A stretch of DNA of 64,000 bases from an uncultured Myxococcales bacterium (GTDB taxonomy: Bacteria; Myxococcota_A; UBA9042), in NCBI GenBank assembly GCA_903850505.1, contig CAINLT010000126.1, positions 22,534 through 86,533 on the forward strand, in the 5' to 3' direction. The first letter of the stretch is position 1. Every line of letters starts with the position of its first letter. The notes below the pieces were generated by a model. That model was not told the DNA's origin and searched no databases. It saw only the letters and a program-made list of their open reading frames with translations. This document shows, in pieces, positions 1 to 64,000 of this stretch. The position numbers and the translations under genes were made by a program.

Positions 1-27
1 AGTGGATCTGGAAGCCGAAGACGCCAG

Positions 28-2253
28 CTACTTCTTCACCAGCACCATGACCCCGCGCGGCGGGATCGCGACGTTGGGCGCCGTCACGTCCGCGCCGCCC
101 ATCAGGTCCTGCCACGTCCCGTTCGGCAGCCCGCCGACGCTCGCCGGCGCATCGCTGCGGTTGATCGCCACGATCACTGTGTCCGCCGCAGTCGTCATCT
201 GGTAGAGCCACGCCTCGGGCGTAATCCACAGCGTCTTGCGCGTTCCCTGACGCAGCGCCACATGGTTCTTCCGCGCCTGACCCAGCGCCTTCATCCGCGT
301 CAGCAGCAGGTTCTGCCCGGCGTTGTAGGCGCTCCACTGCATCGGCCGGCGATTGTCGGGATCGCCCGCGCCCGCCATGCCAACCTCGTCGCCGTAGTAG
401 ATGAGCGGCACGCCGCGGTTGGTCATCAGCACCGCCATCGCCACGCTCATGCGCTCGTACGCGCTCGTGCCGGCGGGCTGCCCGGGCTGGTTGGCCCACG
501 CTTTGTCCTTGCCGTTGGCCCAGACGTCCGCCCAGATCGGCGTGTCTTCGGCCATGTGGATGGTGCGCGGGAGGTCGTGGTTGCCGATGAACGTGGACAT
601 GATCGCGTCCGGGCCAAAGAACCCGTCGTTGCCATCCAGGAATTTCTCCAGATCCGTCATCTTGCCCTGACGCAGCAGCACGGTGCTGTCCAGCGTCGCC
701 CGTTCGGCAAAGTCGAATTGACCGTCCAGCTTGGTGCACGGGTCGACAAACGACTTCACGAACGTCTGATCGCCAGAGAACGTCTCGCCCACCAGCCAGA
801 TGTGTTGTTGCCGCAGCGGTTCCACGTCCGTCAGCAGCCGCGCGCGCAGGTCGGTCAGCCACGCGCCTTCCACGTGCTTGATCGCGTCCAGCCGCAAGCC
901 GTCCGCGCCCGATTGCTGGAGCCACCAAATCACATTGTCAATCGAGGCTTTCCGCGCATCCGTGTTGAGGAAGTTGAAGTCCGGCAGGTAGGTCGTGAAC
1001 CAGCAATACAGCCCCGACGGGCCGTCCCACGGACAGACGCTCGCGCCACACGTGCAGTTTTGGCCCTGGACGGAGAGGCCGTGGAACCAGCCGTCGCTCT
1101 GGTGCTGCAGCCACACCGGCGAGCTCGCGTGCACATGGTTCATCGCATAGTCCAGCACGATCTGGATGCCCTTGACGTGCGCGGCCTGCACCAACGCCTG
1201 CAGTTCCGCCATCGTGCCAAAATGCGCGTTGGGCTTGTCGCGATCGCGCGGCCAATAGCCGTGATAGGCGGAGTACTTCTGGCCGTCGTCGCCGAACTCC
1301 AACGCGTCGGTTGGATCGAGCGGCACGGTCAGCCACAGGACGTTGACGCCGAGGTCGGTGAAGTAGCCGGCGTTGATTTTTTGCGTGACGCCGGCCCAGT
1401 CGCCGCCATTCCAGCCGGCGATCGGCGCGACGCCGGTGACGCTGCCGTTGTTGCTGGCGTCGCCGTCAAAGAACCGGTCGACAAAGACGAAATACATGAC
1501 GCCGTCGTGCCAGTCGAAGGCCGTGGGCTTGGCGTCGATGCCGCACACGGTCTGCAGTTTGCCGCAGACCCACGGGTCACATGCCTGTGCTGCCAGCAGG
1601 GAATTCGTGTTCCCGGTGCTGTCCGTCACTTTCTGCGGGTTGGTCGGATCGACGAGCCAGACGTCGCCCCCGCCGAGCTTCTGCACGTGGAACTTGTACT
1701 CGACGCTCTGGCCGTACGGCATGTCCGCGTCGACGCTCCAGTCCGTGCCGCTCGCGGTCATCGCGATGCCGGTCTTCCAGCCGTTGAAGCTGCCGCGCAG
1801 TTCGACGCTCGCCTCCGAGCCGTCGCCCGCGTATGTGAAAGTCGTCGTGCAGAGCTTGGGCGCGGGGCCGCAATCCGGGCTTGTAACGTCGGCAATGGCG
1901 TCAAGTCCGCTGTCCGGGACGACGTCGGGCGCAACATCGCCAACCGCGGCGTCGCTGACGGCATCCACAAGCGCATCCGCATCAGCGCCGGCGTCGGTCG
2001 CTGCGTCGTGAGTGACATCGGTCAGCACGTCCGCGATTGCGTCGGTTGCGGCATCTGCATCCGTCGGTTGGACCGCGTCGGCGGCATCCGTTGTTGCGAC
2101 GTCAGGCGTGTCCTTGCCGACGCCAAAATCCAGGCCTTCGACGTCGGCATTGGCGTCAGCGGCGGCATCGGCCACGTCCTCGCTTTGCTGCGGCGCGCAC
2201 GCCAACATTCCGCACAGGCCGGCCAGAAGCAGATGACGACGCGATGCGAACAT
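28..2253 (-). CDS. GH13 alpha-amylase family lipoprotein (acidic D/A-rich linker + CBM-like domain + catalytic domain)
   Basis: ORF 28..3108(-). GH13 signatures GYWPRDRD, VLDYAMNHV, DGLRLDAIKHV. An internal ATG (residue 286 of the ORF) gives the lipoprotein signal MFASRRHLLLAGLCGMLAC. The upstream part of the ORF overlaps the opposite-strand YceI gene and is treated as an artefactual extension. Confidence 0.85.
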   Translation of the reverse strand: MFASRRHLLLAGLCGMLACAPQQSEDVADAAADANADVEGLDFGVGKDTPDVATTDAADAVQPTDADAATDAIADVLTDVTHDAATDAGADADALVDAVSDAAVGDVAPDVVPDSGLDAIADVTSPDCGPAPKLCTTTFTYAGDGSEASVELRGSFNGWKTGIAMTASGTDWSVDADMPYGQSVEYKFHVQKLGGGDVWLVDPTNPQKVTDSTGNTNSLLAAQACDPWVCGKLQTVCGIDAKPTAFDWHDGVMYFVFVDRFFDGDASNNGSVTGVAPIAGWNGGDWAGVTQKINAGYFTDLGVNVLWLTVPLDPTDALEFGDDGQKYSAYHGYWPRDRDKPNAHFGTMAELQALVQAAHVKGIQIVLDYAMNHVHASSPVWLQHQSDGWFHGLSVQGQNCTCGASVCPWDGPSGLYCWFTTYLPDFNFLNTDARKASIDNVIWWLQQSGADGLRLDAIKHVEGAWLTDLRARLLTDVEPLRQQHIWLVGETFSGDQTFVKSFVDPCTKLDGQFDFAERATLDSTVLLRQGKMTDLEKFLDGNDGFFGPDAIMSTFIGNHDLPRTIHMAEDTPIWADVWANGKDKAWANQPGQPAGTSAYERMSVAMAVLMTNRGVPLIYYGDEVGMAGAGDPDNRRPMQWSAYNAGQNLLLTRMKALGQARKNHVALRQGTRKTLWITPEAWLYQMTTAADTVIVAINRSDAPASVGGLPNGTWQDLMGGADVTAPNVAIPPRGVMVLVKK

Positions 2254-2527
2254 GGCACTCCGTAGGCGCAAAACCGCTGATGGCGCCGCCGCCAGCGTAC
2301 TCGGTTGCGCCGCTGAATCAACTCCCGGAGTCGTCCTTGCTGCCGGGAATTCGCGGGTTGATTCCCGCTTCGATGCACCTGATTGTCTCTGTGCGTGAAC
2401 AGTGTTGTCCGCGGAATCGATATTGTGCCGACCGCGGCCGCGCGCTACTTTGTTCGAGCTGGCACCCGTTGTGGGTTGCGCGAGCGCCCATCCACATCCC
2501 GGCCCTGTGCCAATCCTGGAGTTCTCC

Positions 2528-3118
2528 ATGCGTACTTTTGCTTCCCTCGTTCTCTCGTTCGCCGTCGCGGCCGCACCGTTCACCGCTTTCGCCGCTGAGA
2601 AGGCCAAGCCCGCCGCCGCCGCGATTCCGCTGACCGGCACCATCGGTTTTGTCGGCAGCAAAGTGACCGGCCAGCATGTCGGCAACTTCAAGACGTGGAC
2701 CGGCCACGTCGAGCTGAAGGACGGCAAGGCCGTCGGCGGCAAGCTGGAATTCACCGTGCAGACGGAATCCGTGGAAGTGGACGTTGCCACCGCCAACGCC
2801 TGGACGCCCAAGCTGCTGGAACACCTGAAGGGCCCGGACTTCTTTGACGTCGCCAAGTTCGCGACCGCGGCGTTCAAGTCCTCGTCGATCAAGGCAGACG
2901 GCGGCGGCGTGAAGATCACCGGCAACCTGACCCTGCACGGCGTGACCAAGCAGATCGAGTTCCCGGCGACCGTGACGTTGGCGGGCAAGGACGTGAAGGG
3001 CGACGCCGAGTTCACGATCAACCGCAAGGATTTCGGCATCTCGTACGCCGGCAAGGAAGACGACCTGATCCGCGAAGGCGTGGTGCTGAAGATCCACGTC
3101 GCCGGCAAGGCCCAGTAA
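2528..3118 (+). CDS. YceI-family periplasmic protein
   Basis: ORF 2402..3118(+). Internal ATG gives the signal peptide MRTFASLVLSFAVAAAPFTAFA. The YceI-like body is ...LTGTIGFVGSKVTG...KITGNLTLHGVTKQIEF... Confidence 0.8.
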   Translation: MRTFASLVLSFAVAAAPFTAFAAEKAKPAAAAIPLTGTIGFVGSKVTGQHVGNFKTWTGHVELKDGKAVGGKLEFTVQTESVEVDVATANAWTPKLLEHLKGPDFFDVAKFATAAFKSSSIKADGGGVKITGNLTLHGVTKQIEFPATVTLAGKDVKGDAEFTINRKDFGISYAGKEDDLIREGVVLKIHVAGKAQ

Positions 3119-3137
3119 GGTTCCCGAACGCGCGGGT

Positions 3138-5090
3138 TCAGTGGACGGGGCTGGCGACGAACGCCGCTGAATCCGCGTTCCTGTAGCGTCCCAGCACCCG
3201 CAGCGCCGCTTCAGTTTCGCGGTCCACGCGGGCCAGCGCGGCGTCGATTTCCCCGTCCGTCGCCGACCGCGCGATGGTCTCCAGCTGCGAGAGGCTCGCC
3301 GCCAGCCGCCGCGCGCCGACACAGGCCGCGGTTCCGCGCTGGCGGTGGGCCAGCAGCGCCAGCTCCTCCCGATCGCGCGATGCCGCCCCAAGCTCCGCAC
3401 GGGTTTGCGCGGCCGCCTCGGCAAAGATCGCCACGACCGCATGGACTGTCGGCAAGCCGCCGGCGCGCTTCAGGTCCGCCAGCGTGGCCACCTCCAGCAC
3501 GGGCAGTTCCGTCGACGGAATCGGCACTTGGAGCGCCTGGCTGATGCGCCGCACCCGCGGCAGGTAGCGCAGCACCGCTTGCCGCAGATCATCGGCCCGC
3601 AGCGGCTTGACCAGCACGGCGTCCACGCCCGCCGCGCGCGCTCGCTCGTGGTCCTCCGCCATGACCGACGCCGTCAACGCCAGCATCGGCAAGCGCCGCC
3701 CCGGCGCCTCCGCCGCGCGAATCTGCGCCGCCGCAGCGTAGCCGTCCAGCACGGGCATCTGGCAATCCAGCAGCACGACGTCATAGTGCGTGCGCTGCAC
3801 CGCCAGCACCGCCGCCGCGCCGTCCGCGACCACATCGACGCTCACGCCCAGCGTTTCCAGCAGCCGCGTCGTGATGACCTGATTGATGCGGTTGTCCTCG
3901 GCCACCAACACGCGCCCGGCCACTGTTTCCGTCGGCGGCAGGTTCGAAGGCGGCGCGTTGTTGAGCGGCGCGGCCTCGGGCACCGCCAGTTCAACCTCAA
4001 AGAAGAACGTGCTGCCGCGCTCCGGCTCGCTCTGGCACTGTAGACGCCCGCCCATCAGCGCGACGAGCTGGCTGCTGATCGCCAGTCCCAGCCCGGTCCC
4101 GCCATAGACCCGCGTCGTGGAGGCGTCGGCTTGCGTGAACGGCTCGAACGCCTTGCCGAGGATCGCCGGTTCAATGCCGATACCGGTATCCTGCACTTCC
4201 AGGCGCAGCCGCACGTGGCCCGGCGTCCCCGCCGCAGTCCGCGCCCGCAGGACGATGCTCCCGCGCTCCGTGAACTTGGTCGCGTTGCCCAGCAGGTTGA
4301 TGAGGACCTGCCGCAGCCGCACGGCGTCGCCCAACAGCCATGGCGGCAGCTGCGCGGGCACGTCAAGCGCGACTTCCAGGCCTTTTTGCCGCGCCGTCAT
4401 CGCCACCAGTTCCAGCGACTCGCGGAGCACGGGCAGCAGCTCAAACTCGCTTTCCTCCAGCTCCATCTTGCCGGCTTCGATCTTGGAAAAATCGAGGATG
4501 TCATTGATGATCGCCAGCAGCAGTTCGCCGGATCCTTGAATCATGTCGACGTATTGGCGCTGATCGGGCGACAGCGGCGTCTCCAACAGCACTTGCGTCA
4601 CGCCGAGCACGCCATGCATCGGTGTGCGGATTTCGTGGCTCATGCGCGCGAGGAATTCGCCCTTGGCGCGATTGGCGGTCTCGGCCACTTCCTGGGCGGC
4701 GCGCAGCTGGATTTCCGTCTTTTCGCGTGCTTCGATCTCCGCGTCCAACTGCACGCGCAAGTCGCGCAACCGGCCAACGACGGCGCCGACCAGCAGCAGC
4801 CCCATCGCCGTCGCCAGCTGACCACCTTGCAGCCACGCGGACCAGGGAATCCCGAGCTGCAGCGAGCCGACGACCGTGTGCAGGGCCACGCAAGCCGCGG
4901 CGACGCCCAGACCGGCGAGCAGGCCGCCCTGACTGGCCGCCAGCAGCACCACGACGGTCGCGAGGCTCTCCGTCCCCGGACCCAGCGTGCGGTACAGCAC
5001 CCGGAAGCCAGCGCCATAGGCCACGGCGAACAGCAGGGGCAATTTGCGCCAAATCACATCGGGAATCCACCGCCGCTGCGCCTGCGCCAT
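3138..5090 (-). CDS. hybrid sensor histidine kinase / response regulator (TM sensor-HisKA-HATPase-REC-Hpt)
   Basis: H-box MSHEIRTPMHGVLG; G-box GTGLGLAISSQLVALMGG; receiver RVLVAEDNRINQ...DVVLLDCQMPVLDG...LTAS; C-terminal Hpt-like helix. Multiple N-terminal TM helices. Confidence 0.9.
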   Translation of the reverse strand: MAQAQRRWIPDVIWRKLPLLFAVAYGAGFRVLYRTLGPGTESLATVVVLLAASQGGLLAGLGVAAACVALHTVVGSLQLGIPWSAWLQGGQLATAMGLLLVGAVVGRLRDLRVQLDAEIEAREKTEIQLRAAQEVAETANRAKGEFLARMSHEIRTPMHGVLGVTQVLLETPLSPDQRQYVDMIQGSGELLLAIINDILDFSKIEAGKMELEESEFELLPVLRESLELVAMTARQKGLEVALDVPAQLPPWLLGDAVRLRQVLINLLGNATKFTERGSIVLRARTAAGTPGHVRLRLEVQDTGIGIEPAILGKAFEPFTQADASTTRVYGGTGLGLAISSQLVALMGGRLQCQSEPERGSTFFFEVELAVPEAAPLNNAPPSNLPPTETVAGRVLVAEDNRINQVITTRLLETLGVSVDVVADGAAAVLAVQRTHYDVVLLDCQMPVLDGYAAAAQIRAAEAPGRRLPMLALTASVMAEDHERARAAGVDAVLVKPLRADDLRQAVLRYLPRVRRISQALQVPIPSTELPVLEVATLADLKRAGGLPTVHAVVAIFAEAAAQTRAELGAASRDREELALLAHRQRGTAACVGARRLAASLSQLETIARSATDGEIDAALARVDRETEAALRVLGRYRNADSAAFVASPVH

Positions 5091-5094
5091 GGCT

Positions 5095-6570
5095 TCACGC
5101 TCCTGATGGCGGCGCTATGCCGGCGATCCGCAACGTCTCAGGAATTTTGTGCATTTCCATGGCCTTGTCCAGACACCACGCGCGGCCCATCTCGGCCGTC
5201 TCCACGCGCAGCCGCGCCGAAACGACGCTGGAGCAGAAGACCACGGGGCCCTGAAAACCGTTGGCGCGCGCCGTGTCGACGAGCGTCAGGCCGTCCATGC
5301 CGGGCATCAGCACGTCGCAGATCAGCGCGTCCGGCGGCGGATTGCGCCGCAGCCAGTCCAGCGCCGCTTCACCGCTTTCCAGCGCCTCGCAGTCGCAGCC
5401 GGTCGACACCACAAGCGTCCGAACCAGGCCGCGCATCACGCGGTCATCGTCGATCGTCAGCACCAGCGGCCGATCGCGCCGCACGGTGACCTGCACGGGC
5501 CGACCCGCCGCGGTCGCCGTCACCCGCCGCCGCGGCGAGGCCGTTCCAGCCCGCCCTCCCGGCAGGAACCACTCCGACCACGCGATTTCCGCCTCAGGTC
5601 GCGCTTTCTCAAACAGCCGCCGCACTTCCGCCATCGTCTGCGGCCGGTTCAGCGGGTTCTTCTGCAGCATGGACAGCACGACCTCGTCGAGCGCCGTCGG
5701 CACCCACTCCCCGCCCGGCATCGCCGATGGCACGACCGCAGGCTTGTTGACGATGCTGAACAGCATCTCGTCGAGCGTCTTGGCTTCAAACAGGATGTGG
5801 CCGCTCAGCAGCTCAAACACGACCGCGCCGAGGCTGTAGATGTCGGCGCGGTGATCGATGTGGCCGGCCGTCGCGACTTCAGGCGCCATCGTCGCTGGGC
5901 TGCCAAATGTCCGCTGCGCGTTGCTGCGGTGCGCAAGCGCGCGCACGGTCTGGCCATGCGGCGTCACGGCGTTGCGCGTGAGCTTGGCCAGGCCAAAATC
6001 GAGCACCTTGAGCAAGAAGCCTTCTGGCCGCGTGCGATCGTCGACGAGGAACAGGTTCTCAGCTTTGACATCGCGGTGCACAATTCCGGCCTTGTGCGCG
6101 GCGTCGAGCGCGGACGCCGTCTGCTCCACGAGCGCGAAGATCTCCAGCACGCCCAGGTGTTGTTTGGCGTCGAGCAACTTGGCGAGATCGCGGCCGTTCA
6201 AGTGCTCCATGACGATGAAGAACCCTGCGACGGGATCCTGGCCGTGATCGAGAACGCGTACGATGTTCGGGTGCGTGAGCAGCGCCTCCGCTTCCACTTC
6301 CAGCCGGAAACGCGAGACCATGGACGGATCGACCATGCGCCCGGGATTCAGCAGCTTGACCGCGACCATCATCGGCAGGCGTTCATGCGTCGCGAGGTAG
6401 ACGGTGCCAAAACCGCCCGTGCCGAGGTGCTTGCGCAAGCGGTAGCTGCCGCCGACGACGACGCCGATCAGGGGATCGACGGGTTCAAACTCGACGAGGA
6501 CGTTGCCGTCCTGGCCGCAATACCGCTGCTCGTCTGGATACGTGGCTTGGCACACGGGACACTGCTTCAT
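5095..6570 (-). CDS. Ser/Thr protein kinase with N-terminal zinc ribbon and C-terminal response-regulator receiver domain
   Basis: ORF 5095..6837(-). Start moved to MKQCPVCQATYPDEQRYCGQDG (CxxC...CxxD ribbon). Kinase motifs GTGGFGTVY, VAVKLL, HRDVKAENLFL, DFGLAK, APE. C-terminal REC: LVLTIDDD...ICDVLMPGMDG. The stop lies 4 nt upstream of the hybrid HK start. Confidence 0.85.
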   Translation of the reverse strand: MKQCPVCQATYPDEQRYCGQDGNVLVEFEPVDPLIGVVVGGSYRLRKHLGTGGFGTVYLATHERLPMMVAVKLLNPGRMVDPSMVSRFRLEVEAEALLTHPNIVRVLDHGQDPVAGFFIVMEHLNGRDLAKLLDAKQHLGVLEIFALVEQTASALDAAHKAGIVHRDVKAENLFLVDDRTRPEGFLLKVLDFGLAKLTRNAVTPHGQTVRALAHRSNAQRTFGSPATMAPEVATAGHIDHRADIYSLGAVVFELLSGHILFEAKTLDEMLFSIVNKPAVVPSAMPGGEWVPTALDEVVLSMLQKNPLNRPQTMAEVRRLFEKARPEAEIAWSEWFLPGGRAGTASPRRRVTATAAGRPVQVTVRRDRPLVLTIDDDRVMRGLVRTLVVSTGCDCEALESGEAALDWLRRNPPPDALICDVLMPGMDGLTLVDTARANGFQGPVVFCSSVVSARLRVETAEMGRAWCLDKAMEMHKIPETLRIAGIAPPSGA

Positions 6571-7049
6571 TGCGGCCCCGGCTTGTCGTCGCGATCGGCG
6601 TCGTCGGGCAGGGTCCCGGTCCGCGGGTCCAGGATCATCGACGGCACTTTCACGACCGGTGCTTCGTCGCCGGCAAAACGTGCGGCGGCGCGGGTCGGGG
6701 GCGCCCCGGCTTCGGCCTCGCGCGCGGCTGCGATCGCGGCGCGAATGCCTGCAACGCTGCGATCGGCATAGCGCTGCGTGACTTCCGTCGCGCCGGGTGC
6801 TTCCGTTGCGGCCATCGGCGGCAGCGCAGGTGACCAACTGGGCACTGCCTCAGGCAGCATCCGCCCGGTTGGCGCTGCAACGGGCGCCACGGTCTCCACT
6901 CCGGCTTGCGCTTGGGCGATGGCAGAGCGGATCTCAGCCAGGGCATTGCTCGAGTAGCGATGCGTCGTCTCTTCCGCGTCAATCAGCGGTTCAGCGGCCG
7001 ACGCGTCGTCCGGTTTGTGCTTCGTATCGGAGGGAAAACGCCTGGGCAT
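6567..7049 (-). CDS. hypothetical Ala-rich 160-aa protein translationally coupled to the Ser/Thr kinase gene
   Basis: ORF 6567..7049(-). ATG preceded by AGGTGG about 5 nt upstream. The stop overlaps the kinase ATG (ATGA). Non-Arg-rich composition with an internal repeat (HRYSSNALAEIRSAIAQAQAG / TQRYADRSVAGIRAAIAAAREAEAG). GC3 is lower than in neighbouring genes, so the call is uncertain. Confidence 0.4.
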   Translation of the reverse strand: MPRRFPSDTKHKPDDASAAEPLIDAEETTHRYSSNALAEIRSAIAQAQAGVETVAPVAAPTGRMLPEAVPSWSPALPPMAATEAPGATEVTQRYADRSVAGIRAAIAAAREAEAGAPPTRAAARFAGDEAPVVKVPSMILDPRTGTLPDDADRDDKPGPQ

Positions 7050-7208
7050 CGGTCCACCTGCAAGACTAGTCGCGGCAACAGCTGCGGCAACTTACCGCGC
7101 GACTGGACGGGCCGCAAGATTGCAGGCCCTTCAAGGGAATTCGCGACGCGGCCGCCGCGGTCCTTGACAACTTCGGCGCCGCCGTTGACCTTGCCGGCCG
7201 AGGTCGCG

Positions 7209-8135
7209 ATGACGCTGCAGGAACTCAAGTACATCGTCACGGTTGCCCACGAGCGGCACTTTGGCCGCGCGGCAAAAGCGTGTTTTGTCAGCCAGCCAGC
7301 GCTGTCCGCGGCGGTGCGCAAGCTGGAGGACGAACTCGGCGTCGTGCTTTTTGACCGCGACACGCCGACTGTGACCGTGACGCCGCTTGGCCACGCGATC
7401 GTCGCTCAGGCGCAGCGGGTGCTGGATGCCGCGGGTGAGGTGCACAAGCTCGCGCGCGCCGCCCAGGATCCGCTGGCCGTGCCGTTTGGCCTCGGTCTCA
7501 TCTACACGATTTGTCCCTATCTGTTGCCGCACTGGGTTCCGGAAATCCAGGCGCTCGCGCCGCACCTGCCGCTGCTGATGCAGGAAGGACTGACGGCGCA
7601 GCTTGTCGAGCGGCTGAACAATGGCGAACTGGACGCGATCGTCGTCGCTGAACCGTTCGCCGAGCCGGGCATCGAGACGCAGCCGCTCTACGAGGAGACG
7701 CTGCTCGCCGCGGCGCCGCTGGGCCACCCGTGGGCGAACGCCGACGTCGTCACGCCGGAGATGCTGATGCGCGAGACCGTGCTGTTGCTGACGCCCGGCA
7801 ACTGTTTTCGCGATCAGGTGCTCCAGGCCTGCCCGGATTTGAACCGGGAAGTCCAGACGGATTCGGCGCTGGTTCATGCGCTGCGCAACAGTTCGCTGAC
7901 GACGATTCGCCATATGGTGATGGCGGGCGTGGGCGTCACCGTGCTGCCCGCGACGGCGGTGTCGCCGGGGGACCATCAGCATTTGGTCCTGCGCCCGCTG
8001 GCGCCGACCCAACATCGCCGCGTCGTGCTGGCGTGGCGCCGTGCGTCTGCGCGTCCCAAGGTGCTGGAGCTGCTACAGCAAGCGCTGGATCAGGCGCTTG
8101 CGCACGGGCGGATGCCCTCCGCGCACCGATCATAG
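7209..8135 (+). CDS. LysR-family transcriptional regulator, OxyR-like
   Basis: ORF 6906..8135(+). Internal ATG gives MTLQELKYIVTVAHERHFGRAAKACFVSQPALSAAVRKLEDELG (LysR HTH). Lies upstream of rubrerythrin/rubredoxin. Confidence 0.85.
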   Translation: MTLQELKYIVTVAHERHFGRAAKACFVSQPALSAAVRKLEDELGVVLFDRDTPTVTVTPLGHAIVAQAQRVLDAAGEVHKLARAAQDPLAVPFGLGLIYTICPYLLPHWVPEIQALAPHLPLLMQEGLTAQLVERLNNGELDAIVVAEPFAEPGIETQPLYEETLLAAAPLGHPWANADVVTPEMLMRETVLLLTPGNCFRDQVLQACPDLNREVQTDSALVHALRNSSLTTIRHMVMAGVGVTVLPATAVSPGDHQHLVLRPLAPTQHRRVVLAWRRASARPKVLELLQQALDQALAHGRMPSAHRS

Positions 8136-8178
8136 GCGCGAGCTATCAAAGTCATTCAAACAATCCATTTTCCCTATC
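8133..8178. promoter_or_regulatory. putative OxyR-type operator (ATAG-N7-CTAT plus degenerate repeats) between the LysR gene and rubrerythrin
   Basis: ATAGgcgcgagCTAT at about 8133-8147, followed by ATTC/CCAT/CTAT elements in an AT-richer stretch ahead of the rubrerythrin start. Confidence 0.3.
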
Positions 8179-8246
8179 GCGAAGTGCCACCTATTCTTCT
8201 CCCATCGCCGGCAGCGAGCCGGCAACAACACCCGGAGGAGGAGTTC

Positions 8247-8741
8247 ATGATGCAGGAACAACAGCAGCGCACGCGGCAGAACTTGGAGTCGGCGCTGGCC
8301 GGCGAGTCGATGGCGCACATCAAGTACCGCTATTTTGCCAAGCTGTGCCGGCAGGCGGGCGACGAGGCGACGGCCAAGCTCTTTGAGGCGACGGCGGATC
8401 AGGAAGTGCAGCACGCCTGGGGGCATCTGGAGCTGCTCCTCAGCGAGCAGAAACTGACCCCTGCCGAGTGCCTGAAGCTGGCGATCGCGGGCGAGACGCA
8501 CGAGTACACGGAGATGTACCCGCAGTTCCGCCGGGAAGCGGAGGCCGAGGGCAATACGCCGGCGCTGGCGGAAATCGACGCGCAGATCGCGGAGTCGCAG
8601 GAACACGCGGAGGCGTTTGCCGCGCACCTGAATCAAGGGATCGTGAAGAAGGCCGAGCGGCGGTTTGCCGCGCTGGCGCGGATTGAAGAACGGCACGCGG
8701 GCCACTACCGCGATGCCCTGGCTGGCTTGGAGGTGAAGTAA
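8247..8741 (+). CDS. rbr: rubrerythrin
   Basis: ORF 8184..8741(+). Start at [32 protein letters not shown], preceded by GGAGGAGGAG. Ferritin-like ExxH motifs followed by a C-terminal rubredoxin-like tail. Confidence 0.85.
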
Positions 8742-8917
8742 TGGCTGATGATTTCAAGACGTTCCGCTGCATTGTCTGCGGCTTTGAGTACAGCGAAGCG
8801 GCTGGTTTGCCCGACGAAGGCATCGCGCCCGGCACGCGCTGGGCCGACATCCCGGCCGACTGGTGCTGTCCCGATTGTGGCTCGGCAAAGGAAGACTTCG
8901 ACATGGTCGAGGTCTAG
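8741..8917 (+). CDS. rubredoxin (58 aa; not in the ORF track because it is under 60 aa)
   Basis: ATG overlaps the rubrerythrin stop (TAATG). [58 protein letters not shown], with CxxCG...CPxCG rubredoxin motifs. Confidence 0.8.
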
Positions 8918-8980
8918 CGGGGCGAAACACCGGTCCGATCCGCGACTTGGCGGTGGCCGGAACGAGCGCCAGGAACGGGT

Positions 8981-9003
8981 GGGGTGCGCTTTGGATTCGC
9001 CCC
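8981..9003. terminator. possible bidirectional hairpin between convergent rubredoxin and GH31 genes
   Basis: GGGGTGCG-cuuuggauu-CGCCCC imperfect stem-loop. No clear U-tract. Confidence 0.25.
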
Positions 9004-9004
9004 A

Positions 9005-12000
9005 CTACGGGCACGCGTCGGCCCATCCCCACACCGTGTCGAGCTTGCCGGCGACGTCGAGCGAAGCTGTGTTGACCGCGCCAAAGGCATAGCGGTTCTT
9101 CGCTTCGACGCAGCCGGGGTATTTCTCGACTTTTGGCCAGTCGCCGCGCGTGTACTTGTACTCAAACCACGCGCCGCGCGGCACCGTCACCAGTCCCGCC
9201 GCCTGCCCCGGCACGCCGGTCCATTGCAGGGCCTGCTGCTGCCAGTTGTTGCCGGAGTGTGCGACAAAGACCGTGCTTCCCGCTGGCGTGTTCGCCGGCG
9301 CCTGCACCGTGAGATGCACTTGCACCGTCGTCGCGTCCAGCAGCGGCGGCCCGTCCGGCGTCTGCGGATGGTCGATGTGGAGGGTCCAGTTGCCGTTCGC
9401 CTGCGCGCCCGGCGGCAGGGCAACAACCAACGCGCGGTCGTTGCCGTACCACGTCCAACCCAGCGCGGCACCCTGCGCCTTGGCGTCCGCGACCTGCACC
9501 AGCAGCTGTCCATTCAACGACACTGCCGACGGCGCGGTGTCCAGCCGCCAGACGCGCACCCGCCACGCTTGCGGCGCTGGCGCATACGTCGAGCCTGCCG
9601 CGATCGCCGCCGCCAACTCCGTGCCGGACCCAATCGGCTTCAAGGTCAGCAGCGTGTGGCGCGCCGGCGCATCGGGCGGGCCATCGCCGGCATCCTGGCG
9701 CAGGGTAAATTGGCTCGGCTGCGGTCCTGGCACCACGTCGAGATCCAGCGGGCCCGCCACGTCCTGCGTCGCCCACTGGCGCAGCGGGCCGCGCGGCACG
9801 ATCGCGCCCGCGCGCAGCCACAGGGGCAGATCCGCGAGCGGTCCGGTCACGCTCAGCGTCGCCGGGCCGATGACCACCGCACCTGAGGTCGCCTGCACCC
9901 ACCGACCCGCCGGAAAGATCACCGCGCGCGTCGGGTTGGTCGGCGAAAGCTGCGGCGCGACGAGCACAAACGGGCCGAGCAGCGCCTCATCGCCCACGTT
10001 CTCCAGCGCAGGATCGTCCGGGAAGTGCCACCAGAGAGGCCGCAGGATCGGCGCGCCCGTCGCGTGCGCTTCGTCGGCGAGGCTCTCCAGGTACGGCAGC
10101 AGCCGGTAGCGGGCGTTGAGCAGGTCCCGCGCAATATCCTGCACTTCCTGGCCAAACTGCCAGGGCTCCTGATTGGGCGCGGTCTTCTCCGCGTGGCCGC
10201 GGAAGAATGGAGAAATGCTGCCCAGGGCAAACCACCGCGCGAACAGCGCCGGATCGCTGCTGCCTGAATAGCCGCCGACGTCGGAGCCCACCAGCGGCTC
10301 ACCTGAAAGGCCCAAGCCGAGGAGCATCGGCAACGTGCCGGCAAGCGTCGCCGCGGTGGAAGGCGCGTCACCCGTCCAGGCAGCGGCGTGGCGCTGGATG
10401 CCGGCGTAGCCCGCGCGCGTCAGCACAAAGGGCCGGCGATCCGGATACGCAGCCTGCAAACCCGCCTGCGTCGCTTCTGCCATGCGCAGGGCAAAGATGT
10501 TGTGCGCCGCGGCCAGCGTCGTCGCCTGACCATCGCCGTTCGCCGCGAGCGTATCAGGCACCGATCCGCCCTGATTCGCAGTGAAATCAGACGGCTCGTT
10601 CATGTCGATCCAGAGCGCGTCCGTACCCAGCGCAGTCTCCAGCGGCACCAGTTGCTGCGCCCACCACTGCCGGACTGTGGGATTGGTGAAATCCGGGAAG
10701 GCGGCGAGACCTGGCCATACCGTTCCCAGGTACGGCGCGCTGTTGCCGGCCGGGAGGAACAGGCTCTGCGCCAGCCCGGCAGCGTAGGGCGGCCACTGCG
10801 GATCGGCTTTCAGCCCGGGATCGACGATCGCCACGCCATGGAAACCTTGGGCGTGCAGCGTGTCCAGCAGCGCCGCCGGGTCGGGAAATGTCTGCGGATC
10901 CCAGGAAAATGAGCGAAAGCCGGCCATCTTCTGGATGTCGAACCAGAGGGAATCGCAAGGCAACTGCAGGTCGCGAAACTGCTGCGCCAAGGTCAGGAAC
11001 GTTGCGGCGTCCTCGTAGCCCCAGCGCGACTGGTGATAGCCGAGCGCCCACCGCGGCGGCAGGAACGGGCGGCCGGTCAGTTGCGTGTAGGTGTCCAGAA
11101 CCTGCGCGGCGGTTGGACCTGCGACGACGATCTGGTCCAGCACGCCGCTGCTCGCTGACACGCGCCAGCGGTCGTTGGCGCTCGCGGCGAGGTCATAGGT
11201 CTGCTGCCACGCGTTGTCGGTCAGGATGCCCCACGCCGTCGCGCCGCGCTTGACGAGCAACCACGGAACGGCTTGATAAAGCGGGTCGCCGTCCGGGTCA
11301 TAGCCGCCCAAAGTCGCGTTGTAGGCGTCCGTCGTGCGCAGCGTCAGTTTGCGGCCCCGGCGATCGGGCGCGCCGGTCTTGCCGCCGAGGCCGTAGAACC
11401 GCTCGCCGGGCAGCGCGCTCCGGGTCAGCGCGGGTTGGCCGTTGGCGCTCAGGGCAAAGCCGCCATCGGGCGGATCGGTCAGCAGCTGCGTGCCCGCCGC
11501 ATCGATGGCGACGATGTGACACTGGGAATCCACGTGCACCGCGAGCTGCGGCGTGCACAGCACCGCACCGTCGCACGTCTGGCCAACTGCAAATGCCGCG
11601 CTCGGCAGCGGTGGCAGCGGCAGCACTGCGCGCGTTGGCCAAGGCTGCGGCCCCGCCGCGGGCAGGTAACGCAGCCGAATCGCGCCGGGCAGAAGTGCCG
11701 AGAGTTGCAGGTGCAGGCCGGCGCACGTCGCGGTCCACGTGACGCCGTCAGTCTCCGCAGCCAGCCACGGCGGCGTGCCAGCGAGCGCGCCACAGGTCTG
11801 CGCGGGCGCGGCGGCGATGGCTGACAGCGGCGCGCACGCGGCCACAGCATCACCCGCGGCATCGGCAGAGGCGGCATCCGGCAGGGCGATGTCCGCAACC
11901 GCAGCGTCAACGACCGTTGCGTCCCCAGCGGCGTCGATCGGTGCAACGTCCGCGGTTTGCGGCGCATCCACGGCGTCGTCGGCGATTGCGTCGGGAGCGT

Positions 12001-12067
12001 TTTGTTGCGCGGGCGCCTGGCACGCCGCCAAGCCAAGCAACAACAGCCATCGGGTCAGCGTTTTCAC
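9005..12067 (-). CDS. GH31 alpha-glucosidase lipoprotein with C-terminal starch-binding-like (CBM) domain
   Basis: Signal MKTLTRWLLLLGLAAC, then a D/A-rich linker. GH31 core WFDIQKMAGF...WIDMNEPS. C-terminal VFVAHSGNNWQQQ...WFEYKYTRGDW resembles a CBM20/25-type domain. Confidence 0.85.
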   Translation of the reverse strand: MKTLTRWLLLLGLAACQAPAQQNAPDAIADDAVDAPQTADVAPIDAAGDATVVDAAVADIALPDAASADAAGDAVAACAPLSAIAAAPAQTCGALAGTPPWLAAETDGVTWTATCAGLHLQLSALLPGAIRLRYLPAAGPQPWPTRAVLPLPPLPSAAFAVGQTCDGAVLCTPQLAVHVDSQCHIVAIDAAGTQLLTDPPDGGFALSANGQPALTRSALPGERFYGLGGKTGAPDRRGRKLTLRTTDAYNATLGGYDPDGDPLYQAVPWLLVKRGATAWGILTDNAWQQTYDLAASANDRWRVSASSGVLDQIVVAGPTAAQVLDTYTQLTGRPFLPPRWALGYHQSRWGYEDAATFLTLAQQFRDLQLPCDSLWFDIQKMAGFRSFSWDPQTFPDPAALLDTLHAQGFHGVAIVDPGLKADPQWPPYAAGLAQSLFLPAGNSAPYLGTVWPGLAAFPDFTNPTVRQWWAQQLVPLETALGTDALWIDMNEPSDFTANQGGSVPDTLAANGDGQATTLAAAHNIFALRMAEATQAGLQAAYPDRRPFVLTRAGYAGIQRHAAAWTGDAPSTAATLAGTLPMLLGLGLSGEPLVGSDVGGYSGSSDPALFARWFALGSISPFFRGHAEKTAPNQEPWQFGQEVQDIARDLLNARYRLLPYLESLADEAHATGAPILRPLWWHFPDDPALENVGDEALLGPFVLVAPQLSPTNPTRAVIFPAGRWVQATSGAVVIGPATLSVTGPLADLPLWLRAGAIVPRGPLRQWATQDVAGPLDLDVVPGPQPSQFTLRQDAGDGPPDAPARHTLLTLKPIGSGTELAAAIAAGSTYAPAPQAWRVRVWRLDTAPSAVSLNGQLLVQVADAKAQGAALGWTWYGNDRALVVALPPGAQANGNWTLHIDHPQTPDGPPLLDATTVQVHLTVQAPANTPAGSTVFVAHSGNNWQQQALQWTGVPGQAAGLVTVPRGAWFEYKYTRGDWPKVEKYPGCVEAKNRYAFGAVNTASLDVAGKLDTVWGWADACP

Positions 12068-12100
12068 CCGCCGAGCATAGCGTATCGCCTGCCGCGTCGG

Positions 12101-13072
12101 CTACTTGGTCGGCTCGGGCGGCACGCGCTTGCGCGCTTCCACGGAATCGTGGGTCATGCGCTCCACCGCCGGCACCAGCGTCTCGCGCGCCACGGCGTCG
12201 AGCTCAAGCGCTTCATCCGCCGGCAGCAGCCGCCAGCCTTGGGCCAGGCTCTGCACCGCGGCCTGCAGCGCCGTCTCACGCTCCTGCAGCACCTTGAGCG
12301 CCGCCCAATCCTGCGCCGCGTGCCACTCGCCGTGCAGCGCGTCCGTCTGCTTGGTCAGGTCCGCCATTTGTTGCAGCGCCTTCTGGTATTCTACGCTCGC
12401 GGCCTGCAAGCCCATCCGCAGCAGCCGTTCAGCGCGCAGAATCGGCCGCTCCACCTGCCCGGTGAACAGGCTCTCCCACTGTTCCCGGCCCGCCGCCGCC
12501 TGCACTTCCGCGATGCCGGCGTGGTACAGCGTGTGCTGCGTCACCTCCAGCTTCTCGAGTTTTTCCACAATGGCGGCGCGCTTCGCCGCATCCTTCCCCG
12601 CTTCTTTTGCGGCAAGTGCCACCGCTTCCGCTTCCTGACCGAGCGCCTCAACGCTGGCCAGCAGCGCCTTCTGCCGGTCCTCGCGGTGCGGGTCCGCCTC
12701 GTTCTGCACGCGCTTGTAGACCGCCTCAAACCGCGCCAGCAGCGGCGTCACTTTCTCCGCAATGTACCGGCCGACCTGGGCCTTCTCGTCCTCATTCAGC
12801 AGCTTCTCCACTGCGTCGGATTCCTGCCGCTGGGCGGTCACGTGGGTCTGGAATTCCGCGACAAGCGCCTGCACTTTCGCCACGTCCGCGCCGGGCGCTT
12901 CCGCCTGCTTGACCATCGTTGTCAGCCGGTTGGTCAGCTTGTCGACGGTCGCCTTGGCGCGCCGCAAGTTGGCGGAATCGGGCGCGTGCGCGGGCGCCTC
13001 GGCGGGCGGCTTCGCGCGCGCGGGCAGGGGCAACAGGAGGCACACGGCGGCGAGGAGGGTGTTCAGCTTCAC
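12101..13072 (-). CDS. secreted alpha-helical hypothetical protein (paralog A)
   Basis: ORF 12101..13120(-). GTG start with AAGGA about 8 nt upstream gives the signal VKLNTLLAAVCLLLPLPARA. Q/E/A/L-rich helical body. Paralogous to the adjacent gene. Confidence 0.55.
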   Translation of the reverse strand: MKLNTLLAAVCLLLPLPARAKPPAEAPAHAPDSANLRRAKATVDKLTNRLTTMVKQAEAPGADVAKVQALVAEFQTHVTAQRQESDAVEKLLNEDEKAQVGRYIAEKVTPLLARFEAVYKRVQNEADPHREDRQKALLASVEALGQEAEAVALAAKEAGKDAAKRAAIVEKLEKLEVTQHTLYHAGIAEVQAAAGREQWESLFTGQVERPILRAERLLRMGLQAASVEYQKALQQMADLTKQTDALHGEWHAAQDWAALKVLQERETALQAAVQSLAQGWRLLPADEALELDAVARETLVPAVERMTHDSVEARKRVPPEPTK

Positions 13073-13138
13073 GTCGGAATCCTTTGGCCGAGACGTTGGG
13101 CCTGTGCCAGAACATCTCACCTGTCTTGGCTTTTTTGA

Positions 13139-14140
13139 CTAAGGCGCGGCGAACTTCTGCTGCAGCGCGTCGGCGCGCTCCATGAACTGGTCCGTCGCCG
13201 CGGACACGGATTCCGTCACCAGCGCCGCCAATTCCTGACGCTCGTCAGCGGCCAGCTTCTGCCAGCCCAGCGTGTCCAGACCCGCGACGGCATGGGCAAA
13301 TCGGCCCTTCAGCGCTTCGAGACCGGCGGCGTCGTTGACCTGCGCCAGCTCATCCACCAGCCGCCGCGCGTCGGCGGCCATCTCCGCGACCGTCAGCTTT
13401 TCCTCTTCAAACGCTGGGCACTGGGGCAGCAGCGCCAGCCGCAGGAGGCGTTCGACGCGCTGCAATTTCGGCTCCAGCACCTTGGCCGATTCCTTGAAGA
13501 GCCGCCGCGGATTGCTGATCGCCGTTTCCAGACGCACCGCCTGATACGCCGCGTTGCGTTGGCTGCCGATCTTGGCCATCCGCTGACGCACTTCCTCGCG
13601 CTTGGCTGCGTCATGTCCAGCGCCGCGCGCCAGTTGCTGCAGCGCCTCGGCGTCCGTCACCGCTTTGGCGATCTCAGCGCGAAAGCGCTCCGCCGCGGGG
13701 GCATGGTCGCTCGGCGAAGGCTTGTCGTCCTCGCCTTCGCCCTCCACCGCCTGCGCCACGAGTTCCAGCGCCGCCTGCATCGCCTCGATCCGCGGCCCCA
13801 GCTTGTCACGGCCGTAGTCCTCGCCCGCCGCCCGCTGCGCGACGTCCATCACTTTTTGCAGCGCTTCCATCTCGACTTCCGTCGCCTGCATCTGCGTCTG
13901 GAACCGCCGGCCGATGTCGGTCAGCCGCTGCGTGTCATCGCCCGCGGCCTTCACGTCGCGGATGAACTGGTCGACGACGCCACAGGTTTTGTCCACCGCG
14001 GCCTTCAGACGCGTGAGCGCTGTCGGCTCCGCCGCTTCCGGGCTCGCCACAGATTTACCTTTGGGCTTACCCGCATACGCGGACAGCGGCACCACCAGTA
14101 CCGCAATCACAAGCGCCGTGCGCATCAAAAAACCCAGCAT
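13139..14140 (-). CDS. secreted alpha-helical hypothetical protein (paralog B)
   Basis: Signal MRTALVIAVLVVPLSAYA. Same architecture and similar length to paralog A. Confidence 0.55.
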   Translation of the reverse strand: MLGFLMRTALVIAVLVVPLSAYAGKPKGKSVASPEAAEPTALTRLKAAVDKTCGVVDQFIRDVKAAGDDTQRLTDIGRRFQTQMQATEVEMEALQKVMDVAQRAAGEDYGRDKLGPRIEAMQAALELVAQAVEGEGEDDKPSPSDHAPAAERFRAEIAKAVTDAEALQQLARGAGHDAAKREEVRQRMAKIGSQRNAAYQAVRLETAISNPRRLFKESAKVLEPKLQRVERLLRLALLPQCPAFEEEKLTVAEMAADARRLVDELAQVNDAAGLEALKGRFAHAVAGLDTLGWQKLAADERQELAALVTESVSAATDQFMERADALQQKFAAP

Positions 14141-14170
14141 TTCGTTCCTCGCGATGTTGTGGCGCAGGGC

Positions 14171-15214
14171 TCAGACGACGATGCAATCCGCTTCAGCCAA
14201 ATCCGCCGCGACGATCTCGCCGACGACCATCGCCGCGATGCCGTGACCCGCCAGCAGCGCGAGGCTCGCCGCGACGCGATCCGCCGGCAGCACCGCGATC
14301 ATGCCGAGACCCAGATTGAAAGTCCGCTGCATCTCCAAATCTTCCACGCCCGCCTCGCGGATGGCCTGAAAAATCGCCGGCTCCTGCCATTTGTCGCGGT
14401 GCAGCACCGCGCGCGTCCCCGCGGGCAGGGAGCGCGGCACGTTGCCCGGCAGCCCGCCACCCGTGATGTGCGACAGCGCGCGCACCGGCTCGTGCGCCAG
14501 CAAATCGAGCACCGGCTTCACGTAGATCTGCGTCGGCTCCAGCATCTCCGCGGCGAGATCGGCGTGCTTGCCGCCCACCGAAGGGCCGAAGAGATCCAGA
14601 CCGCGCACTTCCAGCAGCGCCTTGCGCGCCAGCGAGAAGCCGTTGGAATGCAGGCCGCTCGAGGGCAGGCCGATGATCACGTCGCCCGGCTGGACGCTCT
14701 TGCCGTCCAGGATCGCGGCCTTCTCGACGGCGGCTACTGCGAAGCCCGCGAGATCGTACTCGCCATCGGCGTAGAACCCCGGCAATTCAGCCGTTTCCCC
14801 GCCAAGCAAGGCGCACCCGGCCTGCTGGCAGCCCGTCGCGATCCCGCCGACAACGGCCGCGGCGACGTCGAGTTCCAGCTTGCCCGTGGCGAAGTAGTCG
14901 AGGAAGAACAGCGGTTCGGCACCGGAGCAGAGCACATCGTTCACGCACATGGCGACGAGATCGATGCCGACCGTGGTGTGGCGGTTGGTCAGGAAGGCAA
15001 GCTTGAGCTTGGTGCCGACGCCGTCCGTGCCGGACACGAGAACGGGATCCTTGTAGCGGCCGCCGAGCGCGAACAGCCCGCCGAATCCGCCGATTCCGCC
15101 CATTACGCCGGGGCGGTGGGTGGCTTTGCCAAACGGCGCGATCCGGTCAATGAACGCGTCGCCACGATCGATGTCCACACCAGCTTCTGCATAGGTCAAC
15201 GGCTTCTTGGTCAC
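14171..15214 (-). CDS. purM: phosphoribosylformylglycinamidine cyclo-ligase
   Basis: ORF 14171..15415(-). GTG start ([19 protein letters not shown]) with GAGGAG upstream. PurM signatures [16 protein letters not shown], and C-terminal AIR-synthase domain. Confidence 0.9.
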
Positions 15215-15392
15215 GGGGTACTCCTCTGGCGCTGCCGAGTATCGCAAGCCCGCACTTGGGTCAACCGGCGGCGGCGACAAAAAGTGCCAACAAATTCTCC
15301 CACACGCTGCACTTGCCGATTGCCACGAGACAGTTGTCACACTAATGTACCACGCGCGGTCAGCCCCCGATTCGACCGCCACTGCGGGTGCC

Positions 15393-16793
15393 ATGACGAG
15401 TTCGCCGCCCCCCAAAGACCCGATTGCGGTCGTGAATCAGCTTCTTGCCGCGATTGCCGCCAAGGCTGATCATTTTACTCTGCTGCAACTGCCGCGCAAT
15501 GCTGAGCCGTTGCAGATTCGGGACGCGTATTTCCGCCTCGCCAAGATGGTCCATCCGGACAACCCGCTGTTCAGCGGCAATCCACAGTTGCGGTCGCAGG
15601 CCACGCTCGCGTTCCAGGCGATCACGGCGGCGAACGCCACGCTGGGCGATCCGGCGAAGCGCGGCGCCTACATGCAGGCGATGCTGCAGGCGGCGATGGA
15701 GCGCTCGGACGCCGTCGTGGCGCAGATGCAGTCGAACAACCGGGCGACCGCGCAGACCTCAGTTCCCCTGCGGCCAACCGGACCACAGCCGAACGCGGTG
15801 GATTTGGTGACGGGACGGACGCCGATGCCGTCGCTTTCGCGTTCGACACCGACCTCGCAGGGTCCGACGGCGCCGGGCGCCATCAACCGCCCAATGGTGT
15901 CGAGCAGCCTGAGCGCGAGCAATCCCTTCAGCCGCGGTCCACGGTCGGGACCGCAGCCGATCACCTCGGCAAATCCGGCCATCACGGGGCAGTCGCTCCA
16001 GCCTTCGAGCGCAGTGTCGGTCGGCGGCGCGGCTCCGACCGGGAGCACGGGCCAGTTTCAGCGGCCAACGGCGCAGATTCCGACGAATCTGGGCAGCACC
16101 GGGCAATTCCAGCGGCCGACACCGGGCGGGCAGTCCGCGATCGGGCAGTCGACGACATCGAGCCTGCAAACGCGCCCCCAGTCGAGCGTGCGCGGGCTCG
16201 AGCCGCCGCCCAACGAGGAAGTCGCGCGCATCTACTTGCACAGCGGTCGGCAGCAGCTGAACCGCCGCGACTGGGCCGGTGCGCAGGAGGCGCTTGACCT
16301 CGCGCTGCCGTTGCTGACGAAGCTGGAGGCGGCGGACTGCAAAGTCGTGCTCGGTTGGGCGATCTTCAACAACAATGCCAACGCGGAAATCGACCGCATC
16401 GAGCGCCCGAAGGCGATGTGGAACGAAGTCGCGACGCAGTACGCCAAGACGCCGTTTCACGCCCAAGCTGCGTACTATCTGGCGGTTTGGCACAAGCTGC
16501 ACGGCGAGTTGCGGCACGTCATGAGCAACCTCGCGGTGTGCCTGGAACTGCAGCCGAATCACATCGACGCAGCGCGGGAGAAGCGCCTGATGGAACAGCG
16601 CCGCTCCAATCTCTCCGAGATGCAGGAACTGGAACACAAGGAACGAACGATGAAATCGCGGCGATCGTCCAAGACCGCGATTCCGCTTGGCGGGCGCCCG
16701 ACGCCGGCGGCCAATCCCGCGTTGACCAAGAAGATTGCGCTGCCCAAAGAGCAGAGCTGGATGGAGAGGCTGTTCGGCGGCGACAAGAAGTAG
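15393..16793 (+). CDS. J-domain (DnaJ-like) protein with P/Q/S/T-rich linker and TPR-like C-terminus
   Basis: ORF 15207..16793(+). Internal [14 protein letters not shown]-domain with HPD ([15 protein letters not shown]). Long low-complexity region. C-terminal helical repeats. Confidence 0.7.
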
Positions 16794-16799
16794 CCCGGG

Positions 16800-17735
16800 C
16801 TACTGCAGCCAAGCGGAATCACTCAGCTCAAGACGCAGCGGCAACGCCTCAAAGACCGGCATCGGCACTTCCCGCGACCGCGAGAGGCGCGCCAGCCACG
16901 GCCGTTCCGCGCTGTGCGGCGGCAGCAGCGCGACGAGCGACTTGGGCACCGTGAACTCGCCGTCGTCCTTCAGCCGACAGTGCAGCCAGCCGAGACCCGC
17001 CGGCACGTCCGCGCCGAGCAGCAGGTCGAGATCCGCCGTACCATCGACCGAACCCCAGCGCAGCGACAGATCCTCGTCCGCGGGCGGGGCTGGCACTTGC
17101 GCGCCGCGCACTGGATGGCTGCCCACCCACGTCACCCGCACCGGCCGCGGCACCTCGATCGCCACGTCAAACGGCGGCACGCCATCGCCGCCCGTCGCCA
17201 CGACATGCAGTGTGCCGGCGGCGAGCCAACCGCGGCTCATGTCCTGCTCCACGTCGTAGCGCACGCCGCGCGTCGCCTCAAAAAGATTGGGCACCATCTG
17301 CACGCGCAACGGCAAGACCTGTTTTCCCGCGCGCAGTTCCACGTTGCCGACGTCCAGCAGTTGCATGTAGGCCAGCGGCGGCGCGCCCGGCCGCGGACCG
17401 AGGTTGTGTGCCGGATCGGCAAGCCGCACGCACGTGTCCAACTCCGGCGCCGGCAGCCCGGCTGACGTCCGCCCGACGAGATCCGCGAGCACGCCGACGT
17501 CACCGCGCTCGATGTCGCCAAAAACCGCCGCCACTTGCAGGCGATCGAGACCGACCTGCACGTCGCCGGGCGTCCACGTGCCGTTGGCGAAATGGATGGT
17601 CACCGCCGCCGCGCGCATCCGCTGAGCATCCGCCGGCTCCGCCGCGCGCGCGGACGTTTGCAGTGGCGCGCTTTCTGCCGGCGAACGACCGCACGCCACG
17701 AGCAGGACCAAGGACAACAGCGGCCGTAGCGTCAC
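16800..17735 (-). CDS. hypothetical lipoprotein
   Basis: ORF 16800..18122(-). The Arg-rich N-terminal part overlaps rsmD on the opposite strand. GTG start with GGAGG upstream gives VTLRPLLSLVLLVACGRSP (lipobox LVAC). Confidence 0.55.
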   Translation of the reverse strand: MTLRPLLSLVLLVACGRSPAESAPLQTSARAAEPADAQRMRAAAVTIHFANGTWTPGDVQVGLDRLQVAAVFGDIERGDVGVLADLVGRTSAGLPAPELDTCVRLADPAHNLGPRPGAPPLAYMQLLDVGNVELRAGKQVLPLRVQMVPNLFEATRGVRYDVEQDMSRGWLAAGTLHVVATGGDGVPPFDVAIEVPRPVRVTWVGSHPVRGAQVPAPPADEDLSLRWGSVDGTADLDLLLGADVPAGLGWLHCRLKDDGEFTVPKSLVALLPPHSAERPWLARLSRSREVPMPVFEALPLRLELSDSAWLQ

Positions 17736-17801
17736 AAGAACCTCCGCCCGCAGCGTAGCGGACCTCGGCAGGCTTGCAACCCCCGCCAACTGTGGCACCT
17801 T

Positions 17802-18401
17802 GTGCGGCCCCTGCGCCTCCGGGCGCCTCTTCACAAGGAACATCGCGTGCGCATCATCGCTGGCAGCCGTCGAGGCATGAAACTCCAAGCGCCTCCGGGC
17901 ACTGACGTGCGGCCGACGTCGGACAAGCTGCGCGGCGCGGTCATGAGCATGCTCGGCGGCTTCCTGAGCGGCGAGCGCGTGCTCGATGTGTGCGCGGGTA
18001 CAGGCGCCGTGGCGCTGGAATGGCTGTCCCGCGGCGCGAGTACGGCGGTGGCGATTGACAGCGATCCCGTGGCGCTGGAAGCGATGCGCGCCAACGCCAA
18101 GCACGTGCGGCTGGACAGCCAATTGACCGTCGTTCCCGGCGACGCGATCAAGCAGCTGACGAAGCTGGCGACCGATGGCCAGCGCTTCGATCTGGTGTAC
18201 GTCGACCCGCCGTATGACGCTGGGCTGTATGAGGCGATTCTCGCCGCGCTGCCAGACGTGCTGAATTCCGGCGCGCAGGTGTTCGTCGAGAGCCGCGAGG
18301 GCCTGACGGAAGCGCAGCGGATCGGTTGGACGCAGGTGACGCAGCGGCGTTACGGCGGCGGCTGGCTGGATCGCCTGCAGTGGCCAGAGGTCGCTGCGTG
18401 A
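17802..18401 (+). CDS. rsmD: 16S rRNA (guanine966-N2)-methyltransferase
   Basis: RVRIIAGSRRG...DVCAGTGAVALE...LVYVDPPY. These are class I MTase and RsmD motifs. Confidence 0.85.
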   Translation: MRPLRLRAPLHKEHRVRIIAGSRRGMKLQAPPGTDVRPTSDKLRGAVMSMLGGFLSGERVLDVCAGTGAVALEWLSRGASTAVAIDSDPVALEAMRANAKHVRLDSQLTVVPGDAIKQLTKLATDGQRFDLVYVDPPYDAGLYEAILAALPDVLNSGAQVFVESREGLTEAQRIGWTQVTQRRYGGGWLDRLQWPEVAA

Positions 18402-19465
18402 TCGACGCTTTTGACCTGCGCATCTACGATTTTGACCTGCCGGATTCGGCCATCGCCCAGACGCCGATTGAACCGCGTCACGCTGCGCGACTGTTGGTGC
18501 TCAGCTCCCCGGACGCGCCGCTGGACCATCAGTCCGTGGCGGATTTGCCGGCGCTGCTGCCGCGCAACGCGTTGCTTGTCGTCAATGATACGCGGGTCGT
18601 GCCTGCGCGCTTGTTGGGCCAGAAGGCTTCCGGCGGACGCGTGGAGCTGCTGCTGACGCGGCCTTTTGGCACGCCAGGCGCTGATCTGCTGGGCCACGAA
18701 GCGATGGCGCGATCGAGCAAGGCGTTCAAGGTCGGTCAGGTGCTGGACCTCGACGGCGGCGGGCAGGCGACAATCACCGCTGTGCTGGGTCAGGGACTCG
18801 TGCGCATCGATCTCGCGGGCTTCGCGGATCTGGCGACGCTGCTGGCGCACTGCGGCCACGTGCCGCTGCCGCCCTACATTCGCGGCGGCAAGGAGCAGCC
18901 GGATGTGGACCGGCCGCGCTACCAGTCGACTTTTGCCAACGCGCCTGGCGCCGTGGCTGCGCCGACCGCGGGGCTGCACCTGTCCGCGGAAGTGCTCGAG
19001 CAGTTGGCCGAAGCGGGCGTGGAACTCGCGCGCGTCACGCTGCACGTGGGCCCGGGCACGTTCCTGCCAGTGCGCGATCCCGATCTCCACCAGCACCGCG
19101 TGCTGCCGGAGCGCGCTGAGATTTCCGTGGAGACGGCTGACGCGATCGCGCGGGCCCGTGCGCAAGGCCGCGCGATCATCGCGGTGGGCACGACGACGAC
19201 GCGTACGCTGGAGGCCGCGGCGATCCTGGGCAACGGCGTCATCGCGCCGGGTCGTTTTGACGCCGATCTGACGATCCTGCCCGGCCACCGCTTCCAGATC
19301 GTCGATGGCCTGATGACCAATTTCCACCTGCCGCAGTCCAGCCTGCTGGTCCTGGTGAGCTGCTTTGCCGGCCGCGCGCGCATCCTCGCGGCGTATGCGG
19401 AAGCCGTGGCACGCGGGTACCGTTTCTACTCCTACGGCGACGCGATGCTGATCCTGCCGACCTGA
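18398..19465 (+). CDS. queA: S-adenosylmethionine:tRNA ribosyltransferase-isomerase
   Basis: ORF 18326..19465(+). GTG start overlaps the rsmD stop (GTGA). QueA motifs LVVNDTRVVPARL, PLPPYI, GTTTTRTLE, MTNFHLPQSSLL. Confidence 0.9.
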   Translation: MIDAFDLRIYDFDLPDSAIAQTPIEPRHAARLLVLSSPDAPLDHQSVADLPALLPRNALLVVNDTRVVPARLLGQKASGGRVELLLTRPFGTPGADLLGHEAMARSSKAFKVGQVLDLDGGGQATITAVLGQGLVRIDLAGFADLATLLAHCGHVPLPPYIRGGKEQPDVDRPRYQSTFANAPGAVAAPTAGLHLSAEVLEQLAEAGVELARVTLHVGPGTFLPVRDPDLHQHRVLPERAEISVETADAIARARAQGRAIIAVGTTTTRTLEAAAILGNGVIAPGRFDADLTILPGHRFQIVDGLMTNFHLPQSSLLVLVSCFAGRARILAAYAEAVARGYRFYSYGDAMLILPT

Positions 19466-19487
19466 CAGCATCCCGCTGATTCATTCC

Positions 19488-19528
19488 TTGACAACCTGTC
19501 AAATCATCATAAACTGACAACCTGTCAG
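19488..19528. promoter_or_regulatory. two identical 13-bp palindromes TGACAACCTGTCA (putative TetR operators) overlapping a TTGACA -35-like hexamer
   Basis: TTGACAaccTGTCAA at 19488-19502 and cTGACAaccTGTCAg at 19514-19528. They lie 26 bp apart, about 25 nt upstream of the TetR ATG. Confidence 0.5.
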
Positions 19529-19552
19529 GTAATGGCCTGATTTGGAGCCGTC

Positions 19553-20152
19553 ATGGCGCGCAAGCCCGATCCGCATCGCAAGACTGAACTCGCTCTCGCC
19601 GCATTTGCCGCGCTCCGCCAGCGCGGCGTGGTGGGCACGACGATGAGCGAAGTGGCGCTCGCGCTGGGCATGAAGCGTCCAGCGCTCTACTATTATTTCA
19701 AGGATCTCGGTGAGTTGTTTGACGCTGTGCTCAACGCCGTGCTCGCTGACCAGCGCGCCTACGTGCTGCAACAACTGGACGCCGATGACCATCCGGTTGA
19801 CGCGTTGGCGACCTGGATGCGGGCGACGCTCGCGTTCTACGAGGCGGATCCGCAGCTGATCGGCATGCTCCTGCAGTTCTGGGCAGTGGGTCGGCCGGAC
19901 GCCGCGCAGGACGTGCTGGATCGCGCCCGCGATCTGGTCGAGCCGGTGCGGCAGTTTGCGATCGCGCTGCTGCTGGATGCGGTCCGGGACGGTCGCGTCC
20001 GGCCGTGCCAGCCAGAAACGGTGCTGGATTTGTGCGTGGCCGTCGTCGATGGCTGCCTGGTCGAGCGCATCAGCCGCGGCCTGGATCCGCGGCCGATCCT
20101 GGAACTGTTCATTGCGCAGGTGTTGCTGCCGCTGAAACTGCCTGTGCCGTAG
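19553..20152 (+). CDS. TetR-family transcriptional regulator
   Basis: N-terminal HTH LRQRGVVGTTMSEVALALGMKRPALYYYFKDLGELF. Confidence 0.85.
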   Translation: MARKPDPHRKTELALAAFAALRQRGVVGTTMSEVALALGMKRPALYYYFKDLGELFDAVLNAVLADQRAYVLQQLDADDHPVDALATWMRATLAFYEADPQLIGMLLQFWAVGRPDAAQDVLDRARDLVEPVRQFAIALLLDAVRDGRVRPCQPETVLDLCVAVVDGCLVERISRGLDPRPILELFIAQVLLPLKLPVP

Positions 20153-20167
20153 GGCACTTTCCCGTAC

Positions 20168-21928
20168 ATGAGGTCCCCGATGAGCCAGCAAGACGCCCTC
20201 TCCGCGCTCGATACCCAGACCCCGCCGCTGCCGCTGGCGGTGATTCACCTGCGCGGAACGCAGAGCGAGATGGGTGCGCAACACGGTCGGCTTCTCCAGC
20301 AGATCGGCGGCTGGCACGCGACGGCGGCGTACTACCCGAACATGGTCGAGCAGATGCTGCGCGGCAGCGCGCTTCGGCCGGTGGAGCGGCACTGGCCAAA
20401 GGTGGTCAAGCCGCTGCTGGACCTGCTGGCGGCGCGGCTGGAGCGGCATCGGCCCGCGGACCTGCGGGCGCGCACGGACGCGTTCATGCGCGCGGCGGGG
20501 CAGAATGCGCGTGAGGCGCGGCACGTGCTGGCGATGGACGTGTTCCAGAATGCGGTTGGGCTGGCCGGGCGGCACATGCTCGGGCCGTTTGCCGATCCGT
20601 GGCAGCAGCGCGCGGTGCCGGCGTGTTCGACGCTGATGGCGTGGGGGCCAGCGACCGAAGACGGCCGGCTGCTGCACGCGCGGAACTTCGATTTTCCCGG
20701 CGTGGGCGTGTGGGACATGGCGCCGGCGGTGGTCTTTTGTACGCCGGACAAAGGCCAGCGCTACGCGTTTGCCACTTCGCGCGGCGCGGACGTGCCGGGC
20801 ATCACGGCGTGGAATGAGTCGGGCCTGACGGTGACGGCGCACACGCGGCTGCACCGCGACGTCGCGTTTTCCGGCGCGGCGATCGTCGACCTCTGCCACG
20901 ACATCGCCCGCCGGGCGGGGACGCTGGCGGACGCGGAAGCGATTGCCCGCGAACGGCCGGTGGCGTCGACCTGGGGCCTGGCGATTTCCTCGGGCGCAGA
21001 GCAACGCGGCGTTGTTGTCGAGTGCCATGCCAGCGGCGTGGCGGTGACCGGCCCCGACGGCGAAGAGCCGTGGCGCGCCTGCACCAACCACTACCTGGAC
21101 GACGCGCTGCGGGAGCGCGAGCTGGCGCCGTCTCCGGGTTGGTCGTGGCATACGCATAGCCGCAAGAAGCGCCTTGAAACGGCGGCGCGCGAAGCGGTCG
21201 CTGGCGAGTCGTTTGACGTCGCGTCGCTGTTCGGCTGGCTCGGCGATGGCCGCGACGCCGACATGCCGGAGCTGGAACGCCTCGCGGGTGGCGTCGTGGC
21301 GCAGTCGACGAGCGTGCAGTCCGTGGTTGTGGATCCGCAGCAGCAGACGCTGCACCTGTCGGTCGGTCGCTGTCCCAGCGGTCGCGGCGCAGTGCTGGCC
21401 GTGCCGTGGGATTGGTCGGCGCCGGTGGGCGTGGAGGAGCGGTCGTTGCAGGCAGCGGTGCGGCACGCCAAGCCGTCGCGCTTTGACAGCGGCGACGCCA
21501 AGGTCGCCTATCGCCACTACCTCCGCGCCACGCAGCTGGAGGCGCAGGGCGGTGACCTCACGCTGGTCCACGAGCACGTGTCGATCGCGGCTGAAACGCT
21601 GCCGGATGAGCCGACCTTGCAGTTGCTCGCCGGTGCGGTGGCGCTGCGCCGCGGCGATCTGACCGGCGCCTTGCGGCTGTTCGAACGCGGCGTGGTCGCT
21701 GAGCCGTCGCCCTTTCCCCAGGGCCGCCTGCACATGTGGGCGTCGCGCGTGGCGGCACATGTTCCGGACGCTGCTGCCGCCGCGCGCCATCGGGCCGCCC
21801 TTGCCAAGCTCCAGCATCCGCTGCTCGGTGCGCTGCAGGAACGGGTCGCCACGGAAGCGAAGAAGCCCTATCCGCTCGACAAGCTCCGCGGCATCGCGCT
21901 GCACACGCTGCTGGGCGACATTGGCTGA
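20168..21928 (+). CDS. C45-family Ntn-hydrolase (acyl-CoA:6-APA acyltransferase / choloylglycine-hydrolase-like) protein
   Basis: Putative autoprocessing nucleophile in PACSTLMAWG, then NFDFPG. The length and C-terminal helical region fit the AAT family. Assigned from motifs only. Confidence 0.55.
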   Translation: MRSPMSQQDALSALDTQTPPLPLAVIHLRGTQSEMGAQHGRLLQQIGGWHATAAYYPNMVEQMLRGSALRPVERHWPKVVKPLLDLLAARLERHRPADLRARTDAFMRAAGQNAREARHVLAMDVFQNAVGLAGRHMLGPFADPWQQRAVPACSTLMAWGPATEDGRLLHARNFDFPGVGVWDMAPAVVFCTPDKGQRYAFATSRGADVPGITAWNESGLTVTAHTRLHRDVAFSGAAIVDLCHDIARRAGTLADAEAIARERPVASTWGLAISSGAEQRGVVVECHASGVAVTGPDGEEPWRACTNHYLDDALRERELAPSPGWSWHTHSRKKRLETAAREAVAGESFDVASLFGWLGDGRDADMPELERLAGGVVAQSTSVQSVVVDPQQQTLHLSVGRCPSGRGAVLAVPWDWSAPVGVEERSLQAAVRHAKPSRFDSGDAKVAYRHYLRATQLEAQGGDLTLVHEHVSIAAETLPDEPTLQLLAGAVALRRGDLTGALRLFERGVVAEPSPFPQGRLHMWASRVAAHVPDAAAAARHRAALAKLQHPLLGALQERVATEAKKPYPLDKLRGIALHTLLGDIG

Positions 21929-21931
21929 GGA

Positions 21932-24900
21932 TCAGTGTTGGGCGTTGGCCCGCAAAGCCGCACGGAGCGTGAGCGCGTCGTTGCGGTAGGTCGAATCCTT
22001 GGGCGCGCGCTTCAAGTACTCTTCCACGGCCTTGAGCGCCGGCATCGTCTCGGCGCGTTCCCGCTTGATCAGCGCGATGTGGTACCACGCCTCTGTGGTC
22101 TCATCCGTATTGCCGGTCGTCGCAACTTCCAGCCAGTGCAACGCGTCCGCGGAGTGGCCCTGGTTCAACTCGCCGAGGCCCAGATACAGCGCCGCGCGCG
22201 CGTCATTCGGCTTGCGCTTGACCACCTGCTTCAGTACGCCCAGCGCTTCGGGGCTCGCCGCCTGATACAAAGCCTCGCCCAGGGACGTCAGCGCGTCGAT
22301 GTCGTCCGGCTGCAAGTCCACAACCTTGCGCCAATACTGCGCCGCCTGCGGATACCGGTGCTGGTCGCTGTAGTGGCGGGCCAGCAGGCTGTAGACCGTG
22401 TGCATCTCCGTCACGGGATGCCCCGCGCCCTTGAAGGCGCTCGCACCGGACACAATCGACTCCAGTTCCTTCAGCGCCAACTCGCGGGCATTCGCCGGCT
22501 TCTTGGCGTCAAACAGGGTCTGCGCGAGCGTCAGGCGGTATTGCCAGAACGTCGGCTCCGCGCCGATCGCCTGCTTCATCCGGTTGATGCCCGCTTCATT
22601 CTCGCCGCGCGCAAACGCCAGACGGCCAAACTGGAAGAACGCCTCGGCGCTCTTGCCGTTCGCCGCCGTCACCGCGTGCTGCAACGCCGTCGCCGCCCGG
22701 TCCGGGTCGTGGCTGTCCAGCAGCAGCCGTCCCGCCAGCACGTTCAAGTCCACGTCCGATTCCGCCTGTTCGGCAAACGGCAGCACTGTCTGCGCGCCTT
22801 CCTCCGATTTGCCCTTGGACGCCAACGCCAAGCCCATCTGGTACGCGGCATCCCGGTCCAGCATCCGCATGTCGCGCAGTTTGCGCAGGTAGCTCAGACC
22901 GCGATCCACCTGTCCGAGCCGCAGGTCCAACTGCGCCGTTCGCAGCAGGTAAGCGCGGTTATCAGGGGCGATTTCCAGCAGCCGACCGGCGATTTCGCGG
23001 GCCTCCGCGTCGCGCTTCAACGCCACAAGTTCTTCCACCATCAGCTTCAGCAGCGCCTCATCGTCGCCTACAGCCTTGCGCCCCGCCTGCAACGTCGCCA
23101 GCGCTTCATCGTGCTTCTCCGCCGTTGCCAGCAGTTCGCCCAGCCGCAGGATCGCCCGCAAGTGCTTGGGATCGCGCTGGATCACTTGGGCCAGCAGATC
23201 GCGCGCGGTGGCGAAGTGCGCGGACTTGTCCTCGACTTGCGCCCGCAGGAACAGCAGATCCAGCGACTCCGGGTAAAGCTTGCCGGCCTCGCTCAGCTCC
23301 TCCAGCGCGTCTTCATTGCGGTTGATGTACAGCCAGAATTCCACAAGCGCGACTTCAAACGCGATCGACCGCATCCCCGCGAGCTTGGCGGCGCTCAACA
23401 CCTTGCGGGCGTCATCGGCGCGCTTCTCAGCCACCAGCAGGCGGCCCAGCCGCACGACGGTCATCTCATCGCTCGGCAGCAGGTCCACGGCAGCCTGGAG
23501 GGCGGCCACGAGCTTGTCGCGATCGCCGCGCTTGGCCGCCAGACGCGCCATCACAAGCTGCGCCGCGCGCTTGTCATGCGGCTGTTTCTGCGTTTCGGCG
23601 ATGTCGAGCGCGTCGCGCAACAGTCCTTCCGCGCCGTTCAGGTTGCCCGTTTCCAGATGCGCCGACGCGACCAACACGCGGGCTTCAGCGTTGTCGTCCG
23701 CCTTTGCGACGATGTCGGCGAGCAACGGCAGCACCTCCGCAAACGCGCCTGCGCGATCCGCCAATTGCGCCTGCAACACCTTGAACTTTGCGAGGTTGGG
23801 CTGATCCTTGGCTGCCAGCGCGATCGCCGCCATCCGCTTGCGGAGTTCGGTCAGCTCAGGCGCGTCCTTCAGCGCAAGGCGCACCGCGTCCATTTCACCG
23901 CCGCCGGTCGTGCCGGGCTTGGACAGCACGTCCACCGTCGTCTTGCGCTCCAGCACCAGCAACGCTTGACGCACGGCCACCGCCTGATCGTCGGGCGAGC
24001 CCGCGGCCAGCGCCGCCAGCTTGTCATCCTCCAGCTTGGTGCCCGCCGCGATCGTCTTGATCACGTCGAGCCGGACCGGCGCGGGCACCAGCTTCAGCGC
24101 GGCTTCCAGCCCAGTCTTGGCGCCCGGCGTATCGGCAAACCGCAGCGGGAAACGCTCGTACAGGTCCAGGTAGCGATCGACGAGCTCCTGCGCAAGCTTC
24201 TTGTCCCGCGGCGAGCGCTTGGCCAGCAGCTCCAGGCGGCGGATCTCCGACTCGTAGCTGAGGCGCGTGTCCCAAAGCGGGACCGGCGGCTCCAGCGCGG
24301 CGGCGGCGAGCTTGGCGGACTTGACGGCCTGGTTCGCACTCTGGTCCGCCTTGGCCCACAGGCGCCGGCCAAACCAGCCAAAGCCAGCGACTTCAAAGCC
24401 AGCGCCGATCAACGCGATCACCAACCCGAGCAGGACGATGGCGGTGAGCACGCGCTGCAAGTACTGGCGGATGTCAGTGCCGCCGGCCGCCTTGCCACGC
24501 GACTTGGACTGGGGCCGCTGTGCGGCAGCCCGCGTCGGCGCCGCACTGCCGTCCGTCACGGAGACGATCACGCTGTCGGCATTGCGCCCTGCGTGGCGCG
24601 CATCCATCATCGAGTCGAGTCCGGCGAAACCGGCAAAGCCGTCGTCGTCGCCGCCACTTGGGCCGACCGCCGCGACCGGCGCTGTCGTGGCCTGGTGGTC
24701 CTCGAAGCTTCCGAAACCGCCAAAGCCTTGATCGCCGCCGAGATCGTCCATCGGCAAGACGGGCGCGACGCTGAGCGCATCCAATTCGTCGAGGTTCAGG
24801 CCCCCCGCTGGCGCGGTCGACCGCTGGATGGGCGCGTCAAAGCTCGACAAACCCTGCGCCGGCTTGGCCGCGGCAAACGGCGAGGATCCCGCCGGCTGGA

Positions 24901-25456
24901 CGGTCGTCGCTGGGCCAAATGGATCGTGGATGAATTCCGTGTTGCCCGTGCGCGGCGCGGCGATCCGGCCAAACGGTGAGGACTCGCCTGCGGACGGGCC
25001 AACGGGCGCGAGCGTATCGCCGAGAAGTGCTTCAAAATCGATGTTGTCGTCGGCAAAGCCGCCAATGGGACCTGTTGCAGCGGCAAATGGCGCTTGCGCG
25101 ACCGGGGCAGCGGCAACGGGCGCAGCGGGTGCAACGGGCGGCGCGGCGGGCGGAAACGTCGTGGTCCGTCCATCTCCCGCTGCGGCGCCAAACGGGCGAC
25201 CGGCGGCGGAGTTCGGCGCTTGGCCAAAGGCCCGCGTGTTGCTGGCAGCGGGCGCGCCAAAACTCTCAAATTCGTCTTCAGGGGAGGGCGCGGCCGTGCC
25301 CCGGAGCTGCGCAGGCATCTCCGGCAAGCTGATCGTCGTCTCGTTGTTGGGCTGAAAGCGCAGCAAGCACAGCGGGCACTCGACCTGCTGCGTTTCGCCT
25401 GGGGCCGTCGCGCTCACGGGAAAGACTGCGCTGCAGTTCGGACAACGGACGTTCAC
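21932..25456 (-). CDS. MJ0042-type zinc-ribbon / FG-rich disordered region / TM / multi-TPR protein
   Basis: ORF 21932..25552(-). The likely GTG start gives (M)NVRCPNCSAVFPV...VECPLCLLRF. This is followed by a roughly 300-aa A/P/G/F-rich segment with PFG/GFGGFG repeats, one TM helix, and about 800 aa of TPR repeats. Confidence 0.75.
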   Translation of the reverse strand: MNVRCPNCSAVFPVSATAPGETQQVECPLCLLRFQPNNETTISLPEMPAQLRGTAAPSPEDEFESFGAPAASNTRAFGQAPNSAAGRPFGAAAGDGRTTTFPPAAPPVAPAAPVAAAPVAQAPFAAATGPIGGFADDNIDFEALLGDTLAPVGPSAGESSPFGRIAAPRTGNTEFIHDPFGPATTVQPAGSSPFAAAKPAQGLSSFDAPIQRSTAPAGGLNLDELDALSVAPVLPMDDLGGDQGFGGFGSFEDHQATTAPVAAVGPSGGDDDGFAGFAGLDSMMDARHAGRNADSVIVSVTDGSAAPTRAAAQRPQSKSRGKAAGGTDIRQYLQRVLTAIVLLGLVIALIGAGFEVAGFGWFGRRLWAKADQSANQAVKSAKLAAAALEPPVPLWDTRLSYESEIRRLELLAKRSPRDKKLAQELVDRYLDLYERFPLRFADTPGAKTGLEAALKLVPAPVRLDVIKTIAAGTKLEDDKLAALAAGSPDDQAVAVRQALLVLERKTTVDVLSKPGTTGGGEMDAVRLALKDAPELTELRKRMAAIALAAKDQPNLAKFKVLQAQLADRAGAFAEVLPLLADIVAKADDNAEARVLVASAHLETGNLNGAEGLLRDALDIAETQKQPHDKRAAQLVMARLAAKRGDRDKLVAALQAAVDLLPSDEMTVVRLGRLLVAEKRADDARKVLSAAKLAGMRSIAFEVALVEFWLYINRNEDALEELSEAGKLYPESLDLLFLRAQVEDKSAHFATARDLLAQVIQRDPKHLRAILRLGELLATAEKHDEALATLQAGRKAVGDDEALLKLMVEELVALKRDAEAREIAGRLLEIAPDNRAYLLRTAQLDLRLGQVDRGLSYLRKLRDMRMLDRDAAYQMGLALASKGKSEEGAQTVLPFAEQAESDVDLNVLAGRLLLDSHDPDRAATALQHAVTAANGKSAEAFFQFGRLAFARGENEAGINRMKQAIGAEPTFWQYRLTLAQTLFDAKKPANARELALKELESIVSGASAFKGAGHPVTEMHTVYSLLARHYSDQHRYPQAAQYWRKVVDLQPDDIDALTSLGEALYQAASPEALGVLKQVVKRKPNDARAALYLGLGELNQGHSADALHWLEVATTGNTDETTEAWYHIALIKRERAETMPALKAVEEYLKRAPKDSTYRNDALTLRAALRANAQH

Positions 25457-25626
25457 GCGCACTCCAAGGGCCCATTTGGGCAATAAGACGCTACCTTGCA
25501 CGCCGCGTCTGGTCAATTCGTTCCGGCGTTTTGCCGGGGAACCCGTCGTCAACTCGCGCGCGCCGTCATCCTGCGGTACGCTTGCGGCCCAACGCGTGCC
25601 CGCGCGTGCGCTCGCAGGATATTGGC

Positions 25627-27117
25627 TTGGCTGTCACGACCTCGCATTACCAGATTGTCATCATCGGCACGGATTTGGCCGGTCTCGTCTTTGGCGCGCT
25701 CTGCGCCAAGCGCGGCTATCGCGTGCTCGTCATCGGCCAGGGCAGCCAGGGCGTGCTGTACGAGCACCAGGGCTACACGATGTGCCGGCGCATTGAGATG
25801 CCCCACGGCCTGTCCAGCCCGCCGATCAAGCGCGTGTTTGACGAGCTGAGCCTTGGCCTGGAGCTGCGCAATCTGCCCAAGCCCCTCGATCCGGCGTTCC
25901 AGGTCGTGCTGCCCAAGGCGCGCATCAACGTCTCCACCAACGCCAAGCTGTTCGAGCGCGAGCTCAAGCGCGAATTTCCCGGCGTGGAAGACGAGATCAG
26001 CTACTTCTTCAAGCGCGTGGCGGAGATCGACGCCGACGTCGAGGAAGTGCTGAAGCTGCGGCCCAATCTGCCGCCGACCGGCGTCGTCGAGACGTTCCAG
26101 TTCCGCCGTCTGGTCAAGCGCTTTCCGTTCCTGGACGACGAGTGGGCCATCGAGGATCCGCTCATCCGGTTTGTCCACGGCCACCCGTTCCGCGCCTTCA
26201 TGAACGCGCCGTTCCGCTTCACTTCCGGCATGCTGCCCGCGCGGCCGTATCCCGCGACGTTCGTGCGCGCGGTGACCGAGCTGTGCAAAGGCACGGCGTC
26301 GTTTGACCACGGTCCCAACGCGCTGCGGCAGATGTTCCTTGGCCTGATCGGCGCCGCGGGCGATTTCAAGCCCAAGGACATGGTCGCGCAGATCGACATC
26401 AGCCGCGGCAAGGCGACGAGCGTGACGCTGCGCGATCGGCGCCAGGTCATCGGCTGCGATCTGCTGGTCTGCAACATGGATCCCAAGCGGTTCTTCCAGC
26501 TGATTCCGCAGGAGCAGCAGAACGAGGAATTCCACCACCAGATTCATACGCTGCAGCCGGTCTACTACACGCTGGTCGGCAATTTTGTGGTGCGGGCGCG
26601 CGCGATCCCCGAGGCGATGGCCAAGCACGTGTTTGCGATCAGCGATCCGTCCCAGCCGCTGGAAGAAGACAATTGCATCCACATGGCGCGCGACATCGAT
26701 ACGGCCGCGGGCACGGACGATCGCGAAGTCCGGCTGATCACAGCGGCGATGCGCGTGCCGATCCATGCGACGTCAGGTGGCGCGCGATCGGCGACGGCGC
26801 TGCTGGACAAGCTGCAGCGGCGGGTCGAGGAGACGATTCCGTTCCTGTCCGAGCACCTGCTCGCGCGGCACACGCCGTGGCTGAAGGAGGATGACGGCGA
26901 CGAGGACATTGACCCGACCGAGCTGCAGCCATGCTACGGCGAGGCGATTCCGCACACGCTGGGAACGAGCCCGGTGGCGACGACGACCGGCTACCGGAAT
27001 ATCCTGGTGGGCGGCGACGCTTCTTTCTGCGGCCTCGGCCATGACGGCCCGTACGTTGCGGCGCTCAACCTGTTTGCCCAAGCGACCGATCGCGTGCCGC
27101 TCAAGTCGGGATTCTGA
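25627..27117 (+). CDS. FAD/NAD(P)-binding oxidoreductase (phytoene-desaturase/amine-oxidase-like)
   Basis: ORF 25531..27117(+). The Rossmann motif HYQIVIIGTDLAGL sits right after a candidate TTG start at 25627. The ATG at 25531 would add an Arg-rich 32-aa extension and lie only about 75 nt from the divergent gene. Confidence 0.7.
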   Translation: MAVTTSHYQIVIIGTDLAGLVFGALCAKRGYRVLVIGQGSQGVLYEHQGYTMCRRIEMPHGLSSPPIKRVFDELSLGLELRNLPKPLDPAFQVVLPKARINVSTNAKLFERELKREFPGVEDEISYFFKRVAEIDADVEEVLKLRPNLPPTGVVETFQFRRLVKRFPFLDDEWAIEDPLIRFVHGHPFRAFMNAPFRFTSGMLPARPYPATFVRAVTELCKGTASFDHGPNALRQMFLGLIGAAGDFKPKDMVAQIDISRGKATSVTLRDRRQVIGCDLLVCNMDPKRFFQLIPQEQQNEEFHHQIHTLQPVYYTLVGNFVVRARAIPEAMAKHVFAISDPSQPLEEDNCIHMARDIDTAAGTDDREVRLITAAMRVPIHATSGGARSATALLDKLQRRVEETIPFLSEHLLARHTPWLKEDDGDEDIDPTELQPCYGEAIPHTLGTSPVATTTGYRNILVGGDASFCGLGHDGPYVAALNLFAQATDRVPLKSGF

Positions 27118-27120
27118 ACC

Positions 27121-28551
27121 ATGCGCATGTTGCTGCTGCTTTTGTTGTTTGTTGCCGTGCCGGCGTCGGCGCAGGTCGTGCCGTCGTTGCTGCCCGCTGA
27201 GGTCAGCGCGACCGCGGATGGCCAGCAAGTGCTGCGCTGCACGTATGAGCAGTGCGTCAAGCGCGCACTGGATCGTTCGCCGCTCATTGCTGCCGCAGGC
27301 AAGAGCCTGGAACTGTACGAAGCGATGCAGCGCGAGGCCAAGTCGACGCAGTATCCCAAGCTGGAGTTCACGGGCTTTGGCGCGGCGATTCCCAGCCTGA
27401 CGCCCGGTACGACCGGCGCGTACTTCACCGACTACGATCTGGGCGGCACATGGAAGCCGCTGCTTCTCGGACAGGCGTCCCTCGTGCAGCCGATTTGGAC
27501 TTTTGGCAAGATTGCCGCGCTCAAGCGATTGGCGGCGGAAGGCATCGAGATCGGCCAAGCCACCAACCGGATCGCCGCCGACGAAATGCGCTACCAGATC
27601 GCCCGCGCGTGGTGGGGGCTGGTCGTCGTGTCGCAGATGGATGACATGATCCGCGACGGCAAGAAGCGCTTTCTGGAGGAGAAAGATCGCCAGGAGCGGA
27701 TGCGGGACACCGCCGATGACAAGTTCAATCAGAATGACTTGATGAAAATCAACATCTATTACGCGGACTTTGAGGACAAGATCCGACAGGCCGAGCGCAG
27801 CAAGCAGCAGGCCCTGGACGGTCTGCGCATGGCGATGGCGGAGTCGACTGAAGTCGAAGTGGTGGCGGACACCGTCGGGTTCAAGCCGCTGGAGTTCCCC
27901 ACGCTGCCCGTCGCGGCATACGAGGCGCTGGCGCTGGCCAATGCCCCAAAACTGCTGGCCTATCGCCATGGCGTCGCGGCGCGCGTGGAGCAGGTCTCGC
28001 TGGCGAGGAACAACACGTTGCCGGACATCGGCCTCGTCGCCAAGGTCGCGGGGACCTACGCGCCGTCGCAAAACGGCGCGGTGACGACCGGATCGCTCGG
28101 CGCCATTCCCGGCAGCGGCGTGGATTTTGGCGGCGGCCTTGCCCTGCGCTGGAGTCTCGATATCGGCCGGCTGCTCGCGCAGATCGACCAAGCCAAGGTG
28201 CAGGCCGATCAGGCGCAACTGGCCGAGCAGGGTGAACGCGAGAAGACGCGGATGGACGTCCGGCAGCTGTACCGGGAGATGATCGACTGGCGCGCGATGG
28301 TCGACGTGCACGAAAAAGCCAAGACGTCAGCGCAAGGCTGGCTGAACGCGACGATGCAGACCTACGACGACGGTTTTGAGAGCGATTACAATGAGGTCCT
28401 GCGGGCGATCGAGGCGTACTACCGGCGGCGGCTGACGTGGCTGGATGCGGTGTACAACTACAACGTCGCGGTGGCGGCGCTGTCGCGCGCGGTGGGCATG
28501 GATGTGACGCAGGTGAAGCAGCCGCCGATCCTCTGCGAGCCGGCGAAGTGA
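27121..28551 (+). CDS. TolC-family outer-membrane efflux protein
   Basis: Signal MRMLLLLLLFVAVPASA. Two-repeat helical/beta architecture typical of OEP/TolC. Confidence 0.8.
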   Translation: MRMLLLLLLFVAVPASAQVVPSLLPAEVSATADGQQVLRCTYEQCVKRALDRSPLIAAAGKSLELYEAMQREAKSTQYPKLEFTGFGAAIPSLTPGTTGAYFTDYDLGGTWKPLLLGQASLVQPIWTFGKIAALKRLAAEGIEIGQATNRIAADEMRYQIARAWWGLVVVSQMDDMIRDGKKRFLEEKDRQERMRDTADDKFNQNDLMKINIYYADFEDKIRQAERSKQQALDGLRMAMAESTEVEVVADTVGFKPLEFPTLPVAAYEALALANAPKLLAYRHGVAARVEQVSLARNNTLPDIGLVAKVAGTYAPSQNGAVTTGSLGAIPGSGVDFGGGLALRWSLDIGRLLAQIDQAKVQADQAQLAEQGEREKTRMDVRQLYREMIDWRAMVDVHEKAKTSAQGWLNATMQTYDDGFESDYNEVLRAIEAYYRRRLTWLDAVYNYNVAVAALSRAVGMDVTQVKQPPILCEPAK

Positions 28552-28608
28552 ATGATCGCGACGCTCAGGCGTTGTAGCAACATGGCGCCGGAGCGCCGGA
28601 AGACGAAC

Positions 28609-29310
28609 ATGATGAACGGCAAGACAGTGCAAGCGATGTTTCTGGCGGTTTCCCTGCTCGCCACGCCGGCGTTCGCCAAGGCCAAGAAGCCCAAGGTGCC
28701 CGCGCCTGCGCCCGCCGCCGCGCCATCGCGCGAGGAACTGAAGGCCGTGCCGCCGGACCGCGGTCACACCCAGCCGGAAGCCAAGCCGACGCTGGCGCCG
28801 CAGAAGTTTGTGGAGAGCCTGTATGGGCGCATGAACGCGCTGAGCAAGGAGTCGCCGACGCTGGACGCGCTGCACGCGAAGATCGGCGAAGAGCTCAAGA
28901 CGGTCGTCGACTATCCCGAGATGGCGCGGCTGGCGCTGGGGCAGAAGTGGACGGAGATCGATGACGCGCAGAAGTCGGAGTTTCTCGGCTACCTGACGCG
29001 CATGGTGCAGAACACGTATGTGAAGCGGTTCAAGCCGGGGCAGGCGATCGACATTCAGTACGGTGCGGCGCCCAAGCAGTTGCCGGACGACCGCGTGCAG
29101 GTCACCAGCACGATCACGGTTGGCAAGACGAGCGCGGAAGTCCAGTACGCGCTGCGGCCGTTGCAGGGGAAGTGGGTGGTCTACGACATCGTCGTCGACG
29201 AGGCGAGCCAAGTGCAGACGTACCGCCGGTCGTTCAAGAATATTCTGGACAAGGAAGGCTGGCCGGGGCTGATGACGCGCATGAAGAAAGCTGCTGAGAA
29301 GAAGGTGTGA
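28609..29310 (+). CDS. MlaC/Ttg2D-family phospholipid-binding periplasmic protein
   Basis: ORF 28552..29310(+). Start MMNGKTVQAMFLAVSLLATPAFA. Body YLTRMVQNTYVKRF...YALRPLQGKWVVYDIVVDEASQVQTYRRSF matches the Tgt2/MlaC family. Confidence 0.7.
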   Translation: MMNGKTVQAMFLAVSLLATPAFAKAKKPKVPAPAPAAAPSREELKAVPPDRGHTQPEAKPTLAPQKFVESLYGRMNALSKESPTLDALHAKIGEELKTVVDYPEMARLALGQKWTEIDDAQKSEFLGYLTRMVQNTYVKRFKPGQAIDIQYGAAPKQLPDDRVQVTSTITVGKTSAEVQYALRPLQGKWVVYDIVVDEASQVQTYRRSFKNILDKEGWPGLMTRMKKAAEKKV

Positions 29311-30191
29311 CCCAGTATTTCGCGCCTGTCGCGCTGCTGACAATTTGGCTCCTGTGCTGCGGTTTTGGCCCGTATCGGCCACCCGGCGCGGGGGCTTTTT
29401 CCCTGGGTCAGGGCGACGCGGTCGTGGCCACGGGCGTCGGCACCGTCGCGCTCTACGCCAACCCGGCCAACATGGCGATGGTCAAGCGTCAGACCGTCGA
29501 CTTCGGCGGCACGCGCAATCCGGAGGCCGGCGCCTCGTCACTCAGCGTCGGCGGCGTCGACGGCACCTCCAGCTGGGGCCTGACCGCCGGCCTTGGCTAC
29601 AGCTACGACGTCAATTGGGGCATCGACGCCCCGCAGCGCGGCCTCCACGACTTGCGTTTCGGCCTCGCCGCCGCCGCGGAATCAGACGCAGGCCGCGTGA
29701 TGATCGGCGCTTCCGGGCGGTACATGACGGGCGACGTGATGAAGACCGGCCAGCACCTGGAAGGCTTCGGCACTGACATCGGCGTGGGCGCCGCACTTTC
29801 GGGTCTTCGCGCGGGTCTCGTGCTGCGCAACGCCGTGCGGGTGGACGAGGTCGAGACGCCGCGACGCGCTGCCGCCGGCGTCGGCTGGATCAACGAGCAC
29901 GTCCTTGTCGACGGCGACGCGGCGTGGGGACTCGACAGCAATTCCGGCCAGGCGTACCGCTTTGGCGTTGGCGTCCAACCCGGCGACGAGGGCTTCCAGG
30001 TCCGCGGCGGCTACGCGTACGACAAGACCGTGCCCCTCGATCCCACGCGGCATTTCGTGTCGCTCGGCGTTTCCTGGCGCGTCCCGACCTTCTCGCTTGA
30101 CTTGAGCGCCGCCGTGAACGTCGTGCGCCCGTCGGAGACCATCATCGCGCTGGGCGTCGGCTTCGTTCTTCCGGCCGCTGAAGACAACTGA
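29307..30191 (+). CDS. hypothetical Gly-rich outer-membrane-type protein
   Basis: Overlaps the MlaC stop (GTGTGA). Alternating Gly/hydrophobic beta-strand-like pattern. The start and signal are uncertain. Confidence 0.45.
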   Translation: MTQYFAPVALLTIWLLCCGFGPYRPPGAGAFSLGQGDAVVATGVGTVALYANPANMAMVKRQTVDFGGTRNPEAGASSLSVGGVDGTSSWGLTAGLGYSYDVNWGIDAPQRGLHDLRFGLAAAAESDAGRVMIGASGRYMTGDVMKTGQHLEGFGTDIGVGAALSGLRAGLVLRNAVRVDEVETPRRAAAGVGWINEHVLVDGDAAWGLDSNSGQAYRFGVGVQPGDEGFQVRGGYAYDKTVPLDPTRHFVSLGVSWRVPTFSLDLSAAVNVVRPSETIIALGVGFVLPAAEDN

Positions 30192-30198
30192 CCTGACG

Positions 30199-32559
30199 TC
30201 AGTCGCCGCGCTTCCATTCGCCCGGCTGCGTCGGCGCTTCCCACAGCTCTTCCAGGATTTGCGCGGGATTGCCCACCTCATCCAGCGCCGTTGGCCCCTC
30301 GTCGCCGCCGTGATCATCTTCCCATTCGCCGGCAAGCCGCGCGGCTTCCGTCTTCTTCGCTGCCTGTGCGCGGTCCCGGGCGATTTCCTTCTTGGACTTG
30401 CCCTTGGCCAGCTCGCGGGCGCGCGTGTTGCTGTGGAAAGTCAGCCAAATCAGGAAGTGAATCGGGTGAAAGTGGTCCAGCACGCCATCCCACGGCTCGC
30501 CCAGCACGCCAATGTGCTTGGCGACGTCCTGCGTCAGCCAGACAAACGGCAGTTGCCGGGCGATTTGCCGCGAGAACAGCGCATCGCGCATTGCGCCGTC
30601 GGCCTCCAGCAGATCACGCAGCTGCTTGGCCTTGTCGTCCCAGTTCTGCGCGCTCGCCAGCAGCTTCAGCCAATCCACCTGATCGGACCATTCTGACACA
30701 TGCCGCGTAATCGCCAGCCGCAGCCGGTCGCGCAGCTCCGGATCGTCGGGCTCGCGATAGAACGTCTCGATGTCGTCGGGCCGCACGCGCCGCCCCGCGC
30801 GCAGGAACGTCGGGTCCGGCTTGGCGGGCTTGCGGTCCACTGTCGGCAGCACCTGCCGCAGCAGGCTCTCGGAATCGACAACCAGGTTGTCGTCGTTGTC
30901 CGCTTCCACGTCGTACCAGAAGCGGCCGTGCACGCCCAAAAGATCCACGATGTTGCGCCATTGGCTGTTGGCAAAAATCTCCAGGTGCAGCACCGGCTCC
31001 AGGTCGTCCTCGTCGCCCGTCTCGCCCACGCGCCCGATCACCGTGCCCGCCGCCACGCGCCGCGCCGTCGGGCCGTCCACTGGCAACAGCGCCACTTCAC
31101 CGCGCCGCAGCGCGTCGATTCCCTCGCCGATCGCCGGCAGCAGCGGTTGCTCCTTCTTTGGCGCGTCGTCGTCGTCCTCGTCGCTTTCGCCTGCTTTGGG
31201 CGCCTTCTTCGGCTTGGCCGCCGCCGCTTCGCCTTCGCCTTCCTTGCCAGTCACGACCTGCTTGGCCAGCGTCAGCCACTCGGGCGCCGTTGCCTCATCC
31301 GCGCGCTTCTGGCCCTTCTTCTCGGCATCAGAAGCGTCCCGCTCGGGGTCAAAATGCAGGAGGTGCATGTACAGCGAGTAGAACACGAAGCGGCGTTCAT
31401 CCTTGGGATCGCCAAACAGCACTTCATGGCGCAGCAGCACAAAGTTGGCGCTTCCCAGCGGACCCGGCTCGGCGTTCCGCGCCGCCACTACGATGCCATC
31501 GGTCATCGCCCGCACTTCGGTCCCGCGCGCCGGAAACAGGTGCACACCGCCATGCCACTGGCCGCTCAGCCCGATCGGATAGTAGCCGCCCTTGCCCGCC
31601 AACTCCGTGTGCTGGAAATAGACCCGCGCAGCCGCCTCGACCTCCGCGTCGCCTTGCAGCCCCGCCAGCTCGACTTCCTTCTTGCTCTTGGGATCGGTCA
31701 GCGCGATCGGAAAGTGGTTGGTCTCTTCCGTCAGGCCGTAGATCAGCCGGTGCCAGTCAAAGCCCGGCCCCGGATCGAACTTCTCCGCCGTCAGGTGCAG
31801 GTGGCCGTACAGCCCAATGTCCGGGTTGTACTTCTCCACGACCGACCAAATCGGCGCGTTGTCCTCCGCCAGCGGCGCCATCAGCTTGAGCTTGGGCAGC
31901 AGGGACGCGAGCTTCTTGAGCAGCGCAATCAGCGCGCGGTACTGCGCATCCGTGTAGCCCCAACTCTGCCACGGCACGGTGTTGATCTCGATCGTCTCGG
32001 ACATCCGCCGCTCGCCCTGTGAACCGGCCGCGGGCGGCTTGCCTCCAGCGTGGTTGACCTGCAGGCAATTGACGTCGATCCCAATGGAGAAGTTGTTGAC
32101 GTTCTTGCGGAAATCCGGACTCGCGGCGTGAATCGCCATGCGCGCCACGTCCGTGCCCTGGTAGATTGTGCCGTCCCAGTCGATCATGAAATGCGTGGAA
32201 AAGCCGCGCATCTTGAGGATCTGGAAGCACGATCGCGAGTCGCTGGTGATGTCGCTGTGCAGCACCACCATGTCCACGACTTCCTGCGCATCCGGCAGCG
32301 ACTGGACTTCACGCCGCGTTTCGCCTTCCACGTGGCGCGTTTCGACGTACTTGCCCGGTCGCGTCGGTGGCTCGCCCAGCCGGGAGAAATCCCATTCCGG
32401 GTCGTCCAGGAACGTCACGACGCACTGGCCTTCCAGCTCAATCCGCTGCCCGGCCACGACAATCGTGCCGTGCGCCTTGGGATTGCGGCAATCGCTGGCC
32501 AGCGGGGCGGTCAGCGCGCCCGGCGGCGTCTCCAGCTTGGGATCGAGCATCTGCGCCAC
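30199..32559 (-). CDS. multidomain peptidoglycan hydrolase without signal peptide: Amidase_2 (PGRP/T7-lysozyme-like) + LytM/M23 domain split by an ~88-aa acidic/lysine-rich insertion + ~250-aa C-terminal domain
   Basis: Amidase_2: VVLHSDITSDSRSC...RGFSTHFMIDWDGTIYQG...AIHAAS...NFSIGIDVNC. M23 first half: WHGGVHLF...GIVVAA...FVLLRHE...YSLYMHL. M23 second half: GTVIGRVGETG...PVLHLEIF. These two halves are separated by KKGQKRADE...ESDEDDDDAPKKE. No N-terminal signal or TM segment. Confidence 0.75.
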   Translation of the reverse strand: MAQMLDPKLETPPGALTAPLASDCRNPKAHGTIVVAGQRIELEGQCVVTFLDDPEWDFSRLGEPPTRPGKYVETRHVEGETRREVQSLPDAQEVVDMVVLHSDITSDSRSCFQILKMRGFSTHFMIDWDGTIYQGTDVARMAIHAASPDFRKNVNNFSIGIDVNCLQVNHAGGKPPAAGSQGERRMSETIEINTVPWQSWGYTDAQYRALIALLKKLASLLPKLKLMAPLAEDNAPIWSVVEKYNPDIGLYGHLHLTAEKFDPGPGFDWHRLIYGLTEETNHFPIALTDPKSKKEVELAGLQGDAEVEAAARVYFQHTELAGKGGYYPIGLSGQWHGGVHLFPARGTEVRAMTDGIVVAARNAEPGPLGSANFVLLRHEVLFGDPKDERRFVFYSLYMHLLHFDPERDASDAEKKGQKRADEATAPEWLTLAKQVVTGKEGEGEAAAAKPKKAPKAGESDEDDDDAPKKEQPLLPAIGEGIDALRRGEVALLPVDGPTARRVAAGTVIGRVGETGDEDDLEPVLHLEIFANSQWRNIVDLLGVHGRFWYDVEADNDDNLVVDSESLLRQVLPTVDRKPAKPDPTFLRAGRRVRPDDIETFYREPDDPELRDRLRLAITRHVSEWSDQVDWLKLLASAQNWDDKAKQLRDLLEADGAMRDALFSRQIARQLPFVWLTQDVAKHIGVLGEPWDGVLDHFHPIHFLIWLTFHSNTRARELAKGKSKKEIARDRAQAAKKTEAARLAGEWEDDHGGDEGPTALDEVGNPAQILEELWEAPTQPGEWKRGD

Positions 32560-32562
32560 GGC

Positions 32563-34293
32563 TCAGGGCCCCTTCGCCGCGGGCTTGCGCAGCCGCCGCA
32601 GCAGTTTCAGGCCAATCAGCGCGACAAGGCCCAGCGCCATGATGCTGCCGACGATCGCGAGCACCCAACACAGCACCAGATAGGTCCGGTAGCCCAGCAC
32701 ATCCTGCAGTTGCGCGATCTTGCCGCGGACCGCCCGCTCCAGCAGCGCGCTGCGGGTCGGCGCGGGTGCAATCGCCACTTGCCGCGCGGCTGAGCGCAGC
32801 TTCGTCCGCGCGTCGCCGATGTGTCCGTCCGCCAAGCGCACCTTCACGCGCGCCTGCGCCGGGTCGACTTCCACTTCGAGCGCGAGGCTCAGCGCGGCGG
32901 GCCGATCCGCGCCATCCTCCTGGACTTGCTGGAAATCGAGCACGAGTTGGCCCGAGAGTTCGGCCATCGTCCCCAGCACTTCCTGGCCGATCGTATCCTC
33001 GGTCGCCGCCAGCCGCCACGTGCCGCCCGAGCGCTCCGCCAACAGGCGCAGCCGGTCCAACTCAAAATCCCGGCCGATCGCGCCCAGACCGACCGCGAAA
33101 ACGCGAATGCCCGCGGCGCGCAGCACGCCGAGCCAGTGTGTGGCGCGGGCCTTGAACTCCGCCTGCGACGCCGCGACGCGCTGGTCGAGGAAGGCGCCGA
33201 TGCAGGTCTTGAGCTGTTGCTTGTCCGTGATCCCCTGGCAATTCTTGGGCGGGTGCGCCTCGCACAGTTCCAGCTCGCGGAAGTAGCCGTCGCGGCCATC
33301 GCTCACCAGCACGATGACCGGCTCTTCGCCTGGCCGCGCGTCCAGCAGCAGCGTGGCGATCGCTTCGTCAAACGCGGATGTCGCAAACGCCAAGGGCTTG
33401 CCCGCGCTGGCGTCGCGATCGCGGGCCTCCTGTTGGCGGCTGGCGTTCCCGGCCTCAAACAGACCGAATCCCTCCAATTCTTCCGGCGGCGGCGCGCAGT
33501 AGCGCTTGACGTCATAGAACGGCGCGCCCAGCGCGAAGAGCCGGGGAAAATGACCCTTGAACGTCGCGGCCTTGACCTGCGCGCCGACGCGCTTGGCGTC
33601 GTCCTGCAGACCGCAAAGCCACGTTCCGGGCGGCGGCAGCGGATTGTCCTTGTTGTTGGCCTCGCCCGCGCTCAGCGACAGCTCCACGCCCGCGCGCGCC
33701 TCCGCCAGCGCCGTTTGGCACAATTCCTGGCGGCTCTCCACGTCGTCCAGTGCCCCCGTGTGGCCCTTGAGCGCATGGGCGCGATACAGCCGGTCGCCAT
33801 ACCACAGCGCGTTGACACGGTCGCCCGCCGCGAATTGCTTCCATCCGGCGCTGAGCGCGTCGCGCAGCCGCGGCCCCAACGTGCCGCTCCGCAGCGATTC
33901 GTGCTGATAGCCGGAAATCACGACCATCGCCGCCAGTGGCACCCCCGCCTTGTCGCGGGTCTGCAGCTTCGCGTCTTTCTGCGCTTCGTCCGGCTTGCCC
34001 TGGCGAAACAGCACCAGCGGCGCGGCGGACGGCTTCTTCGCATCGACGACCGCCAGCTTCTTGAGCGCCTTTGGCGGAATCGGTCGGCCCGTCGCGTCCA
34101 GCACGGTGGCCAGCACCCGCAGCTTGGGCCACTGGCTTGCGTCGATCGCGTCGATCCGCGCTTGCGGCAGCTCCACCTGCGGGATGGCTGGGGCGTCAGT
34201 CGGCGGCGCTGGCTCGGCCGCCGTCAGCAGTCGCAACGGCGCAATGATCAGCAGCAGGAGGGCCAACGGCGCGTGCAGGGCAGCGTGTTTCAT
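32563..34293 (-). CDS. von Willebrand factor A (VWA) domain protein with N-terminal signal peptide and C-terminal TM anchor
   Basis: Signal MKHAALHAPLALLLLIIAPLRLLTAA. VWA motifs VIVLVSDGRDG and IRVFAVGLG. C-terminal TM YLVLCWVLAIVGSIMALGLVALIGL followed by an RR-rich tail. Lies 3 nt upstream of the hydrolase gene. Confidence 0.75.
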   Translation of the reverse strand: MKHAALHAPLALLLLIIAPLRLLTAAEPAPPTDAPAIPQVELPQARIDAIDASQWPKLRVLATVLDATGRPIPPKALKKLAVVDAKKPSAAPLVLFRQGKPDEAQKDAKLQTRDKAGVPLAAMVVISGYQHESLRSGTLGPRLRDALSAGWKQFAAGDRVNALWYGDRLYRAHALKGHTGALDDVESRQELCQTALAEARAGVELSLSAGEANNKDNPLPPPGTWLCGLQDDAKRVGAQVKAATFKGHFPRLFALGAPFYDVKRYCAPPPEELEGFGLFEAGNASRQQEARDRDASAGKPLAFATSAFDEAIATLLLDARPGEEPVIVLVSDGRDGYFRELELCEAHPPKNCQGITDKQQLKTCIGAFLDQRVAASQAEFKARATHWLGVLRAAGIRVFAVGLGAIGRDFELDRLRLLAERSGGTWRLAATEDTIGQEVLGTMAELSGQLVLDFQQVQEDGADRPAALSLALEVEVDPAQARVKVRLADGHIGDARTKLRSAARQVAIAPAPTRSALLERAVRGKIAQLQDVLGYRTYLVLCWVLAIVGSIMALGLVALIGLKLLRRLRKPAAKGP

Positions 34294-34718
34294 GCGCTGA
34301 ACCGGAAGCGGCGGATCGCATAGCTGCCGGCGTCGTGGCGATCCAGCAGGCGGCCGCGACCGTCGCGCAACGTGAGCTGTACGTCGTACGTGCCGGCGAC
34401 CAGATCGGCGTACGGATAGGGCGTCACAAGCGCCAGTTCCTGGCCGGCGGACACGGGCTGTTCAGCGTGGCGGGACGCGATCTGGCTGCCGTCCGGGCGC
34501 CGGTGTCGCAGCTCGATCGCCAGTGAGGCACCCACGGGCACGTGCGCGGCCAGACGCACCAGCAGGTGCGCACCGGGCGCGGCGGCTTCACCGTCGATTT
34601 CCCAGCCGGATAGCCCGCGCCACGGGAGCACCGCGGCGATCGTAGAGACGGTAATGCACTGCAGGAAGGCGCGCCGACGCATGACCGGCAATGTACAGCG
34701 TGAATGCGCCGCTGTCAC
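34290..34718 (-). CDS. small secreted protein with Tat-like signal (RRRAFL)
   Basis: MTAAHSRCTLPVMRRRAFLQCITVSTIAAVLPW. An alternative start is at the internal ATG (~34682). The stop overlaps the VWA gene start (ATGA). Confidence 0.5.
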   Translation of the reverse strand: MTAAHSRCTLPVMRRRAFLQCITVSTIAAVLPWRGLSGWEIDGEAAAPGAHLLVRLAAHVPVGASLAIELRHRRPDGSQIASRHAEQPVSAGQELALVTPYPYADLVAGTYDVQLTLRDGRGRLLDRHDAGSYAIRRFRFSA

Positions 34719-34724
34719 GGTCGG

Positions 34725-35303
34725 TCAGTCGAACGTCCAGCCGATGCCGGCAAAGCCCATGACGCCGAAGTAGCTGAAGTTGTACATGGCGCGCAACCCG
34801 AGGTTCAGCAGGGTGTGCGGGCGATCGGCCGTGCTCGTCTGAAAGCGGATGCCGGCCTCGCCTGTGAAGGCCAGGGTCTCGGCCAGGTGCGTATCCGCCC
34901 AAATCGCCAGCACGCCGACCTCGGCGTAACCGCGCCAAGCATCCCAGGCGTTGTTGGCTGACTCCAGGCCGACCGCGCCGCCGCCCGCCAACCACGGATG
35001 CGCGGGAAAATCGCCCGCCGGCAACGTCGCGCCCAGCTCTGCTTCGAGCGCCATGTAGAAGTGCCGCATGTGTCTGCGGGCAGTGCCGCGAACCGCTAGC
35101 ACGTTGGCGCGCTGCACGTTGGGTTCGCAGGTCTTGCTCGGCACGTCAGTGCAGTAGACCGGCGCGCGCGTGTCGATGTCCATGGGCGATAGGCCAAAGC
35201 CGACGGAGATCTCACGCTCGGCGACGTCGTTGCGGTCGTAGTCCCGGGCGAGCGCCGGTTGGGCGACGAGGAAAACGGCAATCAGGGGGATCCAGCGCTG
35301 CAT
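34725..35303 (-). CDS. hypothetical secreted / outer-membrane protein
   Basis: ORF 34725..35462(-). Internal ATG gives the signal MQRWIPLIAVFLVAQPALA. C-terminal F/W-rich end (GIGWTFD) is OMP-like. Confidence 0.5.
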   Translation of the reverse strand: MQRWIPLIAVFLVAQPALARDYDRNDVAEREISVGFGLSPMDIDTRAPVYCTDVPSKTCEPNVQRANVLAVRGTARRHMRHFYMALEAELGATLPAGDFPAHPWLAGGGAVGLESANNAWDAWRGYAEVGVLAIWADTHLAETLAFTGEAGIRFQTSTADRPHTLLNLGLRAMYNFSYFGVMGFAGIGWTFD

Positions 35304-35394
35304 GGCGGCACGGTTTAGCGCACGCGGCGATCGGGCACAAGCTTCGCGATCCGCCGCGGGAATTTGGCTGGTGAATCCTGAAGCTGCGGCGCAG

Positions 35395-36762
35395 CTACAC
35401 CGCGGTCTGTACCGGATCGGCATCGAGAATCGACTCGCCGTGTTGGCTGAGGTCCAAACCAATGGCTTCCTGCTCCGATGAGACGCGCAGCGGCGAGAGC
35501 GCGTCGACGGCCTTGAAGATCAGCCAACTGCCGATCATCACGCCGATCGCGACGGCGACGAGCGCCACCATGTGGTGGACAAACAGCGTCGGATTGCCGT
35601 GCAGGAGACCGTTCTCGCCGCCCGCGTTCACTGTTTTGTCGGCCATCACGCCCGTCAGGATCATGCCGATGATGCCGCCGACGCCGTGGCAGGGAAAAAC
35701 GTCCAGCGTGTCGTCGACGCCCGCGCGCGTTTTCCAGTGCACGGCGAGGTTGGAAACGACGGATGCAAAGGCGCCGATGAAGATGCTGGAGCCGGTGCTC
35801 ACGTAGCCGGCGGCGGGCGTGATCGCGACGAGGCCCACGACCGCGCCGATACACGCGCCCATGGCCGTCGCCTTGCCGCCGCGGAGGCCGTCAACAAGCA
35901 GCCACGCGATCATCGCAGATGCGGACGCCGTGTTCGTGGTGAGGAAGGCGTGTACTGCGACGGTATTGGCGCCGAGCGCTGAGCCAGCGTTGAAGCCGAA
36001 CCAGCCAAACCACAGCATGCCGGTGCCAAGCAGCACAAACGGGATGTGCGCGGGGCTGTGCTGCTCGCCCTGCCGATGGTCCTGTCGCGGTCCGAGCACG
36101 AGCGCGCCGACGAGCGCCGCCAAGCCCGCGGACATGTGCACGACGGTGCCGCCAGCAAAATCCAGGACGCCGTATTTGTGCAGCAGGCCGTCCGGATGCC
36201 ACGTCATGTGCGCCAGCGGGCAGTAGATAAGGAGCGTGAACAGCGCGATGAACCAGATGTAGCTGGAGAAGCGCACGCGCTCGGCGAAGCTGCCGGTGAT
36301 CAGCGCGGGCGTGATGATGGCGAATTTCAGCTGGAAGATGGCGAAGAGCGCGAGCGGAAAGGTCGGCGACAGCGTCGCGTGCGGATCGCCGTCCACGCCG
36401 CGCATCATCAGGAATGTCAGCGGGTTGCCGATCACGCCGCCGATCGAATCGCCAAATGCCAGCGAGAAGCCCACGACCACCCACAGCACGCTGACCACGC
36501 CCATGGCGATGAAGCTCTGCAGCATCGTCGACAGCACGTTCTTGCCGCGCACCATGCCGCCGTAGAAGAACGACAGACCGGGCGTCATCAGGAGCACGAG
36601 AGCGCTGGCGGTGAGCATCCACGCGGTGTCGCCGGAATCGAGCTTGGCCGCCGCGCCGCTTGGCCCGGCAGGCGGCGTCATGGCCGCCCAGATGGCGATC
36701 GCAGTAAACGCGATGAAAGCGAGAAGCGGTTTGATTTTGTTGACTTGCGTGTCTGTTGTCAT
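35395..36762 (-). CDS. amt: ammonium transporter
   Basis: ORF 35395..36939(-). Start at MTTDTQVNKIKPLLAFIAF. Amt/MEP signatures DFAGGTVVHMSAG, GAVVGLVAITPAAG. 11 TM helices. Confidence 0.9.
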   Translation of the reverse strand: MTTDTQVNKIKPLLAFIAFTAIAIWAAMTPPAGPSGAAAKLDSGDTAWMLTASALVLLMTPGLSFFYGGMVRGKNVLSTMLQSFIAMGVVSVLWVVVGFSLAFGDSIGGVIGNPLTFLMMRGVDGDPHATLSPTFPLALFAIFQLKFAIITPALITGSFAERVRFSSYIWFIALFTLLIYCPLAHMTWHPDGLLHKYGVLDFAGGTVVHMSAGLAALVGALVLGPRQDHRQGEQHSPAHIPFVLLGTGMLWFGWFGFNAGSALGANTVAVHAFLTTNTASASAMIAWLLVDGLRGGKATAMGACIGAVVGLVAITPAAGYVSTGSSIFIGAFASVVSNLAVHWKTRAGVDDTLDVFPCHGVGGIIGMILTGVMADKTVNAGGENGLLHGNPTLFVHHMVALVAVAIGVMIGSWLIFKAVDALSPLRVSSEQEAIGLDLSQHGESILDADPVQTAV

Positions 36763-36974
36763 GTTCTTGGCGAAGGCTACTTGTTTCTGAAATGTGTCTA
36801 TAACGCGATGCGTCACTCTCCATGTACCGGACCGATTGGCTCGGCGCAAGGGTGAACTTGCGTTCGTTGCAGGAAAGTTGACGATCGGGGTGGAGGGCAA
36901 TGGAAGGCAACGTCGACCGGCAGGAACCACACCAGACACACGCCGCGGGGGATCAACGCGGCGCGTGCACTGGC

Positions 36975-38309
36975 ATGTCGGCCAAGGCCTTGGGGTCTTC
37001 GGGCGATCGCGGCCTGCCTGGGCCGGGCTTTCTTGGGGGAGGGTCTGGACCCGACCCAGGCAGTCGCAATCTATCTGCCCCTCAAACGCGACGTGGGGAG
37101 GAACATCGCGGCGGGCACACAGCTACAACGCACCACCCGCGGCATCTATTTCCGGTCGTGGCGCTGTGCGTCGCATTTTTTTTCACCGGCTGCCATGTCG
37201 CTGAAGTGCCGCCATTTTTTGCCAACGAGGACGCGACAATCGACAGCAGCGACGCATTCACCTGGGGCGACGATGCCTGGCGGGTGACCCTGCCGTCGGT
37301 CCAGGCCACGACCTCGTCCATCGGCTGGAGCGAAGCGGTGGCGTTCACCGTACCTGAGGGCACCACGGCCCTCCAGATCCAGCTTACCTCGCCGACTGGG
37401 CACGTGTTGCAGCTCGCTGAACTCGTCGCGCCGGATGCCGCCATCGTGCCCGGCGATTGGCTCAAGTTCGCCGATCAGCCATGGCTGTACCTCGGTGGCC
37501 AGGAGCGCGTGCGTGCGTCCGCGTGGCAAGCGGCTTTCCTTGTTCCGAACGCGCCGCAAATCGCCGTGACGCCCGGCGCGTGGCGGCTGCGCACTTTTGC
37601 CTTTGACTACGACCCGCAGACGGAGGCGCGTCAGCCGACGGCGACGACGCTGGACGTGCAAATTGACCTGCTGCACAAGCCGGACATCGCGGCGGGGACG
37701 ATCGACCTGAACCTGTGCCTGACCGGCGCGCGCGGGATTACGGCGGCGACGGCGCCCGACCATCCGCGCGTGCGCGACGCGCTGCAGGTGGTGGAGCAGG
37801 CGTGGGGGCCGGCGGGCATTCACGTGGGAACCGTGCGCTACTTTGACGTGCCGGCCAAAGCGCTGAGCGTGACGCACGACGACGGCGCGGATAGCCAACT
37901 CGCGGCGTTGTTGCGGCTGACGGCGGGCCAGCCGCCGGGCCTGCCGATCTTCCTGCTGGAATCGGTCGATCTGCAGACGGGCAGCGGCTTGGTGCCGGCG
38001 GCTGGCTTCACCGCGGGGCTGCCGACGCCGTTCGCCATGGGCGGGCCGCGGACGGGGATCGCCCTGGCGCTGAAATACGACGCGCCGGATATCCTCGGCG
38101 TGGTCATGGCCCACGAGATCGGACATTGCCTCGGTCTGTTCCACGTCGTGGAGGCCCATGCCCAGGGCGAGACGGCGATTGAAGATCGCCTGCCGGATAC
38201 CGCGCCGACGCCGGACAACCTGATGTACTACGCGCCTGACCCGGCGCGCCTCCAGCTGACAGCCCAGCAAGCCGCGGTGGCGCTGGGCGGACCGTGGGTG
38301 AAGCCATGA
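36975..38309 (+). CDS. metzincin-type zinc metalloprotease lipoprotein
   Basis: HEIGHCLGLFH (HExxHxxGxxH) plus Met-turn NLMYY. Lipobox FFFTGC. The start is uncertain: an ATG at about 36975 leaves a Gly-rich 60-aa leader, and a GTG at about 37158 gives only a 12-aa signal. Confidence 0.65.
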   Translation: MSAKALGSSGDRGLPGPGFLGGGSGPDPGSRNLSAPQTRRGEEHRGGHTATTHHPRHLFPVVALCVAFFFTGCHVAEVPPFFANEDATIDSSDAFTWGDDAWRVTLPSVQATTSSIGWSEAVAFTVPEGTTALQIQLTSPTGHVLQLAELVAPDAAIVPGDWLKFADQPWLYLGGQERVRASAWQAAFLVPNAPQIAVTPGAWRLRTFAFDYDPQTEARQPTATTLDVQIDLLHKPDIAAGTIDLNLCLTGARGITAATAPDHPRVRDALQVVEQAWGPAGIHVGTVRYFDVPAKALSVTHDDGADSQLAALLRLTAGQPPGLPIFLLESVDLQTGSGLVPAAGFTAGLPTPFAMGGPRTGIALALKYDAPDILGVVMAHEIGHCLGLFHVVEAHAQGETAIEDRLPDTAPTPDNLMYYAPDPARLQLTAQQAAVALGGPWVKP

Positions 38310-38905
38310 CTCGACACCCGCGCTGCGTTGCCGCACCATGCAGCGCGGAGGTTGCCGTGCGCGTTTGGATGCTGATTTGCCTGCTTTTTGCCTGGCCGGC
38401 GCACGCCGCTGAAGTTCCCGTCGCGCTGCGCAACTGGTTGCAAGCGCTGGATTCCGCGCCCACGCCCGCGCAAGTCCAGCGCGCTGGCGGGCCGCGGACG
38501 GTGGAGCTGCTGGATCAGGTCGTGCGGGACGGACATGAGGTTTCTTTCGTGCGCAGTCGCGCCATCGGCCTCCTGAGCCTGCTGGACGATCCGCCGGCCG
38601 AGGCGCGCATCCGCAAGCTGCTCACCCTGCGCGACGACAATCTGCGGGCAACCGCCGCGCTGGCCTGGCTCGCGGGTCCGGCGCATCGCCATCCGTCGGG
38701 AACGGCGGCGACCGTGGCGCTGCTCTTGGCCGATCCATCCGCAACGGTGCGCGCTGCGACCGCGCGGGGCTTGGGCTATTGCGTCGATCGGCCGCAGACC
38801 CGCGCGCTGGCGGTGCAACGGCGTGCGCGGGAGTCCGATGCGGGCGTGCGCGCGGCGCTGGATGCGGCGATTCGCAAGTTGGATGAACTGCCGGCGCACC
38901 GCTGA
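38306..38905 (+). CDS. secreted HEAT/PBS-lyase-repeat protein
   Basis: ATG overlaps the metalloprotease stop (ATGA). Signal MTRHPRCVAAPCSAEVAVRVWMLICLLFAWPAHA. Repeated helical A/R/L-rich HEAT-like units. Confidence 0.55.
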   Translation: MTRHPRCVAAPCSAEVAVRVWMLICLLFAWPAHAAEVPVALRNWLQALDSAPTPAQVQRAGGPRTVELLDQVVRDGHEVSFVRSRAIGLLSLLDDPPAEARIRKLLTLRDDNLRATAALAWLAGPAHRHPSGTAATVALLLADPSATVRAATARGLGYCVDRPQTRALAVQRRARESDAGVRAALDAAIRKLDELPAHR

Positions 38906-38956
38906 ATTGTCCGCGGGCGCCAGCCGTTGAGTCAGGCAGCTACCCCGGAGCTGTCC

Positions 38957-40375
38957 ATGCGCCATCTGATTCCCGTCCTGCTGCTCGCCACCGCCTGCGC
39001 GCCCTCCCTGCAATACCGGCAGGATGCTGCCGTCGCGTACGGCTTCTCCGCGCCGTGTGGCCAAGGGCCGTTCACGCTTTCCCTGCGCTTGAAAGGCGCG
39101 CGCTGGGGCGAAAAGCTGGCAATCGGCGGTTTTGCTCCGCACGCGGTAGTGGGGCGCTACACGATCAAGCTGGACGGCAAGCGCGTATCGGAAGGCCAGT
39201 TTGCGACTGAGCACATCGTGCAAAATGGGACGTACGCGTCGCTGCAAGGCGACCAGAAGCCGGATAACCAGCGCTGCGTGGAGAGGCCGGCGGCGGTCGC
39301 GCTGGAGCCGGTCGCGCCACCGCCGTCGCTTCCGGTGGAGCCGCCCCCGCCGTGGCAGCCGCCGCCGTTGGCCTGGCAAGCGCCGCCGCCGCCGTATGCC
39401 GTGCCGGTACCCGCTGCGCCCGTGCCGCCGCCTTTGCCGGACCCGCCGAAGGCCGTGGTCGCCGCCCAGTTGGTTGCCCTGAATCCCGGCGAGTCTGTCG
39501 CGGACGGCAGCCGCAACTTCCGTGTCGCGTCGTTCACGTGGCCGAGCGTGGACCTGATTGGCACGCCGCAGATCGCGCCGGACGCCGTGCTGGAGATCAC
39601 GCTGTGGTCGGAGGAACCCAATGACTGGGACGGCGCGACGCTGCAGTGGGTCCACGAGGTGGCCGAGCCGACCGTGCCGGAGGCGGAGTACATCGCCTAT
39701 CTGCACAAGGAGCGCCGCGAGGCGGAAGCGGACGCGAAGCGGCGGCAGGAGGAGGCGAATCGCGAATACCAGGAGCGACAAGCGGAGGCGAATCGCAAAA
39801 ACGCAGCGCGGCAGAAGCGCTGTGATGAACACCACGACGACGAGGATTGTTGGGGCAAGGGCGGCTATGACGCCTACGTGGCGTCGTGGAATGCGCCGCG
39901 CCCTCAGCCGAAGCCTGTGGTGCCGGTTGTCGTCGCTGCGCCGGTTGTGACCGCGCCCCAGCCGCGCCCGCCAGAGGGGCCACCGCCGGTCGCGCAGACG
40001 GAGATGCCGCCCCCGCAGCCGTCCTTGCACGCGGAGTGGGTGGCGGGCTACTGGCAGTGGACGGGCTTTGCCTGGTTCTGGCTGGGCGGCTGGTGGCGCG
40101 TGCCGCAGCAGGATTTGGTGGCGCAGGCCACGATGGTCGCGCCCGCGCCGCCGCCGCTTGTTCAAGTTGAGGTCGCACCGCCGCCGCCGCTGCCTGACGC
40201 GGTGTGGCTTGCGGGCGCTTGGTATTGGGACGGCCGGATCTGGCTCTGGCATTCGGGTCAGTGGACGTTGCCGCCGCGTCCGGGCCTGCTTTGGCACGCG
40301 CCGACGTGGGTGATCGACGGCCGCGGTGTGCGCTTGGTACCCGGCGTGTGGGGCGAGGTGGTCCGGTTGCGGTAG
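38957..40375 (+). CDS. proline-rich lipoprotein with C-terminal Trp/Gly-rich repeats
   Basis: MRHLIPVLLLATACAP. PPxP tracts. Basic/acidic helical stretch (KERREAEADAKRRQEEANREYQERQAEANRKNAARQKR). Three W-x-x-G-x-W-type repeats (WVAGYWQWTGFAWFWLGGWW / WLAGAWYWDGRIWLWHSGQW / LLWHAPTWVIDGRGV). Confidence 0.55.
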   Translation: MRHLIPVLLLATACAPSLQYRQDAAVAYGFSAPCGQGPFTLSLRLKGARWGEKLAIGGFAPHAVVGRYTIKLDGKRVSEGQFATEHIVQNGTYASLQGDQKPDNQRCVERPAAVALEPVAPPPSLPVEPPPPWQPPPLAWQAPPPPYAVPVPAAPVPPPLPDPPKAVVAAQLVALNPGESVADGSRNFRVASFTWPSVDLIGTPQIAPDAVLEITLWSEEPNDWDGATLQWVHEVAEPTVPEAEYIAYLHKERREAEADAKRRQEEANREYQERQAEANRKNAARQKRCDEHHDDEDCWGKGGYDAYVASWNAPRPQPKPVVPVVVAAPVVTAPQPRPPEGPPPVAQTEMPPPQPSLHAEWVAGYWQWTGFAWFWLGGWWRVPQQDLVAQATMVAPAPPPLVQVEVAPPPPLPDAVWLAGAWYWDGRIWLWHSGQWTLPPRPGLLWHAPTWVIDGRGVRLVPGVWGEVVRLR

Positions 40376-40447
40376 CGCGGGCAGGCATCAATCTAGCCAC
40401 CGGACGGGCAACCTGCTACAACGCAGCCCGCAACGTGTGAGGCAGCC

Positions 40448-40720
40448 ATGGCCAAGACCCCCGACCTGTTTCCCCAGCCAGAAGCGACCTCGGCCGAACC
40501 GCCTGCGTCGTTTGAGAAGCTCGTCGATCAGCTGGACAGGCTCGTGGCGCAGTTGGAGTCTGGCCAGCTTTCGCTGGAAGACAGCCTCGCGGCGTTTGAC
40601 ACTGGCATGGCGATTTCGCGCAAAGCCGCGGCGATCCTCGACGCCGCCGAGCACCGGCTGGAGCAGATCGCTGGCTCTCCGGACAAGCCCGAGTTGAAGC
40701 CGCTCGACGAGCCGGCGTAA
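40448..40720 (+). CDS. xseB: exodeoxyribonuclease VII small subunit
   Basis: FEKLVDQLDRLVAQLESGQLSLEDSLAAFDTGMAISRKAAAILDAAEHRLEQI. Confidence 0.85.
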   Translation: MAKTPDLFPQPEATSAEPPASFEKLVDQLDRLVAQLESGQLSLEDSLAAFDTGMAISRKAAAILDAAEHRLEQIAGSPDKPELKPLDEPA

Positions 40721-40795
40721 CGCGTTGAACTTTTCAGCAGACCCCGGCACCCCACGTAACAGGTTGCGCAACTGCGACCCGACGTGGAGGGCGGC

Positions 40796-41605
40796 ATGTT
40801 CGACACAGACAGCGGGATTGTCGTGAGCCAGAAGGTGCGCACAGAGCGACTGGACGAGCGGCTGGTGCACGCCGGCCTGTGCGGCGATCTGCGGGAATCC
40901 GCGGGCTTGGTGATGGCCGGCAAGGTCATGGTCGGCGAGCGCAAGGTGGACAAGCCGGGGACGATGGTGCCACTCGACGCGCCGGTGCGGCTGATTGGCG
41001 GCCCGCCGATGCCGTTTGTGTCGCGCGGCGGCATCAAGCTGGACGGCGCGCTGCGGCACGTGGGGCTGGACGTGACCGGCCTGAACTGCGCCGATGTGGG
41101 CGCCTCGACCGGCGGCTTCACCGATTGTCTGTTGCAACGCGGCGCCGCACACGTCGTCGCCATTGACGTGGGTCACGGGCTGTTGGCGGACAAGCTCCGC
41201 CGCGATCCACGCGTCACCGTGGTGGAGCGCACCCACGCGCGCGCGATGACCCGCGAGCAGATGCCGTGGCTCGCCGACTTGCTGGTGATGGACGTGAGCT
41301 TCATCGGTGCCCGCGCGGTGCTGCCCGTGCTCGTCGGCTTGGTGCGGCCCGGCGGTCATTTGCTGGTGCTGGTCAAGCCGCAGTTTGAGCTGCCGGCCAA
41401 CCTCGTGCCGGCCGGTGGCGTGGTGGCGGACGATGGCGCGCGCTGGCAGGCGGTGAAATCCGTGCAGGACGCCGCCCGCGATCTGGGCCTGACGCTGCGC
41501 GCGACGGCCGAGAGCGAGCTCAGCGGACCGATGGGCAACCGCGAAGTCTTCGTGTTGCTCCAGCGTCCAGATGCCGGGGTGGGGCCTGAAGACCACCGCC
41601 GCTAG
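40796..41605 (+). CDS. tlyA: TlyA-family rRNA 2'-O-methyltransferase (S4 + FtsJ domains)
   Basis: RLDERLVHAGL...SRGGIKLDGAL...VGASTGGFTDCLLQRGA...DVSFI. Confidence 0.85.
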   Translation: MFDTDSGIVVSQKVRTERLDERLVHAGLCGDLRESAGLVMAGKVMVGERKVDKPGTMVPLDAPVRLIGGPPMPFVSRGGIKLDGALRHVGLDVTGLNCADVGASTGGFTDCLLQRGAAHVVAIDVGHGLLADKLRRDPRVTVVERTHARAMTREQMPWLADLLVMDVSFIGARAVLPVLVGLVRPGGHLLVLVKPQFELPANLVPAGGVVADDGARWQAVKSVQDAARDLGLTLRATAESELSGPMGNREVFVLLQRPDAGVGPEDHRR

Positions 41606-41673
41606 CCGTGTGTTGCCGATCTGTTGCATTGGCCTCCGCTGAACCGGTATCATGCTGGGCCTATTGATGTGTC

Positions 41674-44316
41674 GTGAGGCCCGCAGTGATCGCCGATTGT
41701 CCCAGTTCCACGCCGTTCTTCGGCCGTGTGATCGTTCCCGCTCTGCTCTTTTGCCTCGCGGCCGCCGGTTGCAGCGATGCTCCGACCGCGAGCGGTGAGG
41801 CGTTGGATGCCGCCAATGGCGTTGGCGACGACCTGTTTGCCGCGTTCCCGGACGCCAAGGACGTTGCCGCCGCCGATTTCCTCGCCTCGGACGCGGCCGC
41901 CGATGCGTCGCAGTTGAGCGCCGATGGCACAAGCACCTGCGCTGCCACCGGCGCGGCGTGGTGCCCGTGCAAGGAAAACGCGGACTGCGACGGCGGCCTC
42001 TGCATCGACACGCCCAACGGCCATATCTGCGCCGCCAAATGCTTTGACCTGTGCCCCGAGGGCTTTGCCTGCGCGGGCGTGAACACGGGCGGCGGCGACA
42101 TCTCCACCATCTGCGTGCCCAAATGGGGCTGGCTCTGCGATCCGTGCAGCACCAACGCGGATTGCGACAGTCCGGGCGTTGGCAAGCAGGCCGCGTGCCT
42201 CGACTACGGCAATGCGGGCCATTTCTGCGGCGTGGACTGCACAAGCGCGGCCGATTGCCCCATGGGCTACGTCTGCGGCGAAGGCAAAACCGTCGACGGC
42301 GCAACCCGCAAGCAGTGCTGGCATGGCGCCGACGTGGGCGCGGCGGCCAGCGCGTGCGGCTGCTCGCCGCGCGCGACGGTCATGGAACTGACGACAGCGT
42401 GCTGGGTGGCCGATGCCACGAGCGGCGCGACCTGCGGCGGCTTGCGGCATTGCACCGACAAGGGCCTGGAGCCGTGCAGCGGCAAGCCCGGCAAGGAAGT
42501 TTGCAACGGCAAGGATGACGACTGCGACGGCCAGACCGACAACGCCGCGTGCGACGATCAGAACGCGTGCACGCAGGACCTGTGCGACGCGATCGCCGGC
42601 ACATGCACGCACAACGTGCTGGACGGTTCGCCGTGCAACGCCGACAACACGGAATGCACCGCCAACGACACCTGCCAGAGCGGCGTGTGCAAGCCCGGCG
42701 CGGCCAAGACGTGCAGCGACGGCAACCCGTGCACGGACGACACGTGCGACCCGAGCGGCGGCTGCGTCTTCGCCAACAACTCCGCGGGCTGCGACGACGG
42801 CAAAATCTGCACGACGGGCGACTATTGCGCGGGCGGCGTCTGCAATGCCGGCAAGAGCAACAACTGCGACGACGGCAATAGCTGCACCGACCAGACGTGC
42901 GATCCCAAGACGGGAAACTGCAACACGACGTTCAACGCGCTCAACTGCGACGACGGCAACGCCTGCAGCAGCAACGACGCGTGCAAGGACGGCGTCTGCA
43001 AGGCGGGCGTGACCGTGGACTGCAAGGACGCCGATTTGTGCACGCTGGATTCCTGCGACGTGGCAGGTGGCTGCAAGCACACGATCAGCACCGGCGTTTG
43101 CGATGACGGCGATGCCTGCACGTACGGCGAAACGTGCACCACCGGCGTGTGCAACGGCGGCGCGCAGCTGAATTGCGACGACCTGAATCCGTGCACCGCG
43201 GATTCCTGCGACAAGCTGATCGGCTGCGCCCACACGCCGCAAAATGGCGCGTGCAACGACGGCAACGCCTGCACGGACAGCGACGTCTGCTCCGGCGGCG
43301 CGTGCGTGGGCGCGCAAAGCCCGCCGTGCGCCAGCGACCAGAACTTGTGCACCGACGACGTGTGCGATCCGACGCTGGGCTGCGTGCACACCAACAACGC
43401 CTTGCCATGCACCGATGGCAGCGTCTGTACGCAAACGGACACGTGCTCCGGCGGCCTGTGCGTGGGCGGCGCGCCGCTCAATTGCGCCGACGACGGCAAT
43501 CCGTGCACAACGGAATCGTGCAATCCGGTCAGCGGCTGCGCGTCGATCAACAACTCCGCCAGCTGCGACGACGGCGATGCGTGCACGCTGAACGACGTCT
43601 GCTCCGGCGGAACCTGCAAGTCCGGCGCGGCCAAGGATTGCACTTCGCTCAACACCACCTGCGGCGACGGCAAGTGCAGCCTGGGCAGCTGCTACATGGC
43701 TCCGTACCCCATCAAGACCGCGTGTCCGACGGGCTTGTGCGATGGCTTGGGCACCTGTGAGGCGCAGACCGCACAGACGATTGACGGCTGCACCAAGGAG
43801 CCGACGGTCGACTATTTCCAGGACTGCAAGACGTGGGCCTGCTACGGCTGCGCGCTGGAGAATGGCTTCTCCGCCTACAACATCACGGATTGCGCCGGCA
43901 CGGGGTGCTTCAACCGTTTCCCGACGTTTGGCGTCAACGGCATGATCGTGATGTGGGCGGACTGGGAACAGAGCGCGTACGTCGACTGGAAGTTTCCCAA
44001 GCCGCTGATCGGCAACTACAAGATTGAGGCGGCCATTCCGCCGGGCATTCCGGCCAGCTCCGGGACGTGCACGCCGGCGCAGGCGACTTACAACACTGCG
44101 GCGAAGTATCACTTCCTGACGGCGAGCGGGGAGCTGATTGCCCCGGTGGTCAAGAACCACAGCACGACCAAGAACACCAAAGTCACGCTCTTCAGCGGCG
44201 ATGCGACCGGCCTGACCGGCATCCGGCTGTACAACGGCCCGTCGGCCAGCGGCACGCAGCCGCCCGCGTGCGAGTTCTACTTGGTTGACGCCGTGTACGC
44301 GACGCCGCAGCCATGA
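41674..44316 (+). CDS. large cysteine-rich tandem-repeat lipoprotein (myxobacterial Cys-rich repeat type) with ~230-aa non-repeat C-terminal domain
   Basis: GTG start. Lipobox LFCLAAAGC. D/A-rich linker. At least 13 copies of roughly 38-40-aa C-x-D-G-N-x-C-T-x-D-x-C-D-x-x-x-G-C repeats. Opposite-strand ORF 41650..44160 is rejected as an artefact. Confidence 0.8.
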   Translation: MRPAVIADCPSSTPFFGRVIVPALLFCLAAAGCSDAPTASGEALDAANGVGDDLFAAFPDAKDVAAADFLASDAAADASQLSADGTSTCAATGAAWCPCKENADCDGGLCIDTPNGHICAAKCFDLCPEGFACAGVNTGGGDISTICVPKWGWLCDPCSTNADCDSPGVGKQAACLDYGNAGHFCGVDCTSAADCPMGYVCGEGKTVDGATRKQCWHGADVGAAASACGCSPRATVMELTTACWVADATSGATCGGLRHCTDKGLEPCSGKPGKEVCNGKDDDCDGQTDNAACDDQNACTQDLCDAIAGTCTHNVLDGSPCNADNTECTANDTCQSGVCKPGAAKTCSDGNPCTDDTCDPSGGCVFANNSAGCDDGKICTTGDYCAGGVCNAGKSNNCDDGNSCTDQTCDPKTGNCNTTFNALNCDDGNACSSNDACKDGVCKAGVTVDCKDADLCTLDSCDVAGGCKHTISTGVCDDGDACTYGETCTTGVCNGGAQLNCDDLNPCTADSCDKLIGCAHTPQNGACNDGNACTDSDVCSGGACVGAQSPPCASDQNLCTDDVCDPTLGCVHTNNALPCTDGSVCTQTDTCSGGLCVGGAPLNCADDGNPCTTESCNPVSGCASINNSASCDDGDACTLNDVCSGGTCKSGAAKDCTSLNTTCGDGKCSLGSCYMAPYPIKTACPTGLCDGLGTCEAQTAQTIDGCTKEPTVDYFQDCKTWACYGCALENGFSAYNITDCAGTGCFNRFPTFGVNGMIVMWADWEQSAYVDWKFPKPLIGNYKIEAAIPPGIPASSGTCTPAQATYNTAAKYHFLTASGELIAPVVKNHSTTKNTKVTLFSGDATGLTGIRLYNGPSASGTQPPACEFYLVDAVYATPQP

Positions 44317-44888
44317 GCTACGCGGACGACGAGATCCGCAAGCCCAAACGCCCGCCGCCGCCGATGACGCGGGTGCGGTTGCGGCAGATCGCGGAGGACT
44401 ACGTCAGCCGTTTTGGCGGGCCGTCTAGCAACCTGCGGCGCGTGCTGAAACGCCACATCGACAAGGCCGCCCGCGCGCACGCGGAGGAGCGCGACGTGAC
44501 GCAAGGCTGGCAGGTGGAGGTCGACGCCATCGTCGCGGAGTTTCTCCGTGCCGGCGCGCTCGACGACGCGCGCTACGCCCAAAATGCCGCGCAGAGCCTG
44601 GCGCAACGCGGTGTCGCCCCGCGCGTTGTCGCGTATCGCCTGCAGCAGAAGGGTATCCAGCAGGCCGACATTCGCGGCGCGCTGGCGGATCTCGGCGACC
44701 CGCGCAAGGTGGAATGGGAAGCGGCGCTGCAGCTGGCGCGGCGGCGGCGCTTGGGGCCGTATCGGCTGCCTGAGGATCGCAAGGAACGGCGGATGAAAGA
44801 CGCGGGCGTGCTGGCGCGCGCGGGCTTTCCGCCGTCGGTTGCGTTCAAGATCGTCGATTTGGATCCAGACGAGCTGGACTTGCCATAG
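44313..44888 (+). CDS. recX: RecX-family regulatory protein
   Basis: ATG overlaps the upstream stop (ATGA). Three-helix RecX repeats, e.g. LAQRGVAPRVVAYRLQQKGI, DIRGALADLGD. Confidence 0.8.
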   Translation: MSYADDEIRKPKRPPPPMTRVRLRQIAEDYVSRFGGPSSNLRRVLKRHIDKAARAHAEERDVTQGWQVEVDAIVAEFLRAGALDDARYAQNAAQSLAQRGVAPRVVAYRLQQKGIQQADIRGALADLGDPRKVEWEAALQLARRRRLGPYRLPEDRKERRMKDAGVLARAGFPPSVAFKIVDLDPDELDLP

Positions 44889-44897
44889 TCGGTCGCG

Positions 44898-45719
44898 TCA
44901 ATCGCGAAACGTCGCCGTGTCCTTGGTCATCATCGCCATCGCCGCGGTCATCAGGTCCTCAGACAGCAGCATCGACGCGTTCCAGCTCGCCACGTATTTC
45001 AGGCCGTCTTCCACGGAGTGGTCGCGCGAGAAGTTGAGGTTCTCCTTGAGCCCGCGCACCGTCAGCGGCGACTTCAGCGCGATCGACTTGGCGACGCCTT
45101 GCGCCACGGCCAGCATCGCGTCCTTGTCGGGCAGGCACTGGCTCACCAGACCCATTTGCAGCGCCTCCGGGCCGTAGAACTCGCGCGCCGTGAACGCCAA
45201 TTCGCGCGTGCGACCGTCGCCGATAATCCGCGGCAGCCGCTGCAGCACGCCGACGTCCGCGACGAGGCCGAGGTCCAGCTCCTTGAGCGAAAAGCGCGCG
45301 TCCGCCGAGCAGTAGCGCAAATCGCACGCGGCGATCAGGTCCAGCGCGCCGCCAATGCAGGAGCCGTGAATCGCCGCGATCACCGGCTTGCGGCAGCGTT
45401 CAATCGCCGTCAGGCAATCCTGCAGCTGGAGGATGAAGCCGCGCACTTTGTCGGCCATGCGACCGTGGCACGGATCCTGGATTTGTTCCTGCAGGCCCAT
45501 GAACAGCCCGAGGTCGATGCCCGCGCAGAAGTGGTTGCCCTGACCGGTGATCACGCCGACGCGGGCGGTCGATTCGCCGTCCAGCCACTCAAAAGCCGCC
45601 TTCAGCTCAAACCACAGTTCCAGGTGCAGCGCGTTGGCGCGCTTGGGGCGGTTGAGGGAAATGGTGGCGATCTGGTCGTCCAGCGTCACGAGGAGATGCG
45701 CAAAAGTCGGCAGCGTCAT
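44898..45719 (-). CDS. enoyl-CoA hydratase/isomerase (crotonase) family protein
   Basis: ORF 44898..46007(-). Start at MTLPTFAHLLVTLDDQIATISLNRP. Crotonase motifs FCAGIDL, AAIHGSCIGGALDL. Confidence 0.85.
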   Translation of the reverse strand: MTLPTFAHLLVTLDDQIATISLNRPKRANALHLELWFELKAAFEWLDGESTARVGVITGQGNHFCAGIDLGLFMGLQEQIQDPCHGRMADKVRGFILQLQDCLTAIERCRKPVIAAIHGSCIGGALDLIAACDLRYCSADARFSLKELDLGLVADVGVLQRLPRIIGDGRTRELAFTAREFYGPEALQMGLVSQCLPDKDAMLAVAQGVAKSIALKSPLTVRGLKENLNFSRDHSVEDGLKYVASWNASMLLSEDLMTAAMAMMTKDTATFRD

Positions 45720-45894
45720 GATCAGTTCCGTGTGGCGTTTGGCGCCGCGGCGCAGCCTGACCCAAACGCGCAGGCTTGCCAAGATGCGGCCCTGATCGCG
45801 CGTGGTTTCGCAGGATTGCCGCCGCGGGCTTGTCGTGCTGGCAATCAACACTATGCTCCGCGTCGCGCTGCGCCGTTGGCAGCCTGAGGCTCCG

Positions 45895-46338
45895 ATGATC
45901 CTGACCCTGCATTCGATTCTGCGCTGGCTCGTACTTTTTGGCGGCTTGGCGGCGACTGGTCTGGCCTTCCAGGCGTGGCGCGGGAAGCCGTGGACGCCGC
46001 TGCACAAGCGCGCGAACCTGATCTACATGATTTCGATGGACGTGCAGTTCCTGATCGGCGCCGTTGTCTGGCTGACGAGCTCGCTGGTCCAGCAGGCGCG
46101 CGGCGACATGGCTGCGGCGATGCACGACCCGATCCTGCGGTTCTTCACGATCGAGCACCCGACGTTCATGCTGCTGGCGCTGGGCGCGATGCACGCGGGC
46201 TACGGCATTGCCAAGCGCGCCGGGACGGATGTGACCAAGCACCGCAACGCATTTTTTGCCTTCACCGCGTCGCTGGCGTTCGTGTTCGCGGCGATTCCGT
46301 GGCCGTTCCGCCTCGTCGGCCGGGCGCTGCTGCCGTAG
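45895..46338 (+). CDS. small 4-TM membrane protein (possible GtrA-like partner of the downstream GT2)
   Basis: ORF 45802..46338(+). Start MILTLHSILRWLVLFGGLAATGLAF. Four predicted TM helices. Directly abuts the GT2 gene. Confidence 0.45.
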   Translation: MILTLHSILRWLVLFGGLAATGLAFQAWRGKPWTPLHKRANLIYMISMDVQFLIGAVVWLTSSLVQQARGDMAAAMHDPILRFFTIEHPTFMLLALGAMHAGYGIAKRAGTDVTKHRNAFFAFTASLAFVFAAIPWPFRLVGRALLP

Positions 46339-47379
46339 TTGAGTCAGCGGCGCTCGCCTGCTACGCTCCTGCGCCTGATGACTGACCTGACGCACCCCGC
46401 CGCCACGCTCGACCTGTCCATGGTCGTGCCGGTTTACAACGAAGACGAGAGCCTCGCAGCTATGCACGCGGCGCTCCTGGAAACGCTGGAACCGTTGAAC
46501 ATCGCCTTTGAGATCATCTACGTCGATGATGGCAGCAAGGACGGTTCGTTCGCCTTGCTGCGTGAACTCGCGGTTGATCCACGCGTCAAGGTTGTGCAGT
46601 TTCGCCGCAATTTTGGCCAAACGGCGGCGATGGCCGCGGGTTTTGAGCACGCGCAAGGCGCCATCGTCTTCCCGATCGACGCGGATTTGCAGAACGATCC
46701 CAAAGACATTCCGCGGATGCTGGCAAAGCTGGATGAAGGCTATGACGTCGTCGCGGGCTGGCGGCAGAAACGCCAGGACGCGTTCTGGACCAAGACGCTG
46801 CCGTCGCGCATCGCCAATCGCATCATCGGCCGGGTTACCGGCGTGGTGCTGCACGACTACGGCTGCACGCTCAAGGCGATTCGCCGCGACATTTTGCAGG
46901 ACGTGCGGCTGTACGGTGAGATGCACCGCTTCTTGCCGGTCTTCGCGCATCTTGCGGGCGGTCGCATCACGGAGCTCGCCGTCACGCACCATCCGCGCCG
47001 CTGGGGCGTGTCCAAGTACACGTTGTCCAAGACGTTTCGGGTGATTCTTGACCTGGTGACGGTGTATTTTCTCGCCGCCTACGCGACAAAGCCGATCTAC
47101 TTCTTTGGCCGGTTCAGCTTCGCCAGCTTTGGCGTGGCCGGGCTGGCGATGGCGACGACGCTCGTCAACCGCGTCGTCAACCACGTCTTCGTCAAGGATC
47201 AGCCGCTGTTTCTCGTCGGCATCTTCTTTGCGATCGCCGGTTTGCAGTTCCTGCTTTTTGGCCTGCTGGCCGAACTGAACATGCGCACCTACTACGAGAG
47301 CCAGGGCAAGCCGACGTACTTCGTCCGCGAGCGCCTGAACATCGCCGCGCCGGCGCCTGACCGTCAGCGGGGGCATTAG
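46339..47379 (+). CDS. GT2 polyprenyl-phosphate glycosyltransferase (GtrB/ArnC-like) with two C-terminal TM helices
   Basis: LSMVVPVYNE, YVDDGSKDGS, FPIDADLQNDP, VAGWRQKRQD. C-terminal TM pair typical of GtrB. Confidence 0.85.
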   Translation: MSQRRSPATLLRLMTDLTHPAATLDLSMVVPVYNEDESLAAMHAALLETLEPLNIAFEIIYVDDGSKDGSFALLRELAVDPRVKVVQFRRNFGQTAAMAAGFEHAQGAIVFPIDADLQNDPKDIPRMLAKLDEGYDVVAGWRQKRQDAFWTKTLPSRIANRIIGRVTGVVLHDYGCTLKAIRRDILQDVRLYGEMHRFLPVFAHLAGGRITELAVTHHPRRWGVSKYTLSKTFRVILDLVTVYFLAAYATKPIYFFGRFSFASFGVAGLAMATTLVNRVVNHVFVKDQPLFLVGIFFAIAGLQFLLFGLLAELNMRTYYESQGKPTYFVRERLNIAAPAPDRQRGH

Positions 47380-47382
47380 CCC

Positions 47383-49369
<1,987 letters not shown>

Positions 49370-49377
<8 letters not shown>

Positions 49378-50245
49378 CGCCCAGCCGCTCCACGTGGCGA
49401 TCGACGTGCGCGCGGGCCGAACGGTGCTGGCGACGGTGCAGGGCGGCCGGGTCATCGACATGCGGCGGCGCGAACATGGCGCGCAGCCCGATGCGACACA
49501 GCTGGCGGATGACGTCGCGGTGCTTGTGGACCGCGCGCCGGGTGTGGTGCGCGGACTTGCCGGCATCTGGCGGCATGGCCAGCGGTTGGGGATGGCCGAT
49601 CCGGCTGATTTTGGCGCGCTTGTCGCCGCCGTTGGCCAGCAAGCTGCGTTGCCGACCTCATGGCTGCCCTACGGCGCGGCGTTGGCGGTGGGCGAATGGC
49701 AGCGCGTCCCGTGCCAGGGCCCGCTGGGCGTCTTCGCACTGGACGTCGGCATGGCGGGCGGCGTGGTGATTGCGGGTCAGGCGTTTGCGCCGCTGCGCTT
49801 GGACCTCGGCCACCTGAGCGTGGACGTGAACGGCCTCAAGTGCGCGTGCGGCGGGCGCGGGTGCCTGCACGCGTACGCGAGCGAGACGGCCCTGCAGGAG
49901 CTCTCCCGCGATTTTGAGATGTCGCTGGAGCAGCCCAGCGCGATCGACCGGCAGACCATCATGAGCGCCCACCTTGCGGAGATGCAGCGCGCCGGAATTG
50001 GCCCGACGCACGTGCTGACGGACCGCGCTGGTTGGGCGATCGGCGTCGCGGCGTCGCGGCTGCAGGAGGCCTTTGGCGTGGTTGAAGTGCGCGTTCGGAC
50101 GCGGCACCCCGAGCTGTGGCAGGTTCTCGCGCCGTCAGCCGAGGCGGCGGTGCGGCAGATCTGCGGTCCGCGGGCGCCGCGGTTCACGCCGGCCGATCCA
50201 CGCGAAGATGGTTTCTTTGTCGGCGCCGTCGCAGCAGTGCCTTGA
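49370..50245 (+). CDS. ROK-family protein (sugar kinase/regulator-like)
   Basis: Overlaps the asnB end. ROK zinc motif CACGGRGCLHAYAS. Glycine-rich ATP-binding-like segments. Confidence 0.7.
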
Positions 50246-50248
50246 CGG

Positions 50249-51199
50249 TCAGCCCAGCCAGAGGTGCAGGGTGACTTCCTCGTGCGCCGATGCAAAGCCA
50301 TTGCGGGCATGCACGCGCGCGGACACGTGGTTCTTGGTCGAATAGCCGGAATCGATGTGGCTCGCGCCCATCCGTTTCATCAGCACCATCGCGCCGTGAA
50401 AGAGCGCGTGGCCCATGCCGCGGCCGCGCATTTCGCCGTTGAGCACCAGCAGCCGCATGTGGCCGTAGCGGTAGCCAAGCGGCGTCTGGCCCTCGGGCTC
50501 GACGCTGAACTGGAAGAAGCCCTGCACGTGGCCCTCCTCCTCGATCACCGCCAGCGGCGTCTGGTTCTGCCACGCCGTCTCCAGCCATCTGCCGTACATC
50601 GAATCGACATCCCGCTTGGCAAACCCGGTGTTGCAGTAGAGATGCCCGCGCGGATACGCCCAGCGCTGGGCGAGCTCCACGACGCGTGGCAGATCGCGCG
50701 CGTTCATCACGCGCACCCGCGGGTCCGGATCGTCCGGCAAGTGCGCCGTCGGCGCCACCGGCCAAATGACGTTGTCCATGTAGCGAAATCCCGCGTCCTC
50801 CAGCGCGTGCAGCACCGGCAATTGGTCGCCGTTGACGCGCGTCGAGACAAACCGCACTTGTTTGTCGTGCAGCAGCGCCCGGGCTTCAAGCAGCAGGACC
50901 GCGAGTTGCTGCTGCAGGTCGGGCACGTCCGCCGCCAGCAGCACCTGAAGCGTCGCCATGCCGAAGCCAAAATGGTTGCGGTCCCAAGTCGAATCGCGCA
51001 CGGCGAGGATGACCGCGTCGTGCGTCAGGAAGTGCACGTGCGGATCGGCCGCCAGCTGCGTGAGGCGCTGCCGCCAGTAGCCCTGCCACAGCGGCGGATC
51101 AGCGTGCAGCGCGGGGTAGTGGCGAAACGGATCAAACGGACTCTGCGCCAGATGGCGATCGGCGACGGCGAGCAGATCGGGTATTTCAGCGGTGAGCAT
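50249..51199 (-). CDS. GNAT-family acetyltransferase with tandem GNAT-like folds
   Basis: ORF 50249..51409(-). Start at MLTAEIPDLL, because the upstream part overlaps the next gene. C-terminal acetyl-CoA-binding-like motif NGEMRGRGMGHALF. Confidence 0.6.
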   Translation of the reverse strand: MLTAEIPDLLAVADRHLAQSPFDPFRHYPALHADPPLWQGYWRQRLTQLAADPHVHFLTHDAVILAVRDSTWDRNHFGFGMATLQVLLAADVPDLQQQLAVLLLEARALLHDKQVRFVSTRVNGDQLPVLHALEDAGFRYMDNVIWPVAPTAHLPDDPDPRVRVMNARDLPRVVELAQRWAYPRGHLYCNTGFAKRDVDSMYGRWLETAWQNQTPLAVIEEEGHVQGFFQFSVEPEGQTPLGYRYGHMRLLVLNGEMRGRGMGHALFHGAMVLMKRMGASHIDSGYSTKNHVSARVHARNGFASAHEEVTLHLWLG

Positions 51200-51323
51200 C
51201 GGGCCCTCTATACACGTCGACCGGAGTTCGAGATGCGTCGCCTGCGATCCAGGCTCGCCATGCCAGTCTGGCGTGCAGCAGGTCTGACCGACGAACTTTG
51301 CCAAGGGAAGAAGATCGGCAGGT

Positions 51324-53069
51324 TCAGGGTGCGCCGCAGACTTTTTTGTTCTTCCAGTCAAACGCCTTGTCCAGAACGCCAAGAAAGGCTGCGGGATCGC
51401 CCGCGTCAACGCCCAACAGGTGGCCGCCGCCGCTCATCGCCAGATGCCAGGAGTTGATGATGTCGGCGTCGGTTGTGGAGCCGATGTCGACGATGTACAG
51501 GCGCACGCCAAATGCCTTGCCGTCGGGCGAGCGCAGGACGTTGTTGCTGGCGGAGGTGGCGACGGCGGAGATGCCGGGTCGCGGGTCGCGCACGCAGTAG
51601 GCAGGGCAGTACAGGCCGGACGTGGGATCGGGCTTGCAGACCTTCTGCGGATCGGTGGAGTTGCAGTGCGCGGACAACAGCGGGTCGCAAGGCGTGGCGC
51701 CGTCGCTGCAGAAATACGCGAGGCCAGTGGGATCGGCCTTGGCCTGGCATTGCTGGTGGCTCGCGCACTTGCCGCCGACGCCGCAGTCCGCGTCGATGCT
51801 GCACGGTTTGTCGTCGACGGACTCCTTGGAGCCGGTCCAGCCGGTGCCGGTCTTGCTGCATTGGAAGACCTGCTGGCATGTGGCGCCGCCGACACAGTCG
51901 CTGTCCGTGATGCAGCCGAGGCCGGTGGACAGGCGCTTGGCCTGCACCCACGGGCCAAAATACGTGTTGCTCGACGATTCGCCGCCGTCGGTGAACAGCA
52001 CGACAACAGTGTCGCGGCACGAGCGGGCCGGGTCGACGCACGCGCCGTTCTGGCACAAGTAGTTGACGCTGCCGCAGTCGGCGTCGGCGGTGCACTTCTT
52101 GCCGTCGACGATGACCTTGTTGCGCAGGTATTCACCGACGTAGAACAGCGTCTTGCCAAGCGGCGTGCCGCCATCCGCGCGCAACTCCGGGTCGCTGGGC
52201 TGGCTCTCCGTGCCGTCCATCCACTTGCCGATCGCGGCCTTGCTGTTGAAGCCGCTCACGCTTGGGTAGGCCACGGCCAGGACTTCGCCAAAATTCTTGT
52301 TGAACCAGCTCGTCGTGCTGTCCACGCCTTGCTCGCCGTTGTCGCCGCTCACGGTGTCCTGGCCGCTGTAGGAGCCACTGTCGCACGACTTGGAGCCGAC
52401 GTTGTCGACCGTCTGCGGGAACTTGAAGAGCGCGAGGTGGGTCACCTGGTCGTCGAGCTTGGCCAGTGCCTGCTTGAACACGCCTTTGGAGACGCCGATG
52501 CGCGTGCAGCCGTTGGGGTACTTCGTGGCGTCGTATTCGCACTTCGGCCACGGGTCGTAACTGGCGCAGTTCTTGACCCCGGACTTGTTGGTCACGTCGG
52601 TGGACATCGAGCCGGACGTGTCAAAAGCGATGATGAGGTTGGCGCCGACGGCCTTGCACGCGCCGTTGACGCAGGCGGTGCCGGGGAAGCACGCCGACAC
52701 CGAGTAGCCGTCGCCGCCGCCGAGGCATGTGGCGAGCTTGATGCCCTGGCAAGTCTGCGTGCCGGGCGTGCAACTGACGACTTCCGCGGCATCGTCGCCC
52801 GCGTCGGCGTCGTTCGCAGCGTCGACAGCCGCATCCGTGCCAGCGGTGTCCAAGGCGGCGTCAGCGGTGTCGGCAACGGCGCTTGCATCCGCGGCGATGT
52901 CGGCGATCGCGTCAGTCAGCGTATCGGCGTCGGCGAGGTCCGTTGCGGCATCCGCGGCCACGTCGGGCGCACTGGTGCCAGGCGCGGTGGCGGCTTGGCT
53001 GCAGGCGACAGTCGCGAGTGCGAGACCGAGCGCGGTCAAACGCGCGCCAAAGGAGGCAAATGAGGGCAT
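51324..53069 (-). CDS. VWA-domain lipoprotein with Cys-rich modules and D/A-rich linker
   Basis: Lipobox LATVAC. MIDAS motif NLIIAFDTSGSMS. VVVLFTDGGESS. Multiple C-x-x-C modules (CQNGACV, CQQVFQC, CGVGGKC). Confidence 0.7.
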   Translation of the reverse strand: MPSFASFGARLTALGLALATVACSQAATAPGTSAPDVAADAATDLADADTLTDAIADIAADASAVADTADAALDTAGTDAAVDAANDADAGDDAAEVVSCTPGTQTCQGIKLATCLGGGDGYSVSACFPGTACVNGACKAVGANLIIAFDTSGSMSTDVTNKSGVKNCASYDPWPKCEYDATKYPNGCTRIGVSKGVFKQALAKLDDQVTHLALFKFPQTVDNVGSKSCDSGSYSGQDTVSGDNGEQGVDSTTSWFNKNFGEVLAVAYPSVSGFNSKAAIGKWMDGTESQPSDPELRADGGTPLGKTLFYVGEYLRNKVIVDGKKCTADADCGSVNYLCQNGACVDPARSCRDTVVVLFTDGGESSSNTYFGPWVQAKRLSTGLGCITDSDCVGGATCQQVFQCSKTGTGWTGSKESVDDKPCSIDADCGVGGKCASHQQCQAKADPTGLAYFCSDGATPCDPLLSAHCNSTDPQKVCKPDPTSGLYCPAYCVRDPRPGISAVATSASNNVLRSPDGKAFGVRLYIVDIGSTTDADIINSWHLAMSGGGHLLGVDAGDPAAFLGVLDKAFDWKNKKVCGAP

Positions 53070-53264
53070 GAGCAGGACTTCCGCAGCCGCGCAACGCGGC
53101 GCGTCAGAGCGTACCGGTTTTGCGCGGCTTGCGGAAGCTTGGAGTTAGGCGTCGTGCAGCAAGAACCTGTCGTCGCTTGTCGCTGGGTCGCCAAGTGCGC
53201 CCGCGGCGCGATACGTCCGGCGAAACACGGCTGGGACTTGACCGACGTGCTCTTGCAGGAGCCC

Positions 53265-55268
53265 TTACTTGGTCGGGGCAGCGGCCGGAGCCGGCGCTTG
53301 CGGCGCACCTAGCGGGCCCGGAGCGGGCGCACCCGGAGCGGCGGCCGGTGCCGGCATCGCAGCGGCCTTGGCGGCAGCGATGAGCGTGACGGGCACGTTC
53401 AGCTCGCAGCCCCAGGACTTGATGCGGTTCTGGCAGACAGCGACGACGCCGCGGTCAGTCGGCAGCGACGGAACCTGCGGGAACGCGGTCTTGAACGCCG
53501 CCATCGCGATGCCGGGGTTGGCGTACATCACGCCCCACGCACCAGCGACTTTCTCGGTCGACGCCTTGTAGACCGGCGCATCAGCCAGACCGCCCACTTT
53601 GCCGGCGGCGAAGCGCTTGCCCTGCTCGAGCGCGCCCGGACCGACCGCCAGGGCCAGCTTGGTCTTGCTCGTGCACAGCGCGAGCGCCGTCTTGTCGCCC
53701 GCGAGCGCCTTGGCCGTCGCGCCTTCTTCACCGGTCGCCAGCTTGGTCCAGTCAAAACCGACGTCCAGCGTGTCGCAGTTCGTGTCGCCGTCCTGCGCCG
53801 TACCCAACGTCAGCGTCACGCCCTTTTCTTTCAGCATCGGGCCAAACGCCGCAACGATGGGCTCCAGCTTCATCTCCGCAACAGCCTTCTTGACGATGGC
53901 CATCTGCGGATCCGCCGGCTTGTCGACGCCGCCAGCGGCAGCCTTGTCGGCCGCTTCCTGCTCGGCGATCAGCTTGGTCAGGACGCCAGAAATGATCTTC
54001 TTGGTCAGCGTCAGCACCTGCGGACCGTCGGTCGCGCCCACGCCAATCAGCAGGCCCAGCGGCGACGGGCCGTCCTGGTACAGCGCGAACGCGCTCAGGC
54101 CGTCTTCCAGCTTGGCAACGGTCGTCACGTCCGCCAGGAACGCCTTGTACGCCGCGTCATCGAGCTTCAGGATGTCCTTCAACATCGCGAGGTTTTCGTC
54201 CAGACCTTCAATCTGCGACGCCGGATCGATGCTCGCCGACATGCTCAGCCAGCTCGACGCGGGCAGCAGGTTGGTGATCGCGTTCGGCGTGTGGTGCTTG
54301 GTGCTCGCGAACTGCTTGGCGGTCTTGCTGCCTTCCTTGGCGGTCAAGCGGAATTCCGCCTTGGTGTTGTCGGCATCGGCGCTGATGATGATTTCCAGGC
54401 GCGTCAGCTCGGTCGTGAGCGCGCGCAGCTTCTTGGCGTAGCCCGCGAACAGCTGGGCCTGACCCGCCGGCTGACCGGCCATGCCGGGCGCCGAACCCTG
54501 CTCAACCATTGACAGGACCTGCTCGATCTCCTTGCCGCGCGTCTTGGTCAGGTCCTCGACCGAAATGCCGAGGTAGATGCTGCCCGGCACGGTGATCTTG
54601 TCGAGGCGCTCGATGAAGCCTTTGACCTTGGCGAAGCGATCCTTGGGCGTCAGCACCATCGTCTTGTCGCCGAGGAAGTCGACGTAGACCTTCGTGCCCT
54701 GCACGTCGATCATCGCCTCGTGGCCTTCCGCTTCCGCGCCCTTCTTGGCGGCGGCCATCGCGCCGATGGCCTTGGTCTTGTCGGTCACGTGCAGCACGAT
54801 GAACGTGCCGAGCGCCGGATTCGGCGGCGTCGCTTCTGCACCCGGCGCGGCGGGCGTCGCTTCATCCTGGTAGCCCAGGTGAATCGGCTTGGTCTTGTCC
54901 AGCCAATCGGTGCCGGTGATGCCGTAGGCGGCGAGAATCGTTGTGAAGTTTTCCGTGACGATGGCCTTGACGGAACCGCCCGGCGCCGTCAACTGCAGCT
55001 TGCTCGCCAGCGCGTCGGCGGCGTTCAGCGCGGCGTCGTAGCTCGCGAGCGACACCCAACCGACAACGCCGTCGCCAGCGACCAGCTCAACGTCCGGCAG
55101 CTCCGGCGCGGGCGGCGGGGCGGCAGGCGCTTCCGGCTTTTGGGCGGCGGCAGCGGTCGCGGACGCCTCAGCCTTCTTGGGCTCGTCTTTCTTGCAGCCG
55201 GCGGAGGCCAGCAGCGCGGACGTCGTCAGCACGGCGATAACCGTGGAATTCCAGCGATTCTTGAACAT
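53265..55268 (-). CDS. hypothetical ~665-aa lipoprotein
   Basis: ORF 53265..55385(-). Start MFKNRWNSTVIAVLTTSALLASAGC. A/K/T-rich. C-terminal AP-rich tail. Confidence 0.55.
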   Translation of the reverse strand: MFKNRWNSTVIAVLTTSALLASAGCKKDEPKKAEASATAAAAQKPEAPAAPPPAPELPDVELVAGDGVVGWVSLASYDAALNAADALASKLQLTAPGGSVKAIVTENFTTILAAYGITGTDWLDKTKPIHLGYQDEATPAAPGAEATPPNPALGTFIVLHVTDKTKAIGAMAAAKKGAEAEGHEAMIDVQGTKVYVDFLGDKTMVLTPKDRFAKVKGFIERLDKITVPGSIYLGISVEDLTKTRGKEIEQVLSMVEQGSAPGMAGQPAGQAQLFAGYAKKLRALTTELTRLEIIISADADNTKAEFRLTAKEGSKTAKQFASTKHHTPNAITNLLPASSWLSMSASIDPASQIEGLDENLAMLKDILKLDDAAYKAFLADVTTVAKLEDGLSAFALYQDGPSPLGLLIGVGATDGPQVLTLTKKIISGVLTKLIAEQEAADKAAAGGVDKPADPQMAIVKKAVAEMKLEPIVAAFGPMLKEKGVTLTLGTAQDGDTNCDTLDVGFDWTKLATGEEGATAKALAGDKTALALCTSKTKLALAVGPGALEQGKRFAAGKVGGLADAPVYKASTEKVAGAWGVMYANPGIAMAAFKTAFPQVPSLPTDRGVVAVCQNRIKSWGCELNVPVTLIAAAKAAAMPAPAAAPGAPAPGPLGAPQAPAPAAAPTK

Positions 55269-55409
55269 GTGAGCCTCTTCTTGGGGCGATTCCAAAGGAT
55301 AGATTCGTTGCGGCGGCAGGACGTCCACACGCGCACTTTGCCGATCGGGCGCGGGAGTATAGGCGCACAAGGCTGCAATGTGCAAGCGGACTTTGGTACT
55401 GACAGGCTG

Positions 55410-56966
55410 CTACGCCAACGTCGGGCCGGACTCGACCAGATGCCGTGGCGCCAGCGCGCCGGTGCGCGCGTCGATCGCGGAAGAGCCCAGCGTCGCGGTC
55501 CGTCGGCCTGCTGGCTCAGCGGAGAGCGCCCGCAGCGCCGCACACAGCGGCGTTTCCCGGTGCGGATGCGCCGCCAGCGCCTGGAATTCATCCACGGCCG
55601 CCGTCATCAGGGCGATCGCGCGCGCTGCGTCAACGGCCTGCGGCGCCACATCGCTGAGCGCCGCCTCCAGCAGTTGGGCGCACAAGGGCTGCTCCGGCAG
55701 CGCCAGCAGGAAATAGGCGCGCAGGACGGCAATCGCGCGCTCGCCGTCGTGCTTGTGCATCGCCGCGACGATCTTGGCGATTTCCGGGCCGTGGTCCCAC
55801 GTCTGGTGCAGCTGCGCTGGATCAGGCAGGGCCAGGCGGTCGCGCTCGGGCGCATCGAGCGCTGCGGAAGCATGCACGAGGCCGACGGCAAACAGGTAGA
55901 GAGGCAGCCACTGCTCGGCCGTCAAGTCGGCGCGCAGACGGCGCACGGCAGACGTGAGGATCAGGAGCTGCATCGCGTCCGCGCGGTCTTCGACGACCGA
56001 CTCGTCGTTTTGCCAGCGGGGATCAAACCGCAGCAACCGTTCAGACGCCGCGAGCGAGAGGGATTGCGCGAGGACGTCATGCGGCACGCCGAACTCCAGC
56101 GCCTTGACGGAAGCGCGGTAGGGCGCATCGCCTTTGCCATCGAGCACGTGCGGGCGAAATTTCGGCTCCGCAAACGCCTTGCCCTTCTCCGGATTCTCGG
56201 CTGCCGCCATCGCGGCAAAACGCCCGGACACAGCGGCAATGCGCGCGGCGTGGTGGCGCGTGTAGGCCAGGTGCTCCGGCCGTTCCGCCAGAGCGCGGGC
56301 AAAGCGCGGCAGGATGGCTGCCACACCGGCTTCACCGGCGGCCGCGCGCAGGTCGGCCAAGCGCGTGACCGCCAGGACCGTCACGCCGCCATCGCCGGGA
56401 TTGGCAGCGGCCAACGTCAACAAGTCGTGCTCGATTTCCGCCAGCGGTCGACCTGCGGCAATTGCCGCCGCCGCGCTGGATTCCGCCGCCGCGCCGCGCC
56501 GTGCTGCCACATGCGCCGCAAGTTCAGTCGCGCTGCCGTCGCCTGCCGCCGTCGCGGGGGCCAGCACGGTCCGACCGCCCAGGCGCTCGGCCACCAGCGT
56601 CGCCGCCACCAGCCACGGCAACGCCGCGCGGGCCGGGTCAAAATCGCTCGCAGCGCGCAGCGCGTCGGCGAGAGCCAGCCACGCCGGATCCAGCATGCCG
56701 CCCGGCCGATTGGCCACCCACGCGCCCAGCGCGCCCGCGAGCACGTCTGTCCGCCGCCCGCGCGCGTGCCAGTCGATGATTTCCGCGGCGATGCGGCTGC
56801 CATCGGCAAAGCGCATCGCCTCATCCAGCGCCGCCAGCACAGCGTCGTCCGTGCGCATTTCCAGCGACGGCAGCAACGGCTGGGTCAGCGGCCGGCCAAG
56901 GTGGTCCAGCCAAGGGCCGACGCCTTGCTTGGCGGGAAGCTGCACCTGTTTGGGCGTGTGTCGCAT
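55410..56966 (-). CDS. hypothetical 518-aa Ala/Leu-rich protein coupled to the sigma-54 activator
   Basis: Start 1 nt downstream of the stop of the NtrC-like gene. No recognisable motifs. Confidence 0.5.
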   Translation of the reverse strand: MRHTPKQVQLPAKQGVGPWLDHLGRPLTQPLLPSLEMRTDDAVLAALDEAMRFADGSRIAAEIIDWHARGRRTDVLAGALGAWVANRPGGMLDPAWLALADALRAASDFDPARAALPWLVAATLVAERLGGRTVLAPATAAGDGSATELAAHVAARRGAAAESSAAAAIAAGRPLAEIEHDLLTLAAANPGDGGVTVLAVTRLADLRAAAGEAGVAAILPRFARALAERPEHLAYTRHHAARIAAVSGRFAAMAAAENPEKGKAFAEPKFRPHVLDGKGDAPYRASVKALEFGVPHDVLAQSLSLAASERLLRFDPRWQNDESVVEDRADAMQLLILTSAVRRLRADLTAEQWLPLYLFAVGLVHASAALDAPERDRLALPDPAQLHQTWDHGPEIAKIVAAMHKHDGERAIAVLRAYFLLALPEQPLCAQLLEAALSDVAPQAVDAARAIALMTAAVDEFQALAAHPHRETPLCAALRALSAEPAGRRTATLGSSAIDARTGALAPRHLVESGPTLA

Positions 56967-58412
56967 TCAGGACTCCGTGGTTTCGTCTGAAGTGTCGTCA
57001 TCGGTGCGCGTTCCGCCGAATTCGTCGAGGCGACGGTACAGCGTGCGGACCGCCATGCCCAGCAGCCCAGCCGCGCGCCGTTTGTCGCCGGCCGTCAGGC
57101 GGAGCGTCTCGGTGATCAGCAGCCGCTCCACTTCTTCCAGCGGCGTGCCGACGGCGATGTGCAGGACCCGGCTCGGCCCTTCGGTCTCGACGCGTGCGAT
57201 GCGCTCGGGCAACTCCGCCAGCGTGATGATTTCCGTGCGCGCCAGCACCACAGCGCGTTCCATCGCATTTTCAAGTTCGCGCACGTTGCCCGGCCAGGTC
57301 CACGCCTGGAGCGCGGCCATCGCGTCCGGGGCGATCGCGGTCACGGCCTTGCCATTTTGGACGGCGAAACGCCGCAGGAAGTGCATCGCGAGGCCCGGGA
57401 TGTCCTCGCCGCGCGCGCGCAACGGCGGCAGTTCGATGGCGATGACGTGCAGGCGATAGAACAGGTCGGCGCGGAAACGGCCGGCTTGCACTTCCGCCTC
57501 CAAATCGCGGTTGGTCGCCGCCACGACGCGCACGTCGACGCGCTGCGACTGCGCTGAACCGACGCGCTGCACCTCGGACTCCTGCAACGCCCGCAGAAGC
57601 TTGGCTTGCATCCCCAACGGCAGCTCGCCCACTTCGTCGAGCAGCAGCGTGCCGGTATCCGCCTGCTGAAAACGGCCGTCCGTACGCGCAATGGCGCCGG
57701 TGAAAGCGCCGCGCTCGTGGCCAAAAAGCTCGGATTCGACGAGCGATTCTGGAATTGCCGCACAGTTCACGGCGACAAACTGCCCCGTGCGACCGCTGAG
57801 CCGATGCAGCGCGCGGGCGAACACCTCTTTGCCCGTGCCGCTCTCGCCTTGCAGGAGGACGGTCGTGCGCGCCGGCGCCACTTGGCCCAACAGGTCGATC
57901 GCGCGTCGCACCGCCGGGCTGTGACCGACGATGTCGCGACGCTGGCCGGCGAGCGCCAGTTCCTCGCGCAGCGCGGTATTTTCCCAATGCAGCCGAGAAC
58001 GTTCCAGTGCGCGGCCGACGGATCGCACCAGCTCGGCGCGCCGCAGCGGCTTGGTCACAAAATCATAGGCGCCGGCTTTCATGGATTCCACGGCGGTTTC
58101 CACCGTGCCGTAGGCCGTCATGACGACGACCGCCGTCGATGGCGTGGTCCGCTGCACAGCGCGCAGCAGTTCCAGGCCATCGACGCCGGGCATCATCAAA
58201 TCCGTGACGAGCACCGCCACGCGTTCCCGCCGCAGCGCCGCAAGGGCCTCGCGGCCATCGGCGACGGCGAGCGTCGGCCACCCTTCACGCTGCAGGATCT
58301 TCTGCACGCTCTGGAGGTTGGCCGCGTCGTCGTCGACGATGAGCACGACGGGCGCGTCAGCGTCCACCGCAACCGGCTTGGGCAACTCAGCATGCGGATC
58401 CGCAACGGCCAT
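56967..58412 (-). CDS. NtrC-family sigma-54-dependent response regulator (REC-AAA+-HTH)
   Basis: REC VVLIVDDD...LVTDLMMPGVDG. Walker A GESGTGKE. GAFTGA. ESELFGHE. C-terminal HTH. Confidence 0.9.
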   Translation of the reverse strand: MAVADPHAELPKPVAVDADAPVVLIVDDDAANLQSVQKILQREGWPTLAVADGREALAALRRERVAVLVTDLMMPGVDGLELLRAVQRTTPSTAVVVMTAYGTVETAVESMKAGAYDFVTKPLRRAELVRSVGRALERSRLHWENTALREELALAGQRRDIVGHSPAVRRAIDLLGQVAPARTTVLLQGESGTGKEVFARALHRLSGRTGQFVAVNCAAIPESLVESELFGHERGAFTGAIARTDGRFQQADTGTLLLDEVGELPLGMQAKLLRALQESEVQRVGSAQSQRVDVRVVAATNRDLEAEVQAGRFRADLFYRLHVIAIELPPLRARGEDIPGLAMHFLRRFAVQNGKAVTAIAPDAMAALQAWTWPGNVRELENAMERAVVLARTEIITLAELPERIARVETEGPSRVLHIAVGTPLEEVERLLITETLRLTAGDKRRAAGLLGMAVRTLYRRLDEFGGTRTDDDTSDETTES

Positions 58413-58430
58413 CCGAGCCTCTTTTGCCGC

Positions 58431-61172
58431 TTAACGACCCGACCGGAGGTCGACCACAAAGCGGTTCTTGGCAGACGGCGCCTCAACCGCAGGCGTCGGC
58501 TCCGGCTCGGGCGCGGGCGTACCCGTGGCTTCCCGCAGGCGCGCGATCTCCTCGGCGATGGCCGCGGACACGTCCACAGCTTCTTCAGCCGGCTCTGCAG
58601 CCGCTTCAACCGCCGCTTCCGCAGCCAGTTCTTCCGGGCCACCGGCGGGCGCTTCGACGTCCGTTTCGGTCAGTGCCGGCTCGGTGCCCTCTTCGCCGCT
58701 AGCCGCCGACAGGTCGTCGCCGCCCGCATCGTCGCCACCGGCTTCCATGCCCTCGTCGCCTTCATCACCCGACGTGCCATCTTCATTTTGCGGCAGCTGA
58801 TTGCCCGCGGCATCGCGACCCGAACGACGGCGACGGCGACGGCGGCGTTGGCCACCTTCACGCGGCGCTTGGCCATCCGTGCCGGGAATCGTCGAGGCGC
58901 CGGCAGCATTTGCCGTTTCCGTCGCATCCGTGCGGACTTCTTCCTCATCGCGGGCATCCGCGATGGCGACCTGCTCCTGAATCGCGCTCAGTGAACGCTG
59001 ACCTTCCATACGCTGACCCTCGGGGCGCTCGGCGCGCTGACTTTCCGGACGCGTGCCTTCCGAGCGCTGACCTTCCGGCCGATCGCCACGGCCACGGCGG
59101 CGACGGCGGCCATCGCGATCGCGTTCGCCCCGATCCTGGTCGCGCGGACCGTCACGGCCGTCCAACTGCGGCGCAGCGGCATCGGCTTGCGGCCGCGGCT
59201 CGCGCGGTTCACGCGGCTCGCGGTGTTCGCGCGGTTCACGCGGCGGCCGCGGGCTCTCGCTCGGCGTCGCCGAAACGGTAACCGCGGACGGCGCGATCTT
59301 CGGCGCTTTCACCGGCGTCGGCTCGGCCAGGCCAAAGAAGCTCTTCAGCTCGGACCAGAACGATTTCGGCGCCGGCGCCTCTTCCAGCCACGTTTCTTCT
59401 GCCGCGGCCGGAGCGCGCGCCACTTCGGTGGCCTTCTGCGTCGCTTCGACTTTGGCCTTTTCCGCCGTTTCCGCCGGACCCGTCGTCTCCCGCACCTTGG
59501 CGTAGATCTCCGCGTAGTCGACCTTCGCCGAGCGCCGCGCCGCCGTCGTTTCCAGCGTCACCCGCGCTTCTTCGCGCTTGATCAGCTGGTTGCGCACGAG
59601 ATCGAGCTCCTGCGTCACACGCAGCAGGCGCTGGCGATCCCCGCGCTCATCCGACGTCTCCGTCGGAATCTCTTCCAGGTGCTCCAGCACGACTTGCGAC
59701 GCGCAGAGGCCGTCCACCGGCACGATCTCGATCGTCAGGTGATACTGTTTTTCCAGCACGTACAGCTCCTGGCGCCGCGAATTCAGCAGGTAGCGCGCGG
59801 CCGCCGGCGGAACCATCGCCATCACGGCGCGCACGCGCTTCTGGCTGGAGGTGTCCTTCTTGGCCACGGTGTCGTAGATGCGCCGCAGCACGGACGCGCC
59901 GACGCTCTCCATCGAGCGGATCCGGCCGATGCCGCTGCAGTGCGGGCAACTGTCGAACGTGCCCTTGTTCACCGACGACTTGATGCGCTGGCGGCTCATT
60001 TCCAGCAAGCCGAACTCGCTGATGTGGCCGAGCTTGGTGCGCGCCTTGTCGTTCTTGAACGCGTCCTTGATCGCCATTTCGACTTCGCGCACGTACTTCT
60101 TTTCGCGCATGTCGATGAAGTCGATGACGATGAGGCCGCCCATGTCGCGCAGAATCATCTGGCGGGCGATTTCCTGCGCCGCTTCGATGTTCGTCGCGCG
60201 CGCGGTCTCCTCAATGTCCTTTTCCTTCATGCGGCCGGAGTTGACGTCGATCGAGACCATCGCTTCGGTCTGGTCGATGACGATCGAGCCGCCCGACGGC
60301 AGGAACACCTGACGCGCGAACACGTCCTCGACCTTGCCTTCCACGCCGTACCGCGCAAACAGCGGCATGTCGCCCGCGTACCGCACCACCGCGGCCAGAC
60401 CGCGCGGCATCAGCACCTGCAGGAACTCGCCCACTTCGTGCAGCGTGGCGTCGTCGTCGATGACGACCTCCTCGATGTCCTTGGTGAAGTAGTCGCGCAC
60501 AAAGCGCACGGGCAAGCTGCGCTCGGCGTACAGCAGCTGCGGGCCCTTGCCTTCATCGTATTTCGCGGTGATGTGTTCCCACTGCCGCGTCAGGTACGTC
60601 AGGTCCTTGACCAGTTCCAGCTCCGTCGCCGTGTCGCCCGCCGTCCGCACGATGAGGCCAAAGCCTTCCGGCACCTTCATCGTCTCGGTCAGCTTCTTCA
60701 CGCGATCGCGCGCTTCGTCGCTCAGCTTGCGCGAAACGCCGGCCTTTTCGTTGTCGCTCTCCGGAATCAGCACCAGGTAGCGGCCCGGCAGGCTGATGAA
60801 CGTCGAGAGCGTCGCGCCTTTCTGGCCGATCTCATCGCGCACGACCTGCACCATGATCTCCGTGCGCGCCTTGAGCAGCTCCTGGATCGGCGCGCGCTTG
60901 TCGTGGTTGCCGCCGCGCAGCTTCGGATGGATTTCGCCAACCGGCAGGAAGCCCTGCTTGTCGTTGCCAAAGTCGACAAACGCCGACTGCAGCGACGGTT
61001 CCACGCGCGCCACGACGGCCCGGTAGATGTTGCCCTTGCAGGTGTTGCGGTTTGCCGGTTCGATTTCCAGGTGCACAAGCTGATTGTCTTCGACAACCGC
61101 CGCGCGGGCCTCGTCACGATCGACGCTGATCAGCATTCGCTTGGTGACGGAACCCGTCGTTGATGTAGCCAT
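58431..61172 (-). CDS. rne: ribonuclease E
   Basis: S1 domain NIYRAVVARVEPSLQSAFVDFG. RNase E/G catalytic core. Arg/Glu/Pro-rich C-terminal scaffold with PREPREHREPREP repeats. Confidence 0.9.
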   Translation of the reverse strand: MATSTTGSVTKRMLISVDRDEARAAVVEDNQLVHLEIEPANRNTCKGNIYRAVVARVEPSLQSAFVDFGNDKQGFLPVGEIHPKLRGGNHDKRAPIQELLKARTEIMVQVVRDEIGQKGATLSTFISLPGRYLVLIPESDNEKAGVSRKLSDEARDRVKKLTETMKVPEGFGLIVRTAGDTATELELVKDLTYLTRQWEHITAKYDEGKGPQLLYAERSLPVRFVRDYFTKDIEEVVIDDDATLHEVGEFLQVLMPRGLAAVVRYAGDMPLFARYGVEGKVEDVFARQVFLPSGGSIVIDQTEAMVSIDVNSGRMKEKDIEETARATNIEAAQEIARQMILRDMGGLIVIDFIDMREKKYVREVEMAIKDAFKNDKARTKLGHISEFGLLEMSRQRIKSSVNKGTFDSCPHCSGIGRIRSMESVGASVLRRIYDTVAKKDTSSQKRVRAVMAMVPPAAARYLLNSRRQELYVLEKQYHLTIEIVPVDGLCASQVVLEHLEEIPTETSDERGDRQRLLRVTQELDLVRNQLIKREEARVTLETTAARRSAKVDYAEIYAKVRETTGPAETAEKAKVEATQKATEVARAPAAAEETWLEEAPAPKSFWSELKSFFGLAEPTPVKAPKIAPSAVTVSATPSESPRPPREPREHREPREPREPRPQADAAAPQLDGRDGPRDQDRGERDRDGRRRRRGRGDRPEGQRSEGTRPESQRAERPEGQRMEGQRSLSAIQEQVAIADARDEEEVRTDATETANAAGASTIPGTDGQAPREGGQRRRRRRRRSGRDAAGNQLPQNEDGTSGDEGDEGMEAGGDDAGGDDLSAASGEEGTEPALTETDVEAPAGGPEELAAEAAVEAAAEPAEEAVDVSAAIAEEIARLREATGTPAPEPEPTPAVEAPSAKNRFVVDLRSGR

Positions 61173-62185
61173 AATTCACACTCCGATGCGGCCATTCCAC
61201 CCGGCATGAGCCCGGGGAACGGCAGCGCGATCAGTCCAAAACGGCGCGATAAGCGGCTGTAGTTAGCCTGCGCGACCGTGGGACTGGGGTTGCATCGGCA
61301 GGATCGATAGAGCAGGCGCTGGAGCGGATGAACGGGATGTTTCTGATAACACTGCTGAAAAGCGCGATGCGGTCGACCGACGTTGTGCGTATGCATGGCA
61401 CGCCGTGTCTGGTCGGCAATCGGCTCGGTGCCACGCCCAACCGCCAGATGCGGGGGCGCAGGTTACCGAAGTTGCAGTGGTCGTTCGAAACATCGCGATG
61501 TCGCTCTACGCTCACGCGGCGAGTTCAGCCTGGCAACAACAAGGGACGGTCACAGAAGGGCGGCGTACTGACACGCGGGCCAAACTTGATGTGCCATCGG
61601 CTTGCCGTGCAGCCGGAACTCCTCCGCTGGGGCCAGATGCTGGCATAAGTGCCAGGGCTGGCGGTCGGTCGGCTGCCCAAAACGGGAAGCCTGCTCACTC
61701 GTCCGTGCCTCATCCGCGGGCGCCAGCTTCGGTAAGGAAGCCGCGTTCACGGGCCGGTTGGCGCGCTGGTCCACTTTGAACCGGCAGCGCCCGCGCGTCA
61801 CTTTGCTTCTCGATCGCTGCCTCAGCAGCGTTCAACGGCAACGCTCCGCGCTCAGGTGACTTTTGCGGGACTGCCGTGCCTCGTTTGGACAGCTCAGCTC
61901 GTTCCAGAGGGCGTATCGGCCTTGCGCCAATCAGCTCCTTCCAGACGTCCAGCGTTTTCCAGACAGCACTGCGGGTCGACGTTCGCGGTCGTGGCTCCAT
62001 GGCCAAGCGCTGAACCGTAACCCCACGTGGTCACCCTGAGGGCCCTGTCAAGATAAGTCGCGCCGCGGCTGGTGTCAAACGAACCAGTTCGGCACCGCGG
62101 ACGTAAACGGCCGCAACCCTTGCGCAGAACGGGCCGCTGCGCTACTCAGACGGTCACGCAGCGGCGAATGAGTCGTCGGAGGCAC
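61173..62185. promoter_or_regulatory. ~1-kb non-coding region: presumed long rne 5' leader plus divergent promoters
   Basis: Locally lower GC. Contains only short Arg-rich ORFs on both strands. Sits immediately upstream of the rne ATG. Confidence 0.4.
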
Positions 62186-62920
62186 ATGGCCTGGACCCGT
62201 CTTGAACTTCGCGATCGCACTGCGCCGCCGCAAGCCGCGTCGATGACGCCGATTGGCCTGTGGACGATTCTGGCGTTGGTTGTGGCCATCGCGGCGTTTT
62301 GGCTGTCCACGCGCGCCAATACCGATGCGCAGAAAGCGCCGGATGCGACGTTTCGCGCTGAGGAACACTTGAGCACCGCGGCCGTGGCGGTGCGCAAGCC
62401 CGGTGCGGCGGATGTGCCGTGCACGTGGCAAGCGAGCGACGCGCGGTGGCATTGCGGCGCGCAGGATTTTGCCTTTGTCGGGCCGTATGCCGGGCTGGCG
62501 GCGGGCAAGCCGATGCGCTGCTTGTGGCTGCATCCTCACGCGGGCGGCGCGACAACCGTGGTGCGCTGGCCGGAGTTGAACCTGGGCGATCACCTGGAAG
62601 CGCGGTTGCGCCTCCTGGACGACGTGGGCGGTGGACAGCCGACCCGCCTGCAGATCTTTGCCGCGGGGCAGTCGGTGGGCACGCTCTCGGCGAGCGACGG
62701 GCGCGATCATCCTGATTTGGACGTAGACCTGCCCAGCGGCCGGATGCGCGGCGAACTGCGGCTGGAGATTGCCGCGGGCGACAATGATTGGCGGCTCGCG
62801 TGCGCCGAAGTGCTGATGACCGGCAAGCGCCGTGCGATGGGCGAGCAGGCGCCGATCGACAAGGCGCTCCAGTACGCGCCGCCTACGCGTCACGATCAAT
62901 TCGGCAGGCCGACGCAATGA
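62186..62920 (+). CDS. hypothetical N-terminally membrane-anchored protein
   Basis: ORF 62072..62920(+). Starts at MAWTRLELRD or MTPIGLWTILALVVAIAAFWL (~62243), with a single TM. The stop overlaps the next ATG (ATGA). Confidence 0.5.
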   Translation: MAWTRLELRDRTAPPQAASMTPIGLWTILALVVAIAAFWLSTRANTDAQKAPDATFRAEEHLSTAAVAVRKPGAADVPCTWQASDARWHCGAQDFAFVGPYAGLAAGKPMRCLWLHPHAGGATTVVRWPELNLGDHLEARLRLLDDVGGGQPTRLQIFAAGQSVGTLSASDGRDHPDLDVDLPSGRMRGELRLEIAAGDNDWRLACAEVLMTGKRRAMGEQAPIDKALQYAPPTRHDQFGRPTQ

Positions 62921-64000
62921 ACAGTGATTCGATCGCCACGATTGACCTTGCGACGGCTGCGCGGCCGCCCGATGCGCAGTTGCCAGAAGCGCCGCCGCCG
63001 TCGCCACCGCCGTCGCCGCCGCCGCGTTGGCTGGGACCTGCGGTGCGCTTCCTGGCCATCGGCTTGTGCCTCGCCCTGGCGGCGATCCTGCAATTCCGCG
63101 GGCTGGACTGGACCGCCTCGGCGACTTCCTGGCTGGACGGCGTGCCGCGGACGGGCGGCGTGCCGGAACTCGGGGCCATTGCGGTCCTGTGGCGCAAAGG
63201 CACTGCGCTTGGCCTGACGCTCGGCCAGGTCGTCTCGCTGTGGCAGTTTGGCGTCGCGGGTGGGCTCCTGGCGGCGCTCGGTCTCGTCGCTTGGCGGCTG
63301 CGCGGCCTGACGGCGGCGGTCGTCGCGCTCGCGCTGTTCCTGCTCTGGCCGGCGTCGCGCGGGCTGATCGCGACCGTTGGCGCGGAAACGCCGCTGGCCG
63401 CTGCGCTCCTGCTCACCGCGCTCGCCGGGCTTCTGGCATGGCCGCGTCCGCTCGTGTCCGCGCTGCTGCTCGGTGGCGCGCTGGCGCTCCTCGTGCTCGT
63501 GCATCCGCTCGGGCTGCCGTTGGCGATTGTCGCGGTGCTCGCGGTCCTCATCCTGCCGCTCCGCCGCGGGATCGAGCCGCTGCCGGGCATCGAGCCGCAC
63601 GAGGGTCTTTGGCCGCACGCCGTGACGGTACCCAACTTGGCGGGGCTCGCCCTTGCGGCGGGCCTCATCGCTGCAGTGCATGGCTCCGGCGGCTTGAAGA
63701 TCGCATGGGCGCGCCAGATCGCCGAGTGGCGCGCGCCAGTGGTGACGCCGTGGCTCGGCGGTATCGCCAATTGGCCCGTGGTCGGCGCGCTCGTGGCGTT
63801 TGCCGGGCAGCTGTCCCTGCCGCTGCTGGTCCTCGCTTGCGCGGCGGGCGTGGGCGCGGTGCGGCGGCCGAGTGACCCGATCGCGTTGCCCGCCGGCCTG
63901 TTCTTTGGCACGTGTTTGGTGTTGGTGTGGCTGGGCTTGCCGACGCCCGGTTGGATCGACGGCGTGACGCTGTTGGCGCCCGGTCTGGTGCTCCTCGCGG
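62917..64000 (+). CDS. polytopic membrane protein, 3'-partial (continues beyond window). Not in ORF track (no in-window stop)
   Basis: Open frame from ATG 62917 to the window end with strong GC3 bias. MNSDSIATIDLATAARPPDAQLPEAPPPSPPPSPPPRWLGPAVRFLAIGLCLALAAILQF..., with at least 8 hydrophobic helices. Could be a GT-C/DUF2029-type glycosyltransferase. Confidence 0.55.
   Translation, partial: MNSDSIATIDLATAARPPDAQLPEAPPPSPPPSPPPRWLGPAVRFLAIGLCLALAAILQFRGLDWTASATSWLDGVPRTGGVPELGAIAVLWRKGTALGLTLGQVVSLWQFGVAGGLLAALGLVAWRLRGLTAAVVALALFLLWPASRGLIATVGAETPLAAALLLTALAGLLAWPRPLVSALLLGGALALLVLVHPLGLPLAIVAVLAVLILPLRRGIEPLPGIEPHEGLWPHAVTVPNLAGLALAAGLIAAVHGSGGLKIAWARQIAEWRAPVVTPWLGGIANWPVVGALVAFAGQLSLPLLVLACAAGVGAVRRPSDPIALPAGLFFGTCLVLVWLGLPTPGWIDGVTLLAPGLVLLA

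Follow-up and report, generated by a model that had tools for sequence, protein, structure and literature searches.

Three tightly packed genes on the minus strand of the 64,000-nt stretch of DNA that was analysed (the window) form one signalling operon of an uncultured Myxococcota bacterium, which encodes a small Ala/Pro-rich protein (ORF160), a Hanks-type Ser/Thr kinase with a fused receiver (REC) domain and a hybrid histidine kinase (HK). We propose that a phosphorelay gates the fused Ser/Thr kinase and that ORF160 is the dedicated partner of this kinase and its candidate substrate; to this account as a whole we give a probability of roughly 0.55. As far as sequence comparison indicates, all three genes are under purifying selection (dN/dS of 0.10 for ORF160, 0.07 for the kinase and 0.09 for the HK), the trio is conserved, and the catalytic and phospho-acceptor residues are all intact. 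The features of the operon are as follows.

7054..7059, minus strand: AGGTGG Shine-Dalgarno-like sequence, 4 nt before the ORF160 ATG at 7049 (direct sequence reading)
6567..7049, minus strand: gene 1, ORF160, a 160-aa Ala/Pro-rich, predicted mostly disordered protein of an uncharacterised family (homologues, dN/dS, AF2 model)
6909..6971, minus strand: ORF160 repeat 1, residues 27-47, E-T-T-H-R-Y...A..IR.AIA.A, predicted helix 31-52 (alignment A1, AF2, locus motif scan)
6720..6785, minus strand: ORF160 repeat 2, residues 89-110, E-V-T-Q-R-Y-A-D-R-S-V-A-G-I-R-A-A-I-A-A-A-R, predicted helix 94-114 (alignment A1, AF2, locus motif scan)
6636..6650, minus strand: ORF160 C-terminal K-V-P-S-M motif, V135, P136 and S137 invariant (alignment A1)
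5095..6570, minus strand: gene 2, 491-aa Hanks-type Ser/Thr kinase with a C-terminal REC domain
6505..6561, minus strand: zinc-ribbon-like motif, kinase residues 4-22, CPVC-x10-C-x2-D-G (conservation, AF2 model)
5632..6444, minus strand: protein kinase domain, residues 43-313 (Pfam Pkinase)
5131..5463, minus strand: REC domain of the kinase, residues 370-480, phospho-acceptor Asp419 codon 5314-5316 (Pfam)
5100..5104, minus strand: AGGAG ribosome-binding site of the HK gene, within the 3' end of the kinase gene (direct sequence reading)
3138..5090, minus strand: gene 3, 650-aa hybrid HK, membrane anchor-HisKA-HATPase_c-REC-Hpt
4770..5042, minus strand: hydrophobic N-terminal region of the HK, about residues 17-107, 3-4 predicted membrane segments (hydropathy profile)
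4470..4667, minus strand: HisKA/DHp domain, residues 142-207, H-box His152 codon 4635-4637 (Pfam, E 1.5e-22)
3987..4331, minus strand: HATPase_c catalytic domain, residues 254-368 (Pfam, E 1.2e-27)
3573..3911, minus strand: internal REC domain of the HK, residues 394-506, Asp442 codon 3765-3767 (Pfam, 77 bits)
3222..3434, minus strand: Hpt domain, residues 553-623, His582 codon 3345-3347 (Pfam Hpt, 22.1 bits)

Organisation and distribution of the operon

The kinase ATG lies on the ORF160 stop in an ATGA overlap (6570-6567), and the kinase TGA (5097-5095) is followed by the HK ATG at 5090 after a 4-nt spacer (TGA-agcc-ATG). The operon ends at the HK, since its stop faces a convergent YceI gene. 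A preliminary description of this DNA had reported both junctions, the AGGTGG site and that the three genes are closely coupled, and each of these points was borne out. The module is present in Myxococcota MAGs at L001, L002, L006, L008 and L010 with differing flanking genes; L002, L006, L008 and L010 also retain the ATGA overlap. In L003 and L011, the trio includes a long form of ORF160, and L005 retains only the kinase and the HK (46% identity). The kinase orthologues of L004 and L012 (51-52% identity) have neither an adjacent HK nor an ORF160-like gene; therefore, a kinase from an unlinked gene can act on the REC, and the kinase family taken together can do without the small protein. All members of the families that were compared come from metagenome assemblies.

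The gene models required one correction. The mechanical kinase ORF, which begins at the TTG at 6837, encodes 580 aa, and the one from the ATG at 6570 encodes 491 aa. The GC3 of the 89 extra codons is 0.64 against 0.84 in the kinase body, and the methionine of the MKxCP motif is the start in 30 of the 30 kinase orthologues. Codon composition and alignment place the true kinase start at ATG 6570 and not at the upstream TTG, as was expected by the preliminary description, which considered the ORF to be over-extended. The same description regarded the upstream gene as unannotated; the gene is real, but public gene callers already have it, and a 97,762-bp NCBI/ENA contig carries gene calls with the identical 160-aa, 491-aa and 650-aa products. 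The 580-aa version of the kinase is absent from the public collections, which hold the 491-aa product.

ORF160 and its two repeats

Judged from its homologues and substitution pattern, ORF160 is a real gene, as had been proposed. There are 19 homologues (41-100% identity), and the dN/dS given above was obtained at a dS of 0.43 against L006. The opposing reading, by which this frame is open by accident in GC-rich DNA and the kinase has either a long 5' leader here or an extended N-terminus, can draw on the high frequency of open frames in DNA of 67% GC, on the lack of a Pfam or NCBIfam match for the 160-aa protein and on a weak codon-position signal (GC3 of 0.74 and GC2 of 0.61, against a GC3 of 0.84-0.86 in the neighbouring genes). 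However, the low dN/dS argues against it, the frame is open in every relative despite indels and contains invariant motif islands (alignment A1), and the ORF160 profile recovers the same frame in all of the related loci. Moreover, an extension in the kinase frame shows a non-coding GC pattern, and the orthologous kinases all start with MKxCP. The chance frame is refuted as far as sequence analysis reaches, and we give it very little credence.

ORF160 was described as Ala-rich, which agrees with its composition (21.9% Ala and 12.5% Pro). No Pfam, NCBIfam or PDB entry matches it, only 11 cluster representatives among 1.84 billion proteins match its profile, and we regard it as the founder of a very small, uncharacterised and previously undescribed family by these profile searches. 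Its AF2 model (pLDDT 59) contains two helices only, and as modelled the protein is mostly disordered except for these helices, which follow the invariant Thr residues. Both T29 and T91 are invariant in 18 sequences (alignment A1), each lying in an E-x-T-x-R-Y motif that precedes a helix. The other invariant residues are R31, A36, I40, I44 and A47 in repeat 1 and E89, R93, Y94, G101-R103 and I106-A109 in repeat 2. In the long forms there is an additional domain of ~150 aa, together with a [VI]PAPS[MI] motif that is related to K-V-P-S-M; these forms had no Pfam match, and one of them (P0140) had no meaningful PDB match.

The kinase-receiver fusion and the hybrid histidine kinase

The kinase begins with MKQCPVCQATYPDEQRYCGQDG, in which a zinc ribbon had been recognised. 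A conserved motif is present there (C4, C7, C18, D21 and G22 are at least 90% conserved among the 30 orthologues) and was modelled as short strands (AF2, pLDDT 81-84), but it has only three Cys, with the conserved Asp21 at the fourth ligand position, and its match to PF13240 (17.1 bits) is under the Pfam cut-off of 25; we call it zinc-ribbon-like. The assignment of a eukaryotic-like Ser/Thr kinase was confirmed by PF00069 (Pkinase), which matches residues 43-313 with 148 bits against a cut-off of 31.7 (E 4.5e-43). The catalytic set is present (G50-G55, K72, E91, H165-R166-D167, K169, N172, D191-F192-G193 and P230-E231). Over the 30 aligned orthologues (43-86% identity), all of it from K72 onwards is invariant together with G53, G55, D243 and R309, and G50 and G52 of the Gly-rich loop are at least 90% conserved. 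The best PDB match is the kinase domain of M. tuberculosis PknB (34% identity, E 4.6e-23, Foldseek TM-score of 0.89 on the target). By its profile, catalytic residues and predicted bilobal fold, the product of gene 2 is a Hanks-type Ser/Thr kinase.

The C-terminal REC domain is complete, as had been stated. PF00072 (Response_reg) matches residues 370-480 with 66.2 bits against a cut-off of 30.2; the acidic pocket D374-D375-D376, the phospho-acceptor D419 and K469 are invariant in the 30 orthologues, and residue 447 is Ser or Thr. A conserved helix, in which W331 is invariant, and a linker join it to the kinase. The AF2 model of the chain has two domains (pLDDT 85), and its pTM of 0.81 suggests that their packing is defined.

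The window kinase shares the fold and the full catalytic residue set with PknB and the other bacterial Hanks-type kinases, and it has an R87-F88 pair in the C-helix, a type of pair that was reported to be typical of bacterial STKs (bioRxiv 10.1101/2025.01.12.632604). Unlike PknB, it has neither a transmembrane helix nor a PASTA domain, and its presumed control element is the fused cytoplasmic REC domain rather than an extracellular sensor. An assignment to the PknB/Stk1 PASTA kinases (NF033483, PknB_PASTA_kin) was rejected at 218.7 bits against a cut-off of 450, with an alignment to positions 2-270 of the 563 in the model only. The preliminary description called the architecture uncommon, which holds in part. 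Among the best-matching Myxococcota kinases it is a minority one, since kinase-REC fusions account for 5 of 88 among the matches listed that rank below the orthologue group, but such fusions recur. These five Myxococcota proteins (P0072, P0081, P0082, P0088 and P0096) share the order of Pkinase then Response_reg; however, their identity to the query is only 33-40% and covers part of it, and they are longer (473-679 aa). The two that were checked, P0081 and P0096, are encoded beside the histidine kinase CheA in Che-like operons, and no ORF160-like gene was called beside the other kinase-REC fusions.

In the HK, whose alignment comprised 8 orthologues with identity down to 42%, the HisKA (79.9 bits), HATPase_c (97 bits) and internal REC (77 bits) domains that had been proposed are all above the Pfam threshold. 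The H-box S151-H152-E153-I154-R155-T156-P157, the N, G1 and G2 boxes, and D399, D442, T473 and K495-P496 are invariant. The proposed Hpt domain scored just under the cut-off (PF01627, 22.1 against 24.6 bits), but its motif H582-x3-G586-x5-G592-A593 and V591 are invariant in the 8 orthologues, the L005 orthologue has an unmarked Hpt match, and the alignments to the TorS and ArcB models extend through the Hpt regions of those models. The N-terminal region contains no recognised sensor domain (no Pfam match), and G37-P38-G39-x-E41 and H71 are invariant in it (alignment A3). The HK, with its candidate Hpt domain, shares the order HisKA-HATPase_c-REC-Hpt and all of the phospho-acceptor residues with the unorthodox (tripartite) hybrid kinases TorS, BarA and ArcB, to whose NCBIfam models it gives long alignments (E 6e-125 to 9e-95). 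Nevertheless, the HK scores far under each of the equivalog cut-offs (TorS 418.5 against a cut-off of 676.5, BarA 391.6 against 890 and ArcB 318.4 against 838). Unlike them, it has no periplasmic, HAMP or PAS sensor and instead has a compact polytopic membrane anchor with the invariant GPGxE and His71; its presumed terminal acceptor is a kinase-borne REC rather than a DNA-binding regulator.

The putative phosphorelay and its relation to known systems

In the proposed mechanism, the membrane-anchored HK would autophosphorylate on His152, and the phosphoryl group would pass to its own Asp442, to His582 of its Hpt domain and finally to Asp419 in the REC that is fused to the C-terminus of the PknB-like kinase. 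Phosphorylation of Asp419 would switch the kinase domain, and the kinase-REC protein would therefore be a response regulator with Ser/Thr phosphorylation as its output. ORF160, which is encoded just upstream and translationally coupled, would be the dedicated partner of the kinase and, most likely, its substrate, phosphorylated on the invariant Thr of both E-x-T-x-R-Y repeats.

Gene adjacency points to the HK of the trio as the phosphodonor of the kinase REC, which we consider to be on balance probable; by analogy, the non-orthologous fusions that likewise adjoin histidine kinases (CheA) favour such a relay. Gating of the kinase by the REC appears slightly better than an even prospect. The flow might instead be reversed, with the HK or its Hpt domain being tuned through phosphorylation by the Ser/Thr kinase; alternatively, the fused REC might be a phosphate sink or a localisation module with no control over the kinase. 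Some kinase orthologues do lack an adjacent HK, and the Ser/Thr kinases PktA5 and PktA8 of M. xanthus are proposed to work together with EspA, a hybrid kinase, and perhaps to act on it (PMC4320627). On the other hand, the REC retains every residue for phosphorylation-dependent switching in 30 of 30 orthologues and is tied to the kinase by the W331 helix and linker in a chain that was modelled with a pTM of 0.81, and the complete H-D-H relay of the HK needs a terminal Asp acceptor, for which the operon encodes no other REC. We consider these alternatives to be quite unlikely.

The substrate role of ORF160 is put forward tentatively, on the invariant Thr residues, gene linkage and a loose resemblance to known phosphosites. 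The E-x-T-x-R-Y motif, which is acidic at -2 and aromatic at +3, loosely resembles the acidic-upstream, hydrophobic-at-+3 pattern of the mycobacterial PknA-dependent phosphosites (PMC7164672). Within the same relay, ORF160 might be a regulator or scaffold: it could dock to the kinase or act as its pseudosubstrate, or it could be an adaptor whose two helices and KVPS motif link the Hpt domain of the HK to the REC of the kinase. Its repeats are modelled as amphipathic helices in an otherwise disordered chain, the extra domain of the long forms could bind something else, and the tight translational coupling suggests stoichiometric co-production with the kinase. However, the strictest conservation before each helix is that of a Thr in a fixed context, which pure helix docking would not need, and we regard a regulator or scaffold as rather improbable.

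A bolder version of the proposed relay, in which the operon is a self-contained five-step His-Asp-His-Asp-Thr cascade, ORF160 is its dedicated substrate or phospho-switch adaptor and kinase-REC fusions are a general output class of the Myxococcota, is possible but doubtful. If true, these fusions would be a general and so far unstudied response regulator output of this phylum, in both hybrid-kinase and Che-like pathways, and the operon would parallel, in a fused bacterial form, the fungal link from phosphorelay to MAPKKK. In the yeast Sln1-Ypd1-Ssk1 system, which acts on Ssk2/Ssk22, a Ser/Thr kinase is under the control of the last receiver domain in a His-Asp-His-Asp phosphorelay. The same holds for S. 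pombe, in which Mcs4 acts on a MAPKKK (PMC3829895). The logic of these relays is the one proposed here, but the likeness is functional only, with no sign of common descent; the fungal response regulator is a protein of its own that binds the kinase, whereas here the two form one polypeptide and the Hpt domain is fused to the sensor kinase. Among myxobacteria, the Esp system of M. xanthus similarly joins hybrid histidine kinases (EspA and EspC) with Hanks-type kinases (PktA5 and PktA8) and EspB in one pathway (PMC4320627). In contrast to the window kinase, the Ser/Thr kinases of Esp lack a receiver domain, and complex formation is the presumed connection.

Gene models and boundaries of the operon

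The operon lies in DNA with a GC content of 67-70% (3138-7049), in which many mechanical ORFs can be drawn on both strands. The following gene models were considered:

6567-7049, minus strand: ORF of 160 aa (ORF160), a small Ala/Pro-rich protein, first gene
5095-6837, minus strand: mechanical ORF of 580 aa from a TTG, containing the Ser/Thr kinase with a C-terminal receiver (kinase-REC), second gene
3138-5090, minus strand: ORF of 650 aa, a hybrid histidine kinase (HK), third gene
2402-3118, plus strand: YceI-like gene (Pfam YceI, E 7e-33), converging on the HK stop

The junctions named in the preliminary description were all read in the sequence: the kinase ATG overlaps the ORF160 stop (caATGAag, 6570-6567), an AGGTGG (7059-7054) is located 4 nt ahead of the ORF160 ATG at 7049, and four bases, agcc, separate the TGA stop of the kinase (5097-5095) from the HK ATG at 5090, ahead of which there is an AGGAG (5104-5100). 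The HK gene ends at 3138, and the operon stops with it because the YceI-like gene ends 19 bases beyond, at 3118. The kinase ORF had been described as over-extended, which was borne out by three observations. The GC by codon position was 0.76/0.79/0.64 over the 89-codon extension (TTG 6837 to ATG 6570) compared to 0.71/0.45/0.84 in the kinase body; the same MKxCP methionine start was found in 30/30 kinase orthologues (43-86% identity, 477-508 aa); and the exact 491-aa, 160-aa and 650-aa products are held in public collections, from a 97,762-bp NCBI/ENA contig, while the 580-aa version is absent from the collections that hold the exact 491-aa product. The kinase start is thus ATG 6570.

Taken alone, the codon-position GC of ORF160 (0.74/0.61/0.74) was ambiguous, in keeping with a protein so rich in Ala (22%) and Pro (12.5%), and on composition the frame could be a chance one. 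This explanation was ruled out by its conservation, dN/dS and profile searches. Nineteen homologues (41-100% identity) were found, and in their alignment the frame is open in every relative, many indels notwithstanding, and invariant islands are present. The dN/dS against the closest relative was 0.10 at a dS of 0.43 (kinase 0.07, HK 0.09), and the family profile found the same frame at the same position in every related locus. ORF160 is, therefore, a real and conserved gene, albeit a faster-evolving one, with 53-62% identity where the kinase has 80-86% and the HK 78-79%. The claim that it was not annotated stood only in part, since public gene callers already call it.

Domain architecture and distribution of the two kinases

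Both halves of the second gene product matched Pfam models above threshold, Pkinase (43-313; E 4.5e-43) and Response_reg (370-480; 66.2 bits, cut-off 30.2), which places a Ser/Thr kinase and a complete receiver on one chain, as had been proposed. Invariant in the orthologue alignment are the VAIK Lys72, the C-helix Glu91, HRD-x-K-x-x-N (165-172), DFG (191-193), APE (230-231), Asp243 and Arg309. The receiver was examined for missing Asp, Thr and Lys residues and was found to be intact, with Asp374-376, Asp419 and Lys469 invariant and residue 447 always Ser/Thr. The AlphaFold2 model (pLDDT 85.4, pTM 0.81) has a disordered linker at 343-359. In a PDB search, the best solved match was the kinase domain of M. 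tuberculosis PknB (34% identity, over the kinase domain only). With the PASTA-kinase model the protein scored far below the cut-off, so that it is no orthologue of PknB. Of the zinc ribbon described at the N-terminus, the motif itself is present and conserved (CPVC-x10-C-x2-DG), but it is atypical, with three Cys and an Asp, and its zinc-ribbon match was below the Pfam threshold.

The hybrid HK-REC-Hpt gene that had been reported directly downstream was found with HisKA (142-207), HATPase_c (254-368), REC (394-506) and Hpt (553-623) domains. The Hpt match was just under the cut-off (22.1 bits, cut-off 24.6), but its motif, H582-x3-G-x5-GA, is invariant in eight orthologues, the most distant of which has 42% identity, as are His152, the N, G1 and G2 boxes, Asp442, Thr473 and Lys495. 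Long alignments to the TorS, BarA and ArcB models all remained under the equivalog cut-offs. The hydrophobic N-terminal ~110 residues probably form 3-4 membrane segments, and no recognised sensor domain was found in them. Within this anchor (residues 17-107; 4770-5042, minus strand), G37-P38-G39-x-E41 and His71 are invariant in orthologues down to 42% identity, a pattern that hints at sensing by a conserved site within or next to the membrane.

The named relatives all come from uncultured Myxococcales/Myxococcota MAGs, and their loci (L001-L012) differ in gene arrangement.

Gene arrangement in the related loci (kinase identity is to the window)
L001, L002, L006, L008, L010: kinase 80-97%; small protein, kinase-REC, HK
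L007, L009: kinase ~85% (partial); beginning of small protein, kinase-REC, HK, then contig end
L003, L011: kinase 56-60%; long-form partner, kinase-REC, HK
L005: kinase 46%; kinase-REC and HK only
L004, L012: kinase 51-52%; kinase-REC alone

The trio is thus kept in five loci, and the ATGA overlap in the four of them that were checked (L002, L006, L008, L010). The flanks of these five vary, with OxyR-like or other genes upstream and YceI or others downstream. Upstream of the distant kinase orthologues in L004, L005 and L012, no ORF160-like frame was found (L004 and L005 by the family profile). Judged by the sequence comparisons, the arrangement of kinase-REC with the predicted HK relay is conserved under purifying selection. 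In L001, the HK (5451-7416) was recovered as two tblastn pieces and is called as a 442-aa gene, probably through an assembly frameshift, and in L011 (6480-8465) it carries a 21-residue insertion within the receiver domain.

The architecture had been considered uncommon. It proved to be recurrent rather than unique, although only five other REC-bearing kinases were present among the listed matches P0033-P0120, ranked below the orthologue group. The two of these that were looked up, P0081 and P0096, are located inside Che-like operons, adjoining CheA-CheW-MCP, one of which also has CheY, CheB, CheR and CheX; proteins of kinase-then-REC design have, therefore, come to be paired with histidine kinases on more than one occasion. 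The Che-like fusions suggest that Ser/Thr kinases can act as outputs of chemosensory pathways in the Myxococcota.

The small putative partner protein and the proposed phosphorelay

No known family was found for ORF160 in Pfam, NCBIfam, a PDB sequence search or a HMMER scan of 1.84 billion cluster representatives, and the full scan returned only 11 members of its own family. Its AlphaFold2 model (pLDDT 59) has no fold and only two helices (31-52 and 94-114). The helices correspond to an internal repeat that is present twice, ETTHRY...IRSAIAQA and EVTQRYADRSVAGIRAAIAAAR, with an invariant Thr in an E-x-T-x-R-Y context ahead of each helix; a third island, KVPSM, is located near the C-terminus. 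In more distant lineages, an ORF160-like N-terminal half precedes an additional domain of ~150 aa. These long forms (274-323 aa; L003 5033-6004, L011 4073-4951, and the proteins P0140 and P0154-P0156) matched nothing in Pfam, and P0140, searched against PDB sequences, gave no meaningful match. Only the short form seems to occur in the lineage of the window. ORF160 is, by its sequence relationships, a member of an orphan family of putative partner proteins.

The HK would form a complete H1-D1-H2 relay, for which a terminal Asp acceptor is required. Besides the HK's own receiver, the operon encodes just the one borne by the kinase, whose gene stops 4 nt short of the HK start; this receiver could fill the place. 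On the simplest reading, the phosphoryl group would pass from His152 to Asp442, His582 and Asp419, and phosphorylation of Asp419 would switch the kinase domain. The compact predicted unit formed by kinase and receiver (pTM 0.81) fits such switching without proving it. Both invariant Thr residues of ORF160 have an acidic residue at -2 and a Tyr at +3, a context that loosely resembles the acidic-upstream, hydrophobic-at-+3 preference of mycobacterial PknA-dependent sites (PMC7164672). Because of this context, the two invariant Thr residues, the disorder and the translational coupling, we tentatively favour ORF160 as a possible substrate of the kinase; a role as an adaptor or pseudosubstrate would be nearly as likely. 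The operon is best read as a putative phosphorelay with a Hanks kinase output and an orphan partner family. The preliminary observation was confirmed and its interpretation supported, with the qualifications that public gene callers already have the gene, that the zinc ribbon departs from the typical form and that the architecture recurs.

Relation to known systems and neighbouring genes

Bacterial two-component signalling and Hanks-type Ser/Thr phosphorylation are mostly regarded as parallel systems with only occasional cross-talk. Here, the junction between them appears to be hard-wired, with an intact receiver fused to an intact kinase next to a complete predicted H-D-H relay. In fungi, the Sln1-Ypd1-Ssk1 relay controls a MAPKKK. 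The relay with Mcs4 also controls a MAPKKK (PMC3829895). The operon is similar to both in logic, but here kinase and response regulator are one polypeptide. The Esp system of Myxococcus is another case in which hybrid and Hanks kinases cooperate (PMC4320627); unlike the kinase in the window, it has no fused receiver. The combination of kinase and REC domain is already visible in databases, in uncultured carriers. Neither kinase-REC response regulators nor the small-protein family were described in the literature searched, signalling censuses and the bacterial STK atlas included; this search did not extend to several key reviews, including Galperin's and a two-component survey of Myxococcus, so earlier descriptions may exist. 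With its tiny putative partner carrying two invariant Thr motifs, the operon is a compact testable system that could show control of a eukaryote-like kinase by Asp phosphorylation, and it points to a wider class of kinase-REC outputs in Myxococcota, Che-like pathways included. Its significance would rise if the Asp-to-Thr hand-off and the role of the partner were demonstrated.

Upstream of the operon, the window contains:

7206-8132, plus strand: OxyR-like LysR regulator, divergent from the operon
8184-8741, plus strand: rubrerythrin-like gene, after the OxyR-like gene
9005-12067, minus strand: large GH31 glycoside hydrolase gene

A link of the operon to the OxyR-rubrerythrin pair was judged to be weak because this neighbour, which is kept in L006, L007, L009 and L010, is replaced in L001/L008 and L002. 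On the other side, the 1026-aa ORF at 28-3108 (minus strand) is over-extended; only its residues ~421-931 match CBM48-like and alpha-amylase domains, and its first ~200 codons are antisense to the YceI-like gene, which relatives call as a separate gene. The signalling operon thus sits between carbohydrate-active enzyme genes, the GH31 and the alpha-amylase.

Follow-up and report, generated by a model that had tools for sequence, protein, structure and literature searches.

The window that we analysed is a stretch of 64,000 nucleotides from an uncultured Myxococcales bacterium, and the genes described here occupy its positions 30199 to 35303. All of them are on the (-) strand and tightly coupled. 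Read in their own direction, they begin with a co-directional gene for a secreted protein of 192 aa (34725..35303, (-), protein start MQRWIPLIAVFLVAQPALA) for which a family search gave no match. It is followed by a small 142-aa gene (34290..34718, (-)), called from its ORF and sequence with a GTG at 34718, and by the 576-aa gene of a VWA partner (32563..34293, (-), an ORF), whose start overlaps the stop of the 142-aa gene (ATGA). The last gene encodes a signal-less peptidoglycan hydrolase of 786 aa (30199..32559, (-), stop 30199-30201), and its GTG start is 3 nt past the TGA of the 576-aa gene. The ORFs, the stop/start overlap and the 3-nt gap are as the first-pass annotation had given them. 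That annotation counted four genes in the module; however, we find a core of three. The 192-aa gene and amt lie outside this core and are common to close relatives only, in loci at least 80% identical to the window.

The core (the 142-aa, 576-aa and 786-aa genes) is conserved in uncultured Myxococcota down to about 35% identity, and we found 157 full-length homologues of the 786-aa protein, all of them Myxococcota-type. We regard these three genes as a peptidoglycan-hydrolase module that is confined to Myxococcota. Conservation of the neighbourhood across the phylum had been proposed as a test of the module, and it holds for the three core genes. In one relative (L002), the hydrolase is conserved about as well as the neighbouring housekeeping genes (88.7%, against 86.4% for amt). 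At distant loci the module adjoins tadA-dnaX-recR. We agree that this is not a recognised system: there is no name for it and no curated family for the C-terminal domain described below, and we found no paper describing the module in the literature that we searched.

In the 786-aa protein an Amidase_2 domain is followed by a split M23 domain, and the C-terminal domain matches no library. The first two scored above the curated cutoffs of their Pfam profiles, which bears out the proposed fusion, and the AlphaFold model of the protein had a pTM of 0.72. We regard the domain identities and folds as established, and each hydrolase domain is probably catalytic. The protein has no hydrophobic N-terminus, and an in-frame TGA lies directly upstream of the GTG, so no upstream extension of the ORF could supply a signal peptide. 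Likewise, all 167 full-length relatives lack a hydrophobic N-terminal segment of the Sec type. Of the options raised before, a non-Sec export route is the best supported.

The Amidase_2 domain (aa 94-276, 31732..32280, (-)) has the AmpD/PGRP/T7-lysozyme fold, and its Pfam match (PF01510) scored 51.5 bits against a cutoff of 26 over aa 94-223. Both by sequence and in Foldseek, its best matches are the zinc amidases AmpD, AmpDh2 and AmiD, with which it shares the fold, the zinc ligands (H, H, D) and the lysine. The putative ligands H101, H253 and D262 are invariant in the family, and K260, which aligns with the catalytic lysine K162 of AmpD, is mostly conserved, with R in some relatives. In contrast to those enzymes, the catalytic glutamate (E116 of AmpD, in SIGIE) is replaced family-wide by an invariant aspartate (D162, in SIGID), which from the alignment we read as a conservative variant. 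The hydrolase also differs from them in having about 40 aa inserted in the domain, a beta extension at the N-terminus and another 500 residues. We tried the AmpD equivalog (NCBIfam NF008758) as an assignment, and it scored 48.9 bits against a cutoff of 143.

The M23 domain comes in two stretches, which together scored 36.2 bits against the Peptidase_M23 cutoff of 28.7 and identify the M23 fold. The N-terminal half (aa 325-404, 31348..31587, (-)), placed from the Pfam stretch at 336-379 and an alignment to lysostaphin, has WHGGVH at 335-340 and YSLYMHL at 394-400. The C-terminal half (aa 477-532, 30964..31131, (-)), aligned to the ...PHLHF of lysostaphin, has GTVIGRVGETG at 505 and VLHLEIF at 523. 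The gap between the halves is 104 aa, and within it lies a charged insertion (aa 405-476, 31132..31347, (-)), recognised by its composition, its pLDDT and its variable length across the family. About 72 aa long and 43% K/R/D/E, it begins with a conserved helix around the invariant W428 and continues as an acidic and lysine-rich loop (438-471) that is predicted to be disordered (pLDDT <50). The first-pass annotation was right about the kind of insertion; its figure of about 88 aa is approximate. In relatives, the distance from YMHL to HxE ranges from 89 to 178 aa.

The canonical motifs of the M23 site are altered. HxxxD reads H336-G-G-V-H340 and HxH reads L523-H-L-E, the first histidine having become L, V or I. 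These readings had suggested that the domain may be degenerate or regulatory, like EnvC or NlpD, and we do not think so. W335, H336, G338 and H399 are invariant across the family, the catalytic His of YxHL is present in an invariant Y397-M-H399-L400, and H340, H525 (the kept His of HxH) and E527 are at least 90% conserved. Only the first His of HxH is lost. The conserved site residues argue that the domain is not degenerate in the EnvC/NlpD sense, and on sequence grounds the site is a family-wide conserved variant (HxxxH ... H ... xxH) and not a decayed one. In degenerate LytM activators the metal ligands are lost and the target Amidase_3 enzyme has an autoinhibitory helix; EnvC-type activators act on Amidase_3 enzymes, not on Amidase_2. 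We therefore rejected an EnvC/NlpD-type activator, as three potential ligands and the catalytic His are kept and the fused amidase is of the Amidase_2 type. Among degenerate LytM factors (EnvC, NlpD, DipM, SpoIIQ), the contrast is with EnvC and NlpD, since in the hydrolase the metal-site residues are conserved. The family also differs from M23/LytM endopeptidases such as lysostaphin, LytM, ShyA and Csd1-3: every member has HxxxH for HxxxD and (L/V)xH for HxH, and a charged insertion of 70-150 aa splits the domain.

Two further parts of the hydrolase were overlooked in the first pass. One is the C-terminal domain of about 130 aa (aa ~590-720, 30400..30792, (-)), which we delimited by sequence conservation. 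S-E-W, V628, W630, W640, P671, W674-L675, H698-P699 and W705 are invariant in it, and H620, S625-D626, L670 and F697 are at least 90% conserved. This domain recurs with other N-terminal hydrolase domains (Peptidase_C39_2, SH3_3 and unrecognised ones). The other is the extreme C-terminal tail ILEELWEAPTQPGEWKRGD (aa 768-786, 30202..30258, (-)), which is preceded by a Lys/Glu-rich helix and in which L769 is at least 90% conserved and W782 invariant.

The VWA and Tat-signal partners reported beside the hydrolase are both confirmed. The 576-aa protein has a cleavable-type signal peptide, an N-terminal beta-sandwich, a VWA fold, six invariant Cys, a C-terminal membrane helix and a short basic tail. 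The hydrophobicity scan and the model agree on the helix (aa 538-565, 32599..32682, (-); helix 535-569 in the model). The VWA profile is below its curated cutoff (VWA_3, 15.7 bits against 27), with weak VWA matches in 10 of 22 homologues, and the MIDAS metal site DxSxS is absent from this protein, the equivalent strand reading VVISGYQ / VVVAGYQ. The cytoplasmic tail (RRLRKPAAKGP) is 11 residues and poorly conserved; the conserved parts are periplasmic. From the signal peptide, the six Cys and the C-terminal anchor we conclude that the window's VWA partner is periplasmic, and a functional link between the two proteins then requires the hydrolase to be in the periplasm.

The small protein likely has its real start at an ATG at 34682, giving MRRRAFLQ..., and consists of a Tat signal followed by a domain of about 100 aa with an unrecognised fold. 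Its twin-arginine motif R-R-R-A-F-L (34662..34679, (-)) was located in a family alignment of 14 sequences (A4). Written out as M-R-R-R-A-F-L-Q-CITVSTIAAVLPW, the start fits the Tat consensus of (S/T)-R-R-x-F-L-K and a moderately hydrophobic stretch. We did not see a clear AxA cleavage site in the protein. Only five positions are invariant in the alignment: R, R and F of RRxF (present in 14 of 14), one Pro and one Gly. The gene lies upstream of the VWA gene in all 18 loci of the window's clade (the first clade) with flanking sequence, and RRxF[LI] is found in 18 of 18. The protein ends in YAIRRFRFSA (34293..34322, (-)), conserved across loci as ...Y-x-V/I-R-x-x-(F/W)-(F/S)-A.

A second Myxococcota clade, the Haliangiales/Kofleriaceae including Haliangium ochraceum, has a different partner. 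In 33 of 37 loci a tiny ORF overlaps or abuts the hydrolase stop and encodes a mini-protein of 50-95 aa, in which a short linker joins a Tat signal (PTRRAFVAMLGAAAAALA) to a C-terminal W-[ILV]-G-H-x that is invariant. Translated in six frames, 324 kb contain this motif only 35 times. After maturation the mini-protein would have 20-40 residues only, and the VWA partner in this clade has a cytoplasmic FHA domain in at least 27 loci. In both deep clades, the hydrolase strictly co-occurs with a VWA membrane protein and a partner bearing a Tat signal. The retention of this signal by two partners so dissimilar speaks for a requirement for Tat itself. The hydrolase tail tracks the type of partner (...LWExPxxPGEWxR with the ~130-aa partner of the window's clade, ...LxELIxGF/Y with the mini-protein), a correlation that is confounded by phylogeny. 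There is also one relative (P0270) with a Tat signal on the hydrolase itself (MAGLTRREFLERTAVLSAAWATA), seen in two independent contigs. It lacks the C-terminal tail and has no partner gene nearby on these short contigs (3.5 kb). This self-signalled case is a single lineage.

Our main proposal, which we believe about as much as we doubt it, is that the hydrolase leaves the cytoplasm already folded, by Tat hitchhiking, and then works together with the VWA anchor. The 786-aa enzyme, with its predicted N-acetylmuramoyl-L-alanine amidase domain, its variant M23 endopeptidase domain and the unrecognised C-terminal domain, would fold and take up zinc in the cytoplasm. The small Tat-signal protein would bind it there, probably via the conserved C-terminal ends of both, with the hydrolase tail as the proposed docking element. 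The twin-arginine translocase would then move the hydrolase over the inner membrane as a passenger. In the periplasm, the enzyme would work with, or be restrained by, the inner-membrane-anchored VWA protein and would cleave the wall of its own cell; it may also pass on to the exterior. The locus is arranged as expected for a hitchhiker, with the signal on one subunit only and the partners co-encoded. Counting against hitchhiking, the VWA gene lies between the small gene and the hydrolase gene in the window's clade, the small protein lacks a clear AxA site, and the wider family has secretion-system links (see below). The FHA domain of the second clade hints at a cytoplasmic interaction, which the hitchhiking model does not require.

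Tat hitchhiking of signal-less subunits is established for complexes of up to 135 kDa, such as HybOC and PaoABC (PMC4273604; PMC10924467), and the Tat system is present in Myxococcus xanthus (PMC13323110). The complex that we propose is well within the known Tat size range, PaoABC being 135 kDa (PMC4273604). It resembles E. coli hydrogenase 2 (HybO-HybC), DmsAB and PaoABC in that the sole twin-arginine signal is on one small subunit and one or more large, signal-less, metal-containing subunits are encoded alongside. To our knowledge, all established hitchhikers are redox enzymes, and their signal is on a catalytic subunit that binds a cofactor. Here, in contrast, the passenger would be a zinc wall hydrolase, and no cofactor is recognisable in the putative carrier, which in the sister clade amounts to hardly more than a signal peptide, a linker and a motif of five residues. 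Among wall enzymes, the E. coli amidase AmiC is given as a Tat substrate by Bernhardt and de Boer (2003), as cited in PMC6708511. AmiA and AmiC of E. coli are similar as periplasmic N-acetylmuramoyl-L-alanine amidases that use Tat and not Sec and are controlled by LytM proteins. However, they are of the Amidase_3 type, carry their own Tat signal and have separate, metal-free LytM activators (EnvC, NlpD), whereas our hydrolase is of the Amidase_2 type, is fused to an M23 domain that keeps a metal site, and has the signal on another polypeptide.

There are other ways to read this locus. An effector or toxin role had been raised before. We think it unlikely that the hydrolase is an antibacterial effector which a T6SS or another contact-dependent machine delivers to prey or neighbour cells, with the C-terminal domain for loading or targeting and the Tat and VWA proteins guarding the producer's own wall, one per catalytic domain. 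A signal-less wall hydrolase next to a small periplasmic protein is the classic effector-immunity layout, known from T6SS Tae/Tai and Xanthomonas X-Tfe/X-Tfi pairs. As in T6SS and T4SS wall effectors (Tae-Tai; X-Tfe with a C-terminal XVIPCD), variable N-terminal enzyme domains share a C-terminal domain, and the second-clade mini-ORF overlaps the hydrolase stop, as is often seen for immunity genes. One relative lies just upstream of hcp-tssE-tssF-tssG (P0218), two more have T6SS genes nearby (L034 and L060), and a distant one is directly upstream of a Phage_base_V spike gene (P0212), so there are secretion-system links in the wider family. However, there are no T6SS or spike genes in the 64-kb window or within 10 kb on either side of 22 first-clade loci (L001-L022), and T6SS genes are near only 3 of about 40 second-clade loci. 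Pfam searches of the window proteins found no T6SS effector-marker domains, XVIPCD and MIX/FIX-type markers included. The slow evolution, housekeeping surroundings and conserved synteny are also unlike patchy, fast-evolving toxin islands. An immunity function does not explain why both small partners, unrelated as they are, should use Tat over Sec. A hydrolase with its own Tat signal would poison its producer, a mature mini-protein of this size speaks against an immunity role, and known immunity proteins do not resemble a membrane-anchored VWA protein of 576 aa, to which the sister clade adds a cytoplasmic FHA domain. For the window's clade an effector is the less probable option.

A cytoplasmic role seems to us quite unlikely, either in AmpD-like recycling of imported muropeptides or in regulating wall synthesis as CwlM does, by sensing fragments or precursors of the wall; in the sister clade the FHA domain of the membrane partner would provide the readout. 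It would account for the missing signal peptide, for an amidase domain that best matches cytoplasmic AmpD and for the FHA partners. There is also a precedent in mycobacteria, where the amidase homologue CwlM is a cytoplasmic protein that PknB phosphorylates and that binds FhaA, an FHA protein (PMC4946905, PMC6180346). On the other hand, it leaves unexplained the Tat-signal partner in both clades and the Tat signal of P0270, and the amidase falls far below the AmpD equivalog cutoff. The window's partner has a cytoplasmic tail of 11 residues, the cytoplasm offers no obvious substrate for an M23 endopeptidase that cuts cross-links, and the catalytic residues of both domains are strictly conserved, unlike in a pure regulator. 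CwlM itself has PG_binding_1 domains and neither an M23 nor this C-terminal domain, and FhaA is soluble and separate. We found neither PG_binding_1 in the hydrolase nor FHA in the window's partner, and the Tat partner has no counterpart in the CwlM-FhaA pair, so we rejected a CwlM-like assignment. Very unlikely, in our opinion, is a latent autolysin, with the small Tat protein serving chiefly as its inhibitor, or as a pro-peptide in trans, and not as a carrier. The C-terminus of the small protein would plug a zinc site (the WIGHx His and terminal carboxylate, or the RFRFSA end in the window), and the enzyme would reach the wall by another route, or only upon membrane damage or programmed lysis. 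Besides RRxF, the extreme C-termini are indeed the most conserved parts of both partner types. However, a Tat-exported inhibitor would never meet a target left in the cytoplasm, and inhibition also fits hitchhiking, with carrier and inhibitor in one protein. We also found no holin or lysis cassette and no phage context: PHROGs gave generic amidase matches only, PADLOC gave nothing as a defence system, and no viral contigs carry the C-terminal domain. The lysis function once suggested for the protein is thus unsupported.

Returning to Tat export, we also considered a fuller version, which we hold a little more tentatively. A folded, zinc-loaded bifunctional hydrolase would be exported via a dedicated and separate Tat escort, reduced in the Haliangium clade to a signal peptide, linker and WIGHx docking motif of 50-95 residues. 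The transmembrane VWA protein (VWA-FHA in the sister clade) would be a checkpoint on both membrane sides, and the family may have arisen by recruitment of signal-less hydrolases linked to contractile injection systems. If this is true, it would be the first case of Tat hitchhiking by a non-redox protein, a wall hydrolase, and the mini-protein would be the first escort that supplies a signal peptide in trans.

If the main reading is true, Tat hitchhiking reaches beyond respiratory redox enzymes to cell-wall hydrolases, and a natural trans-acting Tat escort would bear on Tat proofreading and on the engineered export of folded proteins. The sequence features new here are the conserved M23 active-site variant and the C-terminal domain. 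For annotation, a missing signal peptide does not imply a cytoplasmic location if a Tat-signal mini-ORF adjoins the gene, and such mini-ORFs are easily overlooked by gene callers. The module is present in Haliangium ochraceum, which is cultured and sequenced, and hence it is testable there. It would be an uncharacterised autolysin system, and it is widespread across a phylum noted for its predation, development and programmed lysis.

The hydrolase gene belongs to a four-gene co-directional cluster on the minus strand (30199-35303), 3' of an ammonium transporter gene (amt; Ammonium_transp match, E 5e-117) that lies upstream of it. The cluster encodes, all on the minus strand, a 192-aa protein with a signal peptide (34725-35303), a 142-aa small protein whose likely start gives MRRRAFLQ (34290-34718), the 576-aa VWA protein (32563-34293) and the 786-aa hydrolase (30199-32559). 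Direct reading of the sequence bore out the gene junctions described in the first-pass annotation: the stop of the small gene and the start of the 576-aa gene overlap in an ATGA, and the 786-aa gene starts with a GTG one codon past the TGA of the 576-aa gene. The 786-aa ORF cannot be extended 5' to gain a signal because there is an upstream TGA in frame, and the hydrolase gene is the last of the operon because a convergent gene ends at 30191. At 32557-32565 the VWA and hydrolase ORFs share one frame, separated by the TGA and one codon. We think a read-through fusion is unlikely, and take the phasing as a coincidence since it is absent from other, more distant loci.

The convergent genes form a co-directional set on the plus strand (25531-30191) with an FAD/NAD-binding oxidoreductase, a TolC-like OEP, an MlaC-domain protein and a 294-aa beta-barrel-like protein. 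This set is conserved in close relatives only, as is a plus-strand 469-aa ORF (36900-38309) with a zinc-metalloprotease-like motif (HEIGHCLGLFH) and no Pfam match, whose 5' end overlaps that of the amt ORF in its extended form. An 880-aa protein (41674-44316, plus strand) has Dictyostelium-type Cys-rich repeats (Dicty_CTDC, E 8e-18), and a MAM-domain protein upstream of the module at a related locus, L019, has a weak match to the same repeat.

We assessed hydrolase residues on an alignment of 37 sequences with 32-90% identity. The amidase zinc ligands (H101, H253, D262) are invariant, and Asp always replaces the AmpD catalytic Glu (SIGID). The M23 part has an invariant W335, H336, G338 and Y397-M-H-L400, and H340, H525 and E527 each recur in at least 90% of the sequences. 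With HxxxH ... H ... (L/V)xH where HxxxD ... H ... HxH is usual, the site is a conserved variant that retains three potential ligands for metal and, of its two catalytic histidines, one. The earlier suggestion of a degenerate domain like EnvC or NlpD did not hold up, as those proteins are in a ligand-free state, whereas the possible metal ligands are conserved here. Between the N- and C-terminal halves of the M23 fold lie 104 residues, of which about 72 (405-476) form the insertion proper, 43% of them charged. It comprises a conserved helix around W428, which is invariant, and a loop (438-471) that is disordered; in relatives the insertion is anywhere from about 60 to 150 residues long.

A further conserved region lies past residue ~590, with the motifs HVSEWSDQVDW, LPFVWL and FHPIHFLxW. 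Searches of Pfam, NCBIfam, PHROGs and solved structures gave no match to this C-terminal domain, and no structural relative of it was found. It is followed by a Lys/Glu-rich helix and then a conserved end, ...LWEAPTQPGEWKRGD. Within the domain (window 30400-30792, aa 590-720), H620, E623, D626 and H698 are invariant or nearly so and fall on or beside two adjacent predicted strands, where they could form a third metal or catalytic site.

We found at least 157 full-length homologues of the hydrolase, all in Myxococcota-type assemblies, and the best annotation among them is generic ('N-acetylmuramoyl-L-alanine amidase' or AmpD). The profile of the C-terminal domain recovered only 133 representatives among 1.84 billion proteins. 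In some of these the domain follows other N-terminal domains (Peptidase_C39_2, SH3_3 or unknown), and all share the WHGGxH variant M23 and have no signal peptide. None of 167 full-length members has a Sec-like hydrophobic N-terminus. A phage origin of the domain was rejected as no viral contig encodes it, and a defence system was rejected as PADLOC was empty. One relative (L027:7952-12304, GCA_016710535.1) combines an unknown N-terminal domain, the variant M23, the C-terminal domain and a C-terminal extension of ~130 aa. It is preceded by signal-less 538-aa and 135-aa proteins, and this three-gene insertion has leuS-lptE-holA on one side and nadD-rsfS-rlmH-maf-rng-yhdP on the other. Homology of the 135-aa and 538-aa proteins to the Myxococcota small and VWA proteins was rejected (hhalign probability <1%); this lineage uses other partners. 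Four contigs with the Myxococcota-type module (L008, L009, L010, L021) were deposited as MAGs with names such as Klebsiella pneumoniae, Enterobacteriaceae or Rickettsiales, and are probably mislabelled bins.

Conservation of the neighbourhood had been proposed as a check, and the VWA and small genes do stay beside the hydrolase gene in loci down to 35% identity. The VWA gene is directly upstream of the hydrolase gene wherever the flank is available (22 loci), and a small RRxF[LI] gene is directly upstream of the VWA gene in all 18 loci examined, L028 included. The 142-aa protein has a textbook twin-arginine motif. When the small proteins are aligned (20-66% identity), just five positions are invariant: the two Arg and the Phe of the Tat motif, a Pro and a Gly. 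The amt and 192-aa genes are common to close relatives only; at distant loci the module adjoins genes for an aldehyde dehydrogenase, a MAM-domain protein, tadA, dnaX and recR. The hydrolase is 88.7% identical between the window and the related locus L002, compared with 86.4% (amt) and 82% (TolC-like gene), and is as well conserved as its housekeeping neighbours. A search of PDB sequences with the VWA profile gave no significant match, and confirming the VWA fold took structure prediction.

A metagenome scan and protein search revealed a sister clade in Haliangiales and Kofleriaceae, including the cultured Haliangium ochraceum. There, the gene upstream of the hydrolase encodes a signal peptide, a periplasmic VWA domain, a membrane helix and a cytoplasmic FHA domain (Pfam FHA and Yop-YscD_cpl), as at L025:6365-7966, L113:2450-4222 and at least 27 loci among L033-L073. 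By hhalign this protein and the VWA protein of the window are homologues (E 2.5e-5). Its layout recalls the periplasmic-VWA kinase PpkA and Fha1 of Pseudomonas T6SS signalling. A profile search of the second-clade loci did not find the small protein of the first clade. A mini-ORF of 50-95 aa overlaps or abuts the hydrolase stop in 33 of the 37 second-clade loci with downstream sequence (L030-L073), and on a Haliangium-type contig it lies at L113:6197-6430. The mini-protein consists of a Tat signal (consensus PTRRAFVAMLGAAAAALA), a variable linker of 15-40 residues and an invariant C-terminal W-[ILV]-G-H-x. That terminus occurs 35 times in six frames of 324 kb, nearly always at this position, so chance is excluded. 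Gene callers would mostly miss this ORF. It was not found in first-clade loci or beside the window's hydrolase, and the protein of 350 aa encoded downstream in Haliangium is related to neither the 192-aa nor the 294-aa window protein.

Each clade has its own hydrolase tail, and tail type goes with partner type: a ...GEWxR tail pairs with the 130-aa partner and ...LxELIxGF/Y with the mini-protein. In one lineage the hydrolase, P0270 (two independent contigs), starts with a Tat signal, MAGLTRREFLERTAVLSAAWATA, immediately ahead of the first conserved strand. The protein stops 12 residues past the FHP motif, without a tail, and has no partner genes nearby. Neither tail type was found in injection-system-linked relatives.

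The hydrolase, a signal-less zinc enzyme of several domains, is genetically tied to a periplasmic membrane-anchored partner and, in two deep clades, to small proteins of two dissimilar types that have just a Tat signal in common. In P0270 this signal is present in cis. On the simplest account, to which we give an about even chance, the small protein takes the folded hydrolase along as its passenger through Tat; here we infer binding, co-export and activity. Passenger export through Tat is established for HybOC, DmsAB and the 135-kDa PaoABC (PMC10924467, PMC4273604), Tat export of the wall amidases AmiA and AmiC is known (reference in PMC6708511), and Myxococcus has a Tat system (PMC13323110).

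That the hydrolase is an effector with immunity proteins seems rather unlikely to us. T6SS genes (hcp, tssE, tssF, tssG) do lie within a few kb of it at three second-clade loci (L030:3317-7095, L034:3917-4318, L060:343-4484), but T6SS and spike genes are absent from the window and 22 related loci. Synteny and evolutionary rate look housekeeping-like. A low-GC, signal-less relative (Peptidase_C39_2, variant M23 and C-terminal domain; L023:1536-4377) has a Phage_base_V spike gene immediately after it and a gene for a secreted NADase_transloc-domain protein before it, an arrangement suggestive of a contractile injection system. One C-terminal domain shared behind variable hydrolase domains also recalls secretion-targeting domains. 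However, immunity leaves the Tat signals without explanation, and P0270's own signal would harm its producer. A reasonable synthesis is that the family originated among injection-system-linked signal-less hydrolases and was then recruited for Tat export in Myxococcota.

A cytoplasmic role like that of AmpD or CwlM is less probable still. The sister clade's FHA-domain partner and the CwlM-FhaA precedent (PMC4946905, PMC6180346) favor it, but under it the Tat partners have no explanation, nor do the M23 domain and the periplasmic VWA domain. We see only a slim chance that the small partner is a trans-acting inhibitor, which would be compatible with passenger export and not opposed to it.

With passenger export, the small protein would carry the folded hydrolase through Tat and in the periplasm the VWA protein would serve to anchor the enzyme, position it or restrain it, while the FHA domain of the sister clade could tie export or activity to Ser/Thr phosphorylation. 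The parts are of known kinds (Amidase_2, M23, VWA, Tat signal). The libraries and papers searched contain no counterpart of the module, of its variant M23 site and C-terminal domain or, above all, of the proposed dedicated Tat-signal escort. The module can be tested directly in a cultured organism, and for that reason we consider it of high interest.

Follow-up and report, generated by a model that had tools for sequence, protein, structure and literature searches.

The locus under study raises two linked questions: what is the role of a large cysteine-rich repeat lipoprotein, and why does the start codon of a gene for a modulator of RecA overlap its stop codon? Both genes lie in the window, i.e., the whole 64,000-nucleotide stretch of DNA that was analyzed, which comes from an uncultured Myxococcales bacterium. 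The best overall explanation, to which we assign a probability of roughly 0.65, is that the first gene encodes a surface adhesin or lectin, which recX has come to adjoin through an accident of gene order.

The lipoprotein gene and its product

The open reading frame first listed for the lipoprotein (41674..44316, plus strand) opens with GTG and encodes the 880 aa that had been described from the sequence alone. However, translation probably begins at the GTG at 41686, which gives 876 aa, since the N-termini of the orthologs align there and a GAGG kept in the orthologs is found 6 nt upstream (41676–41679). Ten full-length orthologs, with 64–94% identity, are available for comparison. The gene is laid out as follows:

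41686..44316, plus strand: lipoprotein coding sequence, 876 aa when read from the GTG that is probably the true start
41686..41772, plus strand: type II signal peptide ending in the lipobox L-A-A-A-G-C, read from the sequence
41773..41937, plus strand: D/A/S-rich low-complexity tether, aa 34–88, read from the sequence
41938..42549, plus strand: non-repeat Cys-rich N-domain, aa 89–292, 27 Cys
42550..43638, plus strand: array of 14 Dicty_CTDC units, aa 293–655, 56 Cys, delimited by regex dissection, autocorrelation and PF00526
43639..44313, plus strand: C-terminal region, aa 656–880, comprising a degenerate 15th unit, a Cys-rich connector and a predicted all-beta domain

Judged by sequence pattern, the protein has a lipoprotein signal peptide ending in a lipobox, followed by an invariant cysteine. 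The lipobox had already been recognized in the sequence-only reading; the N-terminus runs ...LLFCLAAAG-C-SD, in which the lipidated residue is Cys33 of the 880-aa open reading frame, and the [AGS]-C-S-D junction is found in 10 of 10 orthologs. The mature +2 residue is Ser and not the Lys that acts as the inner-membrane retention signal in M. xanthus lipoproteins (PMC3222651); Ala at +7 is matrix-type by the M. xanthus rules (PMC3222651), and this position varies among the orthologs. The product would thereby be exported and lipid-anchored in the outer envelope. It contains 101 cysteines; if the 98 that follow the lipidated one were all paired, there would be as many as 49 disulfides.

The tether, likewise noted before as a D/A-rich linker, is poorly kept among the orthologs. 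Between the tether and the repeat array lies the N-domain of ~200 aa, which is strongly kept in the orthologs, is present in 11 of the best 120 family matches, and terminates in a CNGKDDDCDG MopE-like motif. Its AF2 model (pLDDT 73) returned no PDB fold match (best E 1.4), and its comparison with Pfam at E ≤ 10 yielded nothing beyond a sub-threshold match to the MopE motif, so that this part of the lipoprotein has neither a structural nor a family match.

Genomic neighborhood

The genes that flank the lipoprotein gene are all on the same strand:

40448..40720, plus strand: xseB, exonuclease VII small subunit (Pfam Exonuc_VII_S, 53 bits; TIGR01280, 59 bits)
40784..41605, plus strand: tlyA-family rRNA 2′-O-methyltransferase (TIGR00478, 186 bits against a cut-off of 185.8; Pfam FtsJ and S4)
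44313..44888, plus strand: recX, 191 aa, ATG start (Pfam RecX_HTH2; clade profile against PDB)

The most stable neighbor of the lipoprotein gene is tlyA, which precedes an ortholog in eight lineages, including the outgroups L090 and L091. The upstream xseB–tlyA pair, of which xseB is the first gene, is kept in L001, L007, L088, L090, L091 and L093. The lipoprotein gene occurs together with recX in six lineages (the window, L088, L089, L001, L093 and the P0134 contig). Two others (L007, and P0008 on three contigs) have xseB–tlyA–recX without the lipoprotein gene, and three (L090, L091 and L092) carry an ortholog at 64–67% identity without recX within 5 kb. The close lineages are approximately equidistant, at 86–89% concatenated identity, and L007 (about 87–89%) is as close as the carriers.

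The linkage for which a synteny check in relatives had been suggested is, therefore, not conserved, as either gene occurs without the other. Since close lineages have tlyA–recX alone, while distant orthologs follow tlyA without recX, the adjacency is recent and dispensable, and the two genes seem to have become neighbors by chance, without forming a functional unit. The lipoprotein gene would historically have stood after xseB–tlyA, with recX coming to lie directly downstream of it in one genus-level clade.

It might also be proposed that the lipoprotein gene is a recent horizontal island between tlyA and recX, hence its patchy presence. Its presence or absence between otherwise collinear genomes is compatible with such an origin, as is the variability of the spot, where some lineages carry an inserted GST and WYL regulator gene pair behind recX. 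However, this origin is improbable, because the outgroups L090 and L091, whose tlyA is 76–80% identical, already possess tlyA–lipoprotein, which makes the lipoprotein gene older than its adjacency to recX. Moreover, its GC3 (0.88) is in keeping with that of the window, and its surroundings are free of integrases, transposases, tRNAs and flanking repeats; tRNA genes and Rfam families, sought across the window because they can mark islands, were likewise not found. The L007 spacer also retains TTGCCAATCCGCCGCA, similar to the 5′ portion of the spacer in the carriers (TTGCCGATCTGTTGCA), which is what a deletion would leave behind.

The repeat array, a proposed stalk

Tandem cysteine-rich units of two alternating subtypes had been seen in the protein, at least 13 in number and about 38–40 aa in length. 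The array and the alternation are borne out, but the units are shorter, with 25–28 aa and four cysteines each, and are counted as 14 clean copies plus a degenerate 15th. The A units (CxDxNxCTxDxCDxxxGC, 26–28 aa) alternate with the B units (CDDGxACTxxDxCxxGxC, 25 aa) to generate seven A/B double units of ~52 aa each, and the protein autocorrelation peaks at 51–52 and 103 aa. The array matches Pfam PF00526 (Dicty_CTDC) with 64.3 bits against a cut-off of 27 (E 8e-18, 6 stretches), and this is the sole Pfam entry at E ≤ 0.01. The models proposed earlier for these repeats did not apply: DUF4215 (PF13948) is not matched, and TIGR02232 is absent, since no NCBIfam model matches the lipoprotein even at E ≤ 10. 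The Dicty_CTDC family is listed among the families without a solved structure (PMC8078820), and a comparison of the whole lipoprotein with the PDB by sequence gave no match.

The four-cysteine repeat of ~24–26 aa is shared with the PF00526 proteins of Dictyostelium, such as the spore-coat/matrix protein SP75 and PsiA/DicA1, which are extracellular, disulfide-rich and built of tandem repeats; in PsiA/DicA1, the repeats come after a lectin-like PA14 domain (PMC3325183, PMC3068167). In contrast, the protein of the window is bacterial, N-terminally lipid-anchored and composed of strictly alternating subtypes, and it carries other N- and C-terminal domains.

A second comparison is offered by TraA, the cell-surface kin-recognition receptor of Myxococcus xanthus, which belongs to the same phylum and shares the design of an anchor, a Cys-rich stalk and a lectin-like head. 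The Cys-rich tandem repeats of TraA have been proposed to form a rigid stalk below a variable head (PMC3325183), and its authors see a likeness between these repeats and Pfam00526 (PMC3325183). However, the polarity is opposite: the lipoprotein has its lipid anchor at the N-terminus and its head at the C-terminus, whereas TraA has an N-terminal PA14 head and a C-terminal MYXO-CTERM. Neither PA14 (Pfam) nor TIGR04201 or the MYXO-CTERM model TIGR03901 (NCBIfam, E ≤ 10) was detected in the lipoprotein, its C-terminus (...YLVDAVYATPQP) is without a hydrophobic helix or Arg-rich tail, and it has no traB-like partner gene.

The C-terminal domain

The C-terminal region, described earlier as a unique domain, is indeed so and is conserved among the orthologs, with no Pfam match at E ≤ 10 and no PDB match by sequence. 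In an exhaustive HMMER search, the domain matched only 18 of 1.84 billion representative clusters, always at the protein C-terminus. A word-indexed homolog search with the domain alone gave nothing, although orthologs exist; its relatives were consequently taken from the exhaustive HMMER and full-length searches.

The AF2 model of the domain, built on only 12 sequences, is all-beta (pLDDT 73, pTM 0.72). Compared with the PDB by Foldseek, it is most similar (E 2e-4 to 1e-2) to sugar-binding modules, nearly all of them CBM35, CBM6, CBM29 or discoidin C2 domains, for example the CBM35 of Xyn30D (4qaw) and the CBM6 of an agarase (2cdo); these matches are weak to moderate, with TM 0.3–0.6 (0.45–0.60 normalized to the target) and 10–14% identity. 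The predicted beta-sandwich thus suggests that the C-terminal head resembles carbohydrate-binding modules, from which it differs in having no sequence-level match to CBM6/CBM35 and in being carried by a stalk instead of an enzyme. A rare domain with a CBM-like predicted fold is thereby brought to light; that it might found a new, rare family of glycan-binding domains is a long shot. Assignment as a golvesin C-terminal-like domain was considered and dropped, as no NCBIfam or Pfam model supports it.

Protein family and likely function

At E < 1e-10, the family of the lipoprotein numbers more than 4,028 proteins, which come from Myxococcota, Deltaproteobacteria and Binatia MAGs and are for the most part 1,000–1,500 aa long. 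In seven members that were sampled, the C-terminal fifth holds a domain that differs from one protein to the next (Lectin_C, Fibrinogen_C, LTD, D8C_UMOD, ALK_LTK_GRD, Gly_rich_2 or Lcl_C), most of these domains reaching the last residues. In the literature that was searched, no work on Dicty_CTDC lipoproteins of bacteria came up, and this family of more than 4,000 proteins is uncharacterized. Thousands of relatives probably share this type of repeat stalk, on which C-terminal lectin-type heads can be exchanged.

The lipoprotein is most likely an adhesin or lectin, holding a glycan- or ligand-binding head off the membrane. In the proposed architecture, the lipid anchor would be followed by the flexible tether, the Cys-rich N-domain, the 14-unit Dicty_CTDC stalk and, distally, the predicted beta-sandwich head. 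Such a very large myxobacterial stalk family with swappable heads may provide the basis for surface recognition among bacteria that are social or predatory.

The cysteine content could instead point to a chiefly metal-binding or redox role, either MopE-like copper binding or a thiol-rich buffer, for which the 101 cysteines and the CNGKDDDCDGQTD motif in the N-domain speak. Pfam Cu-binding_MopE matches here with 21.2 bits (E 3.6e-4); however, this score is below the cut-off of 27, the match spans 15 residues, and the model describes a short motif. The regular four-cysteine spacing, the even number of 98 cysteines and the predicted export argue for structural disulfides, and the lectin-type heads on family members count against a metal or redox function, which we, therefore, regard as distinctly unlikely compared with an adhesin.

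The recX gene

The reading of the downstream gene as a member of the RecX family holds. Its product scores 34.5 bits against Pfam RecX_HTH2 (PF02631; cut-off 26) and 19.6 bits against RecX_HTH3, which is under the cut-off of 26; of the three tandem three-helix repeats of RecX proteins (HTH1–3), HTH1 was not detected by Pfam in the protein of the window, although some homologs carry PF21982. The profile of the RecX clade matches the solved RecX proteins 3d5l (1.8e-10), 3e3v, 3c1d and 3dfg. Twelve NCBIfam RecX equivalog models match with 22–60 bits, and none of their cut-offs, which range from 129 to 266 bits, is reached. Based on these profiles, the protein is classed as a family member outside every curated RecX subgroup and can be taken as a genuine RecX, i.e., an ordinary RecA modulator. 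It is similar to solved RecX proteins, such as that of E. coli (3c1d), in the profile match and the length of ~190 aa; unlike the reference proteins, it bears an N-terminal Pro/Lys-rich extension and is encoded after tlyA or the lipoprotein gene rather than after recA. In total, 953 homologs were found, and those with 61–64% identity occupy unrelated gene contexts. A RecX cluster at 46% identity derives from a Myxococcota MAG.

In this lineage, the expectation of a recX gene placed behind recA is not borne out. E. coli RecA was used as the tblastn query against the window and 86 loci (80 of them GTDB genomes, with up to ±10 kb around recX), with a positive control that worked. There was no RecA match inside the window or at any of the 86 loci, and none of the 80 genomes of the RecX clade (Myxococcota and Alphaproteobacteria) had recA at 10 kb or less from recX. 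The M. xanthus recX (MXAN_6708) is likewise unlinked to recA1 (MXAN_1441) and recA2 (MXAN_1388) (PMC12288472, PMC7029660). The adjacency to the lipoprotein gene, thus, matters little for recombination biology, as recX is unlinked to recA among the sampled relatives and its present neighbor is dispensable.

Gene overlap and expression

Two further elements bear on the expression of the pair:

41624..41653, plus strand: promoter-like element TTGCAT-N18-TATCAT in the tlyA–lipoprotein spacer, from phylogenetic footprinting
44313..44316, plus strand: ATGA overlap of the lipoprotein stop TGA with the recX start ATG, read from the sequence

The overlap reported earlier is present as described and is found in four of the six carrier lineages (the window, L088, L089 and L093); a 3-nt spacer takes its place in L001 and the P0134 contig. 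The hexamers of the promoter-like element recur 18 nt apart, on either side of a diverged spacer, in the window, L089, L088, L001 and L090, and the −35 hexamer matches three of six positions. A strict consensus scan for sigma-70 promoters and terminators over 40300–45200 gave no promoter and no plus-strand terminator. The lipoprotein gene has a promoter-like element of its own, kept together with the GAGG Shine–Dalgarno sequence in these five lineages, and this element would serve as its promoter.

Since recX overlaps the lipoprotein stop codon, co-transcription and termination–reinitiation are anatomically plausible. In the carrier clade, recX is probably expressed at least partly as a distal cistron, through read-through and putative termination–reinitiation at ATGA. 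As four lineages keep this overlap and the scan placed neither a terminator nor a consensus promoter between the genes, recX expression could hinge on lipoprotein transcription in the carriers, which would tie the two genes together in regulation, if not in function. A stronger version, which we consider a long shot, is that the carrier recX has lost any promoter of its own and depends entirely on the lipoprotein mRNA, on which it would be the distal cistron translated by termination–reinitiation at ATGA, so that the RecX dosage is set by an envelope-adhesin promoter. If so, the restraint of RecA would be governed by the adhesin promoter and not by DNA damage, an unusual rewiring of recombination control.

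The recurrence of the ATGA overlap and the lack of a terminator or consensus promoter between the genes could also be read as signs of a functional two-gene module, which would, for instance, relay envelope or matrix status to RecA control, with the overlap selected for stoichiometry; xseB, tlyA and, in L091, recJ lend the region a DNA-repair flavor. The synteny mosaic, however, largely refutes such a module, leaving it very unlikely: L007 and P0008, as close as the carriers, keep tlyA–recX alone, the orthologs at 64–67% identity do without a nearby recX, and the RecX homologs at 61–64% identity are scattered over unrelated contexts. Two carriers have the 3-nt spacer instead of the overlap, and one product is cytoplasmic while the other is exported. 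Chance adjacency of an adhesin or lectin gene and recX is preferred, and the locus provides a clean case against reading a 4-nt gene overlap as functional coupling.

Stability of the repeat array

The repeat region had been viewed as a likely hotspot of in-frame expansion or contraction, and its double units are regularly spaced in the DNA (153–156 nt). At the DNA level, TRF detected no tandem repeat of the array in the lipoprotein gene, only a trivial 12-nt repeat; self-comparison, hence, bears out the periodicity in the protein but not as a DNA tandem repeat. The copies are 60–77% identical in DNA, with single units reaching 72% at most, and the units are 30–60% identical in amino acids. No exact repeat inside the gene exceeds 18 nt, a length that codon-shuffled controls also reach (mean 13.5, maximum 19). 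Given this low amino-acid identity and the short exact repeat, the units are old. Since the repeat number is the same in nine of the 10 orthologs (14 units; the same regex counts 13 in the tenth, of 833 aa), the array is not an expansion hotspot. A contingency locus, in which slippage or recombination would add or remove units in frame and so vary stalk length or antigenicity, has the 14 regularly spaced tandem units in its favor, but is hardly credible in view of the diverged DNA and the constant unit number. In the four orthologs that were aligned, the units pair one-to-one with those of the window array, and the cysteine positions of the window protein are all invariant.

Architecture of the cysteine-rich lipoprotein

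The cysteine-repeat protein encoded directly upstream of recX is best read, from its sequence and from structural models, as a surface protein with an anchor, a tether, a stalk, and a head. The two genes are:

41674..44316, +, lipoprotein ORF, 880 aa, GTG start
44313..44888, +, recX, 191 aa, ATG start

The N-terminus reads as a lipidation signal, in which a hydrophobic core ends in LAAAG-C, and is followed by a D/A/S-rich segment (aa 34–88). Since the N-termini of the orthologues (MIA...) align at the GTG at 41686 and a GAGG, kept in four other lineages, lies 6 nt upstream of it, this codon is likely the true start, giving a protein of 876 aa. According to the sorting rules of M. xanthus, Lys at +2 is an inner-membrane signal and Ala at +7 is matrix-type (PMC3222651); the mature lipoprotein begins C-S-D-A-P-T-A, so that its +2 Ser is not the inner-membrane signal, and its +7 Ala is matrix-type, yet varies among orthologues. 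Of its 101 Cys, 98 lie downstream of the lipidated Cys, an even number that would be compatible with full disulfide pairing. The ORF has a GC3 of 0.88. Opposite it, on the minus strand, run two long ORFs (41650-44160, 836 aa; 42822-43673, 283 aa, the latter with a GC3 of 0.89); they are not genes but shadow ORFs, produced by coding DNA of high GC, although naive gene calling could include them.

The tether is separated from the array by a conserved Cys-rich, non-repeat domain of ~200 aa (aa 89–292). This domain, which ends with a CNGKDDDCDG motif whose MopE motif score is below the cut-off, is present in only 11 of the 120 top family matches; its model (pLDDT 73) yielded no fold match.

The array itself (aa 293–655) comprises 14 four-Cys units of 25–28 aa, as delimited by a Cys-pattern regex, with A units (CxDxNxCTxDxCDxxxGC, 26–28 aa) and B units (CDDGxACTxxDxCxxGxC, 25 aa) in strict alternation, and a degenerate 15th unit follows. 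Autocorrelation peaks at 51–52 and 103 aa in the protein and at 153/156 and 309 nt in the DNA. The two alternating subtypes described in the sequence-only reading are thus present, while its unit length of 38–40 aa is replaced by 25–28 aa. The array matches Pfam PF00526 Dicty_CTDC (64.3 bits, cut-off 27); the TIGR02232/DUF4215 type suggested earlier is rejected because the lipoprotein matches no NCBIfam model at a threshold as loose as E ≤ 10, and its repeats do not match DUF4215.

The repeats are stable. The 10 full-length orthologues (833–887 aa, 64–94% identity) contain 14 units by the same regex, except one with 13, and in four aligned orthologues, the units correspond one-to-one with those of the window protein, with all its Cys positions invariant. 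At the DNA level, the copies share 60–77% identity, TRF detected no tandem array in the gene, and the longest exact direct repeat is 18 nt, which falls inside the codon-shuffled range (mean 13.5, maximum 19). Units share 30–60% amino acid identity, with means of ~45% within and ~33% between subtypes. The stable unit number, together with the TRF result and the short exact repeats, speaks against the hotspot of expansion or contraction that had been anticipated here.

The head and its proposed role

The C-terminal domain has no sequence match in Pfam or the PDB and is rare, with 18 matches among 1.84 billion representative clusters, C-terminal in all of them. AF2, run on 12 orthologous sequences, gives an all-beta model (pLDDT 73, pTM 0.72), whose best PDB fold matches are nearly all sugar-binding beta-sandwiches; the matches include CBM35 of Xyn30D, CBM6 of agarase, CBM29, and factor V/VIII C2 (E 2e-4 to 1e-2; TM to target 0.45–0.60).

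A full-length search places the lipoprotein in a family of at least 4,028 proteins (E < 1e-10), mostly of 1,000–1,500 aa, from Myxococcota, Deltaproteobacteria, or Binatia MAGs, and mostly annotated as hypothetical or cysteine-rich repeat proteins. The C-terminal fifth differs in each of seven sampled members, which carry Lectin_C, Fibrinogen_C, LTD, D8C_UMOD, ALK/LTK glycine-rich, Gly_rich_2, and Lcl_C heads (one each). What is new here is one member with a rare C-terminal domain; its large uncharacterized family is already catalogued.

We propose that the disulfide-locked Dicty_CTDC array would act as a rigid spacer, through which the predicted CBM-like head may be presented to a glycan or other ligand in the matrix, on prey, or on kin. 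The closest characterized analogue is M. xanthus TraA, with PA14 as its lectin head, MYXO-CTERM as its anchor, and Cys-rich TIGR04201 repeats, for which the role of a rigid stalk has been proposed; its authors noted that these repeats resemble Pfam00526 proteins of Dictyostelium (PMC3325183). The lipoprotein shares this type of design with reversed polarity. Membership of TraA itself is rejected, as the PA14, TIGR04201, and MYXO-CTERM models do not match the lipoprotein.

RecX and its separation from recA

The downstream product is a RecX-family protein by sequence, as the sequence-only reading had proposed: tested against RecX HMMs, it passes RecX_HTH2 (34.5 bits, cut-off 26). It is also matched by 12 NCBIfam RecX models, each below its equivalog cut-off, and has 953 homologues; four solved RecX structures, 3d5l (best, 1.8e-10), 3e3v, 3c1d, and 3dfg, are matched by a profile built from its clade. 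The nearest GTDB genomes by RecX are uncultured Myxococcales MAGs (L007, 86%; L008, 63% identity), followed at ~45% identity by other Myxococcota and many Alphaproteobacteria.

A tblastn search with E. coli RecA gave no match in the window and 86 loci, 80 of which come from GTDB genomes and extend up to 10 kb on each side of recX; as a positive control, a Walker-A regex recovered recA in E. coli. In M. xanthus, recX (MXAN_6708), which is under LexA-independent regulation, is separate from recA1 (MXAN_1441) and recA2 (MXAN_1388) (PMC12288472, PMC7029660). Rocha et al. found recA and recX co-localized for close orthologues, not for distant putative recX, e.g., in Firmicutes (PMC1193525). An unlinked recX, initially considered unexpected, is therefore normal in this lineage.

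Gene order among relatives

The order xseB-tlyA-lipoprotein-recX occurs in six lineages (carriers), and two equally close lineages, L007 and P0008, do not have the lipoprotein gene.

Carriers with ATGA overlap: window, L089/P0002, L088/P0004, L093/P0009
Carriers with 3-nt spacer: L001/P0007, P0134/P0005 contig
L007: xseB-tlyA-recX, 52-nt spacer, then the same ECH, GT2, and asnB genes at 87–92% identity
P0008 lineage: tlyA-recX, 168-nt spacer, three independent contigs

The concatenated AsnB, GT2, ECH, and RecX identities to the window (L001, 89.3%; L007, 88.9%; L088, 88.1%) nest the non-carrier L007 among carriers. Lipoprotein orthologues with 64–67% identity follow xseB-tlyA in L090 and L091, with no recX within 5 kb, and lie in an unrelated context in L092. 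RecX homologues at 61–64% identity occupy other contexts, namely after a Dicty-repeat paralogue, Rieske, and PALP genes in L004 and adjoining a PAS/GAF kinase in L005. Most parsimoniously, the tlyA-lipoprotein pair is ancestral, recX was placed downstream later in one genus-level clade, and the lipoprotein gene has since been deleted at least twice, because P0008 has a GST and WYL insertion common to the carriers L001 and L093, which L007 does not contain. The L007 spacer keeps TTGCCAATCCGCCGCA, which resembles the 5' part of the carrier spacer, TTGCCGATCTGTTGCA, and would be consistent with such a deletion. The adjacency to recX, previously singled out as noteworthy, is an accident of recent date that is confined to one clade and has been undone repeatedly; it is absent from both non-carriers and from the distant orthologues.

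The insertion, absent from the window, consists of a GST-family gene and an HTH_11/PafC-like/WYL-domain regulator directly after recX (L001, 7674-9116; L093, 7297-8715; P0008 contigs). In actinobacteria, regulators of the WYL/PafBC type govern DNA-damage responses that do not depend on LexA. Since the induction of M. xanthus recX is likewise LexA-independent, with its regulator not identified (PMC12288472), the WYL-domain protein is, by analogy, a candidate recX regulator in the sister lineages.

The outgroup L091 (809-4912) has recJ, a CesT-like gene, and pspA ahead of xseB-tlyA; DNA-repair genes (recJ, xseB, and, in the clade of the window, recX) thus collect repeatedly around tlyA, without recA among them.

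Expression and the gene junction

The junction reads ...CAG CCA TGA, in which the ATGA at 44313-44316 is common to the lipoprotein stop and the recX ATG, confirming the overlap reported earlier. The four-nucleotide ATGA overlap is the commonest overlap in bacterial operons; it says nothing on shared function. Because the scan found no terminator or consensus promoter between the genes, it is plausible that carriers translate recX by termination-reinitiation, as a distal cistron.

Upstream of the lipoprotein gene, TTGCAT-N18-TAT(C/G)AT is conserved in five lineages, with a variable 18-nt spacer and with the conserved GAGG and GTG downstream. This element, not called by a strict consensus promoter scan, is a phylogenetic footprint of a putative promoter. 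A direct repeat, TGTTGC-N5-TGTTGC (41611-41627), whose copies are one helical turn apart, overlaps the -35-like hexamer that lies between tlyA and the lipoprotein gene. It is kept in three to four lineages (window, L088, L001, and partly L089) and could be an operator for some regulator.

Remainder of the window

Outside this locus, the window is an ordinary stretch of myxobacterial chromosome, with genes that include a Ser/Thr kinase-receiver fusion, a sigma-54 activator, TPR proteins, RNase E/G, glycosidases, and an ammonium transporter; no tRNA genes, Rfam families, or mobile-element genes were found in it.

3138-5090, -, hybrid histidine kinase
5095-6837, -, Ser/Thr protein kinase with C-terminal receiver domain, adjoining the former
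38927-40375, +, Pro-rich predicted lipoprotein, 482 aa, signal ...LLLATAC, W/G-rich C-terminal repeats
44898-46007, -, enoyl-CoA hydratase ORF, 369 aa as mechanically called, over-extended
51324-56966, -, three consecutive large ORFs (~580–606, 706–715, and 518 aa), coding-type GC3
56967-58430, -, sigma-54 activator gene, with the three ORFs downstream of it

The three minus-strand ORFs have no Pfam match at E ≤ 1e-5. As its orthologues are 273 aa, the enoyl-CoA hydratase would start near 45719; its gene converges with recX, the stop codons being 9 nt apart, and no terminator-like hairpin was called in the gap. The Pro-rich protein, which shows a faint BcpO-like match (21 bits, cut-off 80), is kept in L088 (62% identity) directly upstream of xseB. 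The kinase-receiver fusion beside a hybrid histidine kinase is a signalling architecture typical of myxobacteria.
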